A DNA stretch of 64,000 bases from the NCBI RefSeq assembly GCF_024700885.2, contig NZ_CP117016.1; one strand, 5' to 3'. Within the stretch, counting starts at the first letter, position 1. Every line of letters starts with the position of its first letter. The notes below the pieces were generated by a model. It did not search any database. It had not been told where the DNA came from and saw nothing but the letters and a program-made list of their open reading frames with translations. A program made the position numbers and the translations under genes. Source of the stretch: Escherichia coli. Its GTDB lineage: Bacteria > Pseudomonadota > Gammaproteobacteria > Enterobacterales > Enterobacteriaceae. This document shows positions 1-64,000 of this stretch, one piece after another.

Positions 1-639
1 ATCACGCGAGACAACCTGTATTTCCGGATATTTTCTGAACCAGGTCGCCAGCGTACGCTGATCACGGCCGGGAAGCAGGACGAGGGGACGGTGAGTATCA
101 AGATTGACTATTAACATACCGCAGCAGTGGCCCCGATGCCACGCCCACTCATCAATACCGACATGAGGCGCGCCTGACTGTTTCGTCTCCGGGGTATTGA
201 TAACCCTGCGAAGAAGAGTATCAGCACTGCAACGGAGACCCGCTGCCGTTGCAGCCCGTTTTCCAGCCTCACCTCCAGCTATTAATCCCAGTTGACGTTG
301 TAAATTTTGTAACGCCTGTGAAGACTGTTGGTGTGAACCGGCGAAGGGAGCAAGCGACTCGGCAAAAATTTTACGTGAACAAGCTGGGTTACGGCAGTAC
401 CAGTGGCGGACGGAAAATACAAGCCATAGCGTCTGTCCTGATCAGGGTAGATGCTGTATCCGGCGCCGACAACAACTATGAACAGAGTCGCTACGCTTAA
501 AGCATTCAGGACATTGTGCTGTTTTGCGTTTTCCGTGGAGATGGAGGGTTATACCGTCAGAGCTAATAATTTGTCGACTGCATCGCCATCCGCAAGGTAA
601 CTGTAGAAGTGTCTTAAGAGAGTGCATTGGGTTGCCCAT
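1..639 (-). pseudogene. ISL3-family transposase, N-terminal ~210 codons (gene runs off the window start), with an in-frame TGA at 442-444
   Basis: The minus strand reads in ONE frame: MGNPMHSLKT...ITLHLHGKRKTAQCPECFKRSDSVHSCCRRRIQHLP*SGQTLWLVFSVRHWYCRNPACSRKIFAE...HVGIDEWAWHRGHCCGMLIVNLDTHRPLVLLPGRDQRTLATWFRKYPEIQVVSRD. The zinc-finger CxxC..H..C, GIDE..RRGH-like and VVSRD motifs are typical of ISL3 transposases. The single TGA is one substitution from TGG. Confidence 0.8.
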
Positions 640-922
640 AACTTAAAACAGCTTAGATCCTTGTTCGCCAGAAAGTTTCATCCATTTTCTTCCACCCAGG
701 TTGCGGAAGAACCACTTTTCATCCGTCGTTGACAGATGTGAAGTATGCGGGAGAAAAAGTGAATATCTAACTGTAATAACTCAGACCGGTACGAGTACTC
801 GGGGCGTCTACAATCATTCAGGGCAAAGTGCTAAAATTTCTCTATCCCGGGATGCCCCTACCAACGCAGCACTCCCGGAGATATCATTACAGCTCTGCAA
901 CTGATTTCCGCGACTGAACCGC

Positions 923-1333
923 TCAGTTCCTATCCTTCCAGTTGCCTTCCTGCAGCCCCCCCTCCCTGCTGTATACCCCAGTACCACAACGCGGGCAGCA
1001 CTTTTCCCCCTCATAATCTTCGTCACACATCACACAAAACCACTTTCTCACCTTCACCGTATAATCCGGAACCGTCATGCCCTGCAGATGCAAACGACGG
1101 GCCTCTTTCTCTGCCGGGTCAAGCCAGGTGCATCGCAGCAGGATTTTCGCAGCAACAGTCATCTGGTCATGTTCAAACCACGGCGGTTGTCCGTCATTTC
1201 CCCGCTTAAGTGTTAACGGACAACCACAGGACACACAGCACAAAACGTCCTGTCGGTTGTGCTTCGCGGCTTCTTTCGCCGTAACAAAATGGCCTTTGCT
1301 GTCATTCGCCATATAGCAGTTCAGAATTCGCAT
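923..1333 (-). CDS. putative zinc-ribbon protein (paralog of 2497..2895)
   Basis: 136-aa ORF with a strong SD (CAAGGAGGAGAT directly before ATG at 1333). It has Cys clusters CCVSCGC and CVMC...CCPRCG, and shares a PWFEH motif with the 2497..2895 product. Confidence 0.65.
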   Translation of the reverse strand: MRILNCYMANDSKGHFVTAKEAAKHNRQDVLCCVSCGCPLTLKRGNDGQPPWFEHDQMTVAAKILLRCTWLDPAEKEARRLHLQGMTVPDYTVKVRKWFCVMCDEDYEGEKCCPRCGTGVYSREGGLQEGNWKDRN

Positions 1334-1339
1334 ATCTCC

Positions 1340-2495
<1,156 letters not shown>

Positions 2496-2496
2496 T

Positions 2497-2895
2497 TCAA
2501 GACAGTTGCTGAGCTGTCCGGGGAAGACTGAAACCTCCGGTCTGGCAGTGTGTGCAGTACCGCTCCCCATAATAATCGTGGTGACATTGTCTGCAGTGCC
2601 AGCTGGCTTTACGCACCACGGGTAAGGCATCCGGTACGAATTGCTGCAGACGTTTAATCAACTGTATTTCTCTGCGCTCCGGCCTGACATAAGGGCACTG
2701 TTGACCGTGCTCTGTCAGCCTGTCGTCAGTGTGTTCAAACCAGGGACGTTCAGTGTCGTATTGCGGATGGTAACTGAGTGCACTGCCACACAAGTGGCAG
2801 GTGTAGTTAGCATAAGGTGCGGCCTGTGCAGTACGGGCGCCCGTCAGACGTCCGTTGCCATCAAGAGCGATAAAGGATTTTGCGTACATAGTCAT
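2497..2895 (-). CDS. putative zinc-ribbon protein (paralog of 923..1333)
   Basis: 132-aa ORF with SD GAGGA before ATG 2895. It contains CHLCG...PWFEH...CRQC...CTHC. It lies immediately downstream of the Gp2-type gene on the same strand. Confidence 0.65.
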   Translation of the reverse strand: MTMYAKSFIALDGNGRLTGARTAQAAPYANYTCHLCGSALSYHPQYDTERPWFEHTDDRLTEHGQQCPYVRPERREIQLIKRLQQFVPDALPVVRKASWHCRQCHHDYYGERYCTHCQTGGFSLPRTAQQLS

Positions 2896-3055
2896 ATTCC
2901 TCAGCCGCCAGACGACACGCAGGCAACAGCCGTCCCGGTACGGGCAGCGTGGTCAGGTGTGAATAGCGGTTTTCAGTTCAGTCTCAGAAGGGAAAATCAG
3001 TGTGGTCGCTGTGAACGCGTCATCACACTAAGGTCAGATAAGTCGTCTGTCGGGC

Positions 3056-3625
3056 TCAGCCACGACTGCAGCCAAAGTTGCGCTCACCGGTGCAGTGAGC
3101 TTTGGTATGTTCCTTCGCCAGATAGTCAGCACGTTCCAGCACCTGCTGAAAGCCAGTGTCATCATCGCGTTCCAGCCACACCGCCGGCCAGGCCGGAAAA
3201 TGCACCAGCGTGGCATGGCACCCGACATCCACTCCCAGGGCACTGCACCACGCCTGTTTAATCATCCCGGCCAGTGATCCCGGAGCACGGTAATCACCGG
3301 CACGACACCAGGTATCCCGGTTAACCAGCAGCATCAGGTGATAGTGTTTTTTACCTTTGCACTCCCCAAACTCCCGGGCCCAGACGTAATGCAGGGTGGT
3401 GGGATGCACGCGTTTACCTTCCCGATGCTTACGTTTCTGGTAAGCGTCGATTCGGGCTTTCAGGGCATTGATGAAGCGGGATATCACAGCTGCGTCCGTT
3501 GCTGCCGGTACATCCGGGAAACGCAGGTCAACCCGCAATGCCGTCAGGCGGGGATGAACATTCAGTGCGTGCCGCACCGTCTCACGAATACGTTGCTGCC
3601 AGAAGGGGTTGTATTTGTAGGTCAT
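3056..3625 (-). CDS. inovirus Gp2-type / YagK-YfjJ-domain protein
   Basis: The product MTYKYNPFWQQRIRETV...HPRLTALRVDLRFP...KKHYHLMLLVNRD... resembles the YagK/YfjJ family of CP4-type islands. GGAG lies 8 nt before ATG 3625. The ORF-track N-terminal extension to 3661 is ignored. Confidence 0.7.
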   Translation of the reverse strand: MTYKYNPFWQQRIRETVRHALNVHPRLTALRVDLRFPDVPAATDAAVISRFINALKARIDAYQKRKHREGKRVHPTTLHYVWAREFGECKGKKHYHLMLLVNRDTWCRAGDYRAPGSLAGMIKQAWCSALGVDVGCHATLVHFPAWPAVWLERDDDTGFQQVLERADYLAKEHTKAHCTGERNFGCSRG

Positions 3626-3824
3626 GGTTAAATCTCCGTATGGTTCATACGGAATAGCCACGTCGTAAAAAATGCGCAGAGTCCCTGAAGTGACCTCCGG
3701 CAGGACACTGTCTCAGGCACTCTGAGATAACCCGAACGGTCGTCTCCGGACTGACGGTTGAATTTTCAGCGTTGTTTTTTTAATGTAAAAAACCGGTTAC
3801 GGGTAAGGCTGTGAGGAGGGCGTT

Positions 3825-4025
3825 ATGGTGATACGCAAAAAGAAGTGCAGGGACTGTGGAAACGCGATTACTCATAATACTGTGTATTGCCCGTATTGTG
3901 GTTCTGTCGACCCCTTCGGCTATTACCGGAATACAGACCGTATCGTTACCATACTGCTGGCACTGATTATTGTGGTCCTGCTGACTACTGTCAGCGTCAG
4001 TGTGTATATACTGTGTAGCTGGTGA
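3825..4025 (+). CDS. small zinc-ribbon membrane protein (hypothetical)
   Basis: 66 aa with SD GAGGAGGG upstream. It has CRDCG...CPYCG followed by a hydrophobic helix (IVTILLALIIVVLLTTVSVSVYIL). Confidence 0.5.
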   Translation: MVIRKKKCRDCGNAITHNTVYCPYCGSVDPFGYYRNTDRIVTILLALIIVVLLTTVSVSVYILCSW

Positions 4026-4439
4026 GATAACGGTTCATGTATCCCCTGAGCTGACAGTGTACCGGTTATATTAAGCGTAACCGACAGGTTCTCCTTCATA
4101 CCATATTAAATTTTTCCAGGTATTGCCGCTGCCTTATTTCGTCCCATACAGGAAAACTCGTCTGGGTTTCTGACAAATACGTGAAACTCACAGCCCCTCA
4201 ATATCAACCACACGCTGTAAGCCGGTAATACCTGAAAATCAGCCCATTACCGCCCACGCCTCCGGCACCATTCCCTTTTGATTTCGAATTCTTTGTTGTC
4301 GCTATACCGCTTAACGTTCCCGGTATTATCCTGGTTCCCGACAACAGGAACATATTCAGCTTTTAATAACCTGAGAAGAGCCAATAAGAATCACAAAGCG
4401 GATAACACCTGGTGCGATGCAGTTGTGATTACCGAACGC

Positions 4440-4638
4440 TCAGATGACATATTTCCAGACTGAAGCGGGAACACGATCGTAAAGCTTGTTCATTGTCAGT
4501 TCTGCCAGCCAGTGATCAACCACAGAGTTGAAGGCTTCCAGTTCCGCAGAGGTAAGTTTATAACGCGTGTGGGAAATCACTTTTTCCAGCGTCTCCCGGG
4601 ATGAACAACGACGGAACTGCTTTGGTTTTAACTTCCAT
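4440..4638 (-). pseudogene. small ORF apparently frameshifted in an A4 run (hypothetical)
   Basis: ATG at 4638 follows GAGAGG. The reading MEVKTKAV... stops after 26 codons, but the next frame continues KPKQFRRCSSRETLEKVISHTRYKLTSAELEAFNSVVDHWLAELTMNKLYDRVPASVWKYVI* to 4440. The span is 199 nt (3n+1), consistent with one extra A in GTTAAAACC. Confidence 0.3.
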
Positions 4639-5347
4639 TAGCCTCTCATCACTTTATGCTGCAATTAACGTGATACTGTCAGCATACCGCCAGACTGGCA
4701 TTCTGGTACCCACCCCAAACTCATTACTCCCGAGCCACCACTTAACCGGTCTCTCAGACTGTCACTCACCAGGTCGGATATGTTTACCGCTCAGACGGAT
4801 GCTTAATGCACTCTGTTCACGTACATTGCAGATACGTTTTATATACGCGGGTTATACGCCAGCTATCAGGGATAGCGCAGTCTGTTGCTACTGCGTTCTC
4901 ATCATGCCCACTGATCACACTCACCGTGTTTATTTCACATATATGAACTCATGTATTTGATCTCATGTGTTTGATCTCTCTTATATATTTATAATACCAA
5001 TCAGACAGTCTTATCCCATCGGTGATACCTGTCGCCTGCCCACCGGACACGGTCTGCCCCATCGTAACCGCTCCGTAAATAACTCTGCAATTATCAGAAC
5101 GCCAGTTTTCCCCTCTTCCTCACGAAAATCATCCCTTCTTTATCGCGCGCGCGTGCGGAAGCATCGTTTCGTAACAACCACCCGGCATACCGGTACGGCT
5201 CAGCCACCGTAACCTCCCCGTTTATCTCCTGGCGGTCACATTCCCGATTATTTTTTACGTTTCTCCCCGGTTGTTATGCCGGTGAAGGTGGTGCGTTGTT
5301 TTCATGACCACACCGGCTGGTTTAACAACATCCGGAGGAACATTCTC

Positions 5348-5554
5348 ATGATCACCCCAGTTTCACTGATGGATGACCAGATGGTCGACATGGCATTTAT
5401 CACTCAACTGACCGGCCTGACCGATAAGTGGTTTTACAAACTCATCAAGGATGGTGACTTTCCTGCGCCCATCAAAATGGGCCGCAGCTCCCGATGGCTG
5501 AAAAGCGAAGTGGAAGCCTGGCTGCAGGCGCGTATTGCACAGTCCCGTCCGTAA
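5348..5554 (+). CDS. AlpA-family transcriptional regulator / excisionase-like protein
   Basis: MITPVSLMDDQMVDMAFITQLTGLTDKWFYKLIKDGDFPAPIKMGRSSRWLKSEVEAWLQARI is a classic AlpA/Xis-type HTH. SD GGAGG lies before ATG 5348. Confidence 0.85.
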   Translation: MITPVSLMDDQMVDMAFITQLTGLTDKWFYKLIKDGDFPAPIKMGRSSRWLKSEVEAWLQARIAQSRP

Positions 5555-5634
5555 TTCTTAACCGTTCATCTGCAACAGACGCAGTCTCCGGCCTGCCGGC
5601 GGCGTTCTGCTGCCTGTTATCCCCCGTGAGGAAT

Positions 5635-6243
5635 ATGAAAATGAAACCACAGTATCAGACCCGTTACGAGCTGCTCCACGAAAGCTACCAGAAATGGCTG
5701 ACCGGCTTCACCCGGCACGCCGTATCCTGGGGCGTGTGTCATCCGAATATCTACTACTTCCATAATCTGACGCCCGGGTGGGTGTCATTCAATGGTGAAA
5801 AACCGGAGATTGCCATCGTACCCCAGAGTCTGCACCGGCTGATTTATGGTCCGGACAAACGGACCACGCCGCCCCTGGATGATGATCTGATAGTGAATTT
5901 ATGCACCAGTGAACATCTGCTGGTTCATCATCCGATGCTGGAAGGCATTCTCCTGTCTGAATGTGAACGTCTGAGGCAGCGTTCGCTGGCAAATAAACTG
6001 ATCAGCCTCTTCCGTCAGTTTGGTGGCACGGAGTTGCGCCTCAAACTGGTCTGGCTTTGCTGGCTTGATTTAATGACCGGAAACTGCCTTGACGACTGGA
6101 CGGAGAATCTGAAACGGAAATCAGAAAAAGAGCTGGAGGAATGGATCATCAACCGTCAGAAGCAGAGCGCAGCACTGACGGATCTGATGGATCAGTACGT
6201 GCTCCTGGCATACCGCACAACGGTTGACGATAAGCGCACCTGA
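5635..6243 (+). CDS. hypothetical island protein
   Basis: 202-aa ORF from ATG 5635 (GTGAGGAAT upstream). The ORF-track upstream extension overlaps the AlpA-family gene and is discounted. No family recognised. Confidence 0.55.
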   Translation: MKMKPQYQTRYELLHESYQKWLTGFTRHAVSWGVCHPNIYYFHNLTPGWVSFNGEKPEIAIVPQSLHRLIYGPDKRTTPPLDDDLIVNLCTSEHLLVHHPMLEGILLSECERLRQRSLANKLISLFRQFGGTELRLKLVWLCWLDLMTGNCLDDWTENLKRKSEKELEEWIINRQKQSAALTDLMDQYVLLAYRTTVDDKRT

Positions 6244-6465
6244 TGCCAGTTGTTTCAGGGAAGCTGGTATCCGGGCAGGGTGCCAGGGCTGACTGAACGG
6301 CCTGTCTGCCTGCCGTTTCGCTCTCCGTGCGTTCTGTCACACGCTGCACCTGAACGCCGGACTGCGGGCACGCAGACAGGAAAGTCGCAGGCTGGAACTT
6401 CTGACCGGCGGGTATCAGTTATATGCCTGTTGATTCATCACCACCACGCAGCTCCTGAGCTTTAG

Positions 6466-6505
6466 TTCATCACCGATATTCATACATCTGAATATCGGTG
6501 ATGAA
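6466..6505. terminator. perfect 17-bp stem / 6-nt loop hairpin between convergent genes
   Basis: TTCATCACCGATATTCA-tacatc-TGAATATCGGTGATGAA. There is no clear U-tract on either side. Confidence 0.45.
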
Positions 6506-6564
6506 ATCCCCATAATAATCAATCATCTAAGTCTGAAGCATAATGGAGAAAAACTGCTCACCGG

Positions 6565-8049
6565 TTACTTCGCTCTCAGCTTATTGTAGTGATAACCCGA
6601 GGTAAAAATACCAGAGACATCAGACAACTTTAAACTGGCTATCTGGGGAAGCAGAACATACATGGTTTTTCCTTCCGGCACGACAGAAAGCCTGAACTGA
6701 GATTCAAGAATGTTCAGCAATGCGTTCAGTTTTTTCCTGTTTCTGAACCGACCCGGGCCACACTGGAGAATATAATTTTTCCTGACACGGGGTGGGCATT
6801 CTCCGCGGCACTCCTCAATGAGCCAGTCGAACAGCTCCTCGGCGTCCTTCTGCTGCAGTTCAGATTCATCAGGTAACGCAAATAATTTTTTATATTCATC
6901 TGTGTACCACGAACTTATTACGACAGCAGACGTCATGATATCGGCAGAGATTTTCCCTTCACCATAGCTGAAATACTGAAATAACGCTGCAATTCTTGCA
7001 ATGTTTTCTGTTTTTTTTGAAACATGTCCTCGAAACGGGCTTAAGGGTCCGGAAGGGGATAAATCCTGCTCCAGAACATTATAGTGCTCAATAAATATTT
7101 TTTGCGCTTCAGGCGAAAAATGCAGACAATACCGTTCATCCTCACTGGATTTTTCAATACTGCCTCTGGCCAGTTCCATTAATCGTTCATGAAATGCCGT
7201 TAATAATCCTCCCGGAATCACAGCTCCGTTAATAAAGCGTTTCCCCTGCGTGGTTGCAGGTTTACTGATAAGACAACGGGCAAGAAAACCACTGTCCCTG
7301 GCAACAGAACCTTTTCGCTCCATATATCGGTCAAAAAGACCGGGTTGCACCATGAGGGATAACGTCATTCTGGCATTTTCAATCATCTGTTCGGGTTCAT
7401 TCTTTCTGTCCACAGACAATACAGAGCCATCCCACATTTTGTTAATAAAAGGCAACTCAGACAGGGTATATCCATCAAATATAATACCGGCTTCATCTGA
7501 CATAATACCCACTGAACGCCATTTACCACAAAGCTGATTCTTAATTGCCGCAGTCGTGGCATCATTAAAAATGAATTTATACCTCACAGGTTCTTCCGCA
7601 CTGTTTTTCTGAAGTACTTCCAGTTGTCTGAGGGTTTCTGACTCATCCGCGCCTTTGCGGAGTTCTTTATTCAGTTTTGACAACAATGCTTTTTTCTGAG
7701 CCTTTAAAAGCTCTTCCTTGTTTTTCCAGACAGCCAGTTCACTTTTGTATCTGGAATATAACTGCATCTCCTGCTGGTACAGGGGCTTCATTAATAATTT
7801 GTCCACTGCGGTTTTTCGTTCTCCGGACTCGGCAAGCGTCAGGAAAAAAAGAGAGACCGGCCCCCGCAGTGTATTCAGTCTGCAGACATCAATCAGATTC
7901 TGGCAGACAAGTGAAACAGCGCCCAGGGCAGACGCTGCCACAAGCCCAAGGGGAGCCTGCGTAATTTGCTGAGCTTCAATAACGGCATCACGAATGAGTG
8001 GAGGCAGCGAACTCAGGGGAAACTCATCACAAGGCTGACCGAATGACAT
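6565..8049 (-). CDS. YfjI-like DUF3987 protein
   Basis: MSFGQPCDEFPLSSLPPLIRDAVIEAQQITQAPLGLVAASALGAVSLVCQ... resembles CP4-57 YfjI. The start is taken at ATG 8049 rather than the ORF-track start 8118. Confidence 0.8.
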   Translation of the reverse strand: MSFGQPCDEFPLSSLPPLIRDAVIEAQQITQAPLGLVAASALGAVSLVCQNLIDVCRLNTLRGPVSLFFLTLAESGERKTAVDKLLMKPLYQQEMQLYSRYKSELAVWKNKEELLKAQKKALLSKLNKELRKGADESETLRQLEVLQKNSAEEPVRYKFIFNDATTAAIKNQLCGKWRSVGIMSDEAGIIFDGYTLSELPFINKMWDGSVLSVDRKNEPEQMIENARMTLSLMVQPGLFDRYMERKGSVARDSGFLARCLISKPATTQGKRFINGAVIPGGLLTAFHERLMELARGSIEKSSEDERYCLHFSPEAQKIFIEHYNVLEQDLSPSGPLSPFRGHVSKKTENIARIAALFQYFSYGEGKISADIMTSAVVISSWYTDEYKKLFALPDESELQQKDAEELFDWLIEECRGECPPRVRKNYILQCGPGRFRNRKKLNALLNILESQFRLSVVPEGKTMYVLLPQIASLKLSDVSGIFTSGYHYNKLRAK

Positions 8050-9278
8050 AGTAACCTCACTACACACAGATATAAAAGCACTGCAATTCTGGCTATTAAT
8101 AGCAAAAATAGCAGTCAAATCAATATGAGGTAAAAATTTTTGTTGATTTAATGGTTAAATAATAACCACAGTGTGTTTTGCTGCTGAAGAAAGACAAAAT
8201 GAATCTGTGTGTCCCCTCCTTCCCTTCAGAGCACATCCACTATTCAAATTTTACACAACCACGTACGAACAAAAAGCATCATCCCGGGTATTGCAGATAC
8301 CGGTTTCCTGCCGGGATGAATCATAAACAGAACACCGGGAATAACGCCTTCAGGAATCCCCCCCTCCTGAAGAAGAATAAAATAAAGAAGACTACAGTTC
8401 CTGCACTGTATGCTGAGTACAATATTCTATGGACAGGATGACATATTTATAAATAACAAAAACCATTTAATACTGATACATCAATAAAATACTTCCTCCC
8501 TGCTGACGCAGATAAAATGCACCATTTTTTCTTCAAATACTTCTGTATAATCGCCAGCCAATGATGAGAATGGATTAAAATAACACTTCTTCGACAAACA
8601 CAAAAACAGCCTTCATTTTACATCATCATCCAGTTTCAGTTAACCCCGGACGAGCAACAGCGTTTCAGTACAGGAATTAAAAGCCAGCTTTTGCTCAGTA
8701 AAAACACACTCAACTAATAATATCTCAGCAGATATTATCCTGACCAGGACACCTCACATTACTGAATTCTCTTCCGACAGTATCACTGCACAAATAAAAA
8801 AGAACGGGATAAATATTCAGACCGGAAGAATGGTGTCACAAAAGCATTTAATCATTACGCATGACCAGGAAGGGAAACACTTAACCACATGGTATCAACA
8901 GATATCATTACGTGTGCACCCTTATAAAAAACACACAGAAGAAGTAAGATAATTATAAATGTAAATTTAATATCTCCCACTGACATCTCCCCCACAATAC
9001 ACTGAAAAATACTCACAGCAGTAAACACAGACACACCTGATAATCATGCAGCCGATAAATATTTTCCCCTTTACGGAGAAATCAGCCTGCTGTTTAACAA
9101 TAACGGCGTATTTTCATGGAAGGAGATCACCCAGTAACGGATAAGTCCTGATCTCCTTCATGTTAATACGCAACAATCCCATCGATTAAAAACAATTTCA
9201 GACAGATATTATCTCCGTGAATCCCCCGCCACCTTTCCGGTGCGCGGGATTTTGTCTTTTTTCACCGGGAATACATGT

Positions 9279-10151
9279 ATGAATCCGTCTGATGCCATTG
9301 AGGCAATTGAAAAACCGCTCTCCTCCCTGCCTTACTCGCTTTCCCGTCACATCCTGGAACATCTGCGCAAACTCACCCGTCACGAACCCGTGATTGGCAT
9401 TATGGGTAAAAGCGGGGCCGGTAAATCCTCACTCTGTAATGCACTGTTTCAGGGGGAGGTCACCCCGGTCAGTGATGTTCACGCCGGCACCCGGGAAGTA
9501 CGGCGCTTCCGTCTGAGTGGCCACGGTCACAGCATGGTTATCACTGACCTGCCCGGGGTGGGCGAGAGCCGGGACAGGGATGCAGAGTATGAGGCCCTGT
9601 ACCGTGACATTCTGCCTGAACTTGACCTGGTACTGTGGCTGATTAAAGCCGATGACCGTGCCCTGTCTGTGGATGAGTATTTCTGGCGACACATCCTGCA
9701 CCGGGGACATCAGCGGGTACTGTTTGTGGTGACGCAGGCCGACAAAACGGAGCCCTGCCATGAATGGGATATGGCCGGTATTCAGCCTTCTCCTGCACAG
9801 GCACAGAATATTCGCGAAAAAACGGAGGCGGTATTCCGTCTGTTCCGGCCCGTACATCCGGTTGTGGCCGTATCGGCCCGCACCGGCTGGGAACTGGATA
9901 CGCTGGTCAGTGCGCTCATGACAGCGCTTCCCGACCATGCCGCCAGTCCCCTGATGACCCGACTGCAGGACGAGCTGCGCACGGAATCTGTCCGGTCTCA
10001 GGCCCGTGAACAGTTTACCGGTGCGGTGGACCGGATATTTGACACAGCGGAGAGCGTCTGTGTTGCCTCTGTTGTCCGTACGGCCCTGCGCGCTGTTCGT
10101 GACACGGTGGTCTCTGTTGCCCGTGCGGTATGGAACTGGATTTTCTTCTGA
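9279..10151 (+). CDS. yeeP: YeeP/YfjP/YkfA-family GTPase (full length)
   Basis: MNPSDAIEAIEKPL...IGIMGKSGAGKSSLCNALF (Walker A)...DLPGVGES...VVTQADK (NKxD-like). It sits directly upstream of flu, as in CP4-44. Confidence 0.85.
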   Translation: MNPSDAIEAIEKPLSSLPYSLSRHILEHLRKLTRHEPVIGIMGKSGAGKSSLCNALFQGEVTPVSDVHAGTREVRRFRLSGHGHSMVITDLPGVGESRDRDAEYEALYRDILPELDLVLWLIKADDRALSVDEYFWRHILHRGHQRVLFVVTQADKTEPCHEWDMAGIQPSPAQAQNIREKTEAVFRLFRPVHPVVAVSARTGWELDTLVSALMTALPDHAASPLMTRLQDELRTESVRSQAREQFTGAVDRIFDTAESVCVASVVRTALRAVRDTVVSVARAVWNWIFF

Positions 10152-10249
10152 ACCTGTCGTGACTGATGCCCTCCCTGACTCTGAGTCTGCTCACAAAAGC
10201 ACTGTTTTCGTTACTGTCTCTCTTGTCCGTGCAATAGCTCAATAATAGA

Positions 10250-10300
10250 ATAAAACGATCGATATCTATTTTATCGATCGTTTATATCGATCGATAAGCT
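10250..10300 (+). promoter_or_regulatory. agn43 (flu) phase-variation switch: three GATC sites / OxyR operator
   Basis: GATC occurs at 10257-10260, 10276-10279 and 10289-10292 within aaaacGATCGATatctattttatCGATCGtttatatCGATCGATaagc, ~190 nt upstream of the flu ATG. Confidence 0.85.
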
Positions 10301-10478
10301 AATAATAACCTTTGTCAGTAACATGCACAGATACGTACAGAAAGACATTCAGGGAACAACAGAACCACAATTCAGAAACTCCCACAGCCGGACCTCCGGC
10401 ACTGTAACCCTTTACCTGCCGGTATCCACGTTTGTGGGTACCGGCTTTTTTATTCACCCTCAATCTAAGGAAAAGCTG

Positions 10479-13400
10479 ATGAAACGACATCTGAATACCT
10501 GCTACAGGCTGGTATGGAATCACATTACGGGCGCTTTCGTGGTTGCCTCCGAACTGGCCCGCGCACGGGGTAAACGTGGCGGTGTGGCGGTTGCACTGTC
10601 TCTTGCCGCAGTCACGTCACTCCCGGTGCTGGCTGCTGACATCGTTGTGCACCCGGGAGAAACCGTGAACGGCGGAACACTGGCAAATCATGACAACCAG
10701 ATTGTCTTCGGTACGACCAACGGAATGACCATCAGTACCGGGCTGGAGTATGGGCCGGATAACGAGGCCAATACCGGCGGGCAATGGGTACAGGATGGCG
10801 GAACAGCCAACAAAACGACTGTCACCAGTGGTGGTCTTCAGAGAGTGAACCCCGGTGGAAGTGTCTCAGACACGGTTATCAGTGCCGGAGGCGGACAGAG
10901 CCTTCAGGGACGGGCAGTGAACACCACGCTGAATGGTGGCGAACAGTGGATGCATGAGGGGGCGATAGCCACAGGAACCGTCATTAATGATAAGGGCTGG
11001 CAGGTCGTCAAGCCCGGTACAGTGGCAACGGATACCGTTGTTAATACCGGGGCGGAAGGGGGACCGGATGCAGAAAACGGTGATACCGGGCAGTTTGTTC
11101 GCGGGGATGCCGTACGCACAACCATCAATAAAAACGGTCGCCAGATTGTGAGAGCTGAAGGAACGGCAAATACCACTGTGGTTTATGCCGGCGGCGACCA
11201 GACTGTACATGGTCACGCACTGGATACCACGCTGAATGGGGGATACCAGTATGTGCACAACGGCGGTACAGCGTCTGACACTGTTGTGAACAGTGACGGC
11301 TGGCAGATTGTCAAAAACGGGGGTGTGGCCGGGAATACCACCGTTAATCAGAAGGGCAGACTGCAGGTGGACGCCGGTGGTACAGCCACGAATGTCACCC
11401 TGAAGCAGGGCGGCGCACTGGTTACCAGTACGGCTGCAACCGTTACCGGCATAAACCGCCTGGGAGCATTCTCTGTTGTGGAGGGTAAAGCTGATAATGT
11501 CGTACTGGAAAATGGCGGACGCCTGGATGTGCTGACCGGACACACAGCCACTAATACCCGCGTGGATGATGGCGGAACGCTGGATGTCCGCAACGGTGGC
11601 ACCGCCACCACCGTATCCATGGGAAATGGCGGTGTACTGCTGGCCGATTCCGGTGCCGCTGTCAGTGGTACCCGGAGCGACGGAAAGGCATTCAGTATCG
11701 GAGGCGGTCAGGCGGATGCCCTGATGCTGGAAAAAGGCAGTTCATTCACGCTGAACGCCGGTGATACGGCCACGGATACCACGGTAAATGGCGGACTGTT
11801 CACCGCCAGGGGCGGCACACTGGCGGGCACCACCACGCTGAATAACGGCGCCATACTTACCCTTTCCGGGAAGACGGTGAACAACGATACCCTGACCATC
11901 CGTGAAGGCGATGCACTCCTGCAGGGAGGCTCTCTCACCGGTAACGGCAGCGTGGAAAAATCAGGAAGTGGCACACTCACTGTCAGCAACACCACACTCA
12001 CCCAGAAAGCCGTCAACCTGAATGAAGGCACGCTGACGCTGAACGACAGTACCGTCACCACGGATGTCATTGCTCAGCGCGGTACAGCCCTGAAGCTGAC
12101 CGGCAGCACTGTGCTGAACGGTGCCATTGACCCCACGAATGTCACTCTCGCCTCCGGTGCCACCTGGAATATCCCCGATAACGCCACGGTGCAGTCGGTG
12201 GTGGATGACCTCAGCCATGCCGGACAGATTCATTTCACCTCCACCCGCACAGGGAAGTTCGTACCGGCAACCCTGAAAGTGAAAAACCTGAACGGACAGA
12301 ATGGCACCATCAGCCTGCGTGTACGCCCGGATATGGCACAGAACAATGCTGACAGACTGGTCATTGACGGCGGCAGGGCAACCGGAAAAACCATCCTGAA
12401 CCTGGTGAACGCCGGCAACAGTGCGTCGGGGCTGGCGACCAGCGGTAAGGGTATTCAGGTGGTGGAAGCCATTAACGGTGCCACCACGGAGGAAGGGGCC
12501 TTTGTCCAGGGGAACAGGCTGCAGGCCGGTGCCTTTAACTACTCCCTCAACCGGGACAGTGATGAGAGCTGGTATCTGCGCAGTGAAAATGCTTATCGTG
12601 CAGAAGTCCCCCTGTATGCCTCCATGCTGACACAGGCAATGGACTATGACCGGATTGTGGCAGGCTCCCGCAGCCATCAGACCGGTGTAAATGGTGAAAA
12701 CAACAGCGTCCGTCTCAGCATTCAGGGCGGTCATCTCGGTCACGATGACAATGGCGGTATTGCCCGTGGGCCACGCCGGAAAGCAGCGGCAGCTATGGCT
12801 TCGTCCGCCTGGAGGGTGACCTGCTGAGAACAGAGGTTGCCGGTATGTCTGTGACCGCAGGGATATATGGTGCTGCAGGCCATTCTTCCGTTGATGTTAA
12901 GGATGATGACGCCTCCCGTGCCGGCACGGTCCGGGATGATGCCGGCAGCCTGGGCGGATACCTGAATCTGATACACAACGCCTCCGGACTGTGGGCTGAC
13001 ATTGTGGCCCTGGGAACCCGCCACAGCATGAAAGCGTCAACGGACAATAACGACTTCCGCGCCCGGGGTTGGGGCTGGCTGGGTTCACTGGAAACCGGTC
13101 TGCCCTTCAGTATCACTGACAACCTGATGCTGGAGCCACAACTGCAGTATACCTGGCAGGGACTTTCCCTGGATGACGGTAAGGACAACGCCGGTTATGT
13201 GAAGTTCGGGCATGGCAGTGCACAACATGTGCGTGCCGGTTTCCGTCTGGGCAGCCACAACGATATGACCTTTGGCGAAGGCACCTCATCCCGTGCCCCC
13301 CTGCGTGACAGTGCAAAACACAGTGTGAGTGAATTACCGGTGAACTGGTGGGTACAGCCTTCTGTTATCCGCACCTTCAGCTCCCGGGGAGATATGCGTG

Positions 13401-13597
13401 TGGGGACTTCCACTGCAGGCAGCGGGATGACGTTCTCTCCCTCACAGAATGGCACATCACTGGACCTGCAGGCCGGACTGGAAGCCCGTGTCCGGGAAAA
13501 TATCACCCTGGGCGTTCAGGCCGGTTATGCCCACAGCGTCAGCGGCAGCAGCGCTGAAGGGTATAACGGTCAGGCCACACTGAATGTGACCTTCTGA
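10479..13597 (+). pseudogene. flu: antigen 43 autotransporter, 1-nt deletion frameshift at 12768-12770
   Basis: MKRHLNTCYRLVWNHITGAFVVASELARARGKRGG... through the C-terminal ...GYNGQATLNVTF. The span is 3119 nt (3n-1). The first frame reads ...GIARG (ggg 12768-70). The second frame is open from 12770 as ATPESSGSYGFVRLEGDLLRTEVAGMSVTAG. So a GGGG run appears as GGG. Confidence 0.9.
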
Positions 13598-13617
13598 CAG
13601 AACCATCGCCTCTCTGT

Positions 13618-13642
13618 GGTCCCGGTCATCATGACCGGGACC
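13618..13642 (+). terminator. GC-rich palindrome downstream of flu
   Basis: GGTCCCGGTCAT-c-ATGACCGGGACC lies 20 nt after the flu stop. There is no U-tract, so its function is uncertain. Confidence 0.35.
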
Positions 13643-13717
13643 CGGACCGGCGCAACGGATCTTCAACGCCACATTCGCTGGCATTAACAATAACATGATA
13701 TTCATCACGGAGTGACT

Positions 13718-16234
13718 ATGTTACAGATAGTCGGCGCGCTGATCCTGCTGATCGCAGGATTTGCCATTCTTCGCCTTTTGTTCAGAGCATTAATCAGCAC
13801 GGCTTCTGCGCTGGCAGGGCTCATATTGCTGTGTCTGTTCGGCCCGGCCTTACTGGCTGGCTATATCACCGAACGCATAACCCGGTTGTTCCATATTCGC
13901 TGGCTGGCAGGCGTATTTCTGACGATTGCCGGAATGATCATCAGCTTCATGTGGGGACTTGATGGTAAACATATCGCGCTGGAGGCTCACACCTTTGACT
14001 CTGTGAAATTTATTCTGACCACCGCTCTCGCCGGTGGTCTGCTGGCTGTTCCCCTGCAGATCAAAAACATTCAGCAGAACGGGATCACACCAGAAGATAT
14101 CAGCAAGGAAATTAACGGGTATTACTGCTGTTTTTATACTGCCTTTTTCCTTATGGCGTGTTCTGCATGCGCACCATTGATCGCGTTACAGTACGATATT
14201 TCACCGTCACTGATGTGGTGGGGCGGGTTGTTGTACTGGCTGGCTGCATTAGTGACGCTGCTATGGGCGGCCAGCCAGATCCAGGCGCTGAAAAAACTGA
14301 CCTGTGCCATCAGCCAGACACTGGAAGAACAACCGGTGCTCAACAGTAAATCGTGGCTGACCAGTTTGCAAAACGATTACAGCCTTCCTGACTCACTGAC
14401 GGAGCGCATCTGGCTGACGCTCATTTCTCAACGGATTTCCCGGGGAGAGCTGAGGGAATTTGAACTGGCAGACGGAAACTGGTTACTGAACAATGCCTGG
14501 TATGAAAGAAACATGGCAGGGTTTAACGAACAGTTGAAAGAGAACCTGTCATTCACACCTGATGAACTGAAAACGCTCTTCCGGAACCGCCTGAATTTAT
14601 CACCGGAAGCGAATGACGATTTTCTCGATCGTTGCCTGGACGGCGGTGACTGGTATCCCTTTTCAGAAGGTCGCCGTTTTGTATCATTCCATCACGTGGA
14701 TGAGCTTCGTATCTGTGCCTCCTGCGGGCTGACAGAAGTACATCATGCCCCGGAAAATCATAAGCCGGATCCGGAATGGTACTGCTCCTCTCTTTGTCGC
14801 GAAACAGAAACACTGTGTCAGGAAATTTATGAACGCCCTTACAACAGCTTTATTTCCGATGCAACGGCGAATGGTCTGATTCTCATGAAACTGCCGGAAA
14901 CCTGGAGTACAAATGAGAAAATGTTTGCTTCCGGAGGGCAGGGACATGGGTTTGCCGCTGAACGGGGAAACCATATTGTCGACAGAGTCCGTCTGAAAAA
15001 CGCACGGATCCTCGGTGATAATAATGCCAGAAATGGAGCAGACAGACTGGTCAGCGGAACAGAAATCCAGACGAAATATTGTTCAACTGCAGCCCGTAGC
15101 GTCGGTGCGGCATTCGACGGACAAAACGGACAGTATCGTTACATGGGAAATAATGGCCCCATGCAACTGGAAGTCCCCCGTGATCAGTATGCCGGCGCTG
15201 TTGAAACCATGAGGAATAAGATCCGCGAAGGTAAAGTACCCGGTGTAACCGATCCCGCAGAAGCGTCCCGGCTGATTCGTCGGGGACATCTGACTTATAC
15301 TCAGGCCCGTAATATCACCCGGTTCGGGACCATCGAATCGGTCACTTATGATATTGCCGAGGGTTCGGTTGTCAGTCTGGCGGCCGGAGGGATCAGTTTT
15401 GCCCTGACGGCATCGGTCTTCTGGCTCAGCACCGGCGATCGCGATGCTGCCCTGCAGACAGCTGCTGTCCAGGCAGGAAAAACCTTCACCCGCACACTGG
15501 CTGTCTACATCACAACCCAGCAACTCCACCGGCTCAGTGTTGTTCAGGGTATGCTGAAGCACATTGATTTTTCGACTGCCAGCCCGACTGTCCGACTGGC
15601 TCTTCAGAAGGGGACCGGTGCAGGAAATATCAGTGCCCTGAACAAAGTAATGAAGGGTACGCTGGTGACATCTCTGGCACTGGTAGCTGTCACAACCGGC
15701 CCTGACATGATCAAAATGTTGCGGGGACGGATCTCCGGTGCGCAGTTCATCAGGAATCTTGCCGTGGCATCTTCCGGTGTGGCAGGTGGAGCTGTCGGGT
15801 CAGTGGCGGGCGGGATACTGTTCAGTCCACTGGGACCATTTGGTGCACTGACAGGGCGTGTGGTTGGCGGTGTTCTGGGGGGAATGATTGCCTCCGCTGT
15901 ATCAGGAAAAATTGCCGGAGCGCTGGTTGAAGAAGATCGCGTCAAAATTCTGGCAATGATTCAGGAGCAGGTGACATGGCTTGCCGGCAGTTTCCTGCTG
16001 ACCGGACATGAGATTGAAAATCTGAACGAGAATCTGGCCCGTGTTATCGATCAGAATGCTCTGGAGATCATTTTCGCCGCCGGTATACAACAACGGGCCG
16101 CGACCAATATGTTAATCAAACCACTGGTGGTCAGTATCATCAGGCAACGCCCCGTCATGGAATATGATGCATCCCATCTCGGCAATATGGTTAACCGACT
16201 GGAAGAAGCATTACCCCCGGAGTTACCGGCATAA
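13718..16234 (+). CDS. yeeR: inner-membrane protein YeeR, long (838-aa) form
   Basis: MLQIVGALILLIAGFAILRLLFRALISTASALAG... GGAG lies 5 nt before ATG 13718. There are several N-terminal TM helices, a central Cys cluster (CASCG...CSSLC), a GGQGHGFAAERGN motif, and a Gly-rich hydrophobic C-terminal region. Confidence 0.8.
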   Translation: MLQIVGALILLIAGFAILRLLFRALISTASALAGLILLCLFGPALLAGYITERITRLFHIRWLAGVFLTIAGMIISFMWGLDGKHIALEAHTFDSVKFILTTALAGGLLAVPLQIKNIQQNGITPEDISKEINGYYCCFYTAFFLMACSACAPLIALQYDISPSLMWWGGLLYWLAALVTLLWAASQIQALKKLTCAISQTLEEQPVLNSKSWLTSLQNDYSLPDSLTERIWLTLISQRISRGELREFELADGNWLLNNAWYERNMAGFNEQLKENLSFTPDELKTLFRNRLNLSPEANDDFLDRCLDGGDWYPFSEGRRFVSFHHVDELRICASCGLTEVHHAPENHKPDPEWYCSSLCRETETLCQEIYERPYNSFISDATANGLILMKLPETWSTNEKMFASGGQGHGFAAERGNHIVDRVRLKNARILGDNNARNGADRLVSGTEIQTKYCSTAARSVGAAFDGQNGQYRYMGNNGPMQLEVPRDQYAGAVETMRNKIREGKVPGVTDPAEASRLIRRGHLTYTQARNITRFGTIESVTYDIAEGSVVSLAAGGISFALTASVFWLSTGDRDAALQTAAVQAGKTFTRTLAVYITTQQLHRLSVVQGMLKHIDFSTASPTVRLALQKGTGAGNISALNKVMKGTLVTSLALVAVTTGPDMIKMLRGRISGAQFIRNLAVASSGVAGGAVGSVAGGILFSPLGPFGALTGRVVGGVLGGMIASAVSGKIAGALVEEDRVKILAMIQEQVTWLAGSFLLTGHEIENLNENLARVIDQNALEIIFAAGIQQRAATNMLIKPLVVSIIRQRPVMEYDASHLGNMVNRLEEALPPELPA

Positions 16235-16309
16235 CGGCTATTCTGCGCCTTTTACGCTTTATCACCTGATTTGTCAGTGTCATCGTCATGACTCAGAGAG
16301 GTAAATACC

Positions 16310-16765
16310 ATGATTCACCTGTTCAAAACCTGCATGATTACCGCCTTCATTCTGGGGTTAACGTGGTCTGCCCCACTCCGGGCACAGGATCAACGTTACA
16401 TCAGTATACGCAATACAGATACGATATGGCTCCCGGGAAATATTTGTGCTTACCAGTTCCGGCTGGATAATGGCGGAAACGATGAAGGATTTGGCCCCCT
16501 CACCATCACTCTGCAACTCAAAGACAAATATGGTCAGACGCTGGTGACCAGAAAAATGGAAACGGAAGCCTTTGGTGACAGTAATGCCACGCGAACCACA
16601 GACGCATTTCTGGAAACGGAGTGCGTGGAAAATGTCGCCACAACCGAAATCATTAAAGCAACTGAAGAAAGTAACGGCCATCGTGTCAGTCTGCCGTTAT
16701 CGGTTTTCAATCCCCAGGACTACCATCCACTGCTGATTACCGTTTCCGGAAAAAACGTTAACTGA
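16310..16765 (+). CDS. secreted protein, probably IrmA family
   Basis: The signal peptide is MIHLFKTCMITAFILGLTWSAPLRA/QD. It is 151 aa and followed by a terminator. The IrmA assignment is from memory of annotations downstream of yeeR. Confidence 0.6.
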   Translation: MIHLFKTCMITAFILGLTWSAPLRAQDQRYISIRNTDTIWLPGNICAYQFRLDNGGNDEGFGPLTITLQLKDKYGQTLVTRKMETEAFGDSNATRTTDAFLETECVENVATTEIIKATEESNGHRVSLPLSVFNPQDYHPLLITVSGKNVN

Positions 16766-16790
16766 TCCCTGAAGTCAGTTTCATGCTTCA

Positions 16791-16825
16791 GCCTCTGTCA
16801 CAACGCGTGGCAGAGGCTTTTTATT
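16791..16825 (+). terminator. rho-independent terminator
   Basis: GCCTCTG-tcacaacgcgtgg-CAGAGGC followed by TTTTTATTT. Confidence 0.75.
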
Positions 16826-16843
16826 TATCAGGAGAAAACAGAT

Positions 16844-17077
16844 ATGCCGGGTTACACAGAGTATGTCCTGGCTGAAGGATCTTTCTCATACGGGCAGGCG
16901 GTTGCTGTCATAACCGCTTACCGCAATGTGTTTATCCAGGATGACCCGGGAATGCATTTCCGTCGGGTTATCCGCAACGCGGAAGGTCAGCGACGCTGGC
17001 GCTGCCGGAATTCTGAACCCGATGCCGGAAAGGTGCTTAATACGCGGCTCGCCAGTGACGGTCTTCTCAGACAATAA
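16844..17077 (+). CDS. DUF905-like small protein
   Basis: 77 aa, in the position of DUF905 genes in CP4-type islands (before DUF932). The assignment rests on synteny and memory. Confidence 0.55.
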
Positions 17078-17100
17078 ACGTCATTCATTTCACCCATCAG

Positions 17101-17131
17101 GCCGCGTCTTCTCCGGGAGACGTGGCTTTTT
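17101..17131 (+). terminator. rho-independent terminator
   Basis: 11-bp stem GCCGCGTCTTC / GGGAGACGTGGC with a tetraloop, then TTTTTCATTT. Confidence 0.75.
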
Positions 17132-17176
17132 CATTTATTACACCAGTAAATCTTAACCACCGATAAGGAGCAAATT

Positions 17177-17995
17177 ATGCGACTAGCCAGTCGTTTTGGT
17201 TATGCGAACCAGATACGCCGTGACCGTCCGCTGACACACGAAGAACTGATGCACTATGTGCCGGGGATTTTCGGGGAAGATAAACACACGTCCCGAAGCC
17301 AGAACTATACGTACATCCCCACCATCACCGTACTGGAAAGCCTGCAGCGGGAAGGCTTTCAGCCATTCTTCGCCTGCCAGACCCGTGTGCGCGACCCGGG
17401 CCGCCGGGGATACACAAAACACATGCTGCGTCTGCGGCGGGCCGGAGAGATAAACGGAGAACATGTCCCTGAAATTATTCTGCTCAACTCTCATGACGGT
17501 ACCTCCAGCTACCAGATGCTGCCGGGGTACTTCAGGTTCGTCTGCCAGAACGGCTGCGTCTGTGGTCAGTCTCTGGGGGAAGTACGTGTTCCGCACCGGG
17601 GAAATGTGGTGGACAGAGTCATTGAAGGGGCTTACGAGGTGGTGGGCGTGTTTGACCGGATAGAGGAGAAGCGTGATGCCATGCAGTCGCTGGTCCTGCC
17701 GCCACCGGCACGCCAGGCGCTGGCACAGGCGGCACTGACTTACCGTTATGGTGACGAACATCAGCCCGTCACCACCGCCGACATTCTGACGCCGCGACGC
17801 CGGGAGGATTACGGTAAGGACCTGTGGAGCGCATATCAGACCATCCAGGAGAATATGCTGAAAGGCGGGATTTCCGGTCGCAGTGCAAAAGGAAAACGTA
17901 TCCATACCCGGGCCATTCACAGCATTGATACCGACATTAAGCTCAATCGCGCATTGTGGGTGATGGCAGAAACGATGCTGGAGAGCCTGCGCTGA
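17177..17995 (+). CDS. DUF932 (YfjQ/YafZ-like) protein
   Basis: 272 aa: MRLASRFGYANQIRRDRPLTHEELMHYVPGIFGEDKHTSRSQNYTYIPT... The size and sequence are typical of the UPF0380 YfjQ/YafZ family. Confidence 0.8.
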   Translation: MRLASRFGYANQIRRDRPLTHEELMHYVPGIFGEDKHTSRSQNYTYIPTITVLESLQREGFQPFFACQTRVRDPGRRGYTKHMLRLRRAGEINGEHVPEIILLNSHDGTSSYQMLPGYFRFVCQNGCVCGQSLGEVRVPHRGNVVDRVIEGAYEVVGVFDRIEEKRDAMQSLVLPPPARQALAQAALTYRYGDEHQPVTTADILTPRRREDYGKDLWSAYQTIQENMLKGGISGRSAKGKRIHTRAIHSIDTDIKLNRALWVMAETMLESLR

Positions 17996-18076
17996 TGCCG
18001 TTTCCCTGAGTGAGGGAATCATTCAGCTTTCGTTCCTGAAAAACACACATTTATTTGTTATTTAAGGAGTTATCTC

Positions 18077-18556
18077 ATGAAAACCGTTTCTCAGAATACC
18101 CCCACAATTTATTCAGCTACAACACCAGAGAATAATCCGCCTCAGTTGGTTGCCAGCCTCGTCCCTGATGAACAGCGCATCAGCTTCTGGCCGCAGCATT
18201 TTGGCCTCATTCCACAGTGGGTGACCCTGGAGCCCCGTGTCTTCGGCTGGATGGACCGTCTGTGCGAAGACTACTGCGGTGGTATCTGGAATCTGTACAC
18301 CCTGAACAACGGCGGGGCATTTATGGCACCCGAACCGGATGACGATGATGACGAAACATGGGTACTGTTCAATGCCATGAACGGTAACCGCGCAGAAATG
18401 AGCCCGGAAGCCGCCGGTATTGCCGCCTGTCTGATGACGTACAGTCATCATGCCTGTCGTACGGAGAATTATGCCATGACGGTCCATTATTACCGGTTGC
18501 GGGATTACGCCCTGCAGCATCCGGAATGCAGCGCCATTATGCGCATCATCGACTGA
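18077..18556 (+). CDS. antirestriction protein (YfjX/YafX, ArdB/KlcA-like)
   Basis: ...ISFWPQHFGLIPQWVTLEPRVFGWMDRLCEDYCGGIWNLYTLNNGGAFMAPE... with an acidic DDDDDE tract. Conserved position in the island. Confidence 0.8.
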   Translation: MKTVSQNTPTIYSATTPENNPPQLVASLVPDEQRISFWPQHFGLIPQWVTLEPRVFGWMDRLCEDYCGGIWNLYTLNNGGAFMAPEPDDDDDETWVLFNAMNGNRAEMSPEAAGIAACLMTYSHHACRTENYAMTVHYYRLRDYALQHPECSAIMRIID

Positions 18557-18571
18557 ATGGAGAGAAGCACA

Positions 18572-19048
18572 ATGCAACAACTTTCCTTTCTGCCCGGAGA
18601 GATGACGCCCGGCGAGCGCAGCCTCATTCAACGGGCCCTGAAAACCCTGGACCGCCATCTTCATGAACCCGGCGTGGCCTTCACCTCCACCCGTGCGGCA
18701 CGGGAATGGCTGATTCTGAACATGGCGGGACTGGAGCGTGAAGAGTTCCGGGTGCTGTATCTGAATAACCAGAATCAGCTGATTGCCGGTGAAACCCTCT
18801 TCACCGGCACCATCAACCGCACGGAAGTCCATCCCCGGGAAGTGATTAAACGCGCCCTGTACCACAATGCCGCTGCCGTGGTACTGGCACACAATCACCC
18901 GTCCGGTGAAGTCACACCCAGTAAGGCAGACCGGCTTATCACCGAACGTCTGGTACAGGCACTGGGCCTGGTGGATATCCGGGTGCCGGACCATCTGATA
19001 GTCGGTGGCAACCAGGTTTTCTCCTTTGCCGAACATGGTCTGCTTTAA
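18572..19048 (+). CDS. yeeS: RadC-like JAB-domain protein
   Basis: MQQLSFLPGEMTPGERSLIQRALKTL...VLAHNHPSGEVTPSKADRLIT (JAMM motif H-x-H-P-S-G). Confidence 0.9.
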   Translation: MQQLSFLPGEMTPGERSLIQRALKTLDRHLHEPGVAFTSTRAAREWLILNMAGLEREEFRVLYLNNQNQLIAGETLFTGTINRTEVHPREVIKRALYHNAAAVVLAHNHPSGEVTPSKADRLITERLVQALGLVDIRVPDHLIVGGNQVFSFAEHGLL

Positions 19049-19110
19049 CCCTTCACAACCACATCACACCTGTTTTCACTTTTATCTTCTGTCTTCAGAG
19101 GTATCCCATT

Positions 19111-19332
19111 ATGAAAATTATCACCCGTGGTGAAGCCATGCGTATTCACCAACAACATCCGACATCCCGTCTTTTTCCGTTCTGTACCGGTAAATACCGC
19201 TGGCACGGCAGTGCTGAAGCGTATACCGGTCGTGAAGTGCAGGATATTCCCGGTGTGCTGGCCGTGTTTGCTGAACGCCGTAAGGACAGTTTTGGTCCGT
19301 ATGTCCGGCTGATGAGCGTCACCCTGAACTGA
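19111..19332 (+). CDS. yeeT: DUF987 protein
   Basis: MKIITRGEAMRIHQQHPTSRLFPFCTGKYRWHGSAEAYTGREVQDIPGVLAVFAERRKDSFGPYVRLMSVTLN. Confidence 0.9.
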   Translation: MKIITRGEAMRIHQQHPTSRLFPFCTGKYRWHGSAEAYTGREVQDIPGVLAVFAERRKDSFGPYVRLMSVTLN

Positions 19333-19405
19333 GTGGGAATTCTGATGAGCAGAATTATCGCCACTACCGGACCATTCTTAGCCGATTTTCTGTAAGGATT
19401 TTATC

Positions 19406-19774
19406 GTGTCAGACACACTCCCCGGGACAACACTTCCCGACGACAATCACGACCGCCCCTGGTGGGGGCTGCCCTGCACCGTGACGCCCTGTTTCGGGGC
19501 ACGTCTGGTGCAGGAGGGTAACCGGTTGCATTACCTTGCCGACCGCGCCGGTATCAGAGGCCTGTTCAGCGATGCAGATGCGTACCACCTGGACCAGGCC
19601 TTTCCGCTGCTGATGAAACAACTGGAACTCATGCTCACCAGCGGTGAACTGAATCCCCGCCATCAGCATACCGTCACGCTGTATGCAAAAGGGCTGACCT
19701 GCAAAGCCGATACCCTCAGCAGTTGTGGTTACGTTTATCTGGCTGTTTATCCGACGCCCGAAATGAAAAATTAA
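19406..19774 (+). CDS. cbeA: type IV antitoxin CbeA (YeeU)
   Basis: GTG start. MSDTLPGTTLPDDNHDRPWWGLPCTVTPCFGARLVQEGNRLHYLADRAGIRG...YPTPEMKN. Confidence 0.9.
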   Translation: MSDTLPGTTLPDDNHDRPWWGLPCTVTPCFGARLVQEGNRLHYLADRAGIRGLFSDADAYHLDQAFPLLMKQLELMLTSGELNPRHQHTVTLYAKGLTCKADTLSSCGYVYLAVYPTPEMKN

Positions 19775-19862
19775 CTCTCCAGAATAGCCTTCTGCTACGG
19801 CCTGGTGTTTTCACCACGCCACTTTTCCATTTTTATATCTGCATATCAGGAAAATCTTCAGT

Positions 19863-20057
19863 ATGAAAACATTACCTGTATTACCCGGGCAGGCGGCCAG
19901 TTCTCGCCCGTCTCCTGTTGAAATCTGGCAGATACTGCTGTCCCGACTGCTGGACCAGCACTATGGCCTCACACTGAATGACACACCTTTTGCCGATGAA
20001 CGTGTGATTGAGCAGCATATTGAGGCAGGCATTTCACTGTGTGATGCGGTGAACTGA
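19863..20057 (+). pseudogene. cbtA: cbtA (yeeV) toxin gene, 5' half (codons 1-64) truncated by prophage insertion
   Basis: [64 protein letters not shown], then TGA supplied by the first 3 nt of the prophage. The reading continues at 57175 (FLVEKYALVRTD...). Confidence 0.9.
20049..20054. repeat. target-site duplication, left copy (GTGAAC)
   Basis: The identical hexamer occurs at 57175-57180. Both are cbtA codons Val-Asn. Confidence 0.8.
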
Positions 20058-20099
20058 TGCGCCGCGCGATAAATGCACTCTATCTTGTGCGATAAATGG
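20055..20099 (+). repeat. prophage terminal repeat, late-gene end (putative transposase binding sites)
   Basis: TGATGCGCCGCGCGATAAATGCACTCTATCTTGTGCGATAAATGG. Position-for-position it matches the reverse complement of the other end: TGAT at 1-4, G(C/A)GATAAATG at 12-21, GTG(C/A)GATA at 33-40. Confidence 0.75.
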
Positions 20100-20132
20100 C
20101 ATCCACGCGGCGTTTCATTATTTGAAAAAGAA

Positions 20133-20705
20133 TTACATTTCAGGTTGCGTTATGACAGTCCCAACAGGGTGATAGCGGTAGATCGTTGACAGTCCAATAT
20201 CATAGATAATTGCCAGCCGCTTTCTGTCATACCCTTTCTGGAGCAATCTTGCGATCTGCTCATGCTGCTCCTTCGTCAGTTTCGGGCGACGTCCTCCAAC
20301 TCTTCCTTGTGCTCGCGCAGCAGCCAGTCCAGCCAGCGTGCGCTCAACTATCAGTTCACGCTCCATTTCTGCCAGTGCACCCATCATATGAAAAAAGAAC
20401 CTTCCCATCGGAGTGCTGGTATCGATTGAATCCGTCAGACTGCGAAAATTGACACCTTTTGCGCGTAGCTCTTCTGTGAGAGCAATGAGGTGTTTCATTC
20501 TTCTACCCAACCGATCCAGCTTCCAGACCACCAATGTATCCCCTCTTTTAAGGCACTTTAAAGCGCGTTTCAGGCCTGGTCGTTCCGACTTGGTTCCGCT
20601 CATTTTGTCCTCAAAAATCTGTTCACATCCTGCGCACATTAATGCATTGCGTTGCAAATCTGTGTTTTGGTCATTTGTTGACACACGTATGTAGCCAATC
20701 AGCAT
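20133..20705 (-). CDS. Gin/Pin/Cin/Hin-family serine DNA invertase
   Basis: MLIGYIRVSTNDQNTDLQRNALMCAGCEQIFEDKMSGTKSERPGLKRALKCLKRGDTLVVWKLDRLGR... is near-identical in pattern to Mu Gin. Start taken at ATG 20705. Confidence 0.92.
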   Translation of the reverse strand: MLIGYIRVSTNDQNTDLQRNALMCAGCEQIFEDKMSGTKSERPGLKRALKCLKRGDTLVVWKLDRLGRRMKHLIALTEELRAKGVNFRSLTDSIDTSTPMGRFFFHMMGALAEMERELIVERTLAGLAAARAQGRVGGRRPKLTKEQHEQIARLLQKGYDRKRLAIIYDIGLSTIYRYHPVGTVITQPEM

Positions 20706-20759
20706 TAAAAATACTCCCTTTTGAGTGGTTAAAGTACTGAGATAATGTGGGGAGGATTT

Positions 20760-20785
20760 GAGAGATAAACGTTGGTTTGGGGGAA
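20760..20785 (+). other. invertase crossover site A (gix/hix-like, 26 bp)
   Basis: GAGAGATAAACG-TT-GGTTTGGGGGAA. The right half-site is shared with sites B and C. It is in inverted orientation relative to site C. Confidence 0.7.
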
Positions 20786-21205
20786 GGCTCGGCGCTGCCC
20801 GTTGGTGTACCTGTTCCGTGGCCCACTGCCACACCGCCAGCAGGCTGGTTAAAGTGCGACGGGCGCGCCTTTACAAAAGAACAATATCCTGTTCTGGCCA
20901 GAGTCTACCCGACCCTCCGTCTTCCCGATTTGCGCGGTGAGTTTATCCGTGGATGGGACGACGGGCGAAAAGTGGATACAGGGCGCGATCTGCTTTCACG
21001 GCAGGATGGTACAAGTTTTTCTCATTACGCAGGTAATTTTGACATTGGGTCTGGTCATTCAATCAATAACTATGACCAAATCCTTGACAACCAACCTGGA
21101 TTCTCCCGTTTTTCATTTGCAGGTCCTTCGCGAGGCGATGGGGTTAATTATGTGACCATTCGTCCCCGTAACATTGCGTTTAATTACATCGTAAGGGCGG
21201 CATAG
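20777..21205 (+). other. silent alternative tail-fibre C-terminal cassette A (no start codon or promoter of its own)
   Basis: In frame from the crossover site: LGEGSALPVGVPVPWPTATPPAGWLKCDGRAFTKEQYPVLARVYPTLRLPDLRGEFIRGWDDGRKVDTGR (tail-collar-type motif), then a unique end ...RPRNIAFNYIVRAA*. The frame is closed upstream by TGA at 20759-61. The first ~200 nt are nearly identical to the inverted segment 22600-22815. Confidence 0.8.
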
Positions 21206-21224
21206 AAACGTTGGTTTGGGGGAA
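21199..21224 (+). other. invertase crossover site B (gix/hix-like, 26 bp)
   Basis: GGCATAGAAACG-TT-GGTTTGGGGGAA. Direct repeat of site A, inverted relative to site C. Confidence 0.7.
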
Positions 21225-21677
21225 GGCTCTGCATTGCCTGTTGGTGTACCGGTTCCATGGCCCACCGCCACACCGCCAGCAGGCTGGTTACAGTGCAACG
21301 GAGCTACGTTCACCAAAGAACAATATCCTGTTCTGGCCAGAGTCTACCCGACCCTCCGTCTTCCCGATTTGCGCGGTGAGTTTATCCGTGGATGGGACGG
21401 TGGTCGCAAGGTTGATACCGGGCGTGCGCTACTTTCATTTCAGGAAGGGACTATCGTATCCGGTTTTGATGATAATGATACCGGAGATATCAGTTCGCTC
21501 GGCTCTACACAATACGGATTTGGTGACGCTTTAACCTCTAATCAACTGGGGGTCTTAAATGGCAAAAAGTGGATATTTGATGCATCCTCTAAAGGTGCAC
21601 AAAGATATGACTGGTGGGCTTATGTATCAGCTCGCCCCCGCAATATCGCATTTAACTATATCGTGAGGGCGGCGTGA
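21216..21677 (+). other. silent alternative tail-fibre C-terminal cassette B
   Basis: GEGSALPVGVPVPWPTATPPAGWLQCNGATFTKEQYPVLARVYPTLRLPDLRGEFIRGWDGGRKVDTGR..., with a different distal part, ending ...RPRNIAFNYIVRAA*. Confidence 0.8.
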
Positions 21678-21683
21678 TACCGT

Positions 21684-22298
21684 TCAGCCGGCAAGCGCCA
21701 GTGGCGCTTCCGGCCAGCTGATTTCAGGTGCCTTGCTGATATCCAGTGCGTTCAGCTCGTCGATATAATCCAGCACGGCGTTCAGTTTTGCCGTTTCTTC
21801 TGGTTTCAGACTGCGACCAGCACGCAGTTTGAGGTTGATAAGATCGACGGACGCCATCGCCTGTTTCACCCGTTGCTGGCGTTGCTGTCTGGCAACCTCC
21901 AGTTCTGCGGCTCGCTGCCGTTCAGTATCGGTTACCCACGCCTCACCGTTCCAGGTATCCCATGGCGTGGCTGGCTGTTTTGTGGTGGTGTCCGCCGGGT
22001 AATCACCCGGTTGGGTAATCAGAACGGGGTTACCGTTCTCCGTGCTGTATACCGTCTCGCCGCGGTGATCAGGCACATGCTCCCACCCGTTCAGCGTGGC
22101 AGTCCGGCAAACCACGTAACCCGAAATTGCTTCCGGCGGTGCATCGGCGCACGAATGTGCCGGAGTACCCACCCCAAGGGCGAGATACTCCACAGAGGAT
22201 GAGGTGTATTCCCGGGTTTCCTCGTCATAGTGATATACAGTGATATCGCCCGCTACAGTGGCGATACCGTTTTCATCCAGAACTGCAGTGTTACTCAT
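21684..22298 (-). CDS. tail fibre assembly (chaperone) protein
   Basis: 204 aa. The ATG overlaps the fibre stop (TAATG). ...GWEHVPDHRGETVYSTENG...WNGEAWVTD...ISWPEAP is the usual Tfa/gpG/U pattern. Confidence 0.85.
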   Translation of the reverse strand: MSNTAVLDENGIATVAGDITVYHYDEETREYTSSSVEYLALGVGTPAHSCADAPPEAISGYVVCRTATLNGWEHVPDHRGETVYSTENGNPVLITQPGDYPADTTTKQPATPWDTWNGEAWVTDTERQRAAELEVARQQRQQRVKQAMASVDLINLKLRAGRSLKPEETAKLNAVLDYIDELNALDISKAPEISWPEAPLALAG

Positions 22299-23971
22299 TA
22301 AACTGCCCTCACAATGTAATTAAGTGCAATGCTACGGGGTCTGACAGTGATACCCTTCGCATACCCGCTTCTGATAGAGGTCAGAATAGTAGCCTGCATA
22401 CCATTGTCTGACATTGCCACGACAGGATCGCTGAATGTTGTCCCGTCCGGCATTTTAAAGCTGCCCTCACGAAGGTCTGTAATGGAATCTTCATTGTTGA
22501 ATCCCATGCCGACTATCCCCGAGGTTCCCGTAGTGTCCTGGTTATAATAATCCAGCATTGCTGTTCTTAACAGCGTTGCCCCTTGTGCGGACAGCAACTT
22601 ACGTCCTGTATCAACTTTGCGCCCGTCGTCCCATCCACGGATAAACTCACCGCGTAAATCGGGAAGACGGAGGGTCGGGTAGACTCTGGCCAGAACAGGA
22701 TATTGTTCTTTTGTAAAGGCGCGCCCGTCGCACTTTAACCAGCCTGCTGGCGGTGTGGCGGTGGGCCACGGAACAGGCACACCAACGGGTAGCGCCGAGC
22801 CTTCTCCTAAACCAAGGTAATTGAGGACATCTTTTATACTGCCCTTAGCGATAATAGCGCGACCAATAGCTGTAAGGGTTGCCAGCTCTGCGCGGTCTGC
22901 TCCGGTAAAATAAGGCAACCGATCTGCTGCAGTGGCAAGTCCTGCCAGAGCAGTGAGCGTGGCATCTGCCGGTTGTTTTCCGTTTGCCAGATCGTATGCA
23001 GCCTTGACCGCTTTCGGTGTGGCGGCCAGTATTTCAGACGTGCTGTTGATGGCACTGCTCAATTGTACGGTGCCTTTTGCCGTCAGCGAGGCAGCAGGCA
23101 CTCCCGTTATCTGACTCCACGGGTGAGTGTGGCTGACGGGCGCCTTGCCGGCTGCAAGGTCGTATGCAGCCTTGACCGCCTTCGGCGTGGCAGCCTCAGT
23201 TTCTGATTGACTGTCCGTGGCGCTGCTCAGTTGTACGGTGCCTTTTGCCGTCAGCGAGGCAGCAGGCACTCCCGTTATCTGACTCCACGGGTGAGTGTGG
23301 CTGACGGGCGCCTTGCCGGCTGCAAGGTCGTATGCAGCCTTGACGGCCTTTGGTGTGGCGGCCAGCGTTTCAGAGGTGCTGTTGGTGTCACTGCTCAATT
23401 GTACGGTGCCTTTTGCCGTCAGCGAGGCAGCAGGCACTCCCGTTATCTGACTCCACGGGTGAGTGTGGCTGACGGGCGCCTTGCCGGCTGCAAGGTCGTA
23501 TGCAGCCTTGACCGCCTTCGGCGTGGCAGCCTCAGTTTCTGATTGACTGTCCGTGGCGCTGCTCAGTTGTACGGTGCCTTTTGCCGTCAGCGAGGCAGCA
23601 GGCACTCCCGTTATCTGACTCCACGGGTGAGTATGGCTGACGGGGGCCTTGCCGGCAGCCAGGTCATATGCAGCCTTGACGGCCTTTGGTGTGGCGGCCA
23701 GCGTTTCAGAGGTGCTGTTGGTGGCACTGCTCAGTTGGGTGAACCCCTTAGCTGTCAGTGTCGCGTCCGGGTGGTTACGGGAACGTACGTGTTCAGCCAG
23801 TGACTGTGCGGCTTCCTCCGTTTTTTTCTTCAGCCATTTCGTCCTGTTTGCCAGTTGCCGGGGGGCTCGATTTGATATCCCGTCTGCACCACCCAGAACC
23901 GGATCTGATGTCTCCAGTTGATAGATATTTTCTTCCCACTTTTCTGTTTCATTCAGGTTTCCCATAATCAA
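22298..23971 (-). CDS. tail fibre protein (constant N-terminal part + currently expressed C-terminal cassette C)
   Basis: 557 aa with repeated TAKGTVQLSSAT.S.SET.AATPKAVKAAYDLA fibre repeats. The C-terminal 168 aa follow crossover site C, starting LGEGSALPVGVPVPWPTATPPAGWLKCDG... and ending ...RPRSIALNYIVRAV*. Confidence 0.9.
   Translation of the reverse strand: MIMGNLNETEKWEENIYQLETSDPVLGGADGISNRAPRQLANRTKWLKKKTEEAAQSLAEHVRSRNHPDATLTAKGFTQLSSATNSTSETLAATPKAVKAAYDLAAGKAPVSHTHPWSQITGVPAASLTAKGTVQLSSATDSQSETEAATPKAVKAAYDLAAGKAPVSHTHPWSQITGVPAASLTAKGTVQLSSDTNSTSETLAATPKAVKAAYDLAAGKAPVSHTHPWSQITGVPAASLTAKGTVQLSSATDSQSETEAATPKAVKAAYDLAAGKAPVSHTHPWSQITGVPAASLTAKGTVQLSSAINSTSEILAATPKAVKAAYDLANGKQPADATLTALAGLATAADRLPYFTGADRAELATLTAIGRAIIAKGSIKDVLNYLGLGEGSALPVGVPVPWPTATPPAGWLKCDGRAFTKEQYPVLARVYPTLRLPDLRGEFIRGWDDGRKVDTGRKLLSAQGATLLRTAMLDYYNQDTTGTSGIVGMGFNNEDSITDLREGSFKMPDGTTFSDPVVAMSDNGMQATILTSIRSGYAKGITVRPRSIALNYIVRAV
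22802..22827 (+). other. invertase crossover site C (gix/hix-like, 26 bp) inside the expressed fibre gene
   Basis: TTCTCCTAAACC-AA-GGTAATTGAGGA. Compare the remembered gix sequence TTCCTGTAAACC-GA-GGTTTTGGATAA. Confidence 0.7.
22985..23755 (-). repeat. in-frame tandem repeats in tail fibre gene (168-nt unit, 336-nt higher-order unit, ~4.6 copies)
   Basis: The 56-aa unit TAKGTVQLSSATDSQSETEAATPKAVKAAYDLAAGKAPVSHTHPWSQITGVPAASL alternates with a ...SSDTNSTSETLAAT... variant. Long stretches are nucleotide-identical (e.g. 23207-23542 versus the following 336 nt). Confidence 0.9.
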
Positions 23972-24546
23972 CTGCTCCCGTGGTTATAACTGCCATCATG
24001 GATGGCGGTATTGTTATAGCGAATGGCCACAGACTGATACTCCAGGCTGGCCAGATGGCAGCGGGCCGGTGCAAATGCAGCGAGCGTCTGACGCAGCATC
24101 GCGGCCTGATCGTTAGTAATGGGCTGTTTCAGAATAACGCGATAAACTGCCCAAGCGGCTGCATCTCCATGAACAAACAGTCCGTTATAGCTGCGATTGC
24201 CGTCGTAACTGAGACGACCTGTGCCTTCAATCAGATCCACTTCACCAAAGCCAAAACGGCGGATAACTTCCCGGATTGACCACGGCGTCCCTTTATACCG
24301 GTGCAGTTCGATGGCTGCTTTTATAAGCATGCGGCGAACATCGTCCGATTCCGCCAGCTCCCAGCCATCGCCAGACAGTGAGAACTGCTCGCCCAGCCAT
24401 GGCAGCGCGGAACTGTCGACGATATCGACGAGAAAGACCATCAGTACGCTCAGGTCGATGTTATCCAGCCGTCCTGCCAGTCTTCCCAGCGTCCTGAGAC
24501 TGATATCACCCTCAAGCGGTGGCGGGAGTTGTAATGGCTCAGTCAT
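23968..24546 (-). CDS. P2 gpI-like baseplate/tail protein
   Basis: 192 aa ...ALPWLGEQFSLSGDGWELAESDDVRRMLIKAAIELHRYKGTPWSIREVIRRFGFGEV..., the typical tail protein I pattern. It lies between the J-like gene and the fibre gene. Confidence 0.8.
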   Translation of the reverse strand: MTEPLQLPPPLEGDISLRTLGRLAGRLDNIDLSVLMVFLVDIVDSSALPWLGEQFSLSGDGWELAESDDVRRMLIKAAIELHRYKGTPWSIREVIRRFGFGEVDLIEGTGRLSYDGNRSYNGLFVHGDAAAWAVYRVILKQPITNDQAAMLRQTLAAFAPARCHLASLEYQSVAIRYNNTAIHDGSYNHGSS

Positions 24547-25642
24547 CAGACACTCCAGTCATGTTAAGAGTGATTGCCGTACAGTTTGCCCATTCGTTTT
24601 CTGCCACCACCCGCAGTGCCGGTGTCACCAGTTCAACCTGGTACACCCCGGAAACGGACAATGCACTGATAATCTGGCTGGGGACAATATCGCGCCCCAG
24701 CGTGGCGGCACGTGATGCCACCCAGTTCTGTATGGCGCTGTTAGCGGCATCTTTTACAGACCTGGCATCCTGATCACGATAGATCGTAATCTTGGCTTCA
24801 ATGGTGTAATCCACCTTCACTGGTGTTTTAGCCCGCACTGTATCAGTGAGTGGCCTGACTTTCTCATCAGAGCAGAAACTCTCTACCAGCGTGAGAACAC
24901 CGCCGTCCGGCAGACCGGTACTGAGCAGCGGATACAGATCTACGGTCCCGGGAACCGGGGAAAGCACAGCAACATCGACAATGTTGGGATGGGCCTGCAT
25001 GGCATGAAAGCGGTATGCGCCACGGCTTCCGGCATTGGTGAATGACTCCGGGGCCAGCCTGATACGCTCCCGGAGCCTGTCATCGTCTTCCTGTTCTGAA
25101 CCGCCGGAACTGGCCGTCAGATTGCTCACCAGCAGGTCGACGTTATCAATCTCATCGAGTAACTGACTGACCTGCGCAGGTTGCCAGCCGTTACCAGCGG
25201 TACCGGGTTCGGTACAGGTGGACGTGACATTGACCAGCAGCAATCCGGCCTTCAGTACCACATCTGTATCGGTGGCAAAAATAACGCTGTCGGAAGCGCT
25301 GACGCGGGTGCCTGCCGGGATCAGCACATCAATGGCCAGTGCCTCATCTACGGAGAACTGGAGCGTGGTAGTGGCAGGCTGCGCGGCAAGACGGTATACA
25401 CCGACCAGTTCACCGAGGTAATCAATCATCGGCTCACGGGCAAAGGCGACCAGATTCTGCTTTGCTGCCTCCTGTACCGCAACCCTGACCAGCATTTCGC
25501 GATAGGCCCACAGATCAATCAGCAGACGTTCTGCCTGTGCCGGGTACAGCGTTTTGCCGGTATCCGCTTCATACTTCGCAATCATTTCTGCCGTGATTTT
25601 GTCGGCATCGCGTTCAATAAAATCGGGTTCTGTCAGCGCCAT
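24539..25642 (-). CDS. baseplate J-like protein
   Basis: 367 aa in the position between the W/gp25-like and I-like genes. ...FTNAGSRGAYRFHAMQAHPNIVDVAV... is typical of gpJ. Confidence 0.8.
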   Translation of the reverse strand: MALTEPDFIERDADKITAEMIAKYEADTGKTLYPAQAERLLIDLWAYREMLVRVAVQEAAKQNLVAFAREPMIDYLGELVGVYRLAAQPATTTLQFSVDEALAIDVLIPAGTRVSASDSVIFATDTDVVLKAGLLLVNVTSTCTEPGTAGNGWQPAQVSQLLDEIDNVDLLVSNLTASSGGSEQEDDDRLRERIRLAPESFTNAGSRGAYRFHAMQAHPNIVDVAVLSPVPGTVDLYPLLSTGLPDGGVLTLVESFCSDEKVRPLTDTVRAKTPVKVDYTIEAKITIYRDQDARSVKDAANSAIQNWVASRAATLGRDIVPSQIISALSVSGVYQVELVTPALRVVAENEWANCTAITLNMTGVSDD

Positions 25643-25980
25643 AGCAGCTCCTGAGTCCGGGTCTGTCCGTCTGAGCCTTTCCAGCTCACCCGGAGCGTAA
25701 GATGTTCGCCGTCGACGGCGGGTTTAACTGACATAAGCTGGCAGCGGGGCTCCCAGCGCCGGATGGCATCGACGGATTCGCGCACCACATGCGGAATGGC
25801 CCGGTCTACAGGCCAGTCGATATAAAGATGCAGATTGCTGCCGAACTCCGGGCGATGCGGGTCGCTGCCGCGGGGAGTCCGCAGGATAATTTGAATCGCC
25901 TGCCGGATATCATCCAGCCCCCGGACAATTTCGCCGGGAGCCTGCAGGGTCGGTTGCCAGAATACTGAGGTTGTTTTCAT
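25633..25980 (-). CDS. GPW/gp25-family baseplate protein
   Basis: 115 aa ...IRQAIQIILRTPRGSDPHRPEFGSNLHLYIDWPVD... Confidence 0.8.
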   Translation of the reverse strand: MKTTSVFWQPTLQAPGEIVRGLDDIRQAIQIILRTPRGSDPHRPEFGSNLHLYIDWPVDRAIPHVVRESVDAIRRWEPRCQLMSVKPAVDGEHLTLRVSWKGSDGQTRTQELLWR

Positions 25981-26034
25981 GGGGGCAGTATTGCCCCCGT
26001 GCGGGAACGCTGATATTAAAGGCGTTTAAAAAGC

Positions 26035-26631
26035 TCAGTGGGAGTGGTGGCTGGAGTTTTCGCCATCAGACAACATACTGCCCGTGGCATGGGCATTCCC
26101 TTTAATCTCGATATTGCCATGGATGGTCGCGGTAACACCTTCACCACCAGAACCCGCCATGCCTCCTTCGTAAATCAGCTTACCCCTGACACGCAGATCT
26201 CCGGTAAGTTCGGTTTCCGGTGCGTCAATCGTGGCTTTCTGTGTTTTCAATACCACATCAGCACCACACTCAATGACAATATGCTCAATGCCGCCCCGGA
26301 TGGTCAGAGTGTGCGTCTTCCGGTTGTAGCTGTACTCTGCACCATCAGCAAACCGGGTTCCCCGGATATTTTTGTCACTGAACGGTGGTTTATCGACGTC
26401 TGAATACACCGCGCCCAGAATAACACCATCCTCGCCGTTGGCATCGAGCAGCACCTCAACCTGCTCCCCCACGTCAGGGAGCCAGTAATCTTTGTTATCC
26501 TGGGTATTGCGCTGCAGCACGTTAAGCCAGTTTGTGCGCAGGTTATCGCATTCAGGCAGACGAACGCGGGCCTGAACCCTGTCGGCATCAACGGCACTGA
26601 CCGTACCGACCTGACGAGTGACACCAGTCAT
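26035..26631 (-). CDS. baseplate assembly protein V (spike)
   Basis: MTGVTRQVGTVSAVDADRVQARVRLPECDNLRTNWLNVLQRNTQDNKDYWLPDVGEQVEVLLDANGEDGVILGAVYS... Confidence 0.8.
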   Translation of the reverse strand: MTGVTRQVGTVSAVDADRVQARVRLPECDNLRTNWLNVLQRNTQDNKDYWLPDVGEQVEVLLDANGEDGVILGAVYSDVDKPPFSDKNIRGTRFADGAEYSYNRKTHTLTIRGGIEHIVIECGADVVLKTQKATIDAPETELTGDLRVRGKLIYEGGMAGSGGEGVTATIHGNIEIKGNAHATGSMLSDGENSSHHSH

Positions 26632-27782
26632 TTTTTCTTCTCCTTAATCACCGTCGATGTACTGCCATCCGGGTGATAAACCGTGAGTTTCTGAGTTTTT
26701 TGTTTTTTCCCTCTTGTGACTGGCCCCCGTGCCACTTCCAGCTCTGTGGTGTAGCCGCTGTTACGGTCAAACGCATGGCGGGCAGTGGTTATGAGCCATG
26801 GCCCGGATAACTGCCCAAAACCCACCAGTTCAATTTTGTTGCCTGCTGTCAGTTGAGGTGTTCCCGTCAGCGTCAGGGAGCCGTTCTGCTGGTATTCGTT
26901 ATGTCTGGCCAGTGCTGAATCCGCTTTAATCCGGGCACTGTCCGGGTCGCTGACGCGGCTGTTAACTTTAAGTGAGTCAGCGCTGGTAACCTTACCACCT
27001 TTGAGCTTTTTGTCGCTTTCACGGGTACCACCATCAGCTTCGTAGACGATCAGTTTTTTACTGCTGCTTTTCTGGTGTTTTACCTTTGCAGATTTATAGA
27101 CCCGGTTGATGGTGTCACGCAGGGAAAAGCGGGCCACATCCTGCGGTTTTAACTGCCTGACCGGCTCCTGACTGCGCAGTGTGGCCAGATGAGAAAAAAT
27201 CAGCTGGTCACTGACCACTTTCACTGCATAACCATACTCGCTGGCCAGCCGGCGCAGAAAACCCACGTCGGTTTCAGCATACTGGGTCACCCGGTCGATT
27301 CTGATGGACTCAATGCTGCCCACCAGTTTCAGTCGGTGCTTTCTGGCAATCCGCCCCGCAACAGCTGCCAGCGTGGTGTTCTCAAAACCACGACTGGTTT
27401 TAGTCCGCAGGGCACTGTTAACCGAGGTGGCCACCCCACGGATAGAAACAACGGAAGCGGGCGAACTCACTTCGATCTCGTCTATAGAGAACGTACCGCA
27501 GGACAGCAGCTTCTCGCCCTGATAGCCCATTTTCAGCGTCAGCGTGTCACCCTTGCCCGGATACCATTTATCCAGCCAGCGGCCATCGGTGTCGTCCAGC
27601 TCCACCTCAATGGTATCGGACTCATTTTTGATGTTATCGCTCCAGGTCACACGGGTGACATAAGGCGCGATATCAGAGGTGATGTTTTTCTGCAGATACC
27701 ACAAAGTGAACACCGGTGTCAGCACATCGCTGACGCCGGTTAACGCTGATGTGACTTGCGCAGTGCTGTTTATCTCAGCCAT
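26628..27782 (-). CDS. late control D-like / baseplate hub protein (Mu gp44-like)
   Basis: 384 aa, in the conserved position between the X-like and V-like genes. Assignment by position and general resemblance. Confidence 0.7.
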   Translation of the reverse strand: MAEINSTAQVTSALTGVSDVLTPVFTLWYLQKNITSDIAPYVTRVTWSDNIKNESDTIEVELDDTDGRWLDKWYPGKGDTLTLKMGYQGEKLLSCGTFSIDEIEVSSPASVVSIRGVATSVNSALRTKTSRGFENTTLAAVAGRIARKHRLKLVGSIESIRIDRVTQYAETDVGFLRRLASEYGYAVKVVSDQLIFSHLATLRSQEPVRQLKPQDVARFSLRDTINRVYKSAKVKHQKSSSKKLIVYEADGGTRESDKKLKGGKVTSADSLKVNSRVSDPDSARIKADSALARHNEYQQNGSLTLTGTPQLTAGNKIELVGFGQLSGPWLITTARHAFDRNSGYTTELEVARGPVTRGKKQKTQKLTVYHPDGSTSTVIKEKKK

Positions 27783-27985
27783 GGGGCAATATCCTCTTCT
27801 GTACGGGCTTCTTCAGCCTCAATCACCGGGATCAGTAACAACAGCCCGGAGGGCAGCACCGGCGTGATGGCCACGTGCGGATTGGCGGCAATAATCCGGG
27901 GATAGCCCAGCGGGTCACCGTAGTACTGCCATGCCAGCGAATCCCAGCGCTCTCCGTCACGGGTAACATGTTCAAGAAACATCAC
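27770..27985 (-). CDS. tail protein X (LysM-like)
   Basis: 71 aa ...GERWDSLAWQYYGDPLGYPRIIAANPHV... Confidence 0.75.
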   Translation of the reverse strand: MMFLEHVTRDGERWDSLAWQYYGDPLGYPRIIAANPHVAITPVLPSGLLLLIPVIEAEEARTEEDIAPWLR

Positions 27986-28866
27986 ACACTCCTCGTCAGT
28001 ATTCTGGCGGCCATTGCACTTAATTCCGGAGACATGCGGTTGAATGCTGTGCCGGCGGCGTTAAGCTGCCCGGAAACGGTATCCAGAGCACCTGCAATAT
28101 TTCTTTTGTCCACACCACTCAGCGCAGACTGTGCCTGCTGTACATACGTGGCTGCTTCGCTGGCTGTTCTGGCCAGACTGATGGCATCGGGCATGGATTC
28201 AGAGAGTGCGTTAAACGCCGGAACACTTTTCCCCAGAGCCCCGGAGATATTACCCAGTCCGCTCATCAGCCCCGGCACACGGGTCAGTGCGACAACGGGG
28301 TTATCCTTCATTTTCTGTGTCACCCGAACGGCGCTGATAGTGGTCTGGAGTACAGACTGCGCCTGTTTCGCATAGTTGACGCCGTTGCGGATGAACTGCG
28401 CCACCCCTGAAGGTGAAGGTATGGCACCGGAGACCGCCCCGACACCCGGGAGCTTCGTGCGTATTGCCGGTGGTTGCAGAGGATTTTTCGGGTCACCGGT
28501 GTATTCCCGGAGAGACACGGTGGCACTGACAGCCAGCACGTTGCCGGTACTGTCAGTCTGCTCGCTGGTTGCAGTCACATCGGTAATCACGAACCAGCCG
28601 CGATAGTCACCGTTGCCGAAGACCAGCGCCAGTGCCTGATGGGCTTTCATGGCTGTTCGCAGTCTCGCCAGCTCCACATCGGGTACACAATAATGCTGAT
28701 GGAAAACCAGAGTTATCTGGATTTCGTCCAGCCTGTCGCCGACGAACTGCAGGCCAGGCTTACCCCCGATGCGGGCATGCTCCGCATAATCGACGCCGAA
28801 CGTGGCCTCGAAGCCGTCCCAGTAGGTAATCAGCTCAAACTCAATATCACCCAGTACGGCAAACAT
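27982..28866 (-). CDS. GpU-like tail protein with C-terminal extension
   Basis: N-terminal MFAVLGDIEFELITYWDGFEATFGVDYAEHARIGGKPGLQFVGDRLDEIQITLVFH... resembles P2 gpU. It directly follows the tape measure gene. Confidence 0.6.
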   Translation of the reverse strand: MFAVLGDIEFELITYWDGFEATFGVDYAEHARIGGKPGLQFVGDRLDEIQITLVFHQHYCVPDVELARLRTAMKAHQALALVFGNGDYRGWFVITDVTATSEQTDSTGNVLAVSATVSLREYTGDPKNPLQPPAIRTKLPGVGAVSGAIPSPSGVAQFIRNGVNYAKQAQSVLQTTISAVRVTQKMKDNPVVALTRVPGLMSGLGNISGALGKSVPAFNALSESMPDAISLARTASEAATYVQQAQSALSGVDKRNIAGALDTVSGQLNAAGTAFNRMSPELSAMAARILTRSV

Positions 28867-31556
28867 CAGCGGTACTCCTTACGTTGTTTCTGAGCCAGCA
28901 GACGCTCCAGCATTTTTTCCAGCTCATGCAGACTCATATTCAGGGCACCAGTCAGTCCTGCAGGCGCTGTGGTTTCCCTGCCATTGAGGAAAAACTGAGG
29001 ATTAAAGCTGACCTGGATACCACCAGACGTTCCACCGCCGGTTGCAGCTGCACCACGGCCTGAATATCCGGCAGCCAGGATTTCAGGCGAGGGGATACGG
29101 GGAACATCCGGTGTCATCTCATTTGCCAGACGTTGCCCTGGTAAAATCGATGCCCGGGTGGAGAGCGGAATAGCGGGCATGGAAGACAAACTATTGATTA
29201 CGGCTCCGATCGCATTTTTAGCAGACGACATAAACCCATTGATATCGGGCAACGGCATACTGAAGCGAACACCTGAAGTGTTATCCCGTATTTCTGGCCC
29301 CTGGATGCTCACGGGCATTCTGGGGAGCAGTTCACTGGCCATTCGCTGCCCGGCCAGAGCTGCAAGCGGAGTGGTCCGCTGCAGGCCAATGGCGGCCCCC
29401 TGCGCGATATTGTCACCAAAGCCCATAAACACGCGGCTCGGCGAATGAATGCCCAGCTTTTCGCTGAACCAGCCACTGATGCTGTCACCCATTCCGGTTA
29501 CACTGGATTTGAGCGACTCCCATTTGTTTTTGATACCGTTAATCAGACCATCGACAAGATGGCCACCGAAGTCGGTAAACTTTGCCGGCAGATCAACACC
29601 AAGATATTTCAGCGCAGCTGCAAAGGCTTTATAGAGCAGGCCTGCCGGCGACCAGTTAATCAGTAACTTACCAATTCCCACAATGCCGCCGTTAAAGGCT
29701 TCCTGAATGTCTGCCCAGCGCTGTTTAAACCAGCCACTGACTGCCCCCCAGTTGCGGTAGATAAGGTAAGCTGCTGCCGCGACAGCGGTGATAACGAGAC
29801 CGATGGGATTCATCATCAGCGCACGTCCAATCCAGAGAACAGCACGTCCGGCGAGCATAATTCCGCGAACCAGCCCCCCGGAGAGCACGCCACTCAGTGT
29901 TCTGGCTCCTCTGGCGACGGCGCTAAATCCGGTCACCAGCCAGCGGAGCTTACCGCCTTGCCCCAGTGCGAGCGACAGACGAAGCCAGTTGGCCCGAAGT
30001 AAAACAGCATTTTTCCAGACACTTACAAAGGGGGAAATAAGGAGATTCAGCCCCAGTTTGAGACCAACAGTCGCTATCTTAATCGCAAGGAGCGCACTGA
30101 TGAGCTTAAAAGCCCCACTGACAAATTGCGGGTGAGTCGCTACCCAGTGTTTTGCCCCCTGAATGAGTGGAAGCAGTTCCTGAGTCAAAGAAATAAAAGA
30201 TGGAGCTAATTGATCGCCCAGCGTAATTGCCAGATCGCGACTGCTGACCATAAGTGTTTTAGTGGCTTCAAGGGGAGATTTCAGCCGCTGATCATAAGCA
30301 CTGGCAAGCAAATCGTTATCCGCAGCCCTGAGAGCACCGGCACGGATCTCTCGATATCTGTCCATGTTGGCCAGCATCGGGCGGATAAATGCCATGACCT
30401 GCATATCCGCGAACATATCGCCCAGACCAAAGTTTTTCGCCAGAGCCTGAAGTGCCTCATCTCTTGCCGTATCATTCTTTATTTTCATGGCTGATTTGAA
30501 GCCGGCCAGCGCTTCGGGGCTTTTGGCATTGAGGTAACGTTCTATAACACTCAACATCCCTTCAATCGGAGAGATCCCCGCAGCTTTATAACTCGCAATA
30601 GATCCCTGCAAATCAATACCCAGATCAGCAAACTGTTTCTGAGTATCGCGGGCAAAAATTTTGGTAAGAAAGTTTTTAAAATTATTGGCTGCTTCGTCGG
30701 TGGAACCTGCACCGATTTTTGCTATCTGGAGACTGGCCCCGATTTCAGCAACAGCCTCTTTTCCACTGGCAATACCCGCCATCATTGGGGCCAGGGACTG
30801 CATCCACTTGACCTGATCCGGGATTTCAAATGACCCCTGGTCACCGGCATAAGCCATAATATTCTGAACGGCACCAAAATCTCTGGCCGCACCTTTCAGG
30901 GAGTTTTGCCAGACTGCGGCCACTTTTGCCCAGTCCTGAGCAGACGTGCGTGTTGCCGTTGCCGCGCGGGCAATATCCGGCATCAGAAAACCGATATCTG
31001 ACACATTATCAATATTGTCGCTGATGAGTGAACCCACCGCCTCCTGCAGCTCATCCTGATACTGATTGTATTTAAGCGCCCAGCCTTTTATCTGTCCGGC
31101 AAGTCCATCCCGCGTTTTATTGTCATATTTTGCGGTGATCGACATATCAATCATTTTGTCCTGAAAAGACATGGACTGCTGAACGGCAGGGGAAACCGTA
31201 TGATAAACAGTCTGTGCCATGCCATACGCTTCAATCCCCTGACCATACAGCGCCATGCGGTTAGCTTTCAGCGCATCACTGGTAGCGGATGCCGCTGACA
31301 GACGGCGCTGCTGGCGCTCAATTTGCTCCATGGTGCGGCTTACCCGCAGCAGCTCGCTGTTGAGATGCTGCATCCGGGAAGAACCCAGTTGACCATAACG
31401 TTCTGTTGCACGGGTTAAAGCGTTCTGACGTTCCTGCAGGCGGCGTGAGGTATCGCTCAGGGAATCAAGCGCACGGCGGGTACCGCTCATTGCAGAACGG
31501 AATGTGCTACCAATCATCCCGCCGATAACAACGCCGACTGAAAACTGTCCCGACAT
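28866..31556 (-). CDS. tail tape measure protein
   Basis: 896 aa, Ala/Gly/Leu-rich helical protein with a hydrophobic central segment, downstream of the chaperone pair. Confidence 0.85.
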   Translation of the reverse strand: MSGQFSVGVVIGGMIGSTFRSAMSGTRRALDSLSDTSRRLQERQNALTRATERYGQLGSSRMQHLNSELLRVSRTMEQIERQQRRLSAASATSDALKANRMALYGQGIEAYGMAQTVYHTVSPAVQQSMSFQDKMIDMSITAKYDNKTRDGLAGQIKGWALKYNQYQDELQEAVGSLISDNIDNVSDIGFLMPDIARAATATRTSAQDWAKVAAVWQNSLKGAARDFGAVQNIMAYAGDQGSFEIPDQVKWMQSLAPMMAGIASGKEAVAEIGASLQIAKIGAGSTDEAANNFKNFLTKIFARDTQKQFADLGIDLQGSIASYKAAGISPIEGMLSVIERYLNAKSPEALAGFKSAMKIKNDTARDEALQALAKNFGLGDMFADMQVMAFIRPMLANMDRYREIRAGALRAADNDLLASAYDQRLKSPLEATKTLMVSSRDLAITLGDQLAPSFISLTQELLPLIQGAKHWVATHPQFVSGAFKLISALLAIKIATVGLKLGLNLLISPFVSVWKNAVLLRANWLRLSLALGQGGKLRWLVTGFSAVARGARTLSGVLSGGLVRGIMLAGRAVLWIGRALMMNPIGLVITAVAAAAYLIYRNWGAVSGWFKQRWADIQEAFNGGIVGIGKLLINWSPAGLLYKAFAAALKYLGVDLPAKFTDFGGHLVDGLINGIKNKWESLKSSVTGMGDSISGWFSEKLGIHSPSRVFMGFGDNIAQGAAIGLQRTTPLAALAGQRMASELLPRMPVSIQGPEIRDNTSGVRFSMPLPDINGFMSSAKNAIGAVINSLSSMPAIPLSTRASILPGQRLANEMTPDVPRIPSPEILAAGYSGRGAAATGGGTSGGIQVSFNPQFFLNGRETTAPAGLTGALNMSLHELEKMLERLLAQKQRKEYR

Positions 31557-31631
31557 AGTGGTTAACCTCCGGGGAAGGTGAAAAGACGTGAGGGGATAAC
31601 GCAGAACAGCCGCTACTGGCGGCTGTCTGTA

Positions 31632-31800
31632 CTATGATTTGTCGCCGTACTCGCTTTTTATTTGCTCTTCAGCCTGCTCCAGCCACATCTCCAGATCGTC
31701 AGTATCGAGGGCATCAATCTCCCCCGGCTGAAACCGGAACCATCTCGCCAGCAGCCCCTGCGCCTGCGTCAGCGCCCTAGTTGCTCTCACCCATCCCCGT
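31632..31800 (-). other. frameshift extension of the tail chaperone (gpE+E'/GT-like)
   Basis: An overlapping ORF is open from within the chaperone gene to 31632 (...SSSRGWVRATRALTQAQGLLARWFRFQPGEIDALDTDDLEMWLEQAEEQIKSEYGDKS). Its frame is +1 (= -2) relative to the chaperone frame. The part of it inside the upstream gene does not look like a real N-terminus. Confidence 0.55.
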
Positions 31801-32049
31801 GATGAGCTGAAATCGTTTCTGTAACTGCAGGTAATCAGCCAGATCCATATTGTCGAGATCTTCCGGGAGAAGACCAGTACTGCGGGCAATCAGCGGTTCG
31901 TCCCAGTCTGCCGGGTTTTTGCTGATTTTGCGCACCTGCTTCAGGTCTTTTACCGTCAGGCGTTTCAGTTCAACCTGCTCAATTCTGGTGCCTGCAGCAG
32001 TGGTGAAGGGATAAGACAATTTAAAAGTATCGGATGGGGTCTGTGACAT
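31777..32049 (-). CDS. tail assembly chaperone (gpE/G-like)
   Basis: 90 aa, MSQTPSDTFKLSYPFTTAAGTRIEQVELKRLTVKDLKQVRKI..., between the tube and tape measure genes. Confidence 0.75.
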   Translation of the reverse strand: MSQTPSDTFKLSYPFTTAAGTRIEQVELKRLTVKDLKQVRKISKNPADWDEPLIARSTGLLPEDLDNMDLADYLQLQKRFQLITGMGESN

Positions 32050-32146
32050 GATTGTGCTCCTGTGTAAGTTCAGGGCAGTATGTCGGGAGAAGCGCGTGAC
32101 GGATATTAAAGGAGATTAAGAAGAAGGGGCCGGAGCCCCTGTGATG

Positions 32147-32395
32147 TCAGCAAGTGCGAAACCCCTTGCAGTTACGCAGGAAAGCGATGAGAAGCGTCTT
32201 TCCCTCAGATTTGCCGGTGCCGGAGAACCAGTGGTCGGGAGGCTCCCATGCTTCAATCAAATCCGCCAGTTTGCGGGCCTTTGAACGTGTGCAGTCAATC
32301 GGGTCATTGGTTTTACGGGTATTAAAAAGGGTTTCCACCCCCCGGAATATCAAGGAGGGTAAACCACGTACCATTTGACATGCCCAGTGCCGCAC
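32147..32395 (-). CDS. hypothetical small ORF between tube and chaperone genes
   Basis: The only ORF in a 380-nt gap. It has a GTG start and no convincing SD. No family recognised. Confidence 0.3.
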   Translation of the reverse strand: MRHWACQMVRGLPSLIFRGVETLFNTRKTNDPIDCTRSKARKLADLIEAWEPPDHWFSGTGKSEGKTLLIAFLRNCKGFRTC

Positions 32396-32431
32396 ATCGT
32401 CTTCCTTTATCCGTCAGTTCAACACTCATCG

Positions 32432-32953
32432 TCAGCCCCCGATATTGATACGGTAGTCAGTCAGTTGATCAACACCGCCGACCCGGAAGATGTTGGCCAG
32501 ATAGTCCAGTTGCAGCAGCTCTTCACCATCCAGTACCTGTCTGATATACGTGCAGGTGAAGCTACTGGAGAACTCGGCGTTCTCGTGCTGTTTGAACGTC
32601 CCCAGAGGGTTCTTCTTGAACATAATCGTCAGGAAGGTGACCAGCGGGATTTCGTCAATCAGCCCCTGCGAGCTGTAGCGCTGGACGCTGGAACGACACT
32701 GCAGTGCCAGCGACCTGTACGGGTTAGCGGCAGACAGCATCGCATCGCGGTAAAAGCTGTTCCATTTGATTTCGCCTTCCAGTTTGTCAAAACCAGCCGG
32801 GAGTTCCACCTTACCCACCATCCCCAGCGCCTTGTGTTCCTGCATAATCATGGAGACATCGGGGAGTTTAACTTCCTCAGCCCGTCCCAGCAGGTTAGTA
32901 CCATCCAGATAGATGTTGGCATTCGTGATGCGGTTTATCTCAATCTTTGACAT
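32432..32953 (-). CDS. major tail tube protein (P2 FII-like)
   Basis: MSKIEINRITNANIYLDGTNLLGRAEEVKLPDVSMIMQEHKALGMVGKVELPAGFDKLEGEIKWNSF... Confidence 0.85.
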   Translation of the reverse strand: MSKIEINRITNANIYLDGTNLLGRAEEVKLPDVSMIMQEHKALGMVGKVELPAGFDKLEGEIKWNSFYRDAMLSAANPYRSLALQCRSSVQRYSSQGLIDEIPLVTFLTIMFKKNPLGTFKQHENAEFSSSFTCTYIRQVLDGEELLQLDYLANIFRVGGVDQLTDYRINIGG

Positions 32954-34380
32954 CAGTTGCCCCCTTTCAGGGTTAACAGGTATTCCGAGGTGATCTCAGT
33001 CTCAAACGTCAGTCGCTCCAGCGGCGGTGGTGGCGTATATTTGTAGCTCAGCAACAGGTGCCCGGCGGCCAGCTCCGTCTCCGGATTGCGGGCCGGATCA
33101 AACCAGCAACGGAAGCCCAGTACCGCACCATCACCAGTCATTTTGCGACCGTAGGCGTTGACCGACTCCGTCAGTGCATCAATCAGCGCCTGAGTAATCG
33201 GCATGTCGATGTACTGCTGGCTGAAATAACGAATGGACTCGTTGATCACATCACCGGTGCGGCGAACGTTCTCAAAGTTACGCATATGGGTGACCGTTGG
33301 CCATGCTGCCGTCCGGTTACCCCACAGACGAAGGCCGCTGCCGTAACTGCTGAATACCGTGGTGATCCCCTGTTCGTTAAGCAGGTTTACCTCACTCTGC
33401 GGGTCATCAATCATCGCGGACAGCTGGCGCTCCACGCCGGTGATCCCCAGAATCTCCTGATTGGAGGATGACCACCAGTAGCCCTTGTCCAGATCGACTC
33501 TGGCACGCAGACCTGCTGCACGCTGGCTGAGCGGCTCCAGACGCTCTGTGTTTGTCACCGGGTCATATACCTTCACATGCGGATAGCACAGACGGACGCG
33601 GTCGGAGCTGGTATTGAAGTTGATGGTGCCTTCCGGGCCACGACCTGCCAGAGCCTGTGCAAAGGTGGTACCGACAGGCGCATCAATGTAGGTTACCGCG
33701 CCCAGCTTCTCTGCCATGGCGATAAGCTCAACTGCGACACTCTTCTGGGTGCAGAACACCGGCGCAATCAGAATTTTGGCGAAATAGCCGTACAGGTTGA
33801 AGCTGTCGTTAAGCAGCTTCATGCCGGTTCGGTTTCCGGCGCTGTTCACCCCGCCGATGATGTCCGCCGCAGTCACCTTCGACGGGTCCGCGTACTCATA
33901 GCTCACCTTCACGCTGCCACCGGCCTCAATAGCCTTGCCCAGGTTCGTGAGCACACCCGCCTGCGCATCAACACGGTAGTCCGTGTTCGCCGTGTGGGTG
34001 GTGCTGCCTTCACTGTTTTTCACCACCACATTAGCGACAACCGGATGCGCCAGTCTGGCCTGCCCTGTCGATTTGTCAAAGGTAACCACCTCATCCTCGA
34101 TCGCCGTTTTATGTTTCGCCGGGTCGAGGACGTTAATGACCAGAACGGTGCCTGCACCATGGTCATAAATCGCATCCAGCGCCTGCGGAATGGTAAAGCC
34201 GGTGAACTGGCTGCCAAATGCCGCTGCGTCTTTCTCAGACAGGCACTGTACCAGCGTATTGACATCCCCCATCGGGGCGGTACCAATCAGGCCAATAACG
34301 GCAGATTTCACCGTTTTAACCGGGCGGGCTCCGTTTTCCACCTCAATGGTTTCGGGACCATGCAGATAGTTAGCTGCCAT
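32953..34380 (-). CDS. contractile tail sheath protein (P2 FI-like)
   Basis: 475 aa, MAANYLHGPETIEVENGARPVKTVKSAVIGLIGTAP... It lies directly upstream of the tube gene. Confidence 0.85.
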   Translation of the reverse strand: MAANYLHGPETIEVENGARPVKTVKSAVIGLIGTAPMGDVNTLVQCLSEKDAAAFGSQFTGFTIPQALDAIYDHGAGTVLVINVLDPAKHKTAIEDEVVTFDKSTGQARLAHPVVANVVVKNSEGSTTHTANTDYRVDAQAGVLTNLGKAIEAGGSVKVSYEYADPSKVTAADIIGGVNSAGNRTGMKLLNDSFNLYGYFAKILIAPVFCTQKSVAVELIAMAEKLGAVTYIDAPVGTTFAQALAGRGPEGTINFNTSSDRVRLCYPHVKVYDPVTNTERLEPLSQRAAGLRARVDLDKGYWWSSSNQEILGITGVERQLSAMIDDPQSEVNLLNEQGITTVFSSYGSGLRLWGNRTAAWPTVTHMRNFENVRRTGDVINESIRYFSQQYIDMPITQALIDALTESVNAYGRKMTGDGAVLGFRCWFDPARNPETELAAGHLLLSYKYTPPPPLERLTFETEITSEYLLTLKGGN

Positions 34381-34624
34381 GGGCGTCCTCCGTTTTCACT
34401 TCGCTGTCACTGCTGCTTCTGCGCTTTGGTGACTGCACAGCCGGTGTGACGGCGGGTTTAGTATCTTCTGGTACCGGCGTCAGATGCTTCAGCGCCACCA
34501 GTACCTTCACGTAGTCATGCTCCTCCGGCAGGGAAACCGCCTTCCCCGGCCAGAGCAGGATTTCGGTTCCGTCCGACAGCGTGACGCCGCTGGCCGGGCC
34601 GGAATAGCGGTATGCTTTCATCAC
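34370..34624 (-). CDS. DUF2635-like protein (Mu gp38 position)
   Basis: 84 aa, between the gp37-like and sheath genes. Confidence 0.55.
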   Translation of the reverse strand: MMKAYRYSGPASGVTLSDGTEILLWPGKAVSLPEEHDYVKVLVALKHLTPVPEDTKPAVTPAVQSPKRRSSSDSEVKTEDAHGS

Positions 34625-35085
34625 TCGCTTTCCTCATAGTTCACTTCGGTTAACAGCGGGCCGGACGGTAAATCGCTGTCTTCGATAAAGATGCTTTCAG
34701 TCGCGAAGTCGAGGGCGTATTGCCACAGCCCCCTGACTTCACCGATAAACACCTCGCGGGTCAGCCAGATACGGCGGCGGCAGCCGGGCGGGGTGTGGCC
34801 ACCGAGAATGCGGCGGACAGCATCCAGGACATTAATCGCCCCTTTTTTACCGTTGAGCTGGCGGAAGACCACCGTGACGCAGAGCTGGATAGTCTGAGAC
34901 TGGATCACCGCACCGGTATCATCCGGCCTGTCAAAGCGCGAACCGGCATAGCTCAGCAGCAACGCGCCAACCGGATGGTTCAGGCGATATTCAGCCGGTT
35001 TCTCCGGGAAGTACTCCACCTGCAGTTGCGGCAGCTTCTCGCGTAACCGGGCCAGTACCGCATCAAGGACGGGCAGAACGTTCAT
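34621..35085 (-). CDS. Mu gp37-like protein (DUF1834)
   Basis: 154 aa. Assignment by position after the gp36-like gene and general resemblance. Confidence 0.6.
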   Translation of the reverse strand: MNVLPVLDAVLARLREKLPQLQVEYFPEKPAEYRLNHPVGALLLSYAGSRFDRPDDTGAVIQSQTIQLCVTVVFRQLNGKKGAINVLDAVRRILGGHTPPGCRRRIWLTREVFIGEVRGLWQYALDFATESIFIEDSDLPSGPLLTEVNYEESE

Positions 35086-35531
35086 CAGTATTTCTCCAGT
35101 AAACCGTCACGACCGCCGAAAGTGGCCGGGCGACTGCGTACACGAAACTCGCCAGGCTCAGGCACATCTTTCTGAGTGGACGGCAGCCCCAGCGTGAGCC
35201 TGTTATCACGTAACTCCCTGAGTTGCCGCAGCGCTTCTTTGTGGTCATCCTTCACCGTATCCGGGAGGTCACCTTCCGGGCGGCGGGCGTAGAGCCGGTA
35301 ACGGACCAGCGTGATGGCAATGTCCCGCAGAACAGTCGGTATCTCTGCCAGTGGCAGGATATAGCGTCCGCGCAGATGGGCATCAATCAGCTCGTCGGCA
35401 TAGCGGATACAGCTGTCCACCACACGGGTATTCACTGTTGCAGGCGAGTCGAAGTCCATCTCTTCACTGGTGAGCTCGATAAGCGTCCGCTCCGGCACCT
35501 GCGCAAGCAAATCCTCCAGGGTGCAGTACAT
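35085..35531 (-). CDS. Mu gp36-like head-tail connector protein (DUF1320)
   Basis: MYCTLEDLLAQVPERTLIELTSEE... ATG 35531 is coupled to the upstream stop at 35533-35. The ORF-track upstream extension is discounted. Confidence 0.7.
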   Translation of the reverse strand: MYCTLEDLLAQVPERTLIELTSEEMDFDSPATVNTRVVDSCIRYADELIDAHLRGRYILPLAEIPTVLRDIAITLVRYRLYARRPEGDLPDTVKDDHKEALRQLRELRDNRLTLGLPSTQKDVPEPGEFRVRSRPATFGGRDGLLEKY

Positions 35532-35532
35532 G

Positions 35533-35871
35533 TCACACCCCGCGCAGGATACGAATGACGTCGCCTTCACCCCCGGCTTCATCAAGTGCAATACCACAGG
35601 ATTTACCGTCGCCGGACTGCGGCACGGCTCTGGCCTGAGCATCTGACTGAACAGCCACACCACGGCTGACAGCGGCCCCGGCCTCGACAGCAATAATGCC
35701 CAGAACGCTCACCGGCGTGCTGTCGCCGGTAACAGCATCCACTTCGGCAACCCCGAGCGCTGCGGCACCGGCTTTACAGGGGGTATTATCTGCCCCGACA
35801 AAACGCTGCTGTGCCAGTGCTGCCCCTGCCGTTACGGTTGTGATCAGAATGACCTGCTGAGTGGTTCCCAT
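35533..35871 (-). CDS. DUF2190-like head protein (possible decoration/cement)
   Basis: 112 aa, Ala/Gly/Val-rich, immediately after the major capsid gene. Confidence 0.55.
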   Translation of the reverse strand: MGTTQQVILITTVTAGAALAQQRFVGADNTPCKAGAAALGVAEVDAVTGDSTPVSVLGIIAVEAGAAVSRGVAVQSDAQARAVPQSGDGKSCGIALDEAGGEGDVIRILRGV

Positions 35872-35880
35872 AACGCCTCC

Positions 35881-36834
35881 TTATTTACTGATACCGGTAA
35901 TGAGATACCCGGCATCGCCACCAACCACGGCGACTTTGTAGATATCGGTATAACGGCAGTACTTCACCTTGCCACCGGCTCCGTCGTATTTGTCGGCAAC
36001 AGGCATCCCCTTACGACGCAGGGTGTAGCCGAAGGACGGCTCGTTCTCGTCCGCGCTGTCCGCCCCCGGCTGCGGTTTGCCGACATAGTGCAGCATCAGA
36101 TTGTCTCCCCAGATATCCGCCGGCACGCTGTTCTTATCCATTGCCGCTTTCATGGACGGCAGGGAGACTGGGGCACCGATGACGATCTCTTCGATCTGAA
36201 AGAGGTCCTGCAGGATTTCTGTGGTGATGCGCTTGCGTTCGTTGGCTCCGATGGCGGCCTGAATCGCCGGGTGGAACTTCAGCAGCGCCATCACGCCGGC
36301 CCCCATGGTCATCAGGTTAGGACGCAGCCCCGTGGCCGTACGGACCGCTTCCATACCGGCTTCAATCACCCCGATGGGGTCCCCCTTACCACCGACCCAG
36401 CGATCACTGGCTGTCAGTTTTTTGACGTGCCCGGTACGGTAGACCTTTTCATCCTGAGCCAGACGGGCAGCGATAAGTTCACGGCGCAGGTTCACGCCAT
36501 TCGTGGCGCGACGGATGGCCTTGCTCTCTTCGTTAAACATGGACTCCGCCTGCTCGCGATAGTCCACCGGCGCAGCCAGATCGTGTTCACCCAGCACCAG
36601 GTCCAGCGTGCCTGTTTTTTCACGAACCAGAACATTGCTGTCCGCCCCGACGGCACGCTCGGTGTCATATTCCACAAAGGCGGTTTTCCCGAAGGTCGGT
36701 ACACGCACGCCTTCCTTGTCCGTCAGCACGACGGGGAAAATACGTTCGCCGATGAATGCGGCATTTTTATAGCCACGGGCGATACTGGTCAGTACCGGAT
36801 CAACGACACGTTTACCTTTTAAGTAATCAGACAT
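35881..36834 (-). CDS. major capsid protein
   Basis: 317 aa, directly downstream of the protease/scaffold gene. Confidence 0.8.
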   Translation of the reverse strand: MSDYLKGKRVVDPVLTSIARGYKNAAFIGERIFPVVLTDKEGVRVPTFGKTAFVEYDTERAVGADSNVLVREKTGTLDLVLGEHDLAAPVDYREQAESMFNEESKAIRRATNGVNLRRELIAARLAQDEKVYRTGHVKKLTASDRWVGGKGDPIGVIEAGMEAVRTATGLRPNLMTMGAGVMALLKFHPAIQAAIGANERKRITTEILQDLFQIEEIVIGAPVSLPSMKAAMDKNSVPADIWGDNLMLHYVGKPQPGADSADENEPSFGYTLRRKGMPVADKYDGAGGKVKYCRYTDIYKVAVVGGDAGYLITGISK

Positions 36835-36848
36835 GCTCTCTCCTTAAA

Positions 36849-37964
36849 TTACAGGCAGCGTGCGACAGCAGCCTCATAGCTGATGCCTTCTTTTTTGGAC
36901 AGGGCCACTGCTTTCTGATGCAGGGCCAGACGCTCAGGATCGGCTTCCGCAAACTCTGCCACATCCACCTTCACCGTGTCGCCGACACGCTCTTTTGTGG
37001 CCTGTTCGGCGAAATTCATCACCGGCTCCCCGTCGGAGAGCAATGAACGAAAGGCGGTGGCCAGCGGTGTGCGGCTTTCCCCCTCAGCAAACTCCACCGG
37101 CTTGTCGCCACCGGCGACGGCATCCAGCAGGGCAACCACCACGGAGGAGGCGCGGGGAGCCAGACGGCCCTCTGCGACCAGTTTTTCTGCAAAGGCCACA
37201 TTGTCCTTATGCAGTTGCTCCTGTCTGACCTGTGCATCACGCGCATCGCGATCAGCAGCCTGCTGCTTCAGGCGGCGGTTCTCCTCCTGAAGGGCTTCAA
37301 TCTCTTCTTTTGTCATCGATGATTCCTCGTTACTTGCGGAAGACGGCACCTGGCCTGTCTCACTGAATTGCGCACCTGCTGCATCCTGCGACGGTGTGTC
37401 GCGGTACGCCTCTTCGCGCAGATTGTTGAGCTGCCATTCCGGCAGGACTTTTTCTGCTTCGTCCAGACTGAAGCGGGCGATCAGAAAATCGCGCAGCTTT
37501 CCCCACAGGGAGGCATTCGTGATGGCCTGCCAGTCGGCGAACTCCACCACACCTTCTTCCTGCTCACTGAAGGACACCTGTTTCAGCCCCTTGACGGAAG
37601 GTGGCTGTGCCCCGAGAAAGCCCACATGGCGCAGGTAGAGCACGCCGGGCTTCGGATTGGACGGTGAATCCGGGAGGTAGAAAGAGGCGGACACTTTTTT
37701 GAATCGTCCGTCGGTGACCATCTCAGCAAACTGCGGGTCCAGCTGGGCAGGCTCTGCCATCAGATCGACGCCGCTGAGCGACAGGGCTTTCACCCAGCCC
37801 CACGCCGGGTCTTCCGTTCTGGGATGACCAATCACGAGTGGTGCTTCATGGACGGACGGGTCATAGGCTTTCACGCAGGCGGCAAGATCGTCTGGCGTGA
37901 ACGGCAGTTTTTTGCCGTGCATATCGGTATGAGTACCGGCTTTAAAAATGTGAATGGCTGACAT
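36849..37964 (-). CDS. Mu gpI-like head protease/scaffold protein
   Basis: MSAIHIFKAGTHTDMHGKKLPFTPDDLAACVKAYDPSVHEAPLVIGHP...WGWV..., with a coiled-coil C-terminal half (EEIEALQEENRRLKQQAADRDARD). Confidence 0.8.
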   Translation of the reverse strand: MSAIHIFKAGTHTDMHGKKLPFTPDDLAACVKAYDPSVHEAPLVIGHPRTEDPAWGWVKALSLSGVDLMAEPAQLDPQFAEMVTDGRFKKVSASFYLPDSPSNPKPGVLYLRHVGFLGAQPPSVKGLKQVSFSEQEEGVVEFADWQAITNASLWGKLRDFLIARFSLDEAEKVLPEWQLNNLREEAYRDTPSQDAAGAQFSETGQVPSSASNEESSMTKEEIEALQEENRRLKQQAADRDARDAQVRQEQLHKDNVAFAEKLVAEGRLAPRASSVVVALLDAVAGGDKPVEFAEGESRTPLATAFRSLLSDGEPVMNFAEQATKERVGDTVKVDVAEFAEADPERLALHQKAVALSKKEGISYEAAVARCL

Positions 37965-38096
37965 TTTGCTGTCCCGCGTTATGTTGTCGGAGACAGTTTG
38001 TGAGAAATGCAGGCCCGGCGATTTTAATCTGCTTTAGAAAACATCAGGGGAGAAGGACAGGGAAAGCAATACGGTGAACCGGAGGCGGTTATAAAA

Positions 38097-38136
38097 CAGA
38101 GGCTGTAAAGCCTTTATAAAGGTAATACAGCCCCTC
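38097..38136 (-). terminator. hairpin in the G-I intergenic gap
   Basis: The minus strand reads GAGGGGCTGTATTACCTTTATAAAGGCTTTACAGCCTCTG followed by TTTTATAA. It sits in a 214-nt gap that should also carry a late promoter for the I-capsid genes. Confidence 0.5.
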
Positions 38137-38178
38137 ATTCGCTGGCAATGATAAATCACCCGCCTGAAGAGAGAAAAC

Positions 38179-38637
38179 TCAGCGACGGGCCGCTGATTCA
38201 AGATGGCGGACAATGGTATCGAGGATGGGGATTACCACTTCAGGCTGTAGTTCTCCATCCCCCGTCACCGGCAGGAACGGGCGGGCCGGAAGTTCAACAG
38301 ACTCATTACGCCCCGTTTTACCCCCGAACTGGTGAATGGCACCGTAAACAACGTTGGTCCCCACAACAGCCTGCCGGTCGTCATGGTCGGTTGATACTGA
38401 CCCCATCAGACGCCCGGTATCCTGCAGTGTCTGCCCGTCACGCTCTTCCGCTGCCAGCGAGGGCATCCACCCCGGACGCCCCTCATCAAGAAAGTTAAAC
38501 TGTGTTTCCGCCAGCAGGGTTCCGGCAATTTTGCGCATCGCGGGCTCCAGGTCTGTGGCAGCAAGATCCAGCGCACGGAGGCTCCGGCGCAGGGATTTAT
38601 CGTTAATGGTGATACTGACCAGGTTATCGGAAGCCAT
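38179..38637 (-). CDS. virion morphogenesis protein (Mu G-like)
   Basis: 152 aa ...ETQFNFLDEGRPGWMPSL...GTNVVYGAIHQFGG... Confidence 0.8.
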   Translation of the reverse strand: MASDNLVSITINDKSLRRSLRALDLAATDLEPAMRKIAGTLLAETQFNFLDEGRPGWMPSLAAEERDGQTLQDTGRLMGSVSTDHDDRQAVVGTNVVYGAIHQFGGKTGRNESVELPARPFLPVTGDGELQPEVVIPILDTIVRHLESAARR

Positions 38638-38639
38638 TG

Positions 38640-39461
38640 TTATCCTCTCAGTTCCTGTTGTGCCAGTGGCTGAAGCGTACCCTGATAGCGGGCCAGGTCG
38701 GGACGGTATGCTGCCCCCGGTGCATAAGACCAGCCGACGTCGGTGATCACCTTCGTGGTGCCGGTATTAAAGGTGGCCACGTTCCGCATTTCGCCGGTTT
38801 TCTCTGAGACCAGTTTCAGTTCCTGGCCCATGGCAGAGCCGGAGCTGATAACCTTCAGGCCACGGGCACGTACATCCGCCGCACTCAGGGCAATCACACT
38901 ACAGCGGCAGCGCCAGCCGTTCGGCGGGTAAAATGCCTGCCAGAACGGGTCATCCCAGCGCAGCACCAGACCATGCAGCGCCAGATGGCTCCTGCGGGTA
39001 TGGCTGTCGTTGATGCCGGTATACATCCAGTACGGCCTGTCGTCGACGTTTTCCATCTGTTCCGCCCAACGACCGGCGCTGTAGAGTACGGACATATTGG
39101 TGCGAAAGATGGTATCGAGCCGCCACGGACTGCCCTGCTGAATGGTGACTGGCTCACCCGTTACCGGGTCAGTCGTGTCACGTGGTCCCCACCATCCCTT
39201 ACGCTTCAGCACCGGCTCCAGCTCCTGCCGGAACCAGCGATCGGTTTTTCCTTCATCGACAGCCTGCTGCAGTGCCCCGCGAATATCTTCCAGGATATCC
39301 AGGCGGGTCACTTTAGCAACGGTAAAGGCGCGGGCATGGGCCTCCTGCCACATTTCTTCCCAGTCCCAGGTAATCTGATACCCTTTGGACTTCAGGTAGT
39401 TGATTGCCCGCTTCGGGGGAAGCGTCATGCAGTACGCCAGTTCAGCCGTTGTCACGCTCAT
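38640..39461 (-). CDS. Mu F-like minor head protein
   Basis: 273 aa ...PPKRAINYLKSKGYQITWDWEEMWQEAHARAFTVAKV...GWRCRCSV... Confidence 0.8.
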   Translation of the reverse strand: MSVTTAELAYCMTLPPKRAINYLKSKGYQITWDWEEMWQEAHARAFTVAKVTRLDILEDIRGALQQAVDEGKTDRWFRQELEPVLKRKGWWGPRDTTDPVTGEPVTIQQGSPWRLDTIFRTNMSVLYSAGRWAEQMENVDDRPYWMYTGINDSHTRRSHLALHGLVLRWDDPFWQAFYPPNGWRCRCSVIALSAADVRARGLKVISSGSAMGQELKLVSEKTGEMRNVATFNTGTTKVITDVGWSYAPGAAYRPDLARYQGTLQPLAQQELRG

Positions 39462-40938
39462 GCAGACGCCCCCGGATATTTGTCACAAAGAGAATGCGGG
39501 CCAGCCGCTCCTGCAGATCGTCCGTGTTCATCTGAGGGTAGAGCTCCGCCAGTTCGCCCAGCAGCTCAGACGGGTTAACCCCATTTTCGACCCGCCTGAA
39601 CAGAGGTGCCAGGACGGGTTCCAGCGTGCCATTTAACGCGCCTCCGTTCATCAGAATGTCCAGCGCGTCGTCAAGCTGCTGCTGAGCCTGAATATCAGCA
39701 TCAATCGCCTCGGCAAATGACAGCGGCAGCATGTTATTCTGTCGTTCCGACGGTGGTGTCTCGTCAATATCGCCGTCCTGCAGTTGGTACTCACGCTTGA
39801 AGTACTGCGGGGTCAGACGCAGACCCGCCCGGGTGAGTTTTTCGTCGCGGGTGGCACGGGTGTCATCAATGGCCTCCTGTTCCCACATGGCCCAGACCGG
39901 ACACGGCACATCGCCGAAGTTCAGGGTGACCACCGTTCTGATGACCTGATTCACTGCCGCCTGAATGATGTCCGCATCCGCATCGCGGATATCAGCCGTT
40001 ACCTCCAGCCCGGCCTGTGCAGAGGCCTTGTTACTGTTCGCTTCCGTGGTCTGATTCTGACCGAGTAATGCAATGGAGATCTCACTGCGTGACAGTGTGA
40101 TCAGCTCGCGGAATACCTCGCTGCTGTCCGCCTTACCATCCGCGGCTTTGAGTTCGATGCTGCTGTCATCGGGGATGGCGGCCACCGCGTCCTCCACCAT
40201 CTGCTCCATGGAGTCCAGCAGTTTTTCAATCTCTGCATCATTTGCACCCCTCGGGTGCTTACCGATCACCCACGGGGAGCCAAACTTTTCGGCAAAGCGG
40301 AGCCAGAATTTCATCCCGCCTTTCTTGAAGGCGACCGGCCAGAAGCACATGGACAGGTCCGGGAAACCGTAAGGATTGTCATACGAGGCATCCTGTGCCG
40401 GCACCACGAATTTTGACGGTGACAGCAGCTCACCCTCCACACCCGCATCACGCGCCCGGAAGCGCAGGCAGTTGTCCGTATCAAACTGAAACCACTCAGG
40501 CGGTTTGCCGACAATATCCGTCACCGCCCACGACCTGACCGAACGGCCCCACATGATTTCACAGGGCTGATACCCGTAGAGCACGGCATCGCTCATTTCA
40601 CCGATGATGCGGGACAGATCCAGATCGTCGAGCATGTCGCGGATGAAACGGAAGACCCGGGCAGAGGCGTGACCACGCTCCAGTCCACGCTCCAGCGATT
40701 TAAGCGCTGCTTTACGTCTGCGGATACAGCCCCCGACCAGCGGGTCGGTGCGCAGTTCGCGGTAGATACGGATATCCCGTCCCTGAGCCTTGAGAATGGG
40801 ATCAGGATTGGGCAGATACATGCCCAGTCCGTAAAAGTCGATCGCGCGGCTGCGGGAGGCAATCTGCGCGGTCAGTGATTTCTGAGGCTCAGAAAAAGCA
40901 ACAAATTCATCGGGTGAAACCCAGATACCCCTCGCCAT
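39442..40938 (-). CDS. portal protein (Mu gp29/DUF935-like)
   Basis: 498 aa, between the TerL and F-like genes. Confidence 0.8.
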   Translation of the reverse strand: MARGIWVSPDEFVAFSEPQKSLTAQIASRSRAIDFYGLGMYLPNPDPILKAQGRDIRIYRELRTDPLVGGCIRRRKAALKSLERGLERGHASARVFRFIRDMLDDLDLSRIIGEMSDAVLYGYQPCEIMWGRSVRSWAVTDIVGKPPEWFQFDTDNCLRFRARDAGVEGELLSPSKFVVPAQDASYDNPYGFPDLSMCFWPVAFKKGGMKFWLRFAEKFGSPWVIGKHPRGANDAEIEKLLDSMEQMVEDAVAAIPDDSSIELKAADGKADSSEVFRELITLSRSEISIALLGQNQTTEANSNKASAQAGLEVTADIRDADADIIQAAVNQVIRTVVTLNFGDVPCPVWAMWEQEAIDDTRATRDEKLTRAGLRLTPQYFKREYQLQDGDIDETPPSERQNNMLPLSFAEAIDADIQAQQQLDDALDILMNGGALNGTLEPVLAPLFRRVENGVNPSELLGELAELYPQMNTDDLQERLARILFVTNIRGRLHERDNG

Positions 40939-42533
40939 CAGAATCCCTCCAGCATACGGGCCGCCTGACGACGACGGCGTGAGCTTGCCTTCACCGGCCC
41001 TTTGTTAATTTCACGGCTGGCGAAATACGCCAGCGCCAGTGCGATGGCTGAATCCCCGTGGCGTTTACCACCGTCAGCCTTTGCTTTTGAGCGTTGCTCC
41101 GGTACGCGGGGGACACCGTTCACCACCTGAACGGCCCGCAGGTCATCCAGTGTGTCTTCATCCTTTGGTAAGTCCACCAGGTTGCCGTCTTCCAGTGCAG
41201 CTTTGACCGGAGGCATATGCTCCCGGTACCAGCCTTCGGTTGGCATCACCTGCTGAACCCGGCCGGAGCCGTAGCGCTGCATGGCGTATTCAGCCAGATA
41301 GGCACCATTACCACGGGCATCAAACGCTGCACCCAGCAGACCGGGCAGGCCATCCATCAGATACCAGGTGATTTGCTCCTGCTGTCTGAACGGCACGTTA
41401 CGCAGCTCCAGTACGAATGGCACGCGTCGTACCAGGTTCTTCTCCTGCAGCAGGGGATAGTCCACCGACAAATCACCGCTACGGCCAAAGTCGCGCCCCA
41501 GGAAAGAGCGGGCATCAGTGGGGAGTGCCTCCAGCAATGGTTTCAGATACTCATCAAGCCAGTCCTGCGTCTCGCGGAAGCGAACCTCATCAGACAGCAG
41601 TTCATAACCTTCCTTGCAGGTCAGACGCAATACCGGCGTATCAGCGGACATGCGGGACTCTATCAGGGCACGGGACAGCCAGGCACCGCCACCGTTGGCC
41701 GGAATACAGTCAAGCTCTTCGGATGCGCCGGCACCGTAGAATTTGTACACCGATGCCATCCAGGCCTGCTCGGATGCCTCCGACCATTCCTTCCCGGTGC
41801 GCAGACAGACGCGCCGGAACAGCCCCTCAGATACGGCTTCCCGGAAAGTGATGCGATGTATGCTGCCTCCCTGACGTCCGGCACGGATATCCCCGATAAG
41901 CGTATTGAACGGATTGTCGTCACCGTCATGGGTGGAGATAACGCGTACCTTTCCCCCCCAGATAAGCATCGCCAGCGCCGCTTTCAGCAGTTCGTCCAGT
42001 TGCTCATGGAACGCCGCTTCGTCGATAACAATAATACCCTGACGGCCACGCAGGTTAGACGGGCGGCTGGAGAGCGCAACAATACGAAAGCCGGAGTCAG
42101 GAAATTTGATGGTGTAAGTCCTGATGTGTTTGTCGTCGTCGTCCTCTTCCCAGAATCCTTCTTCAATTTCACTGGCCGCATAGTTGAATGCCCGTGCCCA
42201 CATCGCACACGCCTGAATGTATTCGACGGTCATGTCCTGGTTATAAGCGATGTAATACACATTCATCCCGCCTGCTGGCGCAGAAGAGGCGGCGGTCAGT
42301 ACGTTATCGGATGCCTCAGCCCATGTAATACCGGTACGACGGCTCTTTTCTATCACCTTAAGCGGAGAGGTGTCTGCCACCCAGCGCTGCTGGTAAGGCA
42401 ACAGAACGGGAGGGGCATCCAGCGCCGAGGTATCAGGCAAAACGGGAGCAAGGTTATTCCTCCCGTCCATGGGACTCATCCCTTCGGGGCCGCCGCCAGC
42501 GGCGTTTAAAATCACTCCGGATGATTTTGTCAT
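40938..42533 (-). CDS. terminase large subunit (Mu gp28-like)
   Basis: 531 aa ...LLPYQQRWVADTSPLKVIEKSRRTGITWAEA...IVIDEAAF (Walker B-like)... Confidence 0.85.
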   Translation of the reverse strand: MTKSSGVILNAAGGGPEGMSPMDGRNNLAPVLPDTSALDAPPVLLPYQQRWVADTSPLKVIEKSRRTGITWAEASDNVLTAASSAPAGGMNVYYIAYNQDMTVEYIQACAMWARAFNYAASEIEEGFWEEDDDDKHIRTYTIKFPDSGFRIVALSSRPSNLRGRQGIIVIDEAAFHEQLDELLKAALAMLIWGGKVRVISTHDGDDNPFNTLIGDIRAGRQGGSIHRITFREAVSEGLFRRVCLRTGKEWSEASEQAWMASVYKFYGAGASEELDCIPANGGGAWLSRALIESRMSADTPVLRLTCKEGYELLSDEVRFRETQDWLDEYLKPLLEALPTDARSFLGRDFGRSGDLSVDYPLLQEKNLVRRVPFVLELRNVPFRQQEQITWYLMDGLPGLLGAAFDARGNGAYLAEYAMQRYGSGRVQQVMPTEGWYREHMPPVKAALEDGNLVDLPKDEDTLDDLRAVQVVNGVPRVPEQRSKAKADGGKRHGDSAIALALAYFASREINKGPVKASSRRRRQAARMLEGF

Positions 42534-43075
42534 GTGGCAATCCCCAGAATCTCGCGACGAAGCGCCTGTACTGCGTCGCTTGACAGTCCCCCCTTACGGG
42601 CAATTTTCTCGGCGTTGCTGGCTGCCTGCTGCGCTCTGGCCCGTACTTCAGACTGGAACTTTTTGAGGTTGACGGACGCGCGGGACAGCGTAGCCACATT
42701 CTTCGCCACCTTCGACAGCAGGGCCACGCGTTCTTTAGGATCGACTTCGCCTTCTTCCGCCTCCTGCAACTGGACAATACTCTCGAACAGCTCGGTCTGA
42801 ATAAGGGCTATCACAGCCTCCGAACGCGCATCCTGATCGTCTGCTGCGCCTTCGGTCAGCATGCGGGCCGCTTCTGTTGCCGCACGGATAGCACCATAGC
42901 GGCGCTCAATCTTCTGTCCATAGCGATGGATAGCGGATTTGCTGATGACGTACCCCCGCTCACGCAACAGTGACTCCAGCTCGTTATACCCGCTGAAGCC
43001 GGATTCAGTCAGCGCCCGTTCAAGCCAGCGGCGCACGTCTTCCGGCAGCTTTTCTATTGTGCTGCGTCTGGCCAT
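42530..43075 (-). CDS. DUF3486 protein (Mu gp27-like small terminase)
   Basis: MARRSTIEKLPEDVRRWLERALTESGFSGYNELESLLRERGYVISKSAIHRYGQK... Confidence 0.8.
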   Translation of the reverse strand: MARRSTIEKLPEDVRRWLERALTESGFSGYNELESLLRERGYVISKSAIHRYGQKIERRYGAIRAATEAARMLTEGAADDQDARSEAVIALIQTELFESIVQLQEAEEGEVDPKERVALLSKVAKNVATLSRASVNLKKFQSEVRARAQQAASNAEKIARKGGLSSDAVQALRREILGIAT

Positions 43076-43386
43076 TATTCACTCCAGTACTTTTCCGGGC
43101 GGGCAATACCCGGACCACATTCCACGGTGTATTCCACCAGGTCTACGCCGAGGCGGGTCAGGTCAGCAAACCAGTCGCCAGAAGGTTTTTTCTCCAGCTC
43201 AACCATTTTACGGTCAGCCAGATAATCCAGTTCGCGGCGCAGTTCCAGCGGTGTGGTGTCCGGGTAGATGGCACGGGACACATCCAGCAGCAGCGTCTCG
43301 CTGGCGGTGTAAGGGCGGGTCTTGTTCAGGGCAACCAGCAGACTCCAGCGCAGGGATTCGCGGCGTACCCGGGTAATATCGACCAT
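43075..43386 (-). CDS. hypothetical protein (possible winged helix)
   Basis: 103-aa ORF translationally coupled on both sides. No family recognised. Confidence 0.55.
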   Translation of the reverse strand: MVDITRVRRESLRWSLLVALNKTRPYTASETLLLDVSRAIYPDTTPLELRRELDYLADRKMVELEKKPSGDWFADLTRLGVDLVEYTVECGPGIARPEKYWSE

Positions 43387-43712
43387 TATTGACCTCCGGT
43401 ATTGCGGTACTGCTGTACCACTTCCAGTTTGTTATAAAGCGCGTCCAGTTTGGCCTCAATGACTGTCTGGCCACGGATATAATCCTCTCGACGGACATAA
43501 TTCAGCGGTAAATCCGCTTTAAATCGCATAAATTCTTTTTCCAGCTCGCCCCAGTTGGAGGCGGATTGTTGCAGGGCCTGTTCAAGGGAGGCGAATCGTG
43601 CCGCCTGGCGTTCTTCTGTTTTACTGAACAACCATTTGGCGAGCCCTCCCACAAACCCCATGAAGGTGAGCAGAAAACTCACCACCGTCCAGAATTCAAC
43701 CTGCAGTGTCAT
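43386..43712 (-). CDS. DUF2730-like membrane-anchored protein (Mu gp25 position)
   Basis: N-terminal TM helix FWTVVSFLLTFMGFVGGLAKWLF followed by a coiled coil. Confidence 0.6.
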   Translation of the reverse strand: MTLQVEFWTVVSFLLTFMGFVGGLAKWLFSKTEERQAARFASLEQALQQSASNWGELEKEFMRFKADLPLNYVRREDYIRGQTVIEAKLDALYNKLEVVQQYRNTGGQ

Positions 43713-44359
43713 TTCTGTAATCCTTCCCGTTCATCCAGCAGCGCGTTTATCTGGTTCCGCCAGCGACGACATTGCCATGCGTTGTCGATGATGTTGGCGA
43801 GAACGTCACGCTGGGAGACACCCGAATCGCGTAACCGGGTGTCAGTGGTTTCAGGTTGCCCGGTCGCTGTGCCAGAGCGGGTGCCAGTGGCGGCAACTGA
43901 GTCTGAATGACCGGTGTCGACGGATGCGTTGTCATATCCGAGTGCGGCGTTGTACTGGCGCACGAAACCGCGAGTAAACACGCACTCAATGGGATGACTC
44001 TTACCTTTTTCATCAATCCAGCGCTGTGTGACATCGTTAATTTGCCCCTGTAGTTGTTTGTTCCGGCTCTCCAGTTGAGCAATCTGCTCAAGATAACCGG
44101 CTTCAGCCCGCTGCCCGGCGGCCACCTGCTCCTGATACCGTCTGGCCCAGGCCCGCAGCGCAGCATTCTCAAGCGTTGCCTGCTCCGTTTTGTACGCGTC
44201 AAATGCTGACTGCAACTGACTTAGCGCGGTATCACCGTCACGCTTTGCAGAGTCATGACCACTTCTGTATCCCATGGCATACAGGCCGACCAGAAAGGCA
44301 TTGATAAGAATGGCCAGCAGAATGCCGCGCCACGGCAGCTTTTTAACCAGATGCCACAC
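43709..44359 (-). CDS. i-spanin (Rz-like)
   Basis: A GTG start is proposed at 44359 (GGGAGG 8 nt upstream). It has an N-terminal TM (LPWRGILLAILINAFLVGLYAMGY) and a coiled-coil periplasmic part. The start is uncertain. Confidence 0.65.
   Translation of the reverse strand: MWHLVKKLPWRGILLAILINAFLVGLYAMGYRSGHDSAKRDGDTALSQLQSAFDAYKTEQATLENAALRAWARRYQEQVAAGQRAEAGYLEQIAQLESRNKQLQGQINDVTQRWIDEKGKSHPIECVFTRGFVRQYNAALGYDNASVDTGHSDSVAATGTRSGTATGQPETTDTRLRDSGVSQRDVLANIIDNAWQCRRWRNQINALLDEREGLQK
43747..44013 (-). CDS. o-spanin (Rz1-like lipoprotein) embedded in the +1 frame of the i-spanin gene
   Basis: MKKVRVIPLSACLLAVSCAS (lipobox LAVSC), then a Pro-rich mature part. It is wholly contained within the Rz-like gene. 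Confidence 0.7.
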   Translation of the reverse strand: MKKVRVIPLSACLLAVSCASTTPHSDMTTHPSTPVIQTQLPPLAPALAQRPGNLKPLTPGYAIRVSPSVTFSPTSSTTHGNVVAGGTR

Positions 44360-45083
44360 AACTGCTGCCTCCCCATGTGAGATATCGCGGTGCCAGTTCG
44401 CGCAGGATGCGCTGCGGATAATGGCGGTTCTCCCGCCAGCTGGCCGCATTGCGTCCGGCATTCACCGTGGCGACATGTCCGAACCAGCGGGTGCTGTCCA
44501 GACCTTTCTGTGATGCAAGCCGCCTGTCCCGTTGTACCCAGCCCAGACCACCGTTATAGCCCGACAGTGTCATGGCCATACGCTCGCAGTCACTGGCGGC
44601 GCTGACACGCTGCCACAGCCAGCGGTCATAGCTGACCAGCGCCCGGATAGCCCATGCCGGATTAAACGGCTCACGACTGCTCAGCATCGGTATCAACTGG
44701 CTTATCCAGTCGGCAGTGGCAGGCATGAACTGCGCCAGTCCCTGAGCGCCAGCCGGCGAGATCGCATCAGGTCGCCAGCCGCTTTCCTGATGCAGTTGCG
44801 CGGCGAAATCGGCCACCGGCGCAGACAGTCCCCATTCAAGCCGGGCATTACGGATCACATCATCGCGATACTGCAGCGCAGCCTGCGGAGGTTGTGCTGC
44901 GCATGCCTGGCTGAAAAAGCCGCCACACCAGAGCAACATTGCGACAAAGAATACCCATGCCATATGAACCAGAAAGGTCCCGGCGCGGACTGACAGGCGT
45001 TCGGTTCTGATGAAGACCCGAAAGGCTTCGAAAGCCAGTTTCAGGGACATGCATACAATCCAGGTGATCTGCGGCCAGTTCAT
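44343..45083 (-). CDS. lytic transglycosylase endolysin with N-terminal hydrophobic segment
   Basis: SLT motif QLHQESGWRPDAISPAGAQGLAQFMPAT. N-terminal MAWVFFVAMLLWCGGFFSQACAAQ suggests a signal or SAR anchor. The true start may be internal (e.g. 44963). Confidence 0.8.
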   Translation of the reverse strand: MNWPQITWIVCMSLKLAFEAFRVFIRTERLSVRAGTFLVHMAWVFFVAMLLWCGGFFSQACAAQPPQAALQYRDDVIRNARLEWGLSAPVADFAAQLHQESGWRPDAISPAGAQGLAQFMPATADWISQLIPMLSSREPFNPAWAIRALVSYDRWLWQRVSAASDCERMAMTLSGYNGGLGWVQRDRRLASQKGLDSTRWFGHVATVNAGRNAASWRENRHYPQRILRELAPRYLTWGGSSCVASG

Positions 45084-45085
45084 GA

Positions 45086-45436
45086 TTAAAGCCCCATCGC
45101 AACAGCCAGGCAGACCGCTGCAACAATCAGTGCACGGCGGATTAACGCAGCAGAAAACACCAGGTGAAGGCCGGTCTGTACCGGGAAACGCCCTTCAGCC
45201 ATCAGCCTGTCGTCATGTTTCAGGTACTGACCGGGACGGGCTTTGGGGAAGAGCGAACGGTCAAGCCAGTAACCCAGCACTGCTGCCAGCGTGATGAGTG
45301 CCAGCTTGTAGATCACAACAGGCAGCTGCTGTGGTGAGACCAGAGCGATGGTGCCCAGCAACAGCACTGAGGTCAGCAGCCAGCCGCTGAGGCGAGGTTT
45401 TTTAACAAGGGGAATGAATTTTTTCAGTTTTTTCAT
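45086..45436 (-). CDS. putative holin
   Basis: MKKLKKFIPLVKKPRLSGWLLTSVLLLGTIALVS... with 2-3 TM helices. AAGGAGA SD before ATG 45436. It is the first gene of the leftward late/lysis operon. Confidence 0.65.
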   Translation of the reverse strand: MKKLKKFIPLVKKPRLSGWLLTSVLLLGTIALVSPQQLPVVIYKLALITLAAVLGYWLDRSLFPKARPGQYLKHDDRLMAEGRFPVQTGLHLVFSAALIRRALIVAAVCLAVAMGL

Positions 45437-45566
45437 GTGTGTCTCCTTATCTGGTGGAGACAGCATCACAAATACAGGGCGCGAAGGATTTTAAAGCGCG
45501 TTAAGAGAGCCGGGGATACGGGATGTGCAGGATAAACGATGAATTATTCACAGAGGAGAATACGAT

Positions 45567-46295
45567 ATGACGCAGACACTGAATCCGGTCATCACTGTCA
45601 CCGTGTCCGGTCCTGTGGGCAGCGGTAAAAGTTACGTACTGGCGCGAATAGAGGAAGTGGTGAAACAGGAATTCGGAAACAGCGTCATTGTCGACGCCGC
45701 AGACGTGGACGGTGAGCGCCGTATGAGTGGGGATGATCTGAGCACATGGCAGAAACCACGGGCTGGCACAGTGATCAGGCTGGAGGAATACACGGGACAG
45801 GGCCTGTTGTCATACGGCGAGGAGCGTATCTGTCGGACGAATGAGCTGCTGGATGTTATATGCCCCACGGGCCGGCAACCCTGGATACTGCCCGATGCAC
45901 TGCATGCCACCATTGCGGCACTGATGACAGTTTACGATCAGGAGCTGCTCATGAAGGAGTTACGTAAACTCACTGGTCAGTCAACAGAATGTTGTTCGTC
46001 CCCGAAGTACGGCAAACAGGAACACATCCCGATTAACCAGCCTCCCCGGTTCTTCGACGAATACCTTCTGACACCGGAAAATAAAGCTGAGCATGAAGAG
46101 ATCAAAGCGGCGTTGTTCCGGGAAATCAGGAAGATTGCTGAAATGCAACTGGAGGGCGGGCTGGACAGAGTGATGGCGAGAGGAGAATGGGCATCGCTGT
46201 TTGAAAGAGTTTCCCCGGAATTACTTCCCCTCGCACTGGCTATCGGGATTATGCAGACAGCGGATAAACCTCACTTACGTTCATTAAACACGTAA
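45567..46295 (+). CDS. hypothetical protein with N-terminal P-loop (Walker A GPVGSGKS)
   Basis: 242 aa with SD GAGGAG before ATG 45567. ITVTVSGPVGSGKSYVLARIEE...VIVDAAD. No family recognised. Confidence 0.65.
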   Translation: MTQTLNPVITVTVSGPVGSGKSYVLARIEEVVKQEFGNSVIVDAADVDGERRMSGDDLSTWQKPRAGTVIRLEEYTGQGLLSYGEERICRTNELLDVICPTGRQPWILPDALHATIAALMTVYDQELLMKELRKLTGQSTECCSSPKYGKQEHIPINQPPRFFDEYLLTPENKAEHEEIKAALFREIRKIAEMQLEGGLDRVMARGEWASLFERVSPELLPLALAIGIMQTADKPHLRSLNT

Positions 46296-46675
46296 CGCAT
46301 AATCCGGGATACGCATTCAGCGATGACTGCATTTTCACCGGTTTTTACTGCATCCAGAAGTGACTCTTTAAATGGTACGGGCCGGGGCTGCAGAAAGGTC
46401 GGCATGGCATTGAGCAGACAGAGCGTTTTTTCCGTGAGGACGACATCAGCCGCTCCCACAGCCAGCAACTGAGAGTAACGAATATAGCTGTTATCCCGAA
46501 GCCATATCAGCGTATCAATAAAACACCGGCACTTTTTCTGGTCGTGATCAACCTGGTCCGGGATATCGAAAAAACCAGAATAAATCAAAACCTGAGGTGC
46601 CGGATGCGTGTTCAGTAATCGGCAGAATATTTTGCCGGTGAGTACATAAAAATCATCATTTAAGGAGTGCATCAT
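46271..46675 (-). CDS. hypothetical protein
   Basis: 134 aa, the only long ORF in 46296-46673. Its 3' end overlaps the P-loop gene by 25 nt (convergent). Its ATG overlaps the ATG of the 46674 ORF on the other strand. Confidence 0.5.
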   Translation of the reverse strand: MMHSLNDDFYVLTGKIFCRLLNTHPAPQVLIYSGFFDIPDQVDHDQKKCRCFIDTLIWLRDNSYIRYSQLLAVGAADVVLTEKTLCLLNAMPTFLQPRPVPFKESLLDAVKTGENAVIAECVSRIMRYVFNERK

Positions 46676-46889
46676 GAATCCCCGATTAACGTTAACAGAA
46701 CATCAGCGCCGTGCTGAAGCAGTGAACAATGTTCTGGAAGATATTATCCGGTTATACCGCGGAGAACTGAGTGTCTGTCGTGCCGCTTTTCATTTTCAGG
46801 GAATACAAAAGCAGTTTGATACTTCTGTTTTTGCAGAAGGTATTACTTATGCCCTGGACCGGATAAGGTCAGAAAATCGCCCCGGATAA
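46674..46889 (+). CDS. hypothetical small protein
   Basis: 71 aa with a good SD (AAGGAG, 6-nt spacer) before ATG 46674. Predicted helical. Confidence 0.5.
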   Translation: MNPRLTLTEHQRRAEAVNNVLEDIIRLYRGELSVCRAAFHFQGIQKQFDTSVFAEGITYALDRIRSENRPG

Positions 46890-46943
46890 TCCCTAAACCA
46901 CATTAACAGAAATCCCGCCATCCCTGCCGCATCATGAAAGAAC

Positions 46944-46975
46944 GACCAGCCCGGCACCCGAAAGCCGGGCTGGTC
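46944..46975. terminator. perfect 12-bp GC-rich hairpin
   Basis: GACCAGCCCGGC-acccgaaa-GCCGGGCTGGTC, between the 71-aa ORF and the methyltransferase gene. Weak T-tract only. Confidence 0.45.
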
Positions 46976-47079
46976 ATCGCCCCACAGGAATGCGCTGTGA
47001 GCCGACCAAGGTTCAGTCAGTCTCGCGAGACCTGACCAGACTGCCATATTTTTTAATAATTGTAAAAGGCTTGCAGATT

Positions 47080-47844
47080 ATGAAAATGCAGACATTACCC
47101 ATCGTGCCGTGGATTGGTGGCAAACGCCGCCTTGCAAAACACATTCTGCCGCTGTTTCCGGCGCATGAATGTTATGTGGAGCCGTTTTGTGGGGCAGCAG
47201 CGCTCTATTTTCTTAAGACACCCGGCAAGATCGAAGTCATCAATGATATCAACGGTGAACTGGTGAATCTGTACCGGGTGGTAAAGCATCACCTGGAAGA
47301 ATTTGTCCGCCAGTTCAAATGGGCGCTGGTCAGCCGTCAGATCTACAAATGGCTGCAGATCACCCCGGAAGAAACACTGACGGATATCCAGCGTGCGGCA
47401 CGGTTCTACTACCTTCAGAAGCAGGCGTTTGGCGGCAAGGTGGCAGAGCACAGCTTCGGTACCTCCACCACATCCCCGCCACGCTTCAACCTGCTACGTA
47501 TTGAAGAAGAACTGTCAGCGGCACACCTGCGGCTTTCCAGAACAGTCATAGAACACATGGACTGGCAACAGTGCATTGAGCGTTATGATCGTCCGCACAC
47601 GCTGTTCTACTGCGACCCACCGTACCTGGGTACGGAAGGCTATGGTGTGGATTTTCCTGAAGGGAACTACTCGCGGCTGGCAGAGCTGGCCCGGTGCATC
47701 AGAGGAAAAATGATAATTTCGGTGAACGACATCCCGCAGATGCGCGAGGTGTTCACTGGACTGAACATACAGACAGTGAATATCAACTACAGTCTGGCGG
47801 GTAAACCCACGCCGCGCCGTGAACTGCTAATCTGCAACTTCTGA
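47080..47844 (+). CDS. Dam-like (D12 class) N6-adenine DNA methyltransferase
   Basis: MKMQTLPIVPWIGGKRRLAKHILPLFPAHECYVEPFCGAAALYF (AdoMet motif)...LFYCDPPYLGTEGY (DPPY catalytic motif). Confidence 0.85.
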   Translation: MKMQTLPIVPWIGGKRRLAKHILPLFPAHECYVEPFCGAAALYFLKTPGKIEVINDINGELVNLYRVVKHHLEEFVRQFKWALVSRQIYKWLQITPEETLTDIQRAARFYYLQKQAFGGKVAEHSFGTSTTSPPRFNLLRIEEELSAAHLRLSRTVIEHMDWQQCIERYDRPHTLFYCDPPYLGTEGYGVDFPEGNYSRLAELARCIRGKMIISVNDIPQMREVFTGLNIQTVNINYSLAGKPTPRRELLICNF

Positions 47845-47960
47845 AACAAAACCGGAAAGCACAATGCTTTCCGGTAAACCAAACAACTTCCACTATGTCA
47901 CTGGCGATGTTTTCTGAAAGCATCCAGATCAACCACCTGTCCTTTGTGTCCGGGTCAGTA

Positions 47961-48317
47961 TCAGCCTGCGATTTTTCCTGGTTTTGGCTGAGTATAGAAT
48001 CGCCCAATCTCAAGAAATGAGCGTTGTTGGTCTGGTGTCATGTCGTCAAAAGTATCTATTAGTTTTTGTTTTTCTGGGGAAATTTGATTCTGGTTTCTAG
48101 TCATACCATCTGTGCTCATTCCAGTGAGCAACCAATTTACATCAACATTAAACTCTTGATGCATCTTTAACAGAAACTCCCCTCCAGGCATCGCCTTTCC
48201 ATTTTCAATCTGACTGATACCACCATTAGAAATACCTAAACGAGCTGCAAATTCTCTCTGGTTCAACCCTGCTTTCTTCCTCACAGAAATAACGCGCTCT
48301 CCTATATCTTTGCTCAT
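47961..48317 (-). CDS. XRE-family HTH repressor (prophage immunity repressor candidate)
   Basis: MSKDIGERVISVRKKAGLNQREFAARLGISNGGISQIENGKAMPGGEFLLKMHQEF... It is divergent from the early operon. Confidence 0.8.
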   Translation of the reverse strand: MSKDIGERVISVRKKAGLNQREFAARLGISNGGISQIENGKAMPGGEFLLKMHQEFNVDVNWLLTGMSTDGMTRNQNQISPEKQKLIDTFDDMTPDQQRSFLEIGRFYTQPKPGKIAG

Positions 48318-48340
48318 AAAAGTGAATCTCTATCTTGATA

Positions 48341-48358
48341 TGCTCATAATTATGAGCA
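48341..48358. promoter_or_regulatory. candidate operator: perfect 18-bp palindrome in the repressor/early divergent region
   Basis: TGCTCATAATTATGAGCA. A half-site, TGCTCATAA, recurs at 48311-48319, overlapping the repressor start codon. Confidence 0.6.
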
Positions 48359-48410
48359 ATAATCTAACACATATAAGGCAAACATCATTGCATCAACAAA
48401 GGAGACAACG

Positions 48411-48599
48411 ATGACTGCAGAACAAGTCAAAGCTCTCTTCCGCCAGCGCGGGATCACTTTCACCCGCTGGGCAGAAGAAAACGGCTACAACCGCAATGAG
48501 GTATACCGCGTTCTCAACGGGCAGACCAAAGCCCGTTACGGTAAATCCCATGAAATCGCCGTGAAGTTGGGACTGAAATCAACAGCTCAGGCGGCCTAA
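48411..48599 (+). CDS. Ner/Cro-like small DNA-binding protein (first early gene)
   Basis: 62 aa, ...GITFTRWAEENGYNRNEVYRVLNGQTKARYGKSHEIAVKLGL (HTH). In the position of Mu ner. Confidence 0.65.
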   Translation: MTAEQVKALFRQRGITFTRWAEENGYNRNEVYRVLNGQTKARYGKSHEIAVKLGLKSTAQAA

Positions 48600-48645
48600 A
48601 TATTTTGAGTCTTTGTAAAAGGTTATCACATATCGCAAAAGAGGT

Positions 48646-48960
48646 ATGCAGATGAGTAAGACGAATGTTTCAAGCTCCGGCAGTCGCATCCTCCGGGTAC
48701 TCAAAGCGCTGCGCGGTCATGCCCTGAACGGTATTTCTAACGGTGAACTGGCGACAGCACTGCACGAGTCACCGGCAAACATCAACCGGGCACTCAACAC
48801 CCTCATTGAAGAAGGGCTGGCTCTGAAACTGGAGAACGGACGTTTTGCACCGGGCATCCAGTTACTGCAGATCGCCATGGCCCACAGTAACGAGATGGCA
48901 CGTGCACAGGATCGTATTAACGAAATTAACCAACGTGTCATTTCAGGTAGTCGTTTGTAA
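48646..48960 (+). CDS. winged-helix (IclR/MarR N-terminal-like) DNA-binding protein
   Basis: ...ILRVLKALRGHALNGISNGELATALHESPANINRALNTLIEEGLALK... Confidence 0.5.
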   Translation: MQMSKTNVSSSGSRILRVLKALRGHALNGISNGELATALHESPANINRALNTLIEEGLALKLENGRFAPGIQLLQIAMAHSNEMARAQDRINEINQRVISGSRL

Positions 48961-48970
48961 GGAGTAATCA

Positions 48971-49891
48971 ATGGGACGTACCAAATCACCGATTAACACT
49001 GAACTGAACGCCGATGTACCGCTGTCGGATGATCTCAACGTCAGCCTGAATGCCATGACACAGCATCGCATGGAGATCATGCAGCAGTTTGGTGATGGAC
49101 TGCCTTATGAACGTGAACGCATCGTTCACGAAGCACGTTTTTATATGGCGCAGAGTGCTGAATCTATGTTGGAAGCGGGTAAGCGGCTGATCATCTTAAA
49201 AGAAAATGAACCGCATGGTGATTTCACAAATATTCTGGAAAACGACCTCGGATTAGCACCACAGGTAGCTCGTCGCATGATGCAGGCCAGCGTGAAATTT
49301 CTCGGCAATGGAGATGAACAGCCAAAACGCTCAGCGCTGAGCGTTTTGGGAAAAACCAAGTTATATGAACTGATGGTTCTGGATGACGAAGAACTCGACG
49401 CATTAGCTGATGGTGGAACCGTCGCCGGTGCAACGCTTGATGATATTGATCGCATGACCAGCCGCGAACTGAAGGCCGCCCTGCGTGAAGCGCGCGAAAC
49501 CAACGCAGCTCAGCAACAGGTGCTTGCCGGAAAGGACGAAAAAATCAACGAACTGGCCACAAAACTGGAGAAGAAATCGCGCCTGCAACCTCCGCCGCCA
49601 GACGAAGAACTGAAAAAATTGCGGGCGGAAGTGACGGCATTAGCGGTTGAGGCCGAATCGGCTATCGCCGTCCGGCTGTCCAGTGTTTTTGAGACCCTGT
49701 GTGAATACTGCACCAAAAACATGATCGATACCCCCAGAGATTTCATGGCCGGTCTGGTCTGCCAGATTGAACGCAGTGTTCATGCATTACGTGAGACGTT
49801 TGACCTTGAGGCCGCTCCATCGGGTAACGATGCCCCCGCCTGGCTGACCGAACCGGAACCTGAAATCAACCGACCGGAGGATATGCAGTAA
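48971..49891 (+). CDS. DUF3102-like early protein
   Basis: 306 aa ...FYMAQSAESMLEAGKRLIILKENEPHGDFTNILENDLGLAPQVARRMMQ... Assignment from memory of Mu-like early regions. Confidence 0.5.
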   Translation: MGRTKSPINTELNADVPLSDDLNVSLNAMTQHRMEIMQQFGDGLPYERERIVHEARFYMAQSAESMLEAGKRLIILKENEPHGDFTNILENDLGLAPQVARRMMQASVKFLGNGDEQPKRSALSVLGKTKLYELMVLDDEELDALADGGTVAGATLDDIDRMTSRELKAALREARETNAAQQQVLAGKDEKINELATKLEKKSRLQPPPPDEELKKLRAEVTALAVEAESAIAVRLSSVFETLCEYCTKNMIDTPRDFMAGLVCQIERSVHALRETFDLEAAPSGNDAPAWLTEPEPEINRPEDMQ

Positions 49892-50208
49892 TGAATACGA
49901 ATAACACACAAAATACCCTGATGGACAGCCCGGAGGCACTGGGGCACGCACTGTGTAATCTGCTGCCGGAGATGGTGCAGGGTTTCCGCGTGGTGACCCC
50001 TTCCGGTGAAATCTGCGTACCCGCACAGGAGACGCACCCGTTTGTACTGACGATGGAGGTGATGCTGATGCAGCAGATAAGACGTCTGCAGAATCAGTCA
50101 GCATTACGCCCGGTAGTTGCACCGCAACCGGTAAATACCGTGGTGAAAACCTGCGATGGCGAAACACTGTGCGACCTCGCCAGAAAAATTGCCGCCAGAA
50201 TCGGATAA
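49891..50208 (+). CDS. hypothetical early protein
   Basis: 105 aa. The ATG overlaps the preceding stop (TAATG). Confidence 0.5.
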   Translation: MNTNNTQNTLMDSPEALGHALCNLLPEMVQGFRVVTPSGEICVPAQETHPFVLTMEVMLMQQIRRLQNQSALRPVVAPQPVNTVVKTCDGETLCDLARKIAARIG

Positions 50209-50223
50209 CAGGGAAGACAAGCT

Positions 50224-51993
50224 ATGACCCCGGCACTGACTGAAAAACTGGTTGAAACAGCCCGCGCGGCACGTGACGCGGGGCATGGTAAACGCGGTGC
50301 AATATACGACGCTGCCTGTGCTGAACTTGGCATGTCCCGCGCCACTCTGCTGCGCAGGCTGAAGGAGGTATCTGTGACTGATAAACGCAAAAAACGCGCC
50401 GATGCCGGGCGCAGCGCCCTGACCCGCGACGAAGCCGCGCTGATATCTGCCACACTGCGTGAGGCCACCCGCAAGAACGGTAAGCGTCTCTATTCCATCG
50501 CAGATGCAGTGGAAACCCTGCGGGCTAACGGCTTTATCACCGCAGGCAGAACAGATGAAACCACCAGTGAGTTTTTCCCGTTGTCTGAAGATGCCATCAG
50601 CCGTGCTCTGCGTAACTATGGCCTGCACCCGGAACAACTGGATGCCCCTGCACCACATACCGAAGTGGCCAGTCTGCATCCCAATCATGTCTGGCAGATT
50701 GACGCCTCACTCTGCACGCTTTACTACCTGAGCAATGGACATAAAGGGCTGCAGGTGATGGACAGCGCGAAGTTCTACAAGAACAAGCCCGCTAACCTTG
50801 CCCGTATCGCCAGTGACCGCGTGTGGAGTTACGAGATTACCGACCATGCCAGCGGCTGGATTTACGTTGAGTATGTGACGGGCGCGGAATCAGGTGAGAA
50901 CCTGTGTTCTGTGCTTATCAACGCCATGCAGGAGCGTGGCGGCGCAGACGTGCTGCACGGCGTGCCGAAAATACTCTATCTCGACCCCGGCTCGGCAAAC
51001 ACCGCGGGTATGACGAAAAACATGTGCCGCTCACTGGGCATCGACCTGATAGCGCACAAGCCGCATAACGCCCGCGCCACCGGACAGGTGGAAAAGGCGC
51101 GTGACATTATCGAACGCAAGCTGGAGCCGGGTCTGAAGTTCCGGCCGGTTCACAGTCTGGAAGAACTCAACGCGCTGGCCGCGAAATGGCGCAGCCACTT
51201 TAACGCCACGGCTGTTCACAGCCGCCACGGTAAAACCCGCACGGATATCTGGCTGAAGATTACTGCTGAGCAGCTGAAAAAAGCGCCTTCCGTTGAGGTA
51301 TGTCGTGAACTGGCTGTGGCGGCACCAGAACTCCGCAAAGTCACGCCAAAACTTCGTGTCTCGTTCCGGGGCACTGAATTTGACGTATCAACGGTACCGG
51401 GCGTACTGGTTGGTGAAAAACTGATGATTACCCGTAACCCATGGCGCAGCGATGTGGCACAGGTGGTTCTGACCGGTGAGGACGGCCACGAGACGTTCTT
51501 CCTGGTCGAAGAGGTCAGAAAGAACGAGTTTGGCTTTGCTGAAGGCGCGGCGGTATTTGGCGAAAGTTACAAAGCCCTGCCGGAAACCCCGGCACAGATG
51601 GCGGCAAAAGAAACCGAAGCGCTGGTTACCGGTACAGACAACGCCGCAGATGCAGCCGCCGCACGCAAGGCGAAGGCGCTGCCGTTCGGCGGGCGGCTTG
51701 ACCCGTATAAACATATCGACGACACCACACTTCCGGCCTATATGCCGAAGCGTGGTCAGGCCTCTGACGTACGCGGGCCGCGCACTGAACAACGTCCCAT
51801 GACTCATGTGGAGGCCGCGAAAGCCCTGCGCGATAAGTTCAGCGCCGACGGCCTTACCTGGACGCCGGAACATTACCGCCAGTTAACGGCACAGTACCCG
51901 GACGGCGTACCGGAAGCCGCACTGGATGAAGTCATGGCCACGCTGACCACACCGGCCCGCAGCAGTGTTATCAGCATTGTTAACGGCAACTGA
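50224..51993 (+). CDS. Mu-type DDE transposase (A protein)
   Basis: 589 aa with an N-terminal HTH region. Catalytic triad context: HVWQIDAS..., ILYLDPGSANT..., ATGQVEKA... Confidence 0.9.
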   Translation: MTPALTEKLVETARAARDAGHGKRGAIYDAACAELGMSRATLLRRLKEVSVTDKRKKRADAGRSALTRDEAALISATLREATRKNGKRLYSIADAVETLRANGFITAGRTDETTSEFFPLSEDAISRALRNYGLHPEQLDAPAPHTEVASLHPNHVWQIDASLCTLYYLSNGHKGLQVMDSAKFYKNKPANLARIASDRVWSYEITDHASGWIYVEYVTGAESGENLCSVLINAMQERGGADVLHGVPKILYLDPGSANTAGMTKNMCRSLGIDLIAHKPHNARATGQVEKARDIIERKLEPGLKFRPVHSLEELNALAAKWRSHFNATAVHSRHGKTRTDIWLKITAEQLKKAPSVEVCRELAVAAPELRKVTPKLRVSFRGTEFDVSTVPGVLVGEKLMITRNPWRSDVAQVVLTGEDGHETFFLVEEVRKNEFGFAEGAAVFGESYKALPETPAQMAAKETEALVTGTDNAADAAAARKAKALPFGGRLDPYKHIDDTTLPAYMPKRGQASDVRGPRTEQRPMTHVEAAKALRDKFSADGLTWTPEHYRQLTAQYPDGVPEAALDEVMATLTTPARSSVISIVNGN

Positions 51994-52003
51994 GGAGGGA
52001 AAC

Positions 52004-53170
52004 ATGCTGGTACTGAAGCAGCAACTGAAAGAGGCCCGTATTCCACAGGCGGTGGTGGCGAGAGCTGTCGATGTTTCTGAGGCCACGCTGGCCCAGATTG
52101 TGAATCATAACGCGTGGCCCCGCACCAGCCCCGGAGAAGTGCGCCGGCGTCTTGCGTCCTGGCTGGAAAGTCAGGGGATTGATACAACGAAGAGTTTTGA
52201 TGCTGTACAGGGCGCGGCCACGCCCCGTACAGCGGGTACCACAGATAAAACGAGCCTCAGTGAGGAAGAGAATATGTTACTCAAAAAACAGGTGTTATTT
52301 CCAGCAACCAAAAAAGCGTTTGGTCTTTTCCGTGACCCGTTCGCCGACGAAGCCATGCAGGGTTCTGATGATGTGTTCACCACCCCGGATATTCGCTACG
52401 TGCGTGAGGCGTTGTACCAGACAGCCCGTCATGGTGGGTTTATGGCCGTCATCGGTGAGTCCGGTGCGGGTAAATCCACGCTGCGCCGCGACCTGACTGA
52501 ACGTATCAACCGCGAGAATGCGCCGGTAATTGTTATCGAGCCATACATCATCGCTATGGAAGACAACGATGTGAAAGGGAAAACCCTGAAGGCAGCAGCG
52601 ATTGCCGAAGCCATTATCAGTACCATCGCACCACTGGAAAGCATCAGACGCAGTCAGGACGCCCGCTTTCGCCAGTTGCATCGCGTCCTGAAAGACAGCA
52701 GCCAGGCGGGGTTCAGCCACGTTCTGGTGATTGAGGAGGCCCACAGTCTGCCCATTCCGACACTGAAACACCTCAAACGCTTTTTTGAGCTGGAGTCCGG
52801 TTTCAAAAAACTGCTGTCCATCGTGCTGATTGGCCAGCCGGAACTGGCGACAAAACTGTCTGAACGCAATATGGAAGTCCGTGAAGTCGTTCAGCGCTGT
52901 GAGGTGGTCGAACTTCTGCCTCTGGACAATAACCTTGAAGAGTTTCTGACGTTCAAACTGCAACGGGCCGGTAAACAACTGACGGACATTATGGACGCCA
53001 GCGCAGTGGATGCCATACGTGCCCGCCTGAGCAATCCGGGAAGTCATCGTAAAAATATGGTCAGCCTGCTGTATCCGCTGGCCGTCAGTAACCTGGTAAT
53101 AGCCGCCATGAATCTGGCCGCTGAAATCGGGGTTCCACAGGTCAACGCTGACGTTGTCAAAGGGGTTTAA
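52004..53170 (+). CDS. MuB-like AAA+ ATPase (transposition target/activator protein)
   Basis: SD GAGGAGGG before ATG 52004. N-terminal HTH (IPQAVVARAVDVSEATLAQIVN), Walker A GESGAGKST, Walker B VLVIEEAH. Confidence 0.85.
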   Translation: MLVLKQQLKEARIPQAVVARAVDVSEATLAQIVNHNAWPRTSPGEVRRRLASWLESQGIDTTKSFDAVQGAATPRTAGTTDKTSLSEEENMLLKKQVLFPATKKAFGLFRDPFADEAMQGSDDVFTTPDIRYVREALYQTARHGGFMAVIGESGAGKSTLRRDLTERINRENAPVIVIEPYIIAMEDNDVKGKTLKAAAIAEAIISTIAPLESIRRSQDARFRQLHRVLKDSSQAGFSHVLVIEEAHSLPIPTLKHLKRFFELESGFKKLLSIVLIGQPELATKLSERNMEVREVVQRCEVVELLPLDNNLEEFLTFKLQRAGKQLTDIMDASAVDAIRARLSNPGSHRKNMVSLLYPLAVSNLVIAAMNLAAEIGVPQVNADVVKGV

Positions 53171-53172
53171 TA

Positions 53173-53442
53173 ATGAAATCCACCACAGGTATCAACCAGC
53201 AAATCAGCAAAGTGCAGTCAGCCATTATGGCGCTTAAGGCGACGAACACGGATGTACAAAGCATCACCATCAGGGGTAACAAACCTGTCATCCGCGTTTC
53301 CCGGAGTGCGCATTGCATGCGCATGCTTGAGCAGGGAAAGGCCTGTTATCTGTATACCGGTCATGACCACAGGGGACATTTCCGTCAGGGCGTTTTCGAA
53401 CTGCACGGCTGTCGCGTCGTGTGGCCGGAATCTTTGTGGTAA
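53173..53442 (+). CDS. hypothetical early protein
   Basis: 89 aa, starting 2 nt after the B-like stop. Confidence 0.5.
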   Translation: MKSTTGINQQISKVQSAIMALKATNTDVQSITIRGNKPVIRVSRSAHCMRMLEQGKACYLYTGHDHRGHFRQGVFELHGCRVVWPESLW

Positions 53443-53469
53443 TCAGCACAACAGGAGGAGTCATAAAAT

Positions 53470-54000
53470 ATGGCAAAAAGTACAAAAGGGGCAAAACGTA
53501 TCAAAGCCGCAGCAGCACTCTGGGTGCCGGGGACACGCGAAGAGGTCATTGAGGGAATCAGACTGCTTGGTGACGCGCAACGTGAACTGGTCAGGGCTGA
53601 AACAGAAATGAATGACACCATTGGCGACATCACTGCACGTTATGCCCCGCTCACCGAGAGCCTGAAAAAACGCATGGCCGAACTGCAGTCCGGTATCCAG
53701 ACATGGTGTGAGGCGCACCGTGATGAACTGACCGGCAACGGGAAGGTGAAGTTCGCTAACCTCACCACCGGCGAGGTGCAGTGGCGAAACCGTCCGCCGT
53801 CAGTCAGCATTCGCGGGGCGGATAATGTCATTGAACTGCTGAGACGTCTGGGGCTTGAGCGCTTTATTCGTGTAAAAGAGGAAATAAATAAAGACGCTAT
53901 CCTGAATGAAAAAGAGGCCGTGAAAAATATTCCCGGTATTTCCATTAAAAGCGACATTGAGGATTTTTCAATAATTCCTTTTGAGCAGGATGTGCAGTAA
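53470..54000 (+). CDS. gam: host-nuclease inhibitor Gam
   Basis: 176 aa ...REEVIEGIRLLGDAQRELVRAETEMNDTIGDITARYAPLTESLKKRMAELQSGIQTWCEAHRDELT... is the Mu Gam pattern. Confidence 0.85.
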   Translation: MAKSTKGAKRIKAAAALWVPGTREEVIEGIRLLGDAQRELVRAETEMNDTIGDITARYAPLTESLKKRMAELQSGIQTWCEAHRDELTGNGKVKFANLTTGEVQWRNRPPSVSIRGADNVIELLRRLGLERFIRVKEEINKDAILNEKEAVKNIPGISIKSDIEDFSIIPFEQDVQ

Positions 54001-54097
54001 ACACACCACGTTAATTATTTAATAAAAACATTTTCTTTTTTATTCCGACGTCAGCGCCGCGGGCTTCTGCACGCCGGAAACAGAGGAGAATTAAATC

Positions 54098-54292
54098 ATG
54101 ATATTTAAATGTATTCAGTGCGAGAGGGATATAACAGCCCTGCGTTTTCACAGCGCCATCGCCGTGATGTCCGGTAAATACCACATCCCTGCGGTACGCG
54201 TCACCCTGGTCTGCCCGTACTGCAGCCAGCATTTTTCGGCAGACGTGCCCGTCATGGAATTCTCCCGCCCTGACAGGGAGGACTCGCAATGA
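54098..54292 (+). CDS. small zinc-ribbon protein (hypothetical)
   Basis: 64 aa, CIQC...CPYC, with SD GAGGAG upstream. Confidence 0.5.
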   Translation: MIFKCIQCERDITALRFHSAIAVMSGKYHIPAVRVTLVCPYCSQHFSADVPVMEFSRPDREDSQ

Positions 54293-54561
54293 TTACCCCA
54301 CAGGAAGCACGACAGCGCACCCGAACCCTTGTTGAACACTATGTCAACGAGTGTGAATGCCGCGACCTCACCGATGTGAAGCACGTCCTGACGGCGCTAA
54401 TCAGCATGACCGCTCAAGCCATTGTGGCGACCAACGGAAAGGCGGCTGCCCTGCAGGTACTGGTGAACACACTAACCCACACGGCAGCGCATGAGGTGCC
54501 GTACCGGATGGAAACCACTGCAGAAGGCGGCCTGCACATCACCGTCAGCCGGAAGCACTGA
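54289..54561 (+). CDS. hypothetical early protein
   Basis: 90 aa, ATGA-coupled to the upstream gene. Confidence 0.45.
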   Translation: MITPQEARQRTRTLVEHYVNECECRDLTDVKHVLTALISMTAQAIVATNGKAAALQVLVNTLTHTAAHEVPYRMETTAEGGLHITVSRKH

Positions 54562-54570
54562 GGGCGCGGC

Positions 54571-54867
54571 ATGACACGGAACACCATACTCACCCGCACC
54601 GCCCTCTACCGTCTGGCCCTGCAGCGTTTCGGGCCGGACGCACAGGCCCTGAAACTGACAGAAGAGGCCGCTGAACTGGCGGCCAGTGCTGCCCGCAATC
54701 TGAACGGACAGGGCAGCGAAAGCGACCTCGCGGCAGAGCTGGCAGACGTGGAAATCATGACAGAGCAATTGCGCCTTCAGGGGATGGACCGGCTGATTGA
54801 CTTCCACAAACAGAAAAAACTGGAACGTCTGGCTGCACGACTGGGCGTGATTTACACGAACGAGTAA
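54571..54867 (+). CDS. MazG-like nucleotide pyrophosphohydrolase (small phage type)
   Basis: 98 aa, LKLTEEAAELAASAARN...DLAAELADVEIMTEQL has the EExxE...ExxD spacing typical of MazG-family helices. Confidence 0.5.
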   Translation: MTRNTILTRTALYRLALQRFGPDAQALKLTEEAAELAASAARNLNGQGSESDLAAELADVEIMTEQLRLQGMDRLIDFHKQKKLERLAARLGVIYTNE

Positions 54868-54881
54868 CCGGGAGGCATTCA

Positions 54882-55097
54882 ATGGCTGACATACTCAGGG
54901 AAATCACCGCATGGATACTGATTCTTACTGGCCTGGCGACATGCCTCAGTGCGGGGGCAGCCCTGGCTGCCCTGCTGATGCACATAACAACACAGTGGTT
55001 ATGGGAAAAGCTTAAAGCAGCATACAGCCTGAAAGAGCTGTCCGACGCTGTCCGGGCATGGAAACGGCAGAAAAATACCGGAGATACAGAACAATGA
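54882..55097 (+). CDS. small membrane protein (hypothetical)
   Basis: 71 aa, TM helix ITAWILILTGLATCLSAGAALAALLM. Confidence 0.45.
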   Translation: MADILREITAWILILTGLATCLSAGAALAALLMHITTQWLWEKLKAAYSLKELSDAVRAWKRQKNTGDTEQ

Positions 55098-55777
55098 CAG
55101 ACCAGAATAAACACATTGAGAAACTGAAAAAGTTGCTGGCGCTGGCCGCATCCGGCAACCCGCACGAGGCCGCTCTGGCACTGTGCCGAGCCCGTAAACT
55201 GATGGATGTTCACGGCATCACACATTCCGACATTGCTATGAGTGATATTGATGAAACCATCAGTCACTACTGGCCGACAGGCAGTCTCCGTCCACCGCGC
55301 TACATGCTGGGCCTGATGAACATCATCCGCGAGGTATTTGGTGTTAACTCCATCATTCACCCCGGCACGCATCCGTCTGTGGGGTTCTACGGCAACCGGG
55401 AACGTGCGGCACTGGCTGCATACACCTGGGAAGTGCTGGCCCGTCAGCTGAAAAAGGCGCGTCAGCAGTATATCAGTGCACAGAACAAAAGAATAAAAAC
55501 CGCCACCCGCACCAGCCGTGGAGACCAGTTTGCCGAAGGCTGGGTGCTGGCCGTTATCAGTGAAATACAGTCCTTTGCCCTGACCGATGATGAGCGTGAA
55601 CTGATGCAGCAGTGGCTGGAACATAAATACCCGCAGACGCAAACCACCAGGGCGCGTAAACCGGGAAGAAGCCGCAATGGCGACGCCTCGCGCTATGCGG
55701 GGTTTCGTGAAGGGCAGAACGTCAGACTGCACCGCCCGGTCAGTGGGCAGGAACAACAGAAACTGGAGGCCAGATGA
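55094..55777 (+). CDS. DUF2786-domain protein
   Basis: MTDQNKHIEKLKKLLALAASGNPHEAALALCRARKLMDVHGITHSDI... ATGA-coupled to the preceding gene. Confidence 0.65.
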   Translation: MTDQNKHIEKLKKLLALAASGNPHEAALALCRARKLMDVHGITHSDIAMSDIDETISHYWPTGSLRPPRYMLGLMNIIREVFGVNSIIHPGTHPSVGFYGNRERAALAAYTWEVLARQLKKARQQYISAQNKRIKTATRTSRGDQFAEGWVLAVISEIQSFALTDDERELMQQWLEHKYPQTQTTRARKPGRSRNGDASRYAGFREGQNVRLHRPVSGQEQQKLEAR

Positions 55778-56004
55778 TTACGCTATCAGGTAAAAGCCGG
55801 AAATTAAAAGCCTGCCGAATATCTGCCAGATACCTTTTTGCCCGCGCCTTTTTTAAGAACGTCAGGCCGGGGATCACAATTGGTGTTATTGCCGGACGCG
55901 AACAGGTTGAAAAATACATGTCAGGTGCATGGTGGAATAACGACCCTGTCATTGCTGCCCGTAATATTCATATCGAATGGGGAGGTATTCAGAATGACTA
56001 CTGA
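55774..56004 (+). CDS. hypothetical early protein
   Basis: 76 aa, ATGA-coupled. Confidence 0.4.
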   Translation: MITLSGKSRKLKACRISARYLFARAFFKNVRPGITIGVIAGREQVEKYMSGAWWNNDPVIAARNIHIEWGGIQNDY

Positions 56005-56200
56005 AACCATTGTCTGTTTTCTTTTCTGGTATATGTACGCAGGATCATGCAGCGCAAGACTTCATCGTTCCCTGGGCTATGGCAGGCACTACGACACCGC
56101 GCATTACATCCTGTACATGACCGCCGTCATGTTGTTCTGGCCAGTCACCCTGCCAGCTGCAACCGACATTGTTGCCGACAGACTGAAAAAAAGGAGATGA
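55994..56200 (+). CDS. small membrane protein (hypothetical)
   Basis: 68 aa from ATG 55994 (GGAGG upstream), with two hydrophobic helices. The longer ORF-track version (55838) is discounted. Confidence 0.45.
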   Translation: MTTETIVCFLFWYMYAGSCSARLHRSLGYGRHYDTAHYILYMTAVMLFWPVTLPAATDIVADRLKKRR

Positions 56201-56201
56201 T

Positions 56202-56651
56202 ATGCAGAAAAAACGCCTGATACAGCTTATCCATATTGCCCGTAATGAACTGGGTATGGATGAAGACACCTACCGCCAGATGTTACAGGGGCTGACCGGT
56301 AAAGCCTCAACCAAAGGAATGGATACCACACAACTAAACTGCGTGCTGGAATCCATGAAAAAGAAAGGCTTTCGCGTTAAACCAGCCAGAAAAGCCAGCT
56401 CCGGTTTACCGCTGGATAACCATCCGCAGTCCAGGAAAATTCGTGCGCTATGGCTTGAAATGGCTGCTGCCGGCATTGTTCGTGACCGTTCAGAAAATGC
56501 ATTAGCGAGGTGGATCAAGCGGGAAACGGGCATCAGCGCCCTGCGCTGGCTCAGTACTGAACAGGCAAGCAGTGTTATTGAGAAACTGAAGAAGTGGCAG
56601 CGCAGAGCTGCGGGAGTCAAACATGAGCGACCTGAATCAGTTTCGAAGTAA
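56202..56651 (+). CDS. gemA: GemA/Mu gp16-like regulatory protein (DUF1018)
   Basis: MQKKRLIQLIHIARNELGMDEDTYRQMLQGLTGKASTKGMDTTQLNCVLESMKKKGF... Confidence 0.7.
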   Translation: MQKKRLIQLIHIARNELGMDEDTYRQMLQGLTGKASTKGMDTTQLNCVLESMKKKGFRVKPARKASSGLPLDNHPQSRKIRALWLEMAAAGIVRDRSENALARWIKRETGISALRWLSTEQASSVIEKLKKWQRRAAGVKHERPESVSK

Positions 56652-57012
56652 GGGGCCGGAACTCCTGGTGGAACTGGCACAGCATACCTCTGAGACCGTT
56701 CGCGAGATTATTGATATTGAGCCCGAAGTTGCCGACCAGATTGGTCAGGCCGTCGCGAACCGAATGATGCAGGTCTGGGGCGGGCAAAACGTTTATTTCC
56801 CGATGGGCATGGTATGGAAGGTCAGTCAGCGCGACCGGGAAATCTTCAGGGAGTTTAACGGACGCAACCACCACGAACTGGCCCGCAAATTTGGTGTTTC
56901 GCTTCAGTGGGTCTACAGCGTGGTTAAGCGGGTAAGAAAAGAAGAACTGGATCGGATGCAGGGCAAGCTATTTGCTGATGAACCCGATGCAGATACGGAG
57001 AAAAAAGAGTAA
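56623..57012 (+). CDS. mor: Mor-family transcriptional activator
   Basis: ...GGQNVYFPMGMVWKVSQRDREIFREFNGRNHHELARKFGVSLQWVYSVVKRVRKEE... is the Mor/C HTH pattern. It is the last gene before the prophage end. Confidence 0.8.
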   Translation: MSDLNQFRSKGPELLVELAQHTSETVREIIDIEPEVADQIGQAVANRMMQVWGGQNVYFPMGMVWKVSQRDREIFREFNGRNHHELARKFGVSLQWVYSVVKRVRKEELDRMQGKLFADEPDADTEKKE

Positions 57013-57041
57013 TATCTGCAATCAGGCTGGCGCGAGTTCTG

Positions 57042-57098
<57 letters not shown>

Positions 57099-57099
57099 A

Positions 57100-57174
<75 letters not shown>

Positions 57175-57180
57175 GTGAAC
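57175..57180. repeat. target-site duplication, right copy (GTGAAC)
   Basis: Identical to 20049-20054. Confidence 0.8.
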
Positions 57181-57363
57181 TTTCTCGTGGAAAAATACGC
57201 GCTGGTGCGTACCGACCAGCCGGGATTCAGCGCCTGTACCCGCTCTCAGTTAATAAACAGCATCGATATCCTCCGGGCTCGCAGGGCGACCGGCCTGATG
57301 ACCCGCGACAATTACAGAACGGTAAATAACATTACCCTGGGTAAGTATCCGGAGGCGAAATGA
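57175..57363 (+). pseudogene. cbtA: cbtA (yeeV) toxin gene, 3' half
   Basis: (V)NFLVEKYALVRTDQPGFSACTRSQLINSIDILRARRATGLMTRDNYRTVNNITLGKYPEAK* continues the reading broken at 20054. Confidence 0.9.
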
Positions 57364-57554
57364 TGACACTGGAAGCCGACAGCGTTAACGTACAGGCGCT
57401 GGATATGGGGCACATTGTCGTTGACATTGATGGTGTTAATATCACTGAACTGATTAATAAGGCCGCTGAAAACGGTTATTCACTCCGCGTGGTGGATGAC
57501 CGTGACTCTACCGAAACACCGGCAACTTATGCCAGCCCTCACCAGTTGCTGTAA
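57360..57554 (+). CDS. yeeW: YeeW-like protein
   Basis: MMTLEADSVNVQALDMGHIVVDIDGVNITELINKAAENGYSLRVVDDRDSTETPATYASPHQLL. ATGA-coupled to cbtA. Confidence 0.8.
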   Translation: MMTLEADSVNVQALDMGHIVVDIDGVNITELINKAAENGYSLRVVDDRDSTETPATYASPHQLL

Positions 57555-57709
57555 GACAATGCAGTGATACAGGGTATAGTGCCATTAACCACAGAAACAG
57601 CACTGTTGTCCTGTATTAAGCAGGCAAGAGAAGATGTCCTTACCCTGCGCCATCTGCAGCTTCTGAACCAGAACCGGTGAATCTCACTCAACAGGCTTCA
57701 TTTCTCCTG

Positions 57710-57738
57710 ACGCCAGCCTGAATACAGCTGGCGTTTTC
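57710..57738 (+). terminator. rho-independent terminator
   Basis: ACGCCAGC-ctgaataca-GCTGGCGT followed by TTTTCATTT. Confidence 0.7.
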
Positions 57739-57838
57739 ATTTATAAACAGAAAGGAAAACCGATAATAATGGAATGGACGCCCCGACCATGAAGCAACGG
57801 TAGGATATTACTGATAAACCTTCCAGTGGAGGTGCGTT

Positions 57839-57919
57839 ATGGCCGTTTTAACGATTAGCATTGACCTGACAAAAAATGAATTCCAAATCCACGGTCTGGG
57901 TAGGAACAGAAAAATCTAA
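57839..57919 (+). pseudogene. N-terminal remnant of an IS110/IS1111-type transposase (yoeD-like)
   Basis: MAVLTISIDLTKNEFQIHGLGRNRKI* has the IGIDLAKN.FQ.HG-type start of this family. It is cut off by the IS66-type end at 57939. Confidence 0.55.
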
Positions 57920-57938
57920 GCTCAGAAAACGGATTAAA

Positions 57939-58094
57939 GTAAGCGTCAACGGAGCACCGTATTGACGCTTATTTATTGGTGAGAACTACGTTCCATGGCA
58001 GGAGTTCGTCAACACGGTTGGAGGGCCATTCCGGCAGTATGCTCAGAATATGGCGCAGATACGCTTCCGGATCGATACCGTTCAGACGGCAGGT
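57939..58094 (-). pseudogene. IS66-family right end with the last ~41 codons of the transposase
   Basis: The terminal sequence begins GTAAGCGTCAACGG. The minus strand encodes TCRLNGIDPEAYLRHILSILPEWPSNRVDELLPWNVVLTNK* (conserved IS66 TnpC C-terminus). Confidence 0.7.
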
Positions 58095-58351
58095 GCCTGC
58101 TTTTCTGGCAACAAGCAGGAATCTCAGCGCTGAAGCAGGAATTAGAGGTAAAAACGCCCTACCGGGCCATGAATCACCCGGTCATTGGAGTAGTAACCAA
58201 AGCAGATTTAGCCAGCATGGAACAAATATCTTTGGTGAAAAGTTGGTTACGGGAAGCTGGAGCGCACAACGTGTTAGTAACCAGTGCAGTTAATAACAAT
58301 GGAGTTACAGAACTTTTTGCCTTGCTGCATACAGAAGAAGGTTGTTGTTAA
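57995..58351 (+). pseudogene. yoeF: yoeF-like ORF; only the C-terminal ~80 codons (from ~58105) resemble an EutP/PduV-family GTPase fragment
   Basis: ...NHPVIGVVTKADLASMEQISLVKSWLREAGAHNVLVTSAVNNNGVTELFALL. The N-terminal part of the ORF is antisense to the IS66 remnant. Confidence 0.5.
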
Positions 58352-58409
58352 TTTCGATTGGTTCTCGGATGAGAATGATGACGGTGATACACAGATAAGA
58401 ATCAATGAG

Positions 58410-58438
58410 CAATGAGGGTTGCCGGGCAACCCTCATTG
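58410..58438. terminator. hairpin downstream of yeeX
   Basis: CAATGAGGGTTGCC-g-GGCAACCCTCATTG, a perfect 14-bp stem. Confidence 0.5.
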
Positions 58439-58451
58439 AATAAAACGGGAA

Positions 58452-58781
58452 TTACTTCGCTTCGCCGTTTTTCATTTCGCCCATAGCTTTCAGCTTTTTG
58501 GAGATATCGCGGCGTTCTTTGGAGAGCTCGGCATTTTTGATGATGTAATCGTCAACGCGATCTTCATAGTCACCTTTCATGCTGGCGATGATGCCCTGGA
58601 TTGCTTCAACGCTCATCCCCGGCTTGATGTAATCGCTCAGGTTGTCCAGCAGCAGGACGCGCTTCTGGTTGTCACGGATCTTTTTCTCAACGTCCTGAAT
58701 TTCACGTTGCAGTTTGTTCTTACGACGGAACAGACGAACAAATTCCAGTACGTCCTGGAATGAAGGCTTGGTAGTTTCCAT
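58452..58781 (-). CDS. yeeX: UPF0265 protein YeeX
   Basis: [109 protein letters not shown]. Confidence 0.95.
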
Positions 58782-58952
58782 TTTTATACCCCTGATAATG
58801 TGAGAGTCGGATTCGTTTAAGCAACCGCTATTCGTTAGGGCCAACATTACTCATAGCTGCCGCAGATGACAATGCTTTTATCCCTTTTCACTATCATACC
58901 CTTTATCCTTGCTGAATCGAAGCAGCAGCAAGATGATTCTGAAGTTCAGGAA

Positions 58953-60011
58953 TTATTTGCGCAAGGCCCGGCAAATCAGATTCGATAGCAACTCAAGCTG
59001 ATGCGCCGTTTCCATGTTCAGCCACACATAACCATAGATTGGTGTTTCCACAACCTTCAGGTCATGGTGGTTATTGAGCAACTGACGCAGCTCTTCCACA
59101 GCATCGTTCAATTTTTCCGTATTGGCAAAAACCGGCTGCGGATTACCTTCGTACAGCGCATGAACAAGGCTCAGCAGTATTTGCTGCATCATGTGCTGGG
59201 TATCACGAAGTTTTTGCGCGTTCAATAACACGAAATGGCTGGGGCGCGTGGCCCAGTATGCATTGATTTGCAACTCCAGCATACAAACCAGATTGCGGTT
59301 AATGGTCTGGATACCTTCATATATCGATTTTGGAATACGGGTTTCTTTGCTGGCGGGCGCAATCAGTCCACGCATTTTCACGGCATCGGTCAGGAGTTTT
59401 TGTAGATGGCTTTCCAGACGTGGGCGTTCGAGTAAGTTCGGTGAGAATGCAGATTGATAGACCCGATTATACTCGGTCAGACTTTTCGCCAGTTGAATGC
59501 GCCAGTGGATGAACGCCCGTTGTGGCCAGATACCGGTAAACAACATTGCCAGTAAAGAGCCGAGGATCACATCGCCGCTTCGCCATAACGCCGTATCAAT
59601 TTCACCTGTCGGGGAACCCACAACAATTGCCAGCGTCACCCCAATCAATAAACCTTGATACGGTTTCTTGCCCAGCGCCAGCCAACCGCAAAGGAACATG
59701 GCCGCCGCGCACCAGACTAACATCAGCGGTAACGAGATTAACTCCAGTTGCAGAGCGATAAGACCTAAAATCGAACCCAACACCGTACCGCCAATACGCT
59801 CAAAGGCGCGAGGGACAACGTTACCCCAGAACGAGATTGGCCCCATAATCACCACCATGGTGACCAGCGGCCAGGTGCTTTCCGGGATAGTAAACAGGCG
59901 GATAATGAGAAAAGTGAGCAGGAATGCCAGCGCGACCCGAGTACCATGCACAATGCGGTAATGGCGGTATACCCGGATTTCAAACGGGCTTAATGACTTA
60001 TCGGCACGCAC
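58953..60011 (-). CDS. yeeA: inner membrane protein YeeA (FUSC-like)
   Basis: 352 aa, MRADKSLSPFEIRVYRHYRIVHGTRVALAFLLTFLIIRLF... Confidence 0.9.
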   Translation of the reverse strand: MRADKSLSPFEIRVYRHYRIVHGTRVALAFLLTFLIIRLFTIPESTWPLVTMVVIMGPISFWGNVVPRAFERIGGTVLGSILGLIALQLELISLPLMLVWCAAAMFLCGWLALGKKPYQGLLIGVTLAIVVGSPTGEIDTALWRSGDVILGSLLAMLFTGIWPQRAFIHWRIQLAKSLTEYNRVYQSAFSPNLLERPRLESHLQKLLTDAVKMRGLIAPASKETRIPKSIYEGIQTINRNLVCMLELQINAYWATRPSHFVLLNAQKLRDTQHMMQQILLSLVHALYEGNPQPVFANTEKLNDAVEELRQLLNNHHDLKVVETPIYGYVWLNMETAHQLELLSNLICRALRK

Positions 60012-60208
60012 GCAGAAACTCCGTAATGAGATTAAAAGCGCTCATAACTCATCTGTCGGCCAGAAGGCGCGCCTCTGAATTATCCGACGGACAAACCGGG
60101 AACAGTGTAATTTCCCGGCAGGAGCGAAAAAATTGAAAGGCGCATCTTACTCTTTTCGCTTTCAAAAAAAAGAGTGGTCATCGCGTTAACACACCGCCCT
60201 GAGATGAA

Positions 60209-60682
60209 TTAGTGATGTTTTGGCTGCACCGCAACATACATTTCGATATCCCAGTACCCATCTTCCGCGCCATTGTTCAAATAAACCTCGAAGCAGGGCT
60301 TTGGTAACATTTCATAAGCACTGTCCTGCAAGAGACTATTAAAGAACTGATACCAGGGTTTAGCAAAATCATCACCGACTACACGAGCTACCGCCACCGC
60401 ATACTGACCACCTGTAATTTCTGTCAGAATGACGCCCTCACTGTTTTCGGGAAGCGTAAAGTAACCCGGCACCGTCACGACGGTGTCGCAGCGTAATTTT
60501 TCGGCGGGTGTTTCATCTGGATTGTCGTAATAGACAGCAACCCACTCCTTCGGCACAATATTTTTGCTATCTACCCACATCATCAACTGCTCAAAGCCTT
60601 TCTTTACCGTCTGTTCCCACGGGCCAACGAGATGGAAACCTGCAACGGTACGTTTCTCTTCCTGCTTAATCTCGTAGTTCAT
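60209..60682 (-). CDS. sbmC: DNA gyrase inhibitor SbmC (GyrI)
   Basis: 157 aa, [66 protein letters not shown]... Confidence 0.95.
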
Positions 60683-60696
60683 GACGCCTCCATTGA

Positions 60697-60716
60697 TACT
60701 GTTTTTATATACAGTA
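60697..60716. promoter_or_regulatory. LexA (SOS) box upstream of sbmC
   Basis: TACTGTTTTTATATACAGTA fits CTG-N10-CAG, 15 nt upstream of the sbmC ATG. Confidence 0.85.
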
Positions 60717-60800
60717 TAGTTGCAAAATTAAAACCACAAGGAATGAGTGTTGATTATGCGAGCAGACTCGCACTCCTGCCAGTCTGCTGCAAAAGAAAGG

Positions 60801-61967
60801 TCAGGCCTTATGGTGGAAATAATCACTCAGGCGAGAAAACATGCTGCCTTCCCCGACAGATTCCAGGGTAACCAGCGGCCAGTGCGCCACCTGTTTATCA
60901 CGGTCGTAAAGTTCAATTTCCCCTACCCGCTGATGGGCGCTAATTGGCGCGGTGAGTTCTTTACCATCAAGGGTATATTTGGCTTTGATATGTGGAATTT
61001 CGGCTTTCGGTAGCACCATCCAGAACTCTTGTTCCGTTCCCAGGTCGATATTTTCTTTATCGCCATACCAGATGCGTTCCGTTCCGACCTTTTTCCCACG
61101 GTGCAAAATTTGCACCGTAGTAAAGTTTTGTTGCCCCCAACGCAGTAATTTTCTTGCCTCTTCCTCACGACCTTTTGCACTGTCAGCCCCCATTACCACT
61201 GCAATGAGACGACGCTGCCCATCTACAGCCGAAGCAATGAGATTAAACCCGGCACCAGAAGTATGACCCGTTTTCAGGCCGTCAACATTCATGGTTTTAT
61301 CCCACAACAACCCGTTACGGTTTTGCTGGGTGATACCGTTCCAGGTGAGACTTTTCTCACTGTACATATGATAAAACTCGGGCTCGCCGTGGATGATAGC
61401 ACGAGAAAGCACAACTAAATCATAAGCCGAGCTATGCTGGCCAGGTGCATCCAGACCATGCACTGTTTCAAAATGCGTATCCTTGAGATGCAGCTTCTCG
61501 GCATAGTTGTTCATCATTTCAACAAACTGCCGTTGCCCACCGGCAATATAGTCAGCCAGAGCAACACAAGCGTCATTTCCGGAATCCACAATTAAACCAC
61601 GGCTTAAATCACGTACCGATACGCGATCGCCCTCTTTCAAAAACATCAGTGAAGAACCGACAAACACCGGATTATCTTTCGCCCACGCATCGCGCCCCAC
61701 GGTGACAATATCGTCTGGCGTAATGCGATGACTATCGATAGCGCGATCCACGACATAACCCGTCATCAGCTTTGTCAGGCTGGCGGGATTGCGCTGTTGA
61801 TGCTCATTACCCGCGGTGAGGATCTGACCGGTGGTGTAATCCATCAATACCCAGGACCCGGCATGAATCTCTGGAGGCTGAGGTGAAAAAGGAATGTTTT
61901 CCGCCGCAAAACCAGACGATAAGTTAAAAACGAACAAAGAAGCAGCAATAATAAGACGGCGTTTCAA
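60801..61967 (-). CDS. dacD: D-alanyl-D-alanine carboxypeptidase DacD (PBP6b)
   Basis: (M)KRRLIIAASLFVFNLSSGFAAENIPF...NPASLTKLMT (SxxK)...SGN...KTG. A TTG start is assumed at 61967 (388 aa). The ORF track begins two codons earlier. Confidence 0.92.
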   Translation of the reverse strand: MKRRLIIAASLFVFNLSSGFAAENIPFSPQPPEIHAGSWVLMDYTTGQILTAGNEHQQRNPASLTKLMTGYVVDRAIDSHRITPDDIVTVGRDAWAKDNPVFVGSSLMFLKEGDRVSVRDLSRGLIVDSGNDACVALADYIAGGQRQFVEMMNNYAEKLHLKDTHFETVHGLDAPGQHSSAYDLVVLSRAIIHGEPEFYHMYSEKSLTWNGITQQNRNGLLWDKTMNVDGLKTGHTSGAGFNLIASAVDGQRRLIAVVMGADSAKGREEEARKLLRWGQQNFTTVQILHRGKKVGTERIWYGDKENIDLGTEQEFWMVLPKAEIPHIKAKYTLDGKELTAPISAHQRVGEIELYDRDKQVAHWPLVTLESVGEGSMFSRLSDYFHHKA

Positions 61968-62175
61968 CAGCAAACCCTCAGGAGTTTCAAATAGCTGTTC
62001 TTTTTACGGAAATACTTATGAACTGGCTGGAATAAAGTGCAAGAAAATGTGACTACCCTCTCATTTTTATCTGACATGATCTGTTGCCACTCGCTGCCAA
62101 ATTGTGGCGCTAAAGCTGATTAGCACGGTGATATTTGATACTCTGGCAGACAGCAGAAATAACGGATTTAACCTA

Positions 62176-63603
62176 ATGATGAATGACGGTAAGCAACAAT
62201 CTACCTTTTTGTTTCACGATTACGAAACCTTTGGCACGCACCCCGCGTTAGATCGCCCTGCACAGTTCGCAGCCATTCGCACCGATAGCGAATTCAATGT
62301 CATCGGCGAACCCGAAGTCTTTTACTGCAAGCCCGCTGATGACTATTTACCCCAGCCTGGAGCAGTATTAATTACCGGTATTACCCCGCAGGAAGCACGG
62401 TCGAAAGGAGAAAACGAAGCCGCGTTTGCCGCCCGTATTCACTCGCTTTTTACCGTACCGAAGACCTGTATTCTGGGCTACAACAATGTGCGTTTCGACG
62501 ACGAAGTCACACGCAACGTTTTTTATCGTAATTTCTACGATCCTTACGCCTGGAGCTGGCAGCATGATAACTCGCGCTGGGATTTACTGGATGTTATGCG
62601 TGCCTGTTATGCCCTGCGCCCGGAAGGAATAAACTGGCCTGAAAATGATGACGGTCTACCGAGCTTTCGCCTTGAGCATTTAACCAAAGCGAATGGTATT
62701 GAACATAGCAACGCCCACGATGCGATGGCTGATGTGTACGCCACTATTGCGATGGCAAAGCTGGTAAAAACGCGTCAGCCACGCCTGTTTGATTATCTCT
62801 TTACCCATCGTAATAAACACAAACTGATGGCGTTGATTGATGTTCCGCAGATGAAACCCCTGGTGCACGTTTCCGGAATGTTTGGGGCATGGCGCGGCAA
62901 CACCAGCTGGGTGGCACCGCTGGCGTGGCATCCTGAAAATCGCAATGCCGTAATTATGGTGGATTTGGCAGGAGACATTTCGCCATTACTGGAACTGGAT
63001 AGCGACACATTGCGCGAGCGTTTATATACCGCAAAAACCGATCTTGGCGATAACGCCGCCGTTCCGGTTAAGCTGGTGCACATCAATAAATGTCCGGTGC
63101 TGGCCCAGGCGAATACGCTACGCCCGGAAGATGCCGACCGACTGGGAATTAATCGTCAGCATTGCCTCGATAACCTGAAAATTCTGCGTGAAAATCCGCA
63201 AGTGCGCGAAAAAGTGGTGGCGATATTCGCGGAAGCCGAACCGTTTACGCCTTCAGATAACGTGGATGCACAGCTTTATAACGGCTTTTTCAGTGACGCC
63301 GATCGTGCAGCAATGAAAATTGTGCTGGAAACCGAGCCGCGTAATTTACCGGCACTGGATATCACTTTTGTCGATAAACGGATTGAAAAGCTGTTGTTCA
63401 ATTATCGGGCGCGCAACTTCCCGGGGACGCTGGATTATGCCGAGCAGCAACGCTGGCTGGAGCACCGCCGCCAGGTATTCACACCCGAGTTTTTACAAGG
63501 CTATGCAGAAGAGATTCAGATGCTGGCGCAGCAGTATGCCGACGATAAAGAAAAAGTGGCGCTGTTAAAAGCGCTTTGGCAGTACGCGGAAGAGATTGTC
63601 TAG
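62176..63603 (+). CDS. sbcB: exodeoxyribonuclease I
   Basis: 475 aa from MMNDGKQQSTFLFHDYETFGTHPALDRPAQFAAIRTD... Confidence 0.95.
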   Translation: MMNDGKQQSTFLFHDYETFGTHPALDRPAQFAAIRTDSEFNVIGEPEVFYCKPADDYLPQPGAVLITGITPQEARSKGENEAAFAARIHSLFTVPKTCILGYNNVRFDDEVTRNVFYRNFYDPYAWSWQHDNSRWDLLDVMRACYALRPEGINWPENDDGLPSFRLEHLTKANGIEHSNAHDAMADVYATIAMAKLVKTRQPRLFDYLFTHRNKHKLMALIDVPQMKPLVHVSGMFGAWRGNTSWVAPLAWHPENRNAVIMVDLAGDISPLLELDSDTLRERLYTAKTDLGDNAAVPVKLVHINKCPVLAQANTLRPEDADRLGINRQHCLDNLKILRENPQVREKVVAIFAEAEPFTPSDNVDAQLYNGFFSDADRAAMKIVLETEPRNLPALDITFVDKRIEKLLFNYRARNFPGTLDYAEQQRWLEHRRQVFTPEFLQGYAEEIQMLAQQYADDKEKVALLKALWQYAEEIV

Positions 63604-63645
63604 TTTGAAGCCTCCGCCGCTGATACGGCGGAGGACAATGTTGGG

Positions 63646-63873
63646 TCAGGCTTTTTGAACGGTGATGCTCCACGCAGCATCGCCAATCTGCTGATAATCG
63701 GTGATGGCATGTCCTTCTTCTGCCGCCCATTGTGGGATTGCTTCTGTTGCCTGGGTGCAATCAAACTCAATTACCAACTCATCGCCGCTGGTCATTTCTG
63801 CCAGTGCTGCTTTTGCTTCTATGAGTGGAAACGGACAGACCTGCGTCACCACATCCAGCTTTTTAATCGCCAT
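63646..63873 (-). CDS. yeeD: TusA-like sulfurtransferase YeeD
   Basis: MAIKKLDVVTQVCPFPLIEAKAALAEMTSGDELVIEFDCTQATEAIPQWAAEEGHAITDYQQIGDAAWSITVQKA. Confidence 0.92.
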   Translation of the reverse strand: MAIKKLDVVTQVCPFPLIEAKAALAEMTSGDELVIEFDCTQATEAIPQWAAEEGHAITDYQQIGDAAWSITVQKA

Positions 63874-63882
63874 CTTTACACC

Positions 63883-64000
63883 TTACTTAATTTGCCGCAG
63901 CAGTCGCCAGTCGCGCCTTACGCTGCGGTCGAACATACACAAGCCAGGACGCAGTCCAGACACCGAGAATCATAAATACAAGGCCAACCCAGCCCTGCCA
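63883..64000 (-). CDS. yeeE: YeeE (thiosulfate transporter) 3' end, truncated by window edge
   Basis: The minus-strand frame is open to the window end and terminates ...LLRQIK* at 63883, 10 nt before yeeD. Identity inferred from synteny. Confidence 0.6.

Follow-up and report, generated by a model that had tools for sequence, protein, structure and literature searches.

The toxin gene cbtA and the antitoxin gene cbeA lie side by side in Escherichia coli K-12. In the strain analysed here, the cbtA reading frame stops after 64 codons, and the remainder of the gene lies 37 kb away. This arrangement raises three questions: what has split the gene, how it entered this site, and what is left of the toxin and antitoxin. 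A first-pass annotation, made from the DNA letters, proposed that a transposable phage had landed in cbtA and left CbeA orphaned, and that a toxin gene is a neutral or beneficial target for the host. We follow up these proposals with sequence comparison, protein family searches and a survey of complete genomes.

The window, the whole stretch of 64,000 nucleotides that was analysed, belongs to the MLI114 chromosome (NZ_CP117013.1) and shows its reverse strand. MLI114 was isolated from the stool of a European soldier on deployment in Mali and is ESBL-positive (PMC10198576). Its assembly is a consensus built with Trycycler from Nanopore R9.4.1 reads, and it had been cross-validated with short-read (SKESA) and hybrid (Unicycler) assemblies (PMC10198576).

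Reconstruction of cbtA and its insertion junctions

The open reading frame at 19863-20057 encodes 64 residues with the C-terminal sequence ISLCDAVN, followed by a TGA triplet at 20055-20057. The cbtA frame is picked up again at 57175 (GTG AAC TTT CTC...) and runs to the stop codon at 57361-57363. The hexamer GTGAAC is present at both junctions (20049-20054 and 57175-57180) and occurs only once in K-12 cbtA, at nt 187-192. By joining 19863-20054 to 57181-57363, we obtain a single frame of 375 nt with 124 codons, in which 375 of 375 nucleotides are identical to cbtA of K-12 MG1655 (b2005). The rejoined gene matches the Pfam family CbtA_toxin (PF06755) over profile positions 1-112 of 112 (E = 3e-58). 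Agreement of this extent is well outside what chance could produce.

The first-pass annotation had let codons 1-64 end at 20054 and codons 63-124 resume at 57175, and had staked its reading on the two halves rebuilding a continuous frame when aligned to K-12 cbtA. Translation agrees with every one of these coordinates, and the alignment gives one uninterrupted frame without a mismatch. The Val-Asn pair that it saw at both junctions is a genuine 6-bp target-site duplication, as the comparison of six insertions below demonstrates. The rejoined gene, the element ends and the duplication together establish a transposable prophage inside cbtA, and the split is confirmed to the base. Both halves are already pseudogene fragments in the RefSeq annotation. 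Split after codon 64 and closed by TGA, the cbtA locus does not hold an intact expressible toxin gene. The features of the locus are collected in Table 1.

Table 1. Coordinates of the interrupted cbtA gene, its neighbours and the prophage features in the window.
Feature	Position	Strand	Evidence or remark
cbeA (yeeU), type IV antitoxin gene, intact	19406..19774	+	Pfam CbeA_antitoxin (PF06154) E = 4e-53; RefSeq CDS WP_001285585.1
cbtA 5' fragment, codons 1-64	19863..20054	+	identical to K-12 cbtA nt 1-192; native upstream region retained; RefSeq pseudogene 'missing C-terminus'
Target-site duplication, left copy, GTGAAC (cbtA codons 63-64)	20049..20054		6 bp
TGA stop of the 64-aa CbtA fragment, bases 1-3 of the prophage terminus	20055..20057	+	
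BcepMu-type transposable prophage, 37,120 bp, termini 5'-TGATGCG...TAATCA-3'	20055..57174	-	six-insertion end comparison
Two GCGATAAATG repeats, candidate transposase-binding sites, invertase end	20066-20075 and 20089-20098 (20066..20098)	+	motif scan
Gin-like serine invertase beside the invertible tail-fibre segment	20133..20705	-	RefSeq 'recombinase family protein' WP_000904922.1; Pfam Resolvase E = 9e-51
Transposase TnpA, rve-type DDE core, Tn552/B3/BcepMu family	50224..51993	+	Pfam: rve only
Transposition ATPase, TnpB/MuB analogue, ExeA-type AAA	52004..53170	+	Pfam AAA_22 E = 4e-20; position of BcepMu gp08 'DNA transposition protein'
Mor/C-family late activator, last early-operon gene, outward towards the cbtA 3' fragment	56623..57012	+	RefSeq 'Mor transcription activator family protein'; position of BcepMu gp01
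GAGATAAATG repeat, Mor end, in opposite orientation to the two at the invertase end	57154..57163	-	motif scan
Target-site duplication, right copy, GTGAAC	57175..57180		6 bp
cbtA 3' fragment, codons 65-124 and stop	57181..57363	+	identical to K-12 cbtA nt 193-375; lacks promoter and start codon; RefSeq pseudogene 'missing N-terminus'
yeeW (DUF5983), intact, downstream	57360..57554	+	Pfam DUF5983_N E = 2e-29; 195/195 nt identical to K-12 yeeW

Genomic context and the empty site

The gene order yeeS-yeeT-cbeA-cbtA-yeeW ... tmaR-yeeA-sbmC-dacD corresponds to the right end of the K-12 cryptic prophage CP4-44. These neighbours identify the locus as the true cbtA, not the ykfI or ypjF paralogue. Compared with K-12 cbeA, the antitoxin gene has 1 nt and its product 1 aa changed; as the first-pass annotation had stated, the gene lies directly upstream and is intact, judging from its open reading frame and its Pfam match. 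A CbtA_toxin-family gene directly 3' of a CbeA_antitoxin-family gene, the arrangement of the module, is thus recognized by both Pfam and K-12 identity.

Around the reconstructed empty site, approximately 3 kb is collinear with K-12. The genes of the K-12 CbtA/CbeA (YeeV/YeeU) locus in CP4-44 are the same as those in MLI114 (cbtA 375/375 when rejoined, cbeA 1 nt off, yeeW 195/195), and so are the neighbours. The two differ in that the MLI114 toxin gene is split by the 37 kb prophage, which places 37 kb between yeeW and the upstream region of cbeA-cbtA. In addition, the part of the island ahead of yeeS does not match K-12 and contains DUF932, antirestriction and IrmA genes. Meanwhile, we notice a lesion in agn43 of MLI114, which is either real or a residual Nanopore homopolymer error.

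In order to find the uninterrupted locus and further copies of the junctions, we compared two 400-bp junction probes with 5,426 complete E. coli genomes. Both probes are covered in full in one genome, MLI114 itself. The reconstructed empty site of 1,000 bp, for which the first-pass annotation had suggested screening related strains, occurs unchanged and in full length (100% identity, 100% coverage) in many complete genomes, where cbeA, cbtA and yeeW are annotated intact. Carriers of this site include MLI109, from the same study as MLI114, as well as ECONIH4 and SLK172. ECONIH4, SLK172 and HSP60 are approximately 100% identical to MLI114 over 8 kb of the left flank and serve as empty-site controls; MLI109, whose flanks are approximately 1% divergent, is a further one. 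Because genomes with the empty site have near-identical left flanks, the insertion is recent relative to the divergence of the island. MLI121 differs from MLI114 by 14 cgMLST alleles (PMC10198576), and it is absent among the genomes closest to the MLI114 flank in the left-flank comparison.

Within MLI114, four places are matched by each junction probe and likewise by a probe made of cbtA alone. This number fits one junction and three cbtA paralogues, with no second copy of the prophage.

Prophage ends and the target-site duplication

To fix the prophage ends, we aligned the left and right junctions of six independent insertions, which lie in different genomes and genes. The TGATGCG...TAATCA termini are invariant in all six, and the similarity ends directly beyond them. 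A perfect direct repeat of 6 bp borders each insertion (GTGAAC, GAGAAG, GGTGAC, CTGAAA, GTTTTT and GTTCAG). TG...CA ends typify BcepMu-related prophages with a Tn552-related rve transposase (PMC2628397), and a 6-bp duplication with TG-CA ends is the footprint of phage transposases of the B3/Tn552 family, while Mu makes 5 bp (PMC8705779). The MLI114 element displays both the TG...CA termini and the 6-bp duplication of the BcepMu type.

The motif of the terminal repeats matches four times in the window, against 0.45 matches expected, and three of the four lie at the element ends. The Mor and early end faces the right side of the window and the invertase and tail-fibre end the left side, reversed relative to the BcepMu map. 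The G+C content of the prophage is 54.9%, compared with 51.0% in the flanks.

Identity of the phage

The prophage shares 99.6% nucleotide identity over 25 kb with Escherichia phage PhiKM (PQ738613), which GenBank places in Bcepmuvirus. The transposases of the two are 100% identical, and PhiKM, from uropathogenic E. coli, is effectively the same phage. The PhiKM record, however, is partial, with a sequencing gap and without insertion-site information, whereas the copy in MLI114 is integrated, has defined ends and carries two possible lesions in tail genes.

By tblastn, the transposase shares 67.8% amino acid identity with that of BcepMu (over 98% of the protein) and 56.3% with TnpA of B3. Neither Mu nor D108 occurs among its 69 phage tblastn hits at E <= 1e-5, a result that concerns this search and not a direct alignment with MuA. 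The rve-type DDE transposase, homologous to BcepMu gp09, is adjacent to an AAA ATPase. Mor and GemA lie at the extreme end, followed by the outward-reading early operon, the repressor, the lysis genes, the Mu-like head and the P2-like tail, which is the BcepMu-type gene order. Moreover, copies of the phage are inserted at many unrelated chromosomal sites, as expected of this type. On the basis of all defining features that can be read from sequence, we assign the element to the BcepMu-type (Bcepmuvirus) transposable phages.

The likeness to BcepMu (NC_005882) extends to the ends: in both, the TG...CA termini start with TGA, and about eight bases later comes the first of two GAGATA(A/T)(A/T)T-type repeats with a spacing of about 23 nt. 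In both phages, the gene of the Tn552-type rve transposase precedes that of an ExeA-type ATPase, and GemA and Mor are encoded at the outermost, outward-reading end. The order of lysis genes, Mu-like head and contractile, P2-like tail is shared as well. In contrast, the host of BcepMu is Burkholderia and not E. coli, and BcepMu has an acyltransferase at the end where the MLI114 element has the Gin-like invertase and an invertible tail-fibre segment. The MLI114 element further contains a dam-type methylase and other small accessory genes.

Mu proper was also considered, since an invertase, TG...CA ends and a length of about 37 kb all suggest it. Mu is likewise a temperate transposable phage of E. 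coli of that size, with quasi-random insertion, TG...CA ends and a Gin-type invertible tail-fibre segment, and homologues of Mor, GemA and Gam are common to both. Mu proper is ruled out by the 6-bp duplication, the transposase with rve as its sole Pfam domain and no Mu or D108 match, and the outward early operon. The element lacks the 5-bp duplication of Mu and, as judged by Pfam, tblastn and gene order, a MuA-type transposase in a repressor-ner-A-B array that reads inward from the left end; its early region reads outward, and its tail is P2-like. B3 of Pseudomonas and Tn552 have related rve transposases and a published target duplication of 6 bp (PMC8705779). B3-like phages have a flexible tail, in contrast to the contractile tail of BcepMu-like phages (PMC6776037), and Tn552 is a transposon rather than a phage.

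Gene content and condition of the prophage

Besides the transposition genes, the prophage encodes homologues of Gam, GemA (gp16 family) and Mor, an HTH repressor region, a dam-type methylase and a lysis cassette. Among the structural genes, annotation and Pfam recognize head genes of the Mu type and contractile tail genes of the P2 type. The genes of the early operon point outward, with mor last before the element end. At the opposite end, the invertible tail-fibre segment is bounded by inverted repeats of 229 nt. The Gin-like invertase beside it is not the integration enzyme.

Comparison with four other copies of the prophage reveals two changes in the MLI114 copy, both flagged by RefSeq. A G-to-A substitution at 31779 introduces a stop into a tail-assembly gene, and a C6 instead of a C5 homopolymer at about 32338-32343 causes a frameshift in a small adjoining gene. 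The homopolymer change may be a sequencing error, while the substitution is more likely to be real. Should the lesions be genuine, this prophage may be unable to form proper tails. The transposition genes look intact.

Target choice and mode of integration

An end of this phage is present in 596 (11%) of the 5,426 complete E. coli genomes; most carriers have it once, and now and then it lies on a plasmid. Many carriers belong to ST131, so that many of them probably share one inherited insertion. The adjoining genes are varied and include srlE, php, eamA, fliZ, ssuB, dmsC, irp2, aes, a metal-dependent hydrolase gene and tail genes of other prophages. Apart from MLI114, none of the 5,426 genomes carries the phage in cbtA. 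Since the same phage lies beside many unrelated, non-essential genes, there is no hint of targeting, and the cbtA insertion is best read as one quasi-random, tolerated event and not as the use of a preferred or site-specific target.

From the published mechanism of Mu and B3, we propose the following course. The BcepMu-type phage would have integrated into cbtA, in the CP4-44-type island of MLI114, by strand transfer through its DDE transposase. The transposase would join the 3' ends of the phage to phosphates of the target at a stagger of 6 bp, and GTGAAC, codons 63-64 of cbtA, would become duplicated on both sides when the gaps are repaired. The insertion would have survived because the interrupted gene is dispensable. 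We hold with high confidence that a single, recent and quasi-random transpositional integration into cbtA has left cbeA intact and should have inactivated the toxin gene.

Three other accounts of the junctions were weighed against this integration. As Mu, the classical transposable phage of E. coli, makes 5-bp duplications (PMC8705779), the sixth repeated base could be a coincidence. Such a coincidence would have to recur at identical termini in all six insertions, with a chance of about (1/4)^6 = 2e-4 if the duplication were 5 bp, and a transposase of the B3/Tn552 family, not of Mu proper, predicts 6 bp; the six-insertion comparison refutes the 5-bp reading, and we give it next to no credence. 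The recombinase gene at one end of the element could instead point to site-specific integration with a cbtA sequence as attachment site. Yet the sole recombinase is the Gin-like serine invertase, which serves the tail-fibre segment with its 229-nt inverted repeats, and the combination of an integrase with a conserved attachment site was not found. Flanking genes and duplicated hexamers differ at each insertion examined, and the cbtA site is unused in the other genomes surveyed; this diversity of insertion sites refutes an integrase-mediated prophage, so that the account is almost certainly wrong. Finally, the assembly relies mainly on Nanopore R9.4.1 reads (PMC10198576) and contains a few suspicious frameshifts, which could suggest that unrelated contigs were joined in error. 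A misjoin would not yield exact termini at both ends, a perfect duplication and a rejoined cbtA identical to K-12 at every position, and the Trycycler consensus had been checked against the SKESA and Unicycler assemblies; an artefact is extremely improbable. Transpositional integration thus stands as the origin of the junctions.

Consequences for the toxin and antitoxin

The TGA at the phage terminus is in frame with cbtA, so the native transcript can encode only CbtA residues 1-64. The first-pass annotation had described this 64-aa fragment as terminated by the first triplet of the phage itself, and both the translation and the fixed element ends bear this out. Codons 65-124 lie 37 kb off, without a promoter, a ribosome-binding site or a proper start. 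A GTG at 57175 opens an ORF of 62 aa (57175-57363), and inspection of the sequence before 57175 detects no Shine-Dalgarno-like sequence.

Residue F65 is needed for the interaction of CbtA with FtsZ and R15 for that with MreB, and the double mutant is non-toxic (Heller et al., PMC5624674). The insertion point lies precisely between the codons of N64 and F65, which leaves the N-terminal fragment with R15 but without the FtsZ determinant. Because one Pfam domain, CbtA_toxin, spans the break, we infer that both pieces are non-functional and that toxin activity is lost. The insertion may also have a polar effect on yeeW. Promoter and terminator scans around the junctions gave results no better than shuffled controls, and a PDB sequence search with CbtA returned no match.

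As for CbeA, the description of it as orphaned holds at this locus and not beyond it. Three other places in MLI114 match the 5' half of cbtA, as counted by the probe search, and CbeA is reported to bundle FtsZ and MreB, a mode of action that targets the cytoskeleton and not the toxin, and to guard against several other FtsZ inhibitors (PMC5624674). That the toxin gene is a neutral or beneficial target for the host is plausible on survivorship grounds.

A stronger version of that idea is that the insertion was selected, either because the loss of CbtA benefits the host or because the phage gains by disabling a module with a possible role in abortive-infection defence. Loss of the toxin gene should indeed be harmless and an insertion in cbeA perhaps harmful, and the toxins have phenotypes, as deleting all three K-12 toxin genes together alters oxidative-stress resistance (PMC5371832). 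However, cbtA is hit in one of 5,426 genomes, the varied, unrelated neighbours of the phage family give no indication that toxin-antitoxin loci are preferred, and the three cbtA-like loci left in MLI114 mean that the function of the family is not removed; we consider selection unlikely. It could also be argued that the split gene is not null, and that the 64-aa product with R15 or a GTG-started 62-aa product with F65, the latter perhaps made by read-through upon induction, keeps partial activity directed at MreB or FtsZ. The two determinants are genetically separable and lie on opposite sides of the insertion (PMC5624674), the GTG-initiated ORF is present, and mor points outward to the 3' fragment, while the + strand in between showed no terminator-like site in a scan that did no better than shuffled controls. 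Against this, half-proteins are unlikely to fold when a single Pfam domain spans the break, and the 62-aa ORF is not preceded by a Shine-Dalgarno-like sequence, which makes residual activity very unlikely. We speculate further on a split and rewired module, in which the 64-aa peptide from the native promoter would retain some MreB-directed activity buffered by CbeA, while transcription of the F65 piece and of yeeW would depend entirely on the firing of the early operon of the prophage. This arrangement is a long shot; if it were true, a fragment of a cell-division inhibitor would be tied to phage induction. Loss of toxin activity at the cbtA locus remains our preferred reading.

The first-pass annotation had also raised the prospect that excision or replicative transposition of the prophage might restore the locus. 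Transposable phages, as known from Mu, replicate by transposition without excising. Restoration of cbtA by induction is therefore not expected.

Discussion

Our findings describe a genuine but unremarkable insertion: events of this kind are well known, and the public annotation already reflects this new one. The main correction to the earlier reading is that the phage is of the BcepMu type and not Mu; the wording on an orphaned antitoxin and on benefit to the host has to be softened. No new mechanism or family is implied, and the significance beyond annotation is small.

What the locus offers is a clean natural example, precise to the base, of a BcepMu-type insertion in E. coli, in which the 6-bp scar separates this family from Mu. 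The phage family is common, with about 11% of complete E. coli genomes carrying it, and through its many insertion sites it disrupts host genes. In MLI114, a clinical isolate that also has paralogous loci, it has produced what appears to be a natural cbtA-null, cbeA-positive allele. Such an allele could suit the study of CbeA without its cognate toxin.

Variation within the prophage

Beside the Gin-like invertase of the prophage lies a multi-cassette invertible tail-fibre region, in which the right 229-nt arm forms an inverted repeat with both the outer left arm (93%) and the inner left arm (86%). Two alternative tail-fibre C-terminal ORFs are arranged in tandem, and their first 24 residues are almost identical. 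This arrangement of arms and ORFs suggests that the prophage can switch among more than two receptor-binding variants.

Separately, the stretch from the repressor region to the lysis cassette varies among prophage copies that are otherwise near-identical (the window against L002-L006, the loci holding copies in other genomes). Depending on the copy, it contains hypothetical genes, a nucleoid-associated protein, or an 'ABC transporter ATPase', and a dam methylase is present in some copies and absent from others. This stretch looks like an accessory-gene hotspot, which could carry defence or anti-defence cargo.

Features of the prophage and its surroundings (window positions unless marked as locus positions)
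Feature	Position	Remark
Decayed insertion sequences	1-3500	start of window
ISL3-family transposase	within 1-3500	frameshift and stop
IS110-family transposase	within 1-3500	internal stop
Small zinc-ribbon, Hha/YmoA and YfjI-family genes	just past the insertion sequences, to about 8,050	
agn43 (Ag43 autotransporter adhesin)	10479-13597	annotated as frameshifted in MLI114
Invertible tail-fibre region	20706-22818	
Outer left arm	20769-20997	
Inner left arm	21208-21436	
Right arm	22590-22818	
Tandem tail-fibre ORFs	20777-21205, 21216-21677	
Tail-assembly (gpE-like) gene lesion	31779	G to A
93-aa gene lesion	about 32338-32343	homopolymer C6 vs C5
Accessory stretch	about 45567-48320	
Right junction of the insertion to the end of yeeW	57175-57554	
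Flanks of the AR_0067 prophage	locus 320-574, 37490-37831	annotated as a 5' fragment of fliZ (one flank) and a 3' fragment of a site-specific integrase (other flank)

Sequence lesions in MLI114

Set against four other copies, the prophage of MLI114 shows two differences: one creates a stop in the tail-assembly gene, the other a frameshift in the 93-aa gene. These changes may mean a defect in the phage tail, or the homopolymer change may be a residual Nanopore error. Across 12055-20054, the closest genomes have 8,001 nt and MLI114 has 8,000 nt, so MLI114 has a 1-nt deletion within this interval, probably in agn43. The agn43 frameshift may reflect genuine inactivation of the gene, or it may stem from a sequencing error. 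Farther upstream, the zinc-ribbon, Hha/YmoA and YfjI-family genes are typical content of CP4-type islands; the island upstream of yeeS differs between K-12 CP4-44 and MLI114.

Insertion sites and their consequences

The invertase end of the prophage was found in 596 of the 5,426 complete E. coli genomes of the ecoli_genomes collection, with no genome holding it more than three times; thirteen of the sites lie on plasmids (for example, the 92.5-kb record NZ_CP028585.2). Among the matches listed, many of the prophage-bearing genomes are ST131, so a single insertion, inherited clonally, is probably behind a large part of the total. In strain AR_0067 (L004, NZ_CP032261.1), a perfect CTGAAA duplication flanks the prophage, but the annotation assigns the sequence on either side to two distinct disrupted genes. 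The target may have been rearranged already before the prophage inserted, or the annotation may be misleading.

In MLI114, the insertion severed yeeW and the genes past it from the cbeA-cbtA upstream region, and these genes now lie directly downstream of the outward-reading phage mor gene. On the + strand, scanning the interval from mor to yeeW turned up no terminator-like site. Given this arrangement, expression of yeeW and the genes beyond it may vary with the prophage's state.

What the first reader, a model, noticed from the sequence alone, without database searches (positions are those of the whole stretch)
20133..22827. Three-cassette, three-site invertible tail-fibre system with one Gin-type invertase and a single chaperone gene
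The expressed fibre gene (minus strand) contains a 26-bp hix/gix-like site C (22802-22827). Two sites with the same conserved half (GGTTTGGGGGAA) lie inverted relative to C at 20760-20785 (A) and 21199-21224 (B). Each precedes a promoterless, start-less plus-strand cassette that is in frame with the crossover point. All three cassettes begin with the same ~70 codons (LGEGSALPVGVPVPWPTATPPAGW...RGEFIRGWD.GRKVDTGR, a tail-collar-like motif, ~200 nt near-identical at DNA level), then diverge completely, then end alike (RPR.IA.NYIVRA.). Inversion CxB or CxA would swap the receptor-binding tip among three alternatives. Mu G and P1 C segments have two alternatives, each with its own chaperone. Here only cassette C is followed by a co-oriented tail fibre assembly gene (21684-22298), which would be turned antisense after either inversion. 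A and B are direct repeats, so they can only be exchanged through nested inversions. The ~200-bp homology also allows RecA-mediated inversion.
Basis: partly seen in the sequence, partly recalled or inferred. Interest (0 to 1): 0.6.

Follow-up and report, generated by a model that had tools for sequence, protein, structure and literature searches.

The report
Three-site invertible phage tail-fibre switch
A prophage in this E. coli window carries a Gin-type DNA-flipping switch with three crossover sites that swaps the tip of its tail fibre among three versions. The switch is real and active in nature, but it is the same element already reported as prophage Phi2 of the ST131 strain EC958.

Summary
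Three 26-bp gix/hix-like sites lie at 20760-20785 (A), 21199-21224 (B) and 22802-22827 (C). Each is followed by about 229 nt of shared sequence and then by an in-frame alternative 3' end for the tail-fibre gene. Next to them is a Gin-like serine invertase (77% identical to Gin) and a single tfa gene.

Inversion is real. Among 5,426 complete E. coli genomes the predicted fibre-C, fibre-B and fibre-A junctions occur in about 283, 166 and 158 genomes. All four predicted DNA isomers exist. In every isomer I examined, the half-sites are exchanged exactly at the TT core. The deposited genome most like the window (MLI114) differs from it by inversion of 21208-22815.

It is not new. Sites C and A are printed, letter for letter, as the crossover sites of EC958 prophage Phi2, whose inversion was seen in PacBio reads (PMC4134206). 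Multi-site serine-invertase shufflons are known from Min of p15B.

Two points add to the published description: the internal site B is used, and there is only one chaperone gene. Cassette B never has tfa in sense. Whether tips A and B need Tfa remains untested.

The parts
20133..20705 (-). Serine DNA invertase gene (190 aa) of the Gin/Cin/Pin family
   Evidence: Pfam Resolvase 8e-51 plus HTH_7. E = 2e-93 to the Gin structures 4M6F and 3UJ3. Local identity to Gin is 77%. In a global alignment it is 74% identical to Gin, 72% to Cin, 76% to PinE and 99% to the invertase of a P1-like plasmid. It has Ser9 and the residues K46, R47, K50, Q150, R153 and L154, which PMC3798978 names as specific to Fis-dependent invertases.
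20616..20687 (-). Probable recombinational (Fis) enhancer, nt 19-90 of the invertase gene
   Evidence: It aligns without gaps to the enhancer annotated in P1 cin (nt 19-90 of cin). Identity is 75%, against 64% for the next 210 nt. Two G-N13-C 15-mers have centres 49 bp apart, the first 95.5 bp from the site A core. Fis binding was not tested.
20760..20785 (+). Crossover site A (invertase-proximal), core TT at 20772-20773
   Evidence: It lies in register with Mu gixR relative to the invertase start codon. It is identical to 'Phi2_3prime' in Table 3 of PMC4134206.
20772..21205 (+). Cassette A: silent alternative 3' end of the fibre gene (Collar domain, 72-aa variable part, stop at 21203-21205)
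   Evidence: The fibre-A fusion junction occurs in about 158 genomes. pN/pS is 0.16 against the P1-like plasmid copy.
21199..21224 (+). Crossover site B (internal), core TT at 21211-21212; it overlaps the stop codon of cassette A
   Evidence: It is used in nature: the S1 and S3 isomers carry B-left/C-right hybrid sites. It is not listed in Table 3 of PMC4134206.
21211..21677 (+). Cassette B: silent alternative 3' end of the fibre gene (Collar domain, 83-aa variable part)
   Evidence: The fibre-B fusion junction occurs in about 166 genomes, up to 100% identical. pN/pS is 0.15.
21684..22298 (-). The only tail fibre assembly (Tfa) gene. Its start overlaps the fibre gene stop (TAATG). It is convergent with cassette B, 6 bp apart.
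   Evidence: Pfam Caudo_TAP 5.6e-27. It is 51% and 38% identical to the Tfa proteins that follow A-like tips in phages 500465-2 and mEp043.
22298..22815 (-). Cassette C: the 3' end of the fibre gene that is expressed in the window's isomer (S0)
   Evidence: phmmer matches the T4 gp37 tip 2XGF (collar, 4.7e-14, plus the C-terminal NIAFNYIVR).
22802..22827 (-). Crossover site C inside the fibre gene, core at 22814-22815
   Evidence: It is identical to 'Phi2_5prime' in Table 3 of PMC4134206.
22816..23965 (-). Constant 5' part of the tail-fibre gene (Phage_fiber_2 repeats), including a 168-bp tandem repeat at 22985-23737
   Evidence: Pfam Phage_fiber_2, 5 stretches. Tandem repeat of 4.5 copies. 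The ST131 copies have two fewer units.
23968..27782 (-). Upstream baseplate genes in Mu-type order (gpD-like, V, W, J, I). They supply late transcription into the fibre gene.
   Evidence: Pfam Phage_GPD, Phage_base_V, Baseplate_J and Tail_P2_I. The annotation of homologous loci agrees.

Best explanation
This is the tail-fibre host-range switch of a prophage with a Mu-type contractile tail. It is the same element as prophage Phi2 ('Entero_P88'-like) of E. coli ST131.

How it works: a Gin-family serine invertase, probably with host Fis bound to an enhancer in the 5' end of its own gene, recombines the 26-bp site C inside the fibre gene with either of two oppositely oriented sites, A or B.

The three sites divide the region into two invertible blocks:
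- block a = cassette A;
- block b = cassette B + tfa + cassette C.

This gives four interconvertible DNA isomers:
- S0: fibre-C, then tfa in sense.
- S1: fibre-B, tfa antisense.
- S2: fibre-A, then B, tfa antisense.
- S3: fibre-A, then C, then tfa in sense.

The four isomers encode three alternative fibre C-termini. Each tip is a T4-gp37-type tip: a collar domain, a variable receptor-binding insert, and a conserved C-terminal strand.

What is shown: the anatomy, the reading frames, the existence of all four isomers, and exchange exactly at the core.

What is inferred: Fis and enhancer dependence, the change of host range, and how tips A and B obtain a chaperone.
For: Anatomy and protein families.

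Invertase:
- 77% identical to Gin, E = 2e-93.
- It carries the residues reported as unique to Fis-dependent invertases (PMC3798978).
- Site A is in register with Mu gixR.
- Its 5' region is homologous to the annotated P1 cin enhancer.

Predicted junctions in 5,426 complete E. coli genomes:
- fibre-C: 283 genomes.
- fibre-B: 166 genomes.
- fibre-A: 158 genomes.
- invertase-B junction, diagnostic of S3: 109 genomes.

Isomers seen directly:
- S0: strain p11B.
- S1: strains LS4 and MLI114.
- S2: strain p11A.
- S3: strain AR_0086.
- Each has an intact fibre reading frame and reciprocal half-site exchange at the core.

Switching within lineages:
- p11A and p11B are blood isolates from Houston whose chromosomes differ in length by 5 bp. 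They are in S2 and S0 respectively.
- MLI114 is the only genome sharing the window's invertase/cbtA junction. It differs from the window by inversion of exactly 21208-22815, at 99.94% identity.

Other support:
- In the recombinants, the 240 nt after the core are purely donor-type.
- The silent cassettes are under purifying selection: pN/pS 0.15-0.16 against a P1-like plasmid copy.
- Published physical evidence: about 2-kb alternative-orientation PacBio contigs for EC958 Phi2 with these exact sites (PMC4134206), and PCR confirmation of inversions in the 'Entero_P88' prophage of ST131 isolates (bioRxiv 10.1101/2022.05.07.487787).
Against: - No experiment here or in the cited papers shows that this particular invertase, rather than another Pin- or Gin-like enzyme in the same cell, catalyses the reaction. 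Forde et al. argue for action in trans at another prophage.
- Fis dependence rests on homology only.
- No host-range data exist for any of the three tips.
- It is not shown that this prophage still makes virions.
- The genome counts use an 80% coverage threshold. ST131 is clonal, so the counts are not independent events, and related modules on P1-like plasmids may contribute a few.
- In isomers S1 and S2 the only tfa gene is antisense to the late operon, and no sigma-70-like promoter was found in 19900-24100. These states may therefore yield poorly assembled fibres.
Confidence: 0.9

Rival explanations
1. The inversions are produced mainly by RecA-dependent homologous recombination between the roughly 229-nt inverted repeats. 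On this view the 26-bp sites and the invertase are incidental or dead.
For: The repeats are long and similar enough for RecA: 93% and 86% identical, with a 104-nt uninterrupted identical stretch between A and C.
Against: In all four recombinant loci examined (L001, L002, L008, L009), the exchange lies between the left half-site and the first distinguishing base, 6 nt after the core. The following 240 nt are purely A-type (1 difference) or B-type (0 differences), with no mosaics. The invertase gene is intact and nearly identical across hosts. Forde et al. saw about 50% switching at another EC958 prophage of the same kind during routine growth.
Confidence: 0.04
2. Only cassette C, with its adjacent tfa, gives a working fibre. 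Cassettes A and B still recombine, but they are chaperone-less relics. Isomers S1 and S2, and perhaps S3, would then be non-productive 'off' states and not alternative host ranges.
For: - There is a single tfa gene, antisense in S1 and S2.
- No internal promoter was detected.
- A-like tips in the working phages mEp043 and 500465-2 are each followed directly by their own tfa.
- T4 gp37, whose tip is homologous, needs the chaperones gp57A and gp38 (PMC9608196).
- The N-terminal domain of Tfa proteins is the fibre-specific part (PMC9608196), and that half is the least conserved between this Tfa and those paired with A-like tips.
Against: - Cassettes A and B keep intact frames in every locus examined.
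- Synonymous changes greatly exceed non-synonymous ones against a P1-like plasmid copy: 21 to 10 and 13 to 6, pN/pS about 0.15. Relics would not show this.
- The same one-tfa architecture is maintained on two unrelated phage backbones.
- S3 offers cassette A with tfa in sense, 8 nt downstream of a GAGGG Shine-Dalgarno-like motif.
- The window's Tfa belongs to the same family as those paired with A-like tips, at 51% identity.
Confidence: 0.2
3. The alternative arrangements in databases are assembly artefacts caused by the repeats, not biological isomers.
For: The repeats (229 nt, and 168-nt tandem units) can mislead short-read assemblers.
Against: The collection holds only 'complete genome' assemblies. 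The four arrangements are exactly those allowed by the site orientations. The hybrid sites are reciprocal. Forde et al. excluded adapter or hairpin artefacts for the PacBio contigs, and the preprint confirmed the switches by PCR and restriction digest.
Confidence: 0.01

Closest known systems
Prophage Phi2 of E. coli O25b:H4-ST131 EC958 (Forde et al. 2014, PMC4134206), also called the 'Entero_P88' prophage in ST131 'Bone' isolates (bioRxiv 10.1101/2022.05.07.487787)
   Same: It is the same element. Table 3 of the paper lists TCCTCAATTACCTT GGTTTAGGAGAA and GAGAGATAAACGTT GGTTTGGGGGAA, which are sites C and A here. It reports a 2,067-bp invertible segment (here 20760-22827 = 2,068 bp) and a 227-bp imperfect inverted repeat. 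The EC958 genome matches the window's fibre-C junction 100% at the published coordinates. Inversion was seen in PacBio reads and by PCR.
   Different: - The paper's table lists two sites, and the general legend describes a mirror-image layout with a cognate 'minor tail fibre gene' for each allele. Here there is a third, internal site B, four isomers and a single tfa.
- The window's copy has two more 56-aa shaft repeats.
- The window's copy abuts a CP4-like island instead of aroA.
Min multiple-inversion system (shufflon) of the P1-related plasmid p15B
   Same: One Gin-family serine invertase acts on more than two crossover sites, and nested inversions join one constant fibre 5' part to several alternative 3' ends (as described in PMC6109161). 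A 94%-identical copy of the window's three-cassette module sits in P1-like phage-plasmids of about 90 kb.
   Different: From my own knowledge, not tested here: Min has six sites and more cassettes.
Gin / G segment of phage Mu, and Cin / C segment of P1
   Same: - The invertase is 74-77% (Gin) and 72% (Cin) identical.
- The sites have the same layout: 12 + 2 + 12 nt.
- The invertase-proximal site sits at the same distance from the invertase start as Mu gixR.
- The enhancer-homologous stretch is at the same place in the gene as in cin.
- The baseplate and fibre gene order is Mu-type.
   Different: - Mu and P1 have two sites and two alternatives, each with its own chaperone (S-U / U'-S'). Here there are three sites, three tips and one chaperone.
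- The tips here are of the collar / T4-gp37 type, not the Mu S type.
Invertible fibre module of P2-like phage 500465-2 (NC_049343), and Pin / P segment of e14
   Same: Each has a Gin-family invertase beside a fibre gene. The 500465-2 invertase is 82% identical, and its expressed tip is 62% identical to cassette A. e14 PinE is 76% identical.
   Different: Both keep the classical mirror layout with two tfa genes (fibre-tfa | tfa'-fibre').
R64-type shufflon (Rci) and the Rin shufflon of Bifidobacterium prophages
   Same: They follow the same logic: several cassettes are shuffled onto one constant 5' part.
   Different: Those systems use tyrosine recombinases and different sites (PMC6109161). Here the enzyme is a serine recombinase.

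Membership tests
Fis/enhancer-dependent serine DNA invertase systems (Gin, Cin, Pin, Hin, Min) | Small serine recombinase: an N-terminal catalytic domain with the nucleophilic serine, and a C-terminal HTH | tested here: met
   Pfam Resolvase 8e-51 plus HTH_7 1e-12. Ser9 lies in RVSTNDQ. E = 2e-93 and 77% identity to Gin.
Fis/enhancer-dependent serine DNA invertase systems (Gin, Cin, Pin, Hin, Min) | Residues reported as conserved only in Fis-dependent invertases (Hin K47, R48, K51 on helix B; Q151, R154, L155 on DBD helix 1; PMC3798978) | tested here: met
   The equivalent residues K46, R47, K50, Q150, R153 and L154 are all present. The offset of +1 relative to Hin numbering is fixed by the 1HCR match.
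Fis/enhancer-dependent serine DNA invertase systems (Gin, Cin, Pin, Hin, Min) | 26-bp crossover sites (two 12-bp half-sites around a 2-bp core) with identical cores, in inverted orientation around the segment | tested here: met
   All three sites have a TT core when read towards the cassette, and a GGTTTRGGRGAA half-site resembling the gix half GGTTTACAGGAA. C is inverted relative to A and B. They agree with the published consensus (Table 3 of PMC4134206).
Fis/enhancer-dependent serine DNA invertase systems (Gin, Cin, Pin, Hin, Min) | Recombinational enhancer with two Fis sites in the 5' end of the invertase gene | tested here: inconclusive
   Nt 19-90 of the gene align without gaps to the annotated P1 cin enhancer. 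Identity is 75%, against 64% downstream. Two G-N13-C 15-mers lie 49 bp apart, about 96 bp from site A. Protein-coding constraint could explain much of this conservation. Fis binding cannot be tested here.
Fis/enhancer-dependent serine DNA invertase systems (Gin, Cin, Pin, Hin, Min) | The segment is actually found in both orientations, with conservative exchange at the core | tested here: met
   All four isomers occur in complete genomes, with reciprocal hybrid sites. Published PacBio and PCR evidence agrees.
Multiple-inversion (shufflon-type) fibre systems of the Min kind | More than two crossover sites served by one serine invertase, giving more than two alternative 3' ends by nested inversions | tested here: met
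   Three sites, three in-frame cassettes, and four isomers observed, including the nested product S3.
Multiple-inversion (shufflon-type) fibre systems of the Min kind | Orthology of the invertase and cassettes to p15B Min itself | not tested
   The p15B (X62121) and pJIE250-3 (MN510445) sequences are not in the collections. The only related fact is that a 99%-identical invertase and a 94%-identical module occur in P1-like plasmids.
Classical two-cassette fibre switch (Mu G, P1 C, e14 P) | Two alternatives in mirror image, each tip followed by its own co-inverted assembly gene | tested here: not met
   There is one Caudo_TAP gene for three tips. Cassette A's stop codon overlaps site B, and cassette B's stop is 6 bp from the convergent tfa stop, so there is no room for further tfa genes. 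Mu, P1 and e14 each show two.
T4 gp37-type fibre tip (collar domain ... C-terminal NIAFNYIVR strand) | Sequence homology of the collar and of the extreme C-terminus to the gp37 tip | tested here: met
   phmmer to 2XGF gives 4.7e-14 over the collar. The weak second stretch PRSIALNYIVR / KNIAFNYIVR lies at the C-terminus of both proteins. Pfam Collar is found in all three cassettes. The three-dimensional structure was not modelled.
Tyrosine-recombinase shufflons (Rci of R64, Rin) | The recombinase belongs to the tyrosine family | tested here: not met
   The recombinase is a serine resolvase/invertase.

The most novel reading that the evidence does not exclude
The switch controls chaperone supply as well as tip identity. 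Of the four DNA isomers, only S0 and S3 place the single tfa gene in the late operon. S1 (tip B) and S2 (tip A) do not.

Two readings follow. Either tips A and B of this gp37/collar family can trimerise without a co-expressed Tfa, or with a Tfa borrowed from another prophage; that would be unusual for this fibre class. Or S1 and S2 are programmed 'fibre-off or crippled' states. In the second case tip A has both a productive and a non-productive isomer, and tip B depends on help supplied in trans.
Probability: 0.2. Interest if true: 0.45.

Novelty: already known. Interest (0 to 1): 0.22.

Why it matters
Its practical value is modest.

- This prophage is carried by the pandemic ST131 lineage and, as a module, by P1-like phage-plasmids. 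Its fibre region is a frequent source of assembly and annotation errors. PGAP splits the intact fibre gene into pseudogene fragments, and the silent cassettes are annotated as separate 'phage tail proteins'.
- The full map of three sites and four isomers allows these loci to be annotated correctly. It also shows that strain-to-strain differences here are phase variation, not phylogenetic signal.
- The one open biological point is the single chaperone gene for three tips. It gives a compact natural system for testing whether Tfa proteins are tip-specific and strictly required for collar/gp37-type tips.

Tried and rejected
- Internal promoter for tfa. A consensus scan of 19900-24100 found no sigma-70-like sites, against 2.9 expected. 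There is therefore no support for independent tfa transcription. The scan is crude and does not cover phage late promoters.
- Solved structure for this Tfa. There was no meaningful PDB match by sequence.
- Primary papers on Min and on serine invertases (PMC206102, PMC4384473). They are not held. Statements about p15B rest on PMC6109161 and on my own knowledge.
- pJIE250-3 (MN510445), wanted so that its Min-like invertase could be compared. It is not in the collections.
- B-like tips in sequenced phages, wanted to see whether they carry their own tfa. Only the ST131 prophage record and two weak hits (41-42% identity) were found, so this is not informative for B.
- Structure prediction of the tips. 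I considered it and did not run it. A monomer model of an intertwined trimeric tip from a shallow alignment would not settle whether a chaperone is needed.
- Decayed relics. I rejected the idea that cassettes A and B are decayed, because of their intact frames and pN/pS of about 0.15.
- Chance similarity of the sites. I rejected this as well.

Full report
**1. What is in the sequence**

The minus strand of 20133-27782 carries a Mu-type tail and baseplate block. The Pfam matches are gpD-like, V, W (by position), J and I.

It is followed by a tail-fibre gene (22298-23965, 555 aa from the ATG). This gene has five Phage_fiber_2 repeats and a C-terminal Collar domain. A Caudo_TAP tail fibre assembly gene (21684-22298) follows; its ATG overlaps the fibre stop (TAATG).

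Downstream, on the plus strand, lie two start-less open frames (cassettes A and B). Each has a Collar domain and ends ...RPRNIAFNYIVRAA. After them, on the minus strand again, comes a 190-aa serine recombinase gene (20133-20705).

- A = GAGAGATAAACG TT GGTTTGGGGGAA.
- B = GGCATAGAAACG TT GGTTTGGGGGAA.
- C (reverse complement) = TCCTCAATTACC TT GGTTTAGGAGAA.

The 14-nt motif occurs three times in the window, against 0.07 expected by chance. After each core come about 229 nt of shared sequence: C/A 93% identical, C/B 86%, A/B 87%. Splicing the constant fibre part to cassette A or B at the core gives complete in-frame proteins.

**2. The recombinase and its control elements**

The invertase matches the Gin crystal-structure sequences at E = 2e-93. 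Local identity to Gin is 77%. In a global alignment it is 74% identical to Gin, 72% to Cin of P1, 76% to PinE of e14, 82% to the invertase of P2-like phage 500465-2, and 99% to that of a P1-like phage-plasmid.

It has the catalytic Ser9. It also has the residues that McLean et al. (PMC3798978) report as conserved only among Fis/enhancer-dependent invertases: K46, R47, K50, Q150, R153 and L154 in this protein's numbering.

Site A lies in register with Mu gixR relative to the invertase start codon. Nucleotides 19-90 of the gene align without gaps to the stretch annotated in the P1 genome as the Cin enhancer. This stretch is 75% identical, against 64% for the following 210 nt. It holds two G-N13-C 15-mers 49 bp apart, the first about 96 bp from the core of site A. 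That fits an enhancer, but coding constraint could produce much of the signal, so I rate this feature as inconclusive.

**3. Does it invert?**

I built the junctions predicted for recombination at the core and searched them against 5,426 complete E. coli genomes. The counts below use at least 80% coverage of each query:

| Junction | Genomes |
|---|---|
| fibre-C | 283 |
| fibre-B | 166 (several at 100% identity) |
| fibre-A | 158 |

Three sites with C opposed to A and B define two invertible blocks: a = cassette A, and b = cassette B + tfa + cassette C. They predict four isomers, connected as a square:
- S0: fibre-C, tfa in sense.
- S1: fibre-B.
- S2: fibre-A followed by B.
- S3: fibre-A followed by C and tfa in sense.

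The junction diagnostic of S3 (invertase flank joined to cassette B) occurs in 109 genomes.

I fetched an example of each isomer: S0 in p11B, S1 in LS4 and MLI114, S2 in p11A, and S3 in AR_0086. In every one:
- the fibre reading frame is intact;
- the half-sites are recombined reciprocally, exactly as exchange at the TT core predicts;
- the 240 nt after the core are purely A-type (1 difference) or B-type (0 differences), and the first base that could reveal a more distal crossover lies 6 nt after the core.

This argues strongly for site-specific recombination over homologous recombination, even though A and C share a 104-nt uninterrupted identical stretch.

Two comparisons show switching within a lineage:
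- p11A and p11B are Houston blood isolates whose chromosomes differ in length by 5 bp. They are in S2 and S0.
- The only genome that shares the window's unusual invertase/cbtA junction is MLI114. It is collinear with the window except that 21208-22815 is inverted, at 99.94% identity.

**4. It has been described before**

Forde et al. 2014 (PMC4134206) found spurious PacBio contigs in EC958. They traced them to inversion of tail-fibre segments in prophages Phi1, Phi2 and Phi4.

Their Table 3 gives the Phi2 crossover sites as TCCTCAATTACCTT GGTTTAGGAGAA and GAGAGATAAACGTT GGTTTGGGGGAA. These are sites C and A here. The table also reports a 2,067-bp invertible segment and a 227-bp imperfect inverted repeat. 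The EC958 chromosome matches my fibre-C junction 100% at those coordinates.

A preprint on ST131 'Bone' isolates confirmed reversible inversions in this 'Entero_P88' prophage by PCR and restriction digest.

Serine-invertase systems with more than two sites that shuffle fibre 3' ends are also known. The Min shufflon of p15B is described in PMC6109161. The element is therefore already known, and the class is a textbook one.

My analysis adds three things: the internal site B is functional, the isomer space has four states, and the layout departs from the mirror-image 'each allele with its cognate minor fibre gene' scheme given in that paper's general legend.

**5. The single chaperone**

Mu, P1, e14 and phage 500465-2 all carry two assembly genes, one per tip. 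Here there is one, and there is no space for others. The stop codon of cassette A overlaps site B, and the stop of cassette B is 6 bp from the convergent tfa stop.

It misses S3, where cassette A is fused to the fibre gene and tfa lies downstream in sense. There tfa sits 8 nt downstream of a GAGGG Shine-Dalgarno-like motif contained in the conserved cassette ending. From the counts, S3 (about 109 genomes) is commoner than S2 (about 49, by subtraction). In a silent prophage this reflects recombination history and clonal sampling, not selection for function. Cassette B can never be co-oriented with tfa, because both lie in block b.

Are A and B real genes?
- Against a P1-like plasmid copy of the module (94% identical over 20700-21700, cassettes A and B), cassette A shows 21 synonymous and 10 non-synonymous differences. 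Cassette B shows 13 and 6. pN/pS is about 0.15 for both.
- Both frames are intact in all loci.
They are therefore maintained coding sequences.

Do such tips need a Tfa?
- A-like tips (59-62% identical) in the working phages mEp043 and 500465-2 are each followed immediately by a Caudo_TAP gene.
- The tips are homologous to the T4 gp37 tip: the collar and the C-terminal NIAFNYIVR both match 2XGF. Folding of gp37 needs gp57A and gp38 (PMC9608196).
- The window's Tfa is 51% and 38% identical to the Tfa proteins paired with A-like tips. The C-terminal half is well conserved and the N-terminal half, the fibre-binding part according to PMC9608196, is more divergent.
- No sigma-70-like promoter that could drive tfa independently was found.

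It is therefore plausible that one Tfa serves all three tips. It is equally plausible that S1 and S2 give poorly assembled fibres. Sequence alone cannot decide this.

**6. Verdict**

It needs correcting on the fourth isomer and on the role of RecA. The system is a Gin-family, Min-like three-site fibre shufflon identical to EC958 prophage Phi2, so it is already known. The remaining interest is low to moderate and is confined to the chaperone asymmetry.

**7. Context noted**

- In the window the prophage end next to the invertase abuts a 3'-truncated cbtA of a CP4-like island, where ST131 genomes have aroA.
- The fibre shaft carries 4.5 copies of a 168-bp repeat, two units more than the ST131 copies.
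- Divergence from the P1-like plasmid copy is mosaic. The invertase and cassette C differ by less than 1%, while synonymous divergence is 0.20 for cassette A, 0.13 for B and 0.07 for tfa.

Noticed in passing
window 22985-23737: The fibre shaft contains a 168-bp (56-aa, Phage_fiber_2) tandem repeat of 4.5 copies. ST131 copies of the same gene are 336 bp (two units) shorter, so shaft length varies between strains independently of the tip switch.
   Followed up: partly
window 19863-20133: The prophage end beside the invertase is joined, about 80 bp past the invertase stop, to a 3'-truncated cbtA toxin gene of a CP4-like island (Ag43, antirestriction, JAB/RadC-like, DUF987, cbeA). In ST131 genomes the same prophage end abuts aroA. 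The window's junction occurs in only 1 of 5,426 complete genomes (MLI114).
   Followed up: partly
window 20133-22815 versus L004 (plasmid p13ZX28-90) 4434-7113: The whole three-cassette module is also present in P1-like phage-plasmids of about 90 kb, and divergence is mosaic. The invertase and cassette C differ by less than 1%, but synonymous divergence is 0.20 for cassette A, 0.13 for B and 0.07 for tfa. This suggests recent exchange of parts of the module between unrelated phage backbones.
   Followed up: partly
L001, L002, L007 (ST131 and other RefSeq genomes), fibre gene: PGAP annotates the intact fibre gene as two or three 'incomplete' pseudogene fragments, and annotates the silent cassettes as free-standing 'phage tail protein' genes. 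The reading frame is in fact uninterrupted in every isomer (415-443 aa).
   Followed up: yes
L004 5499-5524: In the P1-like plasmid copy, the internal site has a C-type right half (GGTTTAGGAGAA) and a different left half (CGGCATGAAACG). This is consistent with past B x C exchange in that lineage.
   Followed up: no
window 12300-16300 (by homology to L009): In the MLI114 RefSeq record (L009), which is collinear with the window over 12300-21425, the adjacent island carries an Ag43 autotransporter gene annotated as frameshifted. The equivalent window stretch was not examined.
   Followed up: no

Follow-up and report, generated by a model that had tools for sequence, protein, structure and literature searches.

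Three small open reading frames, ORFs a, b, and c, constitute an exchangeable accessory cassette in a BcepMu-like transposable prophage of Escherichia coli, and the cassette is built on a conserved pair of genes, namely ORF b and a small divergent partner with which it shares overlapping start codons. The further proposition that the pair functions by mutually antagonistic expression is one that we hold with confidence and doubt in about equal parts. The window, which is the entire 64-kb stretch of DNA that was analyzed, corresponds to the prophage and shares 99.9% identity with phage PhiKM. The prophage is common in ST131.

The coordinates and overlaps assigned to the three ORFs in the initial annotation were correct, including the convergent arrangement of ORFs a and b with a 25-nt overlap at their 3' ends. 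Relevant positions are provided in Table 1. All three are regarded as real genes because they match PHROG families (phrog_3787 with E = 5e-170 for ORF a, phrog_2266 with E = 3e-44 for ORF b, and phrog_4490 with E = 7e-53 for ORF c), because they have orthologues in Serratia with 31-54% identity, and because ORF b displays a dN/dS of 0.19 versus its Serratia counterpart. The earlier statement that they belong to no recognizable family was borne out, as Pfam, NCBIfam, and PADLOC assign none to any of them. No toxin, antitoxin, or regulator family was matched by a, b, or c, and sequence and profile searches of the PDB with the three proteins, the N-terminal domain of ORF a, the ORF b family, and the partner family returned nothing beyond the Walker A motif. 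The suggested defense role found no support in PADLOC-DB v2 or in other defense families: with PADLOC-DB v2, ORF a gave only Walker A-level matches (E ≥ 0.003), ORFs b and c gave none, and the neighboring Dam-like protein matched generic methyltransferase models. A search of the literature for DUF2513, for these PHROGs, or for the overlap of the b and c start codons yielded nothing, and a TraDIS compendium paper makes no mention of these genes.

Table 1. Positions of the cassette, its genes, and the flanking backbone elements in the window
Feature	Position	Strand	Remarks
Holin	45086..45436	-	PF13272 (1e-41), phrog_1528; opens the leftward lysis/late operon and bounds the slot on the left
Near-palindrome TTAAAGCGCGTTAA	45491..45504		Middle of the 130-nt holin/ORF a region; backbone element
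Accessory cassette, ~1.41 kb	about 45521-46930		Boundaries ± ~10 nt; from alignment with E. coli N21 and C483
ORF a, 242 aa	45567..46295	+	phrog_3787; mosaic of three modules
ORF b, 134 aa	46271..46675	-	phrog_2266; antisense between ORFs a and c
Palindromic CATG	46673..46676		b and c start codons overlapping by 2 nt; family-wide arrangement
ORF c, 71 aa	46674..46889	+	phrog_4490; small helical partner protein
Hairpin with 12-bp G+C-rich stem	46944..46975	-	Backbone element; followed by UUCUUUCAU on the minus strand
Dam-like orphan methyltransferase, D12 class	47080..47844	+	PF02086 (6e-29), TIGR00571; backbone gene

A variable slot between the holin and methyltransferase genes

The slot that houses the cassette is bounded on one side by the holin promoter region and on the other by a conserved backbone hairpin upstream of the Dam-like gene. 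In relatives with an empty slot, ~35 nt are found in place of the cassette. Such is the case in E. coli N21 and C483, where the Dam-like gene follows directly after the holin gene. In KP12 and 8178 the slot contains a DUF2441 gene, and in B20123 and L031 it is filled by still other genes. Given that syntenic relatives contain either an empty slot or different cargo, the slot is a variable hotspot, and the placement of the trio among accessory cargo, as first proposed, is upheld: the cassette is dispensable and is exchanged horizontally. These are properties of a moron, as is a base composition unlike that of the backbone, although here the difference is modest. The cassette was correctly described as AT-richer than the rest of the phage, with a G+C content of 49.9% versus 57.5% for the late region and 55.2% for the early region (46% for ORF b and 44% for ORF c, compared with 57.5% for the late genes), and the original hand counts were all exact (36.7%, 48.3%, and 68.3%). 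The deviation is present, but 21% of windows of equal size across the 64 kb have an even lower value. The claim of a foreign origin was overstated, both because 49.9% G+C matches that of E. coli and because the cassette leader and the ORF a N-terminal domain are found again at the same slot in diverged relatives. An Rfam scan of positions 44500-49000 identified no RNA family.

The RefSeq form of the holin (116 aa) starts at 45436, and the divergent region that separates it from ORF a is therefore 130 nt, in keeping with the initial annotation. The near-palindrome in the middle of this region is retained throughout the BcepMu-like relatives, those with an empty slot among them, and in two loci (L030 and L120) it is the perfect palindrome TTAAAGCGCTTTAA. 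The annotation of PhiKM includes a homologue of Mu C, and the near-palindrome is a candidate site for such a late activator. The hairpin on the other side is retained in N21, C483, and B771 with compensatory changes. It has a z-score of -3.75 on both strands, with a U-run on the minus strand and none on the plus strand, and it probably functions as a terminator of leftward transcription. A hairpin was originally noted as following the cluster; it is indeed present, but as a backbone element that lies outside of the cassette. Likewise, the orphan Dam-like methyltransferase predicted downstream is of the D12 class. Its gene is present in N21, C483, and KP12, and thus also in relatives with an empty slot.

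The cassette occurs in about 9% of complete E. coli genomes, largely in the pandemic ST131 lineage. Among 5,426 such genomes, the N-terminal domain of ORF a was found in 569, ORF c in 498, and ORF b in 491. Relatives of the b/partner pair are contained in thousands of contigs from Salmonella, Klebsiella, Enterobacter, and Pseudomonas, where they are annotated as "hypothetical protein." The a-b-c layout itself recurs in three diverged lineages, namely those of Serratia, Salmonella (L120-L122), and an E. coli variant (P0014).

ORF b and its head-to-head partner

The start codons of ORFs b and c, as originally described, overlap on opposite strands within the sequence CATCATG at 46670-46676. This arrangement is characteristic of the family. 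Fifty-eight of the 62 IMG/VR loci with an ORF b homologue contain a divergent partner of 63-86 aa with a shared CATG start, and the remaining four have no head-to-head partner. Phages of BcepMu-like, P2-like, and Pseudomonas lambda-like type all contain the pair. As the P2-like examples are close relatives of one another, the 58 loci amount to ~5-6 independent lineages. Alignments of 40 distinct b sequences and 43 partners were assembled. In the Salmonella locus L120 the two start regions overlap by 8 nt. In every lineage, the Shine-Dalgarno sequence of each gene is located inside codons 3-5 of the other; that of ORF c is AAGGAG at 46661-46666. Synonymous diversity falls over the first ~16 codons of both b and c, and the start region is unusually unstructured on both strands. 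Because the Shine-Dalgarno sequences lie inside each other's first codons, the mRNAs of b and c are predicted to overlap 5' to 5', with face-to-face promoters situated within the coding sequences. The earlier remark that there is no intergenic space, and that transcription of one gene must run antisense through the other, agrees with this picture in that the overlap conserved throughout the family would force overlapping antisense 5' transcripts. A scan for sigma-70 promoters gave no more sites than expected by chance, with none convincing for a, b, or c, also upon inspection by eye; no convincing plus-strand terminator for the cassette and no conserved inverted-repeat operator at the b/c junction were found.

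ORF b would be 133 aa in length if started at the second ATG (46672). Members of its family, which contain ~135-170 aa, are found in BcepMu-like, P2-like, and lambda-like prophages. ORF b displays the pattern WL..GYI ... V.LT.KGL..LN. On the basis of this pattern and of sub-threshold matches to YjcQ, the protein is possibly winged-helix-like: YjcQ was matched by one of 11 family members with E = 0.083, and the family profile aligned with PDB entry 2hgc with E = 1.6 over the YjcQ-like stretch. The Serratia orthologue of ORF b bears the UniRef name DUF2513, and Pfam DUF2513 gave no match to the family at E ≤ 5 (six members) or at E ≤ 1 (11 diverse members). The YjcQ/DUF2513 prophage proteins are similar to ORF b in size and in the succession of a helix, a "GYI" strand, and an "LT.KGL..L" pattern, but ORF b is set apart from them by an additional helix at its N-terminus, a variable insert, and a helix at its C-terminus. 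The homologue in phage Midge was labeled by its annotators as a putative transcriptional regulator. ORF b is deleted in B771, L018, and L021 and disrupted in L016/L056, with a and c left intact. It was considered that ORF b might be a late insertion between a and c. B771, however, retains the first 18 codons and the last 25 nt of b, and these remnants at both ends indicate a 325-nt internal deletion.

The partner domain occurs twice in the cassette. ORF a is composed of a mini P-loop domain (residues 1-76), a middle module (residues ~77-135), and a C-terminal module (residues ~169-242), the last of which is a distant paralogue of ORF c and of the P3 partner, a relationship that is transitive and established through intermediates. 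Specifically, the C-terminal module matches P3 with E = 3e-6, an 89-aa Serratia protein that corresponds to this module alone matches P3 with E = 6e-10, the 65-aa partner in L120 matches P3 (1e-14) and the Serratia counterpart of c (3e-7), and the latter in turn matches phrog_4490 (1.6e-7). A direct profile comparison of c with the C-terminal module gives only P = 0.014. Homology of all partner families was also considered. The intermediates just listed bear it out for c, P3, and the C-terminal module of ORF a; for phrog_2454, the P2-type partner, no such support was obtained (P = 0.02-0.3). The C-terminal module co-occurs with b and c, and truncated forms of ORF a that lack it are found only at loci from which b and c are absent.

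The orientation of the pair with respect to its surroundings is likewise constant in three settings: the partner is co-directional with the flanking phage operon, and b is antisense to it, in the window, in the lambda-like loci L099 and L103, where TerL and a gpW-like gene flank the pair, and in the P2 early operon, at the end of which it is located. In the P2-like elements Midge, FSL SP-004, and ST147-VIM1phi7.1, the pair is located between gene A/DinI and cos/portal, the position occupied by tin and old in P2 itself.

Proposed antagonistic expression and competing explanations

The core of the cassette is ORF b together with the divergent, small, helical ORF c. ORF a supplies the partner domain a second time, as a paralogue fused to the ~76-aa Walker A mini-domain and the middle module. 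ORF b lies antisense to a predicted rightward transcription unit comprising a and c, and possibly the Dam-like gene. Most likely, b would be made as long as the phage operon around it remains silent, as it does in the prophage. Upon firing of the operon, antisense read-through would lower b and the partner-domain proteins would be produced, and these may also bind and neutralize b. The biological role of such an arrangement could be in exclusion or defense, or in regulation of the phage itself. If the Dam-like gene reported to be almost silent in an ST131 lysogen (PMC4659465) is that downstream of c, as we infer, expression of the rightward genes in the lysogen is, if anything, disfavored.

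Face-to-face promoters are familiar from P2 Pe/Pc (C and Cox), phage 186 pR/pL (CI and Apl), and IS10 pIN/pOUT, all of which, by analogy, resemble the b/c pair in their divergent, 5'-overlapping transcripts, such that transcription and RNA pairing of one gene interfere with the other, and in their small proteins. Judged from sequence alone, the pair has the divergent genes, with transcripts predicted to overlap at their 5' ends, that define a face-to-face switch. In the known switches, however, the promoters occupy intergenic regions of tens of base pairs and the coding sequences do not touch, whereas b and c have zero intergenic DNA and overlapping start codons, and each Shine-Dalgarno sequence is coding sequence of the other gene. 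Overlapping divergent starts with ribosome-binding sites encoded in the opposite gene represent an extreme and experimentally tractable form of antisense-coupled expression. The pair occupies positions where phages hold defense and conversion genes, and if it controls a function in the lysogen, it would represent a kind of switch or exclusion system that is new among those encoded by prophages.

A more far-reaching version of antagonistic expression, which we consider speculative and rather unlikely, is that b and its partner form a new and widespread class of compact bistable modules in temperate phages of the Enterobacterales and Pseudomonas. Here b would be an effector expressed during lysogeny against incoming phages or competitors and shut off by antisense read-through from the lytic operon of the prophage itself, both at the level of RNA through the obligatory 5'-5' transcript overlap and at the level of protein through the partner domain. 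The ~76-aa Walker A domain of ORF a would represent a minimal P-loop protein of natural origin. If so, a prophage defense gene would be endowed with built-in self-immunity.

The resemblance to the face-to-face layouts of P2 C/Cox and phage 186 CI/Apl also suggests a switch internal to the phage and without effect on other phages, in which b represses by binding DNA and is opposed by c, or by the C-terminal module of ORF a, as a small Cox/Apl-like counter-regulator, with the cassette itself, the Dam-like gene, or insulation of the late promoter as the target. The winged-helix-like pattern of b with its weak YjcQ matches, the regulator label given to the Midge homologue, and the faint matches of c to excisionase and helix-turn-helix models (E = 0.08-0.36) are all in keeping with such a scheme. 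These DNA-binding assignments are all below significance, however, and the b/c junction yielded no conserved operator. Furthermore, the pair is dispensable and found at unrelated positions among phage types, even within a head-gene operon, which would be odd for a developmental regulator, and we thus look upon this explanation as doubtful. Should the pair turn out to be a minor regulator only, a variable hotspot of BcepMu-like prophages has nonetheless been delineated, along with a family of modular proteins that possess a natural mini P-loop domain.

The mobility of this small module invites comparison with the moron hotspots of P2 (tin/old and Z/fun) and the P2/P4 antiviral hotspots, which are similarly characterized by variable, dispensable cargo that is located at a fixed site flanked by conserved phage genes and that gives way to unrelated genes in close relatives. 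They differ in that the cassette shows no homology to tin, old, fun, or PADLOC v2 models, and in that its host is a transposable BcepMu-like phage with the slot beside the late promoter. Residence in hotspots, and at the tin/old position in the P2-like phages, would also be expected of a toxin-antitoxin or abortive-infection system, in which a growth-inhibiting b is restrained by c and the C-terminal module of ORF a and freed by infection or by loss of the cassette. The partner is small and helical, as are many antitoxins, the genome counts fit with b never occurring without c (491 versus 498), and a and c outlast the deletion or disruption of b. On the other hand, b diverges from c and converges with a, an arrangement at odds with the co-transcription of type II toxin-antitoxin genes; four of the 62 b homologues have no partner; and b shows no recognizable enzymatic or membrane-toxin features. 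Together with the lack of matches to toxin, antitoxin, or PADLOC models, these observations render such a system quite unlikely.

The modular ORF a

The N-terminal domain of ORF a is the constant part of an otherwise variable protein. About 50 cluster representatives carry it ahead of unrelated C-termini, and it also occurs by itself. The P-loop motif recognized in the initial annotation is genuine in that GPVGSGKS at residues 15-22 conforms to GxxxxGK[ST], and Gly 15, Gly 18, Gly 20, Lys 21, and Ser 22 are invariant or nearly so among 17 diverse family members. The implied Walker B motif in "VIVDAAD" did not withstand scrutiny, as position 43 may be occupied by D, E, V, I, T, or K in different family members. 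Some members contain GKN or altered glycines in the P-loop. The domain has conserved positions of its own (E50-R, D57, and W61) and apparently three strands. The best Pfam match is to AAA_30 at 16.5 bits versus a cut-off of 27, and the matches span ~30-40 residues; neither a full α/β core nor a family score above threshold was obtained, and the AF2 model, with a pLDDT of 45, was unusable. To go by its sequence, ORF a cannot credibly be regarded as a complete NTPase, the domain being a ~76-aa Walker A mini-domain in which Walker B is not conserved. It resembles minimal P-loop proteins and the Walker A regions of ABC and AAA proteins in its N-terminal strand, GxxGxGKS motif, and helix, and the family profile matches the nucleotide-binding domains of ABC transporters (8e-5) and the designed protein 6c2u (2.5e-4) over ~35 residues. 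Unlike the P-loop ATPases, it is below family thresholds, and the modules attached to it are shuffled and non-enzymatic.

Extensive reshuffling of the modules that follow a constant N-terminal domain is typical of arms-race proteins. This would be consistent with an anti-defense or host-takeover function in which a and c are inhibitors of host or competitor systems made in the lytic phase, the ORF a family is an array of inhibitor domains, and b is simply a regulator. ORF a starts ~70 nt from the conserved palindrome, a probable late-activator site, such that it could be co-activated with the lysis operon. Rightward transcription appears to be low in the lysogen, and the neighboring Dam is a classic anti-restriction function. 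In this respect the locus is reminiscent of Mu com-mom, also an accessory unit that adjoins a DNA-modification gene at one end of a Mu-type genome and is possibly driven by the late activator C; there is no sequence similarity between the two, however, and the Dam-like gene here belongs to the backbone and is also present where the cassette is not. Given that the proteins show no likeness to any known anti-defense protein, and that the tight conservation of b with its partner would be left unexplained, an anti-defense function is judged decidedly unlikely.

Finally, that ORF a is an ATP-hydrolyzing P-loop effector, such as a defense ATPase or kinase, with b and c as accessory subunits, is highly improbable: its Walker A motif is kept family-wide and there are sub-threshold matches to AAA_30, KAP, ABC, Zeta-toxin, and designed phosphate-loop proteins, but these are limited to strand 1, the P-loop, and helix 1 of a domain with the small size and lapses in conservation described above, and the P-loop domain is entirely missing from the Serratia cassette, in which b, c, and the C-terminal module are retained.

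A scan of genome contigs with the N-terminal domain was swamped by generic P-loop matches, and the genomic contexts of its standalone loci (L033-L037) were uninformative. The notion that every protein of the ORF a family has a C-terminal module matched to the neighboring minus-strand gene was likewise considered. It is true for the P3-like module and b and fails for the "YTLS" module, which in P0077 lies directly before the Dam-like gene with no DUF2441 gene. The middle module is dispensable, as a 182-aa variant of ORF a exists without it.

The prophage slot and its cargo

The surroundings of ORFs a to c are 99.9% identical to Escherichia phage PhiKM (Bcepmuvirus), which according to the phage annotation encodes a homologue of Mu C. 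To the left of the three ORFs lie the leftward late and lysis genes, with that for the holin last. Proceeding to the right, the ORFs are followed by a hairpin, a rightward gene for a D12-class Dam, a leftward repressor gene, and a rightward early operon with ner-like, IclR-like, DUF3102, and transposase genes. A 2.9-kb query containing the cassette (ORFs a, b, and c) matched 634 of 5,426 complete E. coli genomes. Coverage was at least 80% in 491 of these, mostly with 99.9% identity and in ST131 strains such as EC958.

Features of the cassette and its flanks (window coordinates unless a locus is named)
Feature	Coordinates	Strand	Remark
Holin gene	45086-45436	-
Near-palindrome, 14 bp	45491-45504		TTAAAGCGCGTTAA; middle of the 130-nt divergent region between holin gene and ORF a
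ORF a	45567-46295	+	242 aa
ORF b	46271-46675	-	134 aa
b/c start overlap	46673-46676		CATG
ORF c	46674-46889	+	71 aa
Hairpin	46944-46975		U-run on minus strand only
Dam gene	47080-47844	+
Dam-repressor slot	47845-47960		almost empty
Hairpin with U-run	47851-47875	-	terminator-like; directly 3' of repressor gene
Second b paralogue, L019	7588-7968	-	alongside a-b-c trio
Second b paralogue, L124 and L125	4393-4773	-	alongside a-b-c trio
ORF of ~107 aa, L002 (KP12)	6506-6829	+	unannotated; strong SD

Upon re-calling, the coordinates, strands, lengths, and overlaps of the three ORFs were all found to be those of the initial annotation, and its three hand-counted GC values were reproduced exactly. 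By sequence criteria the ORFs are real genes, given their matches to PHROG families (3787 for a, 2266 for b, and 4490 for c), their orthologues in a BcepMu-like prophage of Serratia marcescens, and a dN/dS for b of 0.19 between E. coli and Serratia, for which synonymous sites are close to saturation. None of them is a core phage gene, in keeping with the accessory module that had been proposed. The AT-richness ascribed to the cassette is real relative to the late region (49.9% GC overall, 46% in b, and 44% in c versus 57.5%), but the deviation is modest; chromosomal DNA of E. coli has a similar value, and the adjoining immunity region is likewise AT-rich. All database entries for these proteins read "hypothetical protein," and no literature on them was found. 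ORF b is annotated in RefSeq genomes; it is unannotated in the GenBank record of PhiKM (L001, PQ738613.1, 31078-31457), yet it is conserved and under purifying selection.

Comparison of gene orders indicates that the cassette is cargo in a prophage hotspot. In E. coli N21 and C483, which carry the backbone of the same prophage, Dam directly follows the holin gene, and the whole cassette is missing from some relatives with otherwise unchanged gene order. Alignment delimits it to ~45521-46930, or 1.41 kb, with ~35 nt at the empty site instead. Elsewhere the slot holds a DUF2441 gene (Klebsiella phage KP12 and E. coli 8178), a shortened ORF a plus membrane proteins (B20123), or a zinc-ribbon protein (L031). 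Its behaviour is that of an accessory hotspot as known from P2 and P4. PADLOC defence models gave weak matches at most to the window genes and to the alternative cargo, and membership of the cassette in a PADLOC defence system or a type II toxin-antitoxin system was not supported by the tests.

Within the cassette, b can be lost separately. An internal stretch of 325 nt is deleted from it in B771, L018, and L021, and L016/L056 have a disrupted copy; a and c are intact in every case. Among complete E. coli genomes, b is carried by 491, c by 498, and the N-terminal domain of ORF a by 569.

Another variable slot, flanked by the Dam and repressor genes, was compared at the equivalent sites of L004, L008, L031, and L002. 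It contains a 401-aa membrane protein (weak KwaA-like match, E = 8e-5) and an NA37 nucleoid-associated protein in N21 and C483, a 153-aa membrane protein and a 297-aa protein in L031, and a 177-aa gene in KP12. The DUF2441 gene shares its last ~80 nt with the ORF of ~107 aa in KP12, which is also present in L006 and L112-L118. The module 'KTYTLS...SHFASGENNVM.IG' of this ORF is found again at the C-terminus of the mini P-loop proteins P0064, P0075, and P0077.

ORF b and its divergent partner

Homologues of b (phrog_2266) are known from P2-like, Pseudomonas lambda-like, and BcepMu-like phages or prophages. In the P2-like phages of Escherichia, Salmonella, and Klebsiella, the homologue lies between gene A/DinI and cos/portal, which is the site of tin and old in P2. 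In the Pseudomonas prophages it has the large terminase gene on one side and the gpW-like and portal genes on the other. Beside it, in 58 of 62 IMG/VR loci (non-independent, and representing ~5-6 lineages), is a divergent ORF of 63-86 aa, the partner, and the two ATGs overlap by two bases in a palindromic CATG. One Salmonella lineage has an overlap of 8 nt. In every lineage the partner SD (GGAG or GAGG) sits in b codons 3-5, and the b SD (GGGA, GGAG, or GGAA) sits in partner codons 3-5. In agreement with SDs embedded in the opposite gene, synonymous diversity is reduced over the first ~16 codons of both (34 P2-like haplotypes), and RNA structure is unusually scarce on either strand around the b/c starts of the window. 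Given these overlapping starts and embedded SDs, each mRNA would need a 5' leader antisense to the start of the other gene, which would place the two promoters face to face within coding sequence.

The partner is co-directional with the surrounding phage operon, and b antisense to it, in three settings: the window (a, c, and then Dam), the lambda-like phages (terminase, partner, gpW-like gene, and portal), and the end of the P2 early operon. This orientation, combined with the 5'-5' overlap imposed by the start arrangement, suggests that b and its partner are expressed reciprocally. With the operon silent, b would be made; transcription of the operon would yield the partner domains and suppress b. 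The partners may also bind b, and the output may be exclusion or defence, regulation, or some other function. Face-to-face promoter switches are found in P2 and phage 186, and in pIN/pOUT of IS10. The expression logic would be similar here, with the window pair as the limit of zero intergenic distance. The architecture, hotspot cargo with an unusual and conserved antisense-coupled gene arrangement, is solid and easily testable.

Strain EC958 contains a single prophage-borne D12-class methyltransferase, M.EcoMIV of prophage Phi2, whose transcription in mid-log culture was far under that of dam and which the study was unable to link to a methylation motif (Forde et al. 2015, PMC4659465). If M.EcoMIV is, as we infer, the Dam adjoining c, rightward transcription would be low in the lysogen.

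In P2-like loci (e.g., L067, nt ~4090-4135), b codons 37-52 display a synonymous diversity of 0.07-0.20 versus a mean of 0.35. This sharp drop, ~110-155 nt from the b start, suggests that b contains a signal at the nucleotide level, for instance a promoter, operator, or RNA element; reading revealed no convincing sigma-70 promoter there. A diverged second b paralogue of 126 aa (27% identity) lies between c and Dam in some E. coli prophages. Matches to YjcQ, all sub-threshold, provide the sole support for b as a possible DNA-binding winged-helix protein. Its placement in DUF2513/YjcQ was unsupported, and the DUF2513 label of the Serratia protein was not reproduced.

The build of ORF a and the domains around b

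ORF a is, on comparison of its homologues, a mosaic protein. An exhaustive HMMER search revealed that its widely conserved part is limited to residues 1-76. This mini-domain is N-terminal in ~50 cluster representatives (75-364 aa), whose C-terminal modules are unrelated, and it also stands alone in proteins of 78-90 aa. The conserved positions are GxxGxGKS, E50-R, D57, and W61, and the domain is similar to minimal phosphate-loop proteins. Matches in Pfam, NCBIfam, and the PDB cover the Walker A strand-loop-helix only and fall under every curated threshold. The aspartate initially read as Walker B is not conserved among mini-domain members, and on both counts assignment of ORF a as a P-loop NTPase is unsupported.

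At the position of ORF a, the Serratia prophage encodes only an 89-aa protein corresponding to the last ~60 residues of ORF a (the C-module), followed by b and c in unchanged arrangement. The 83-aa Pseudomonas partner of b homologues matches both this protein (E = 6e-10) and residues 169-224 of ORF a (E = 3e-6). The 65-aa Salmonella partner in turn matches the Pseudomonas partner (E = 1e-14) and the Serratia c' (3e-7), and the latter matches phrog_4490 (1.6e-7). Through this chain, b lies between paralogous small helical domains, one free (c) and one fused to ORF a. When the profiles of c and the C-module family were compared directly, they aligned in the same register, with a P of 0.014 that is non-significant alone. 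For the P2-type partner, phrog_2454, a relationship to the other partners was not demonstrable by comparison. Variants of ORF a with the C-module (242, 247, 182, and 224 aa, and the 89-aa Serratia form) adjoin b and a partner, whereas truncated forms lacking it (141 and 158 aa) are confined to loci with neither b nor c.

Elements flanking the cassette

The near-palindrome between the holin gene and ORF a is kept in all BcepMu-like relatives, including those with an empty slot, and is a perfect palindrome in some. Since the phage has a Mu C homologue, it is a candidate Mu C-type late-activator site, possibly serving both directions. The hairpin following c is retained in empty-slot relatives with compensatory changes and is assigned to the phage backbone. 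Its retention and minus-strand U-tail indicate that it is probably a terminator of leftward read-through from the repressor side before the lysis genes, rather than a terminator for c. With the hairpin at the repressor gene, it may form two serial barriers ahead of the lysis operon. Note that the Dam start differs by record, namely ATG 46990 (284 aa) in PhiKM and ATG 47080 (254 aa) in RefSeq. The latter is favoured because the 90 nt upstream of it overlap conserved non-coding backbone just past the hairpin.
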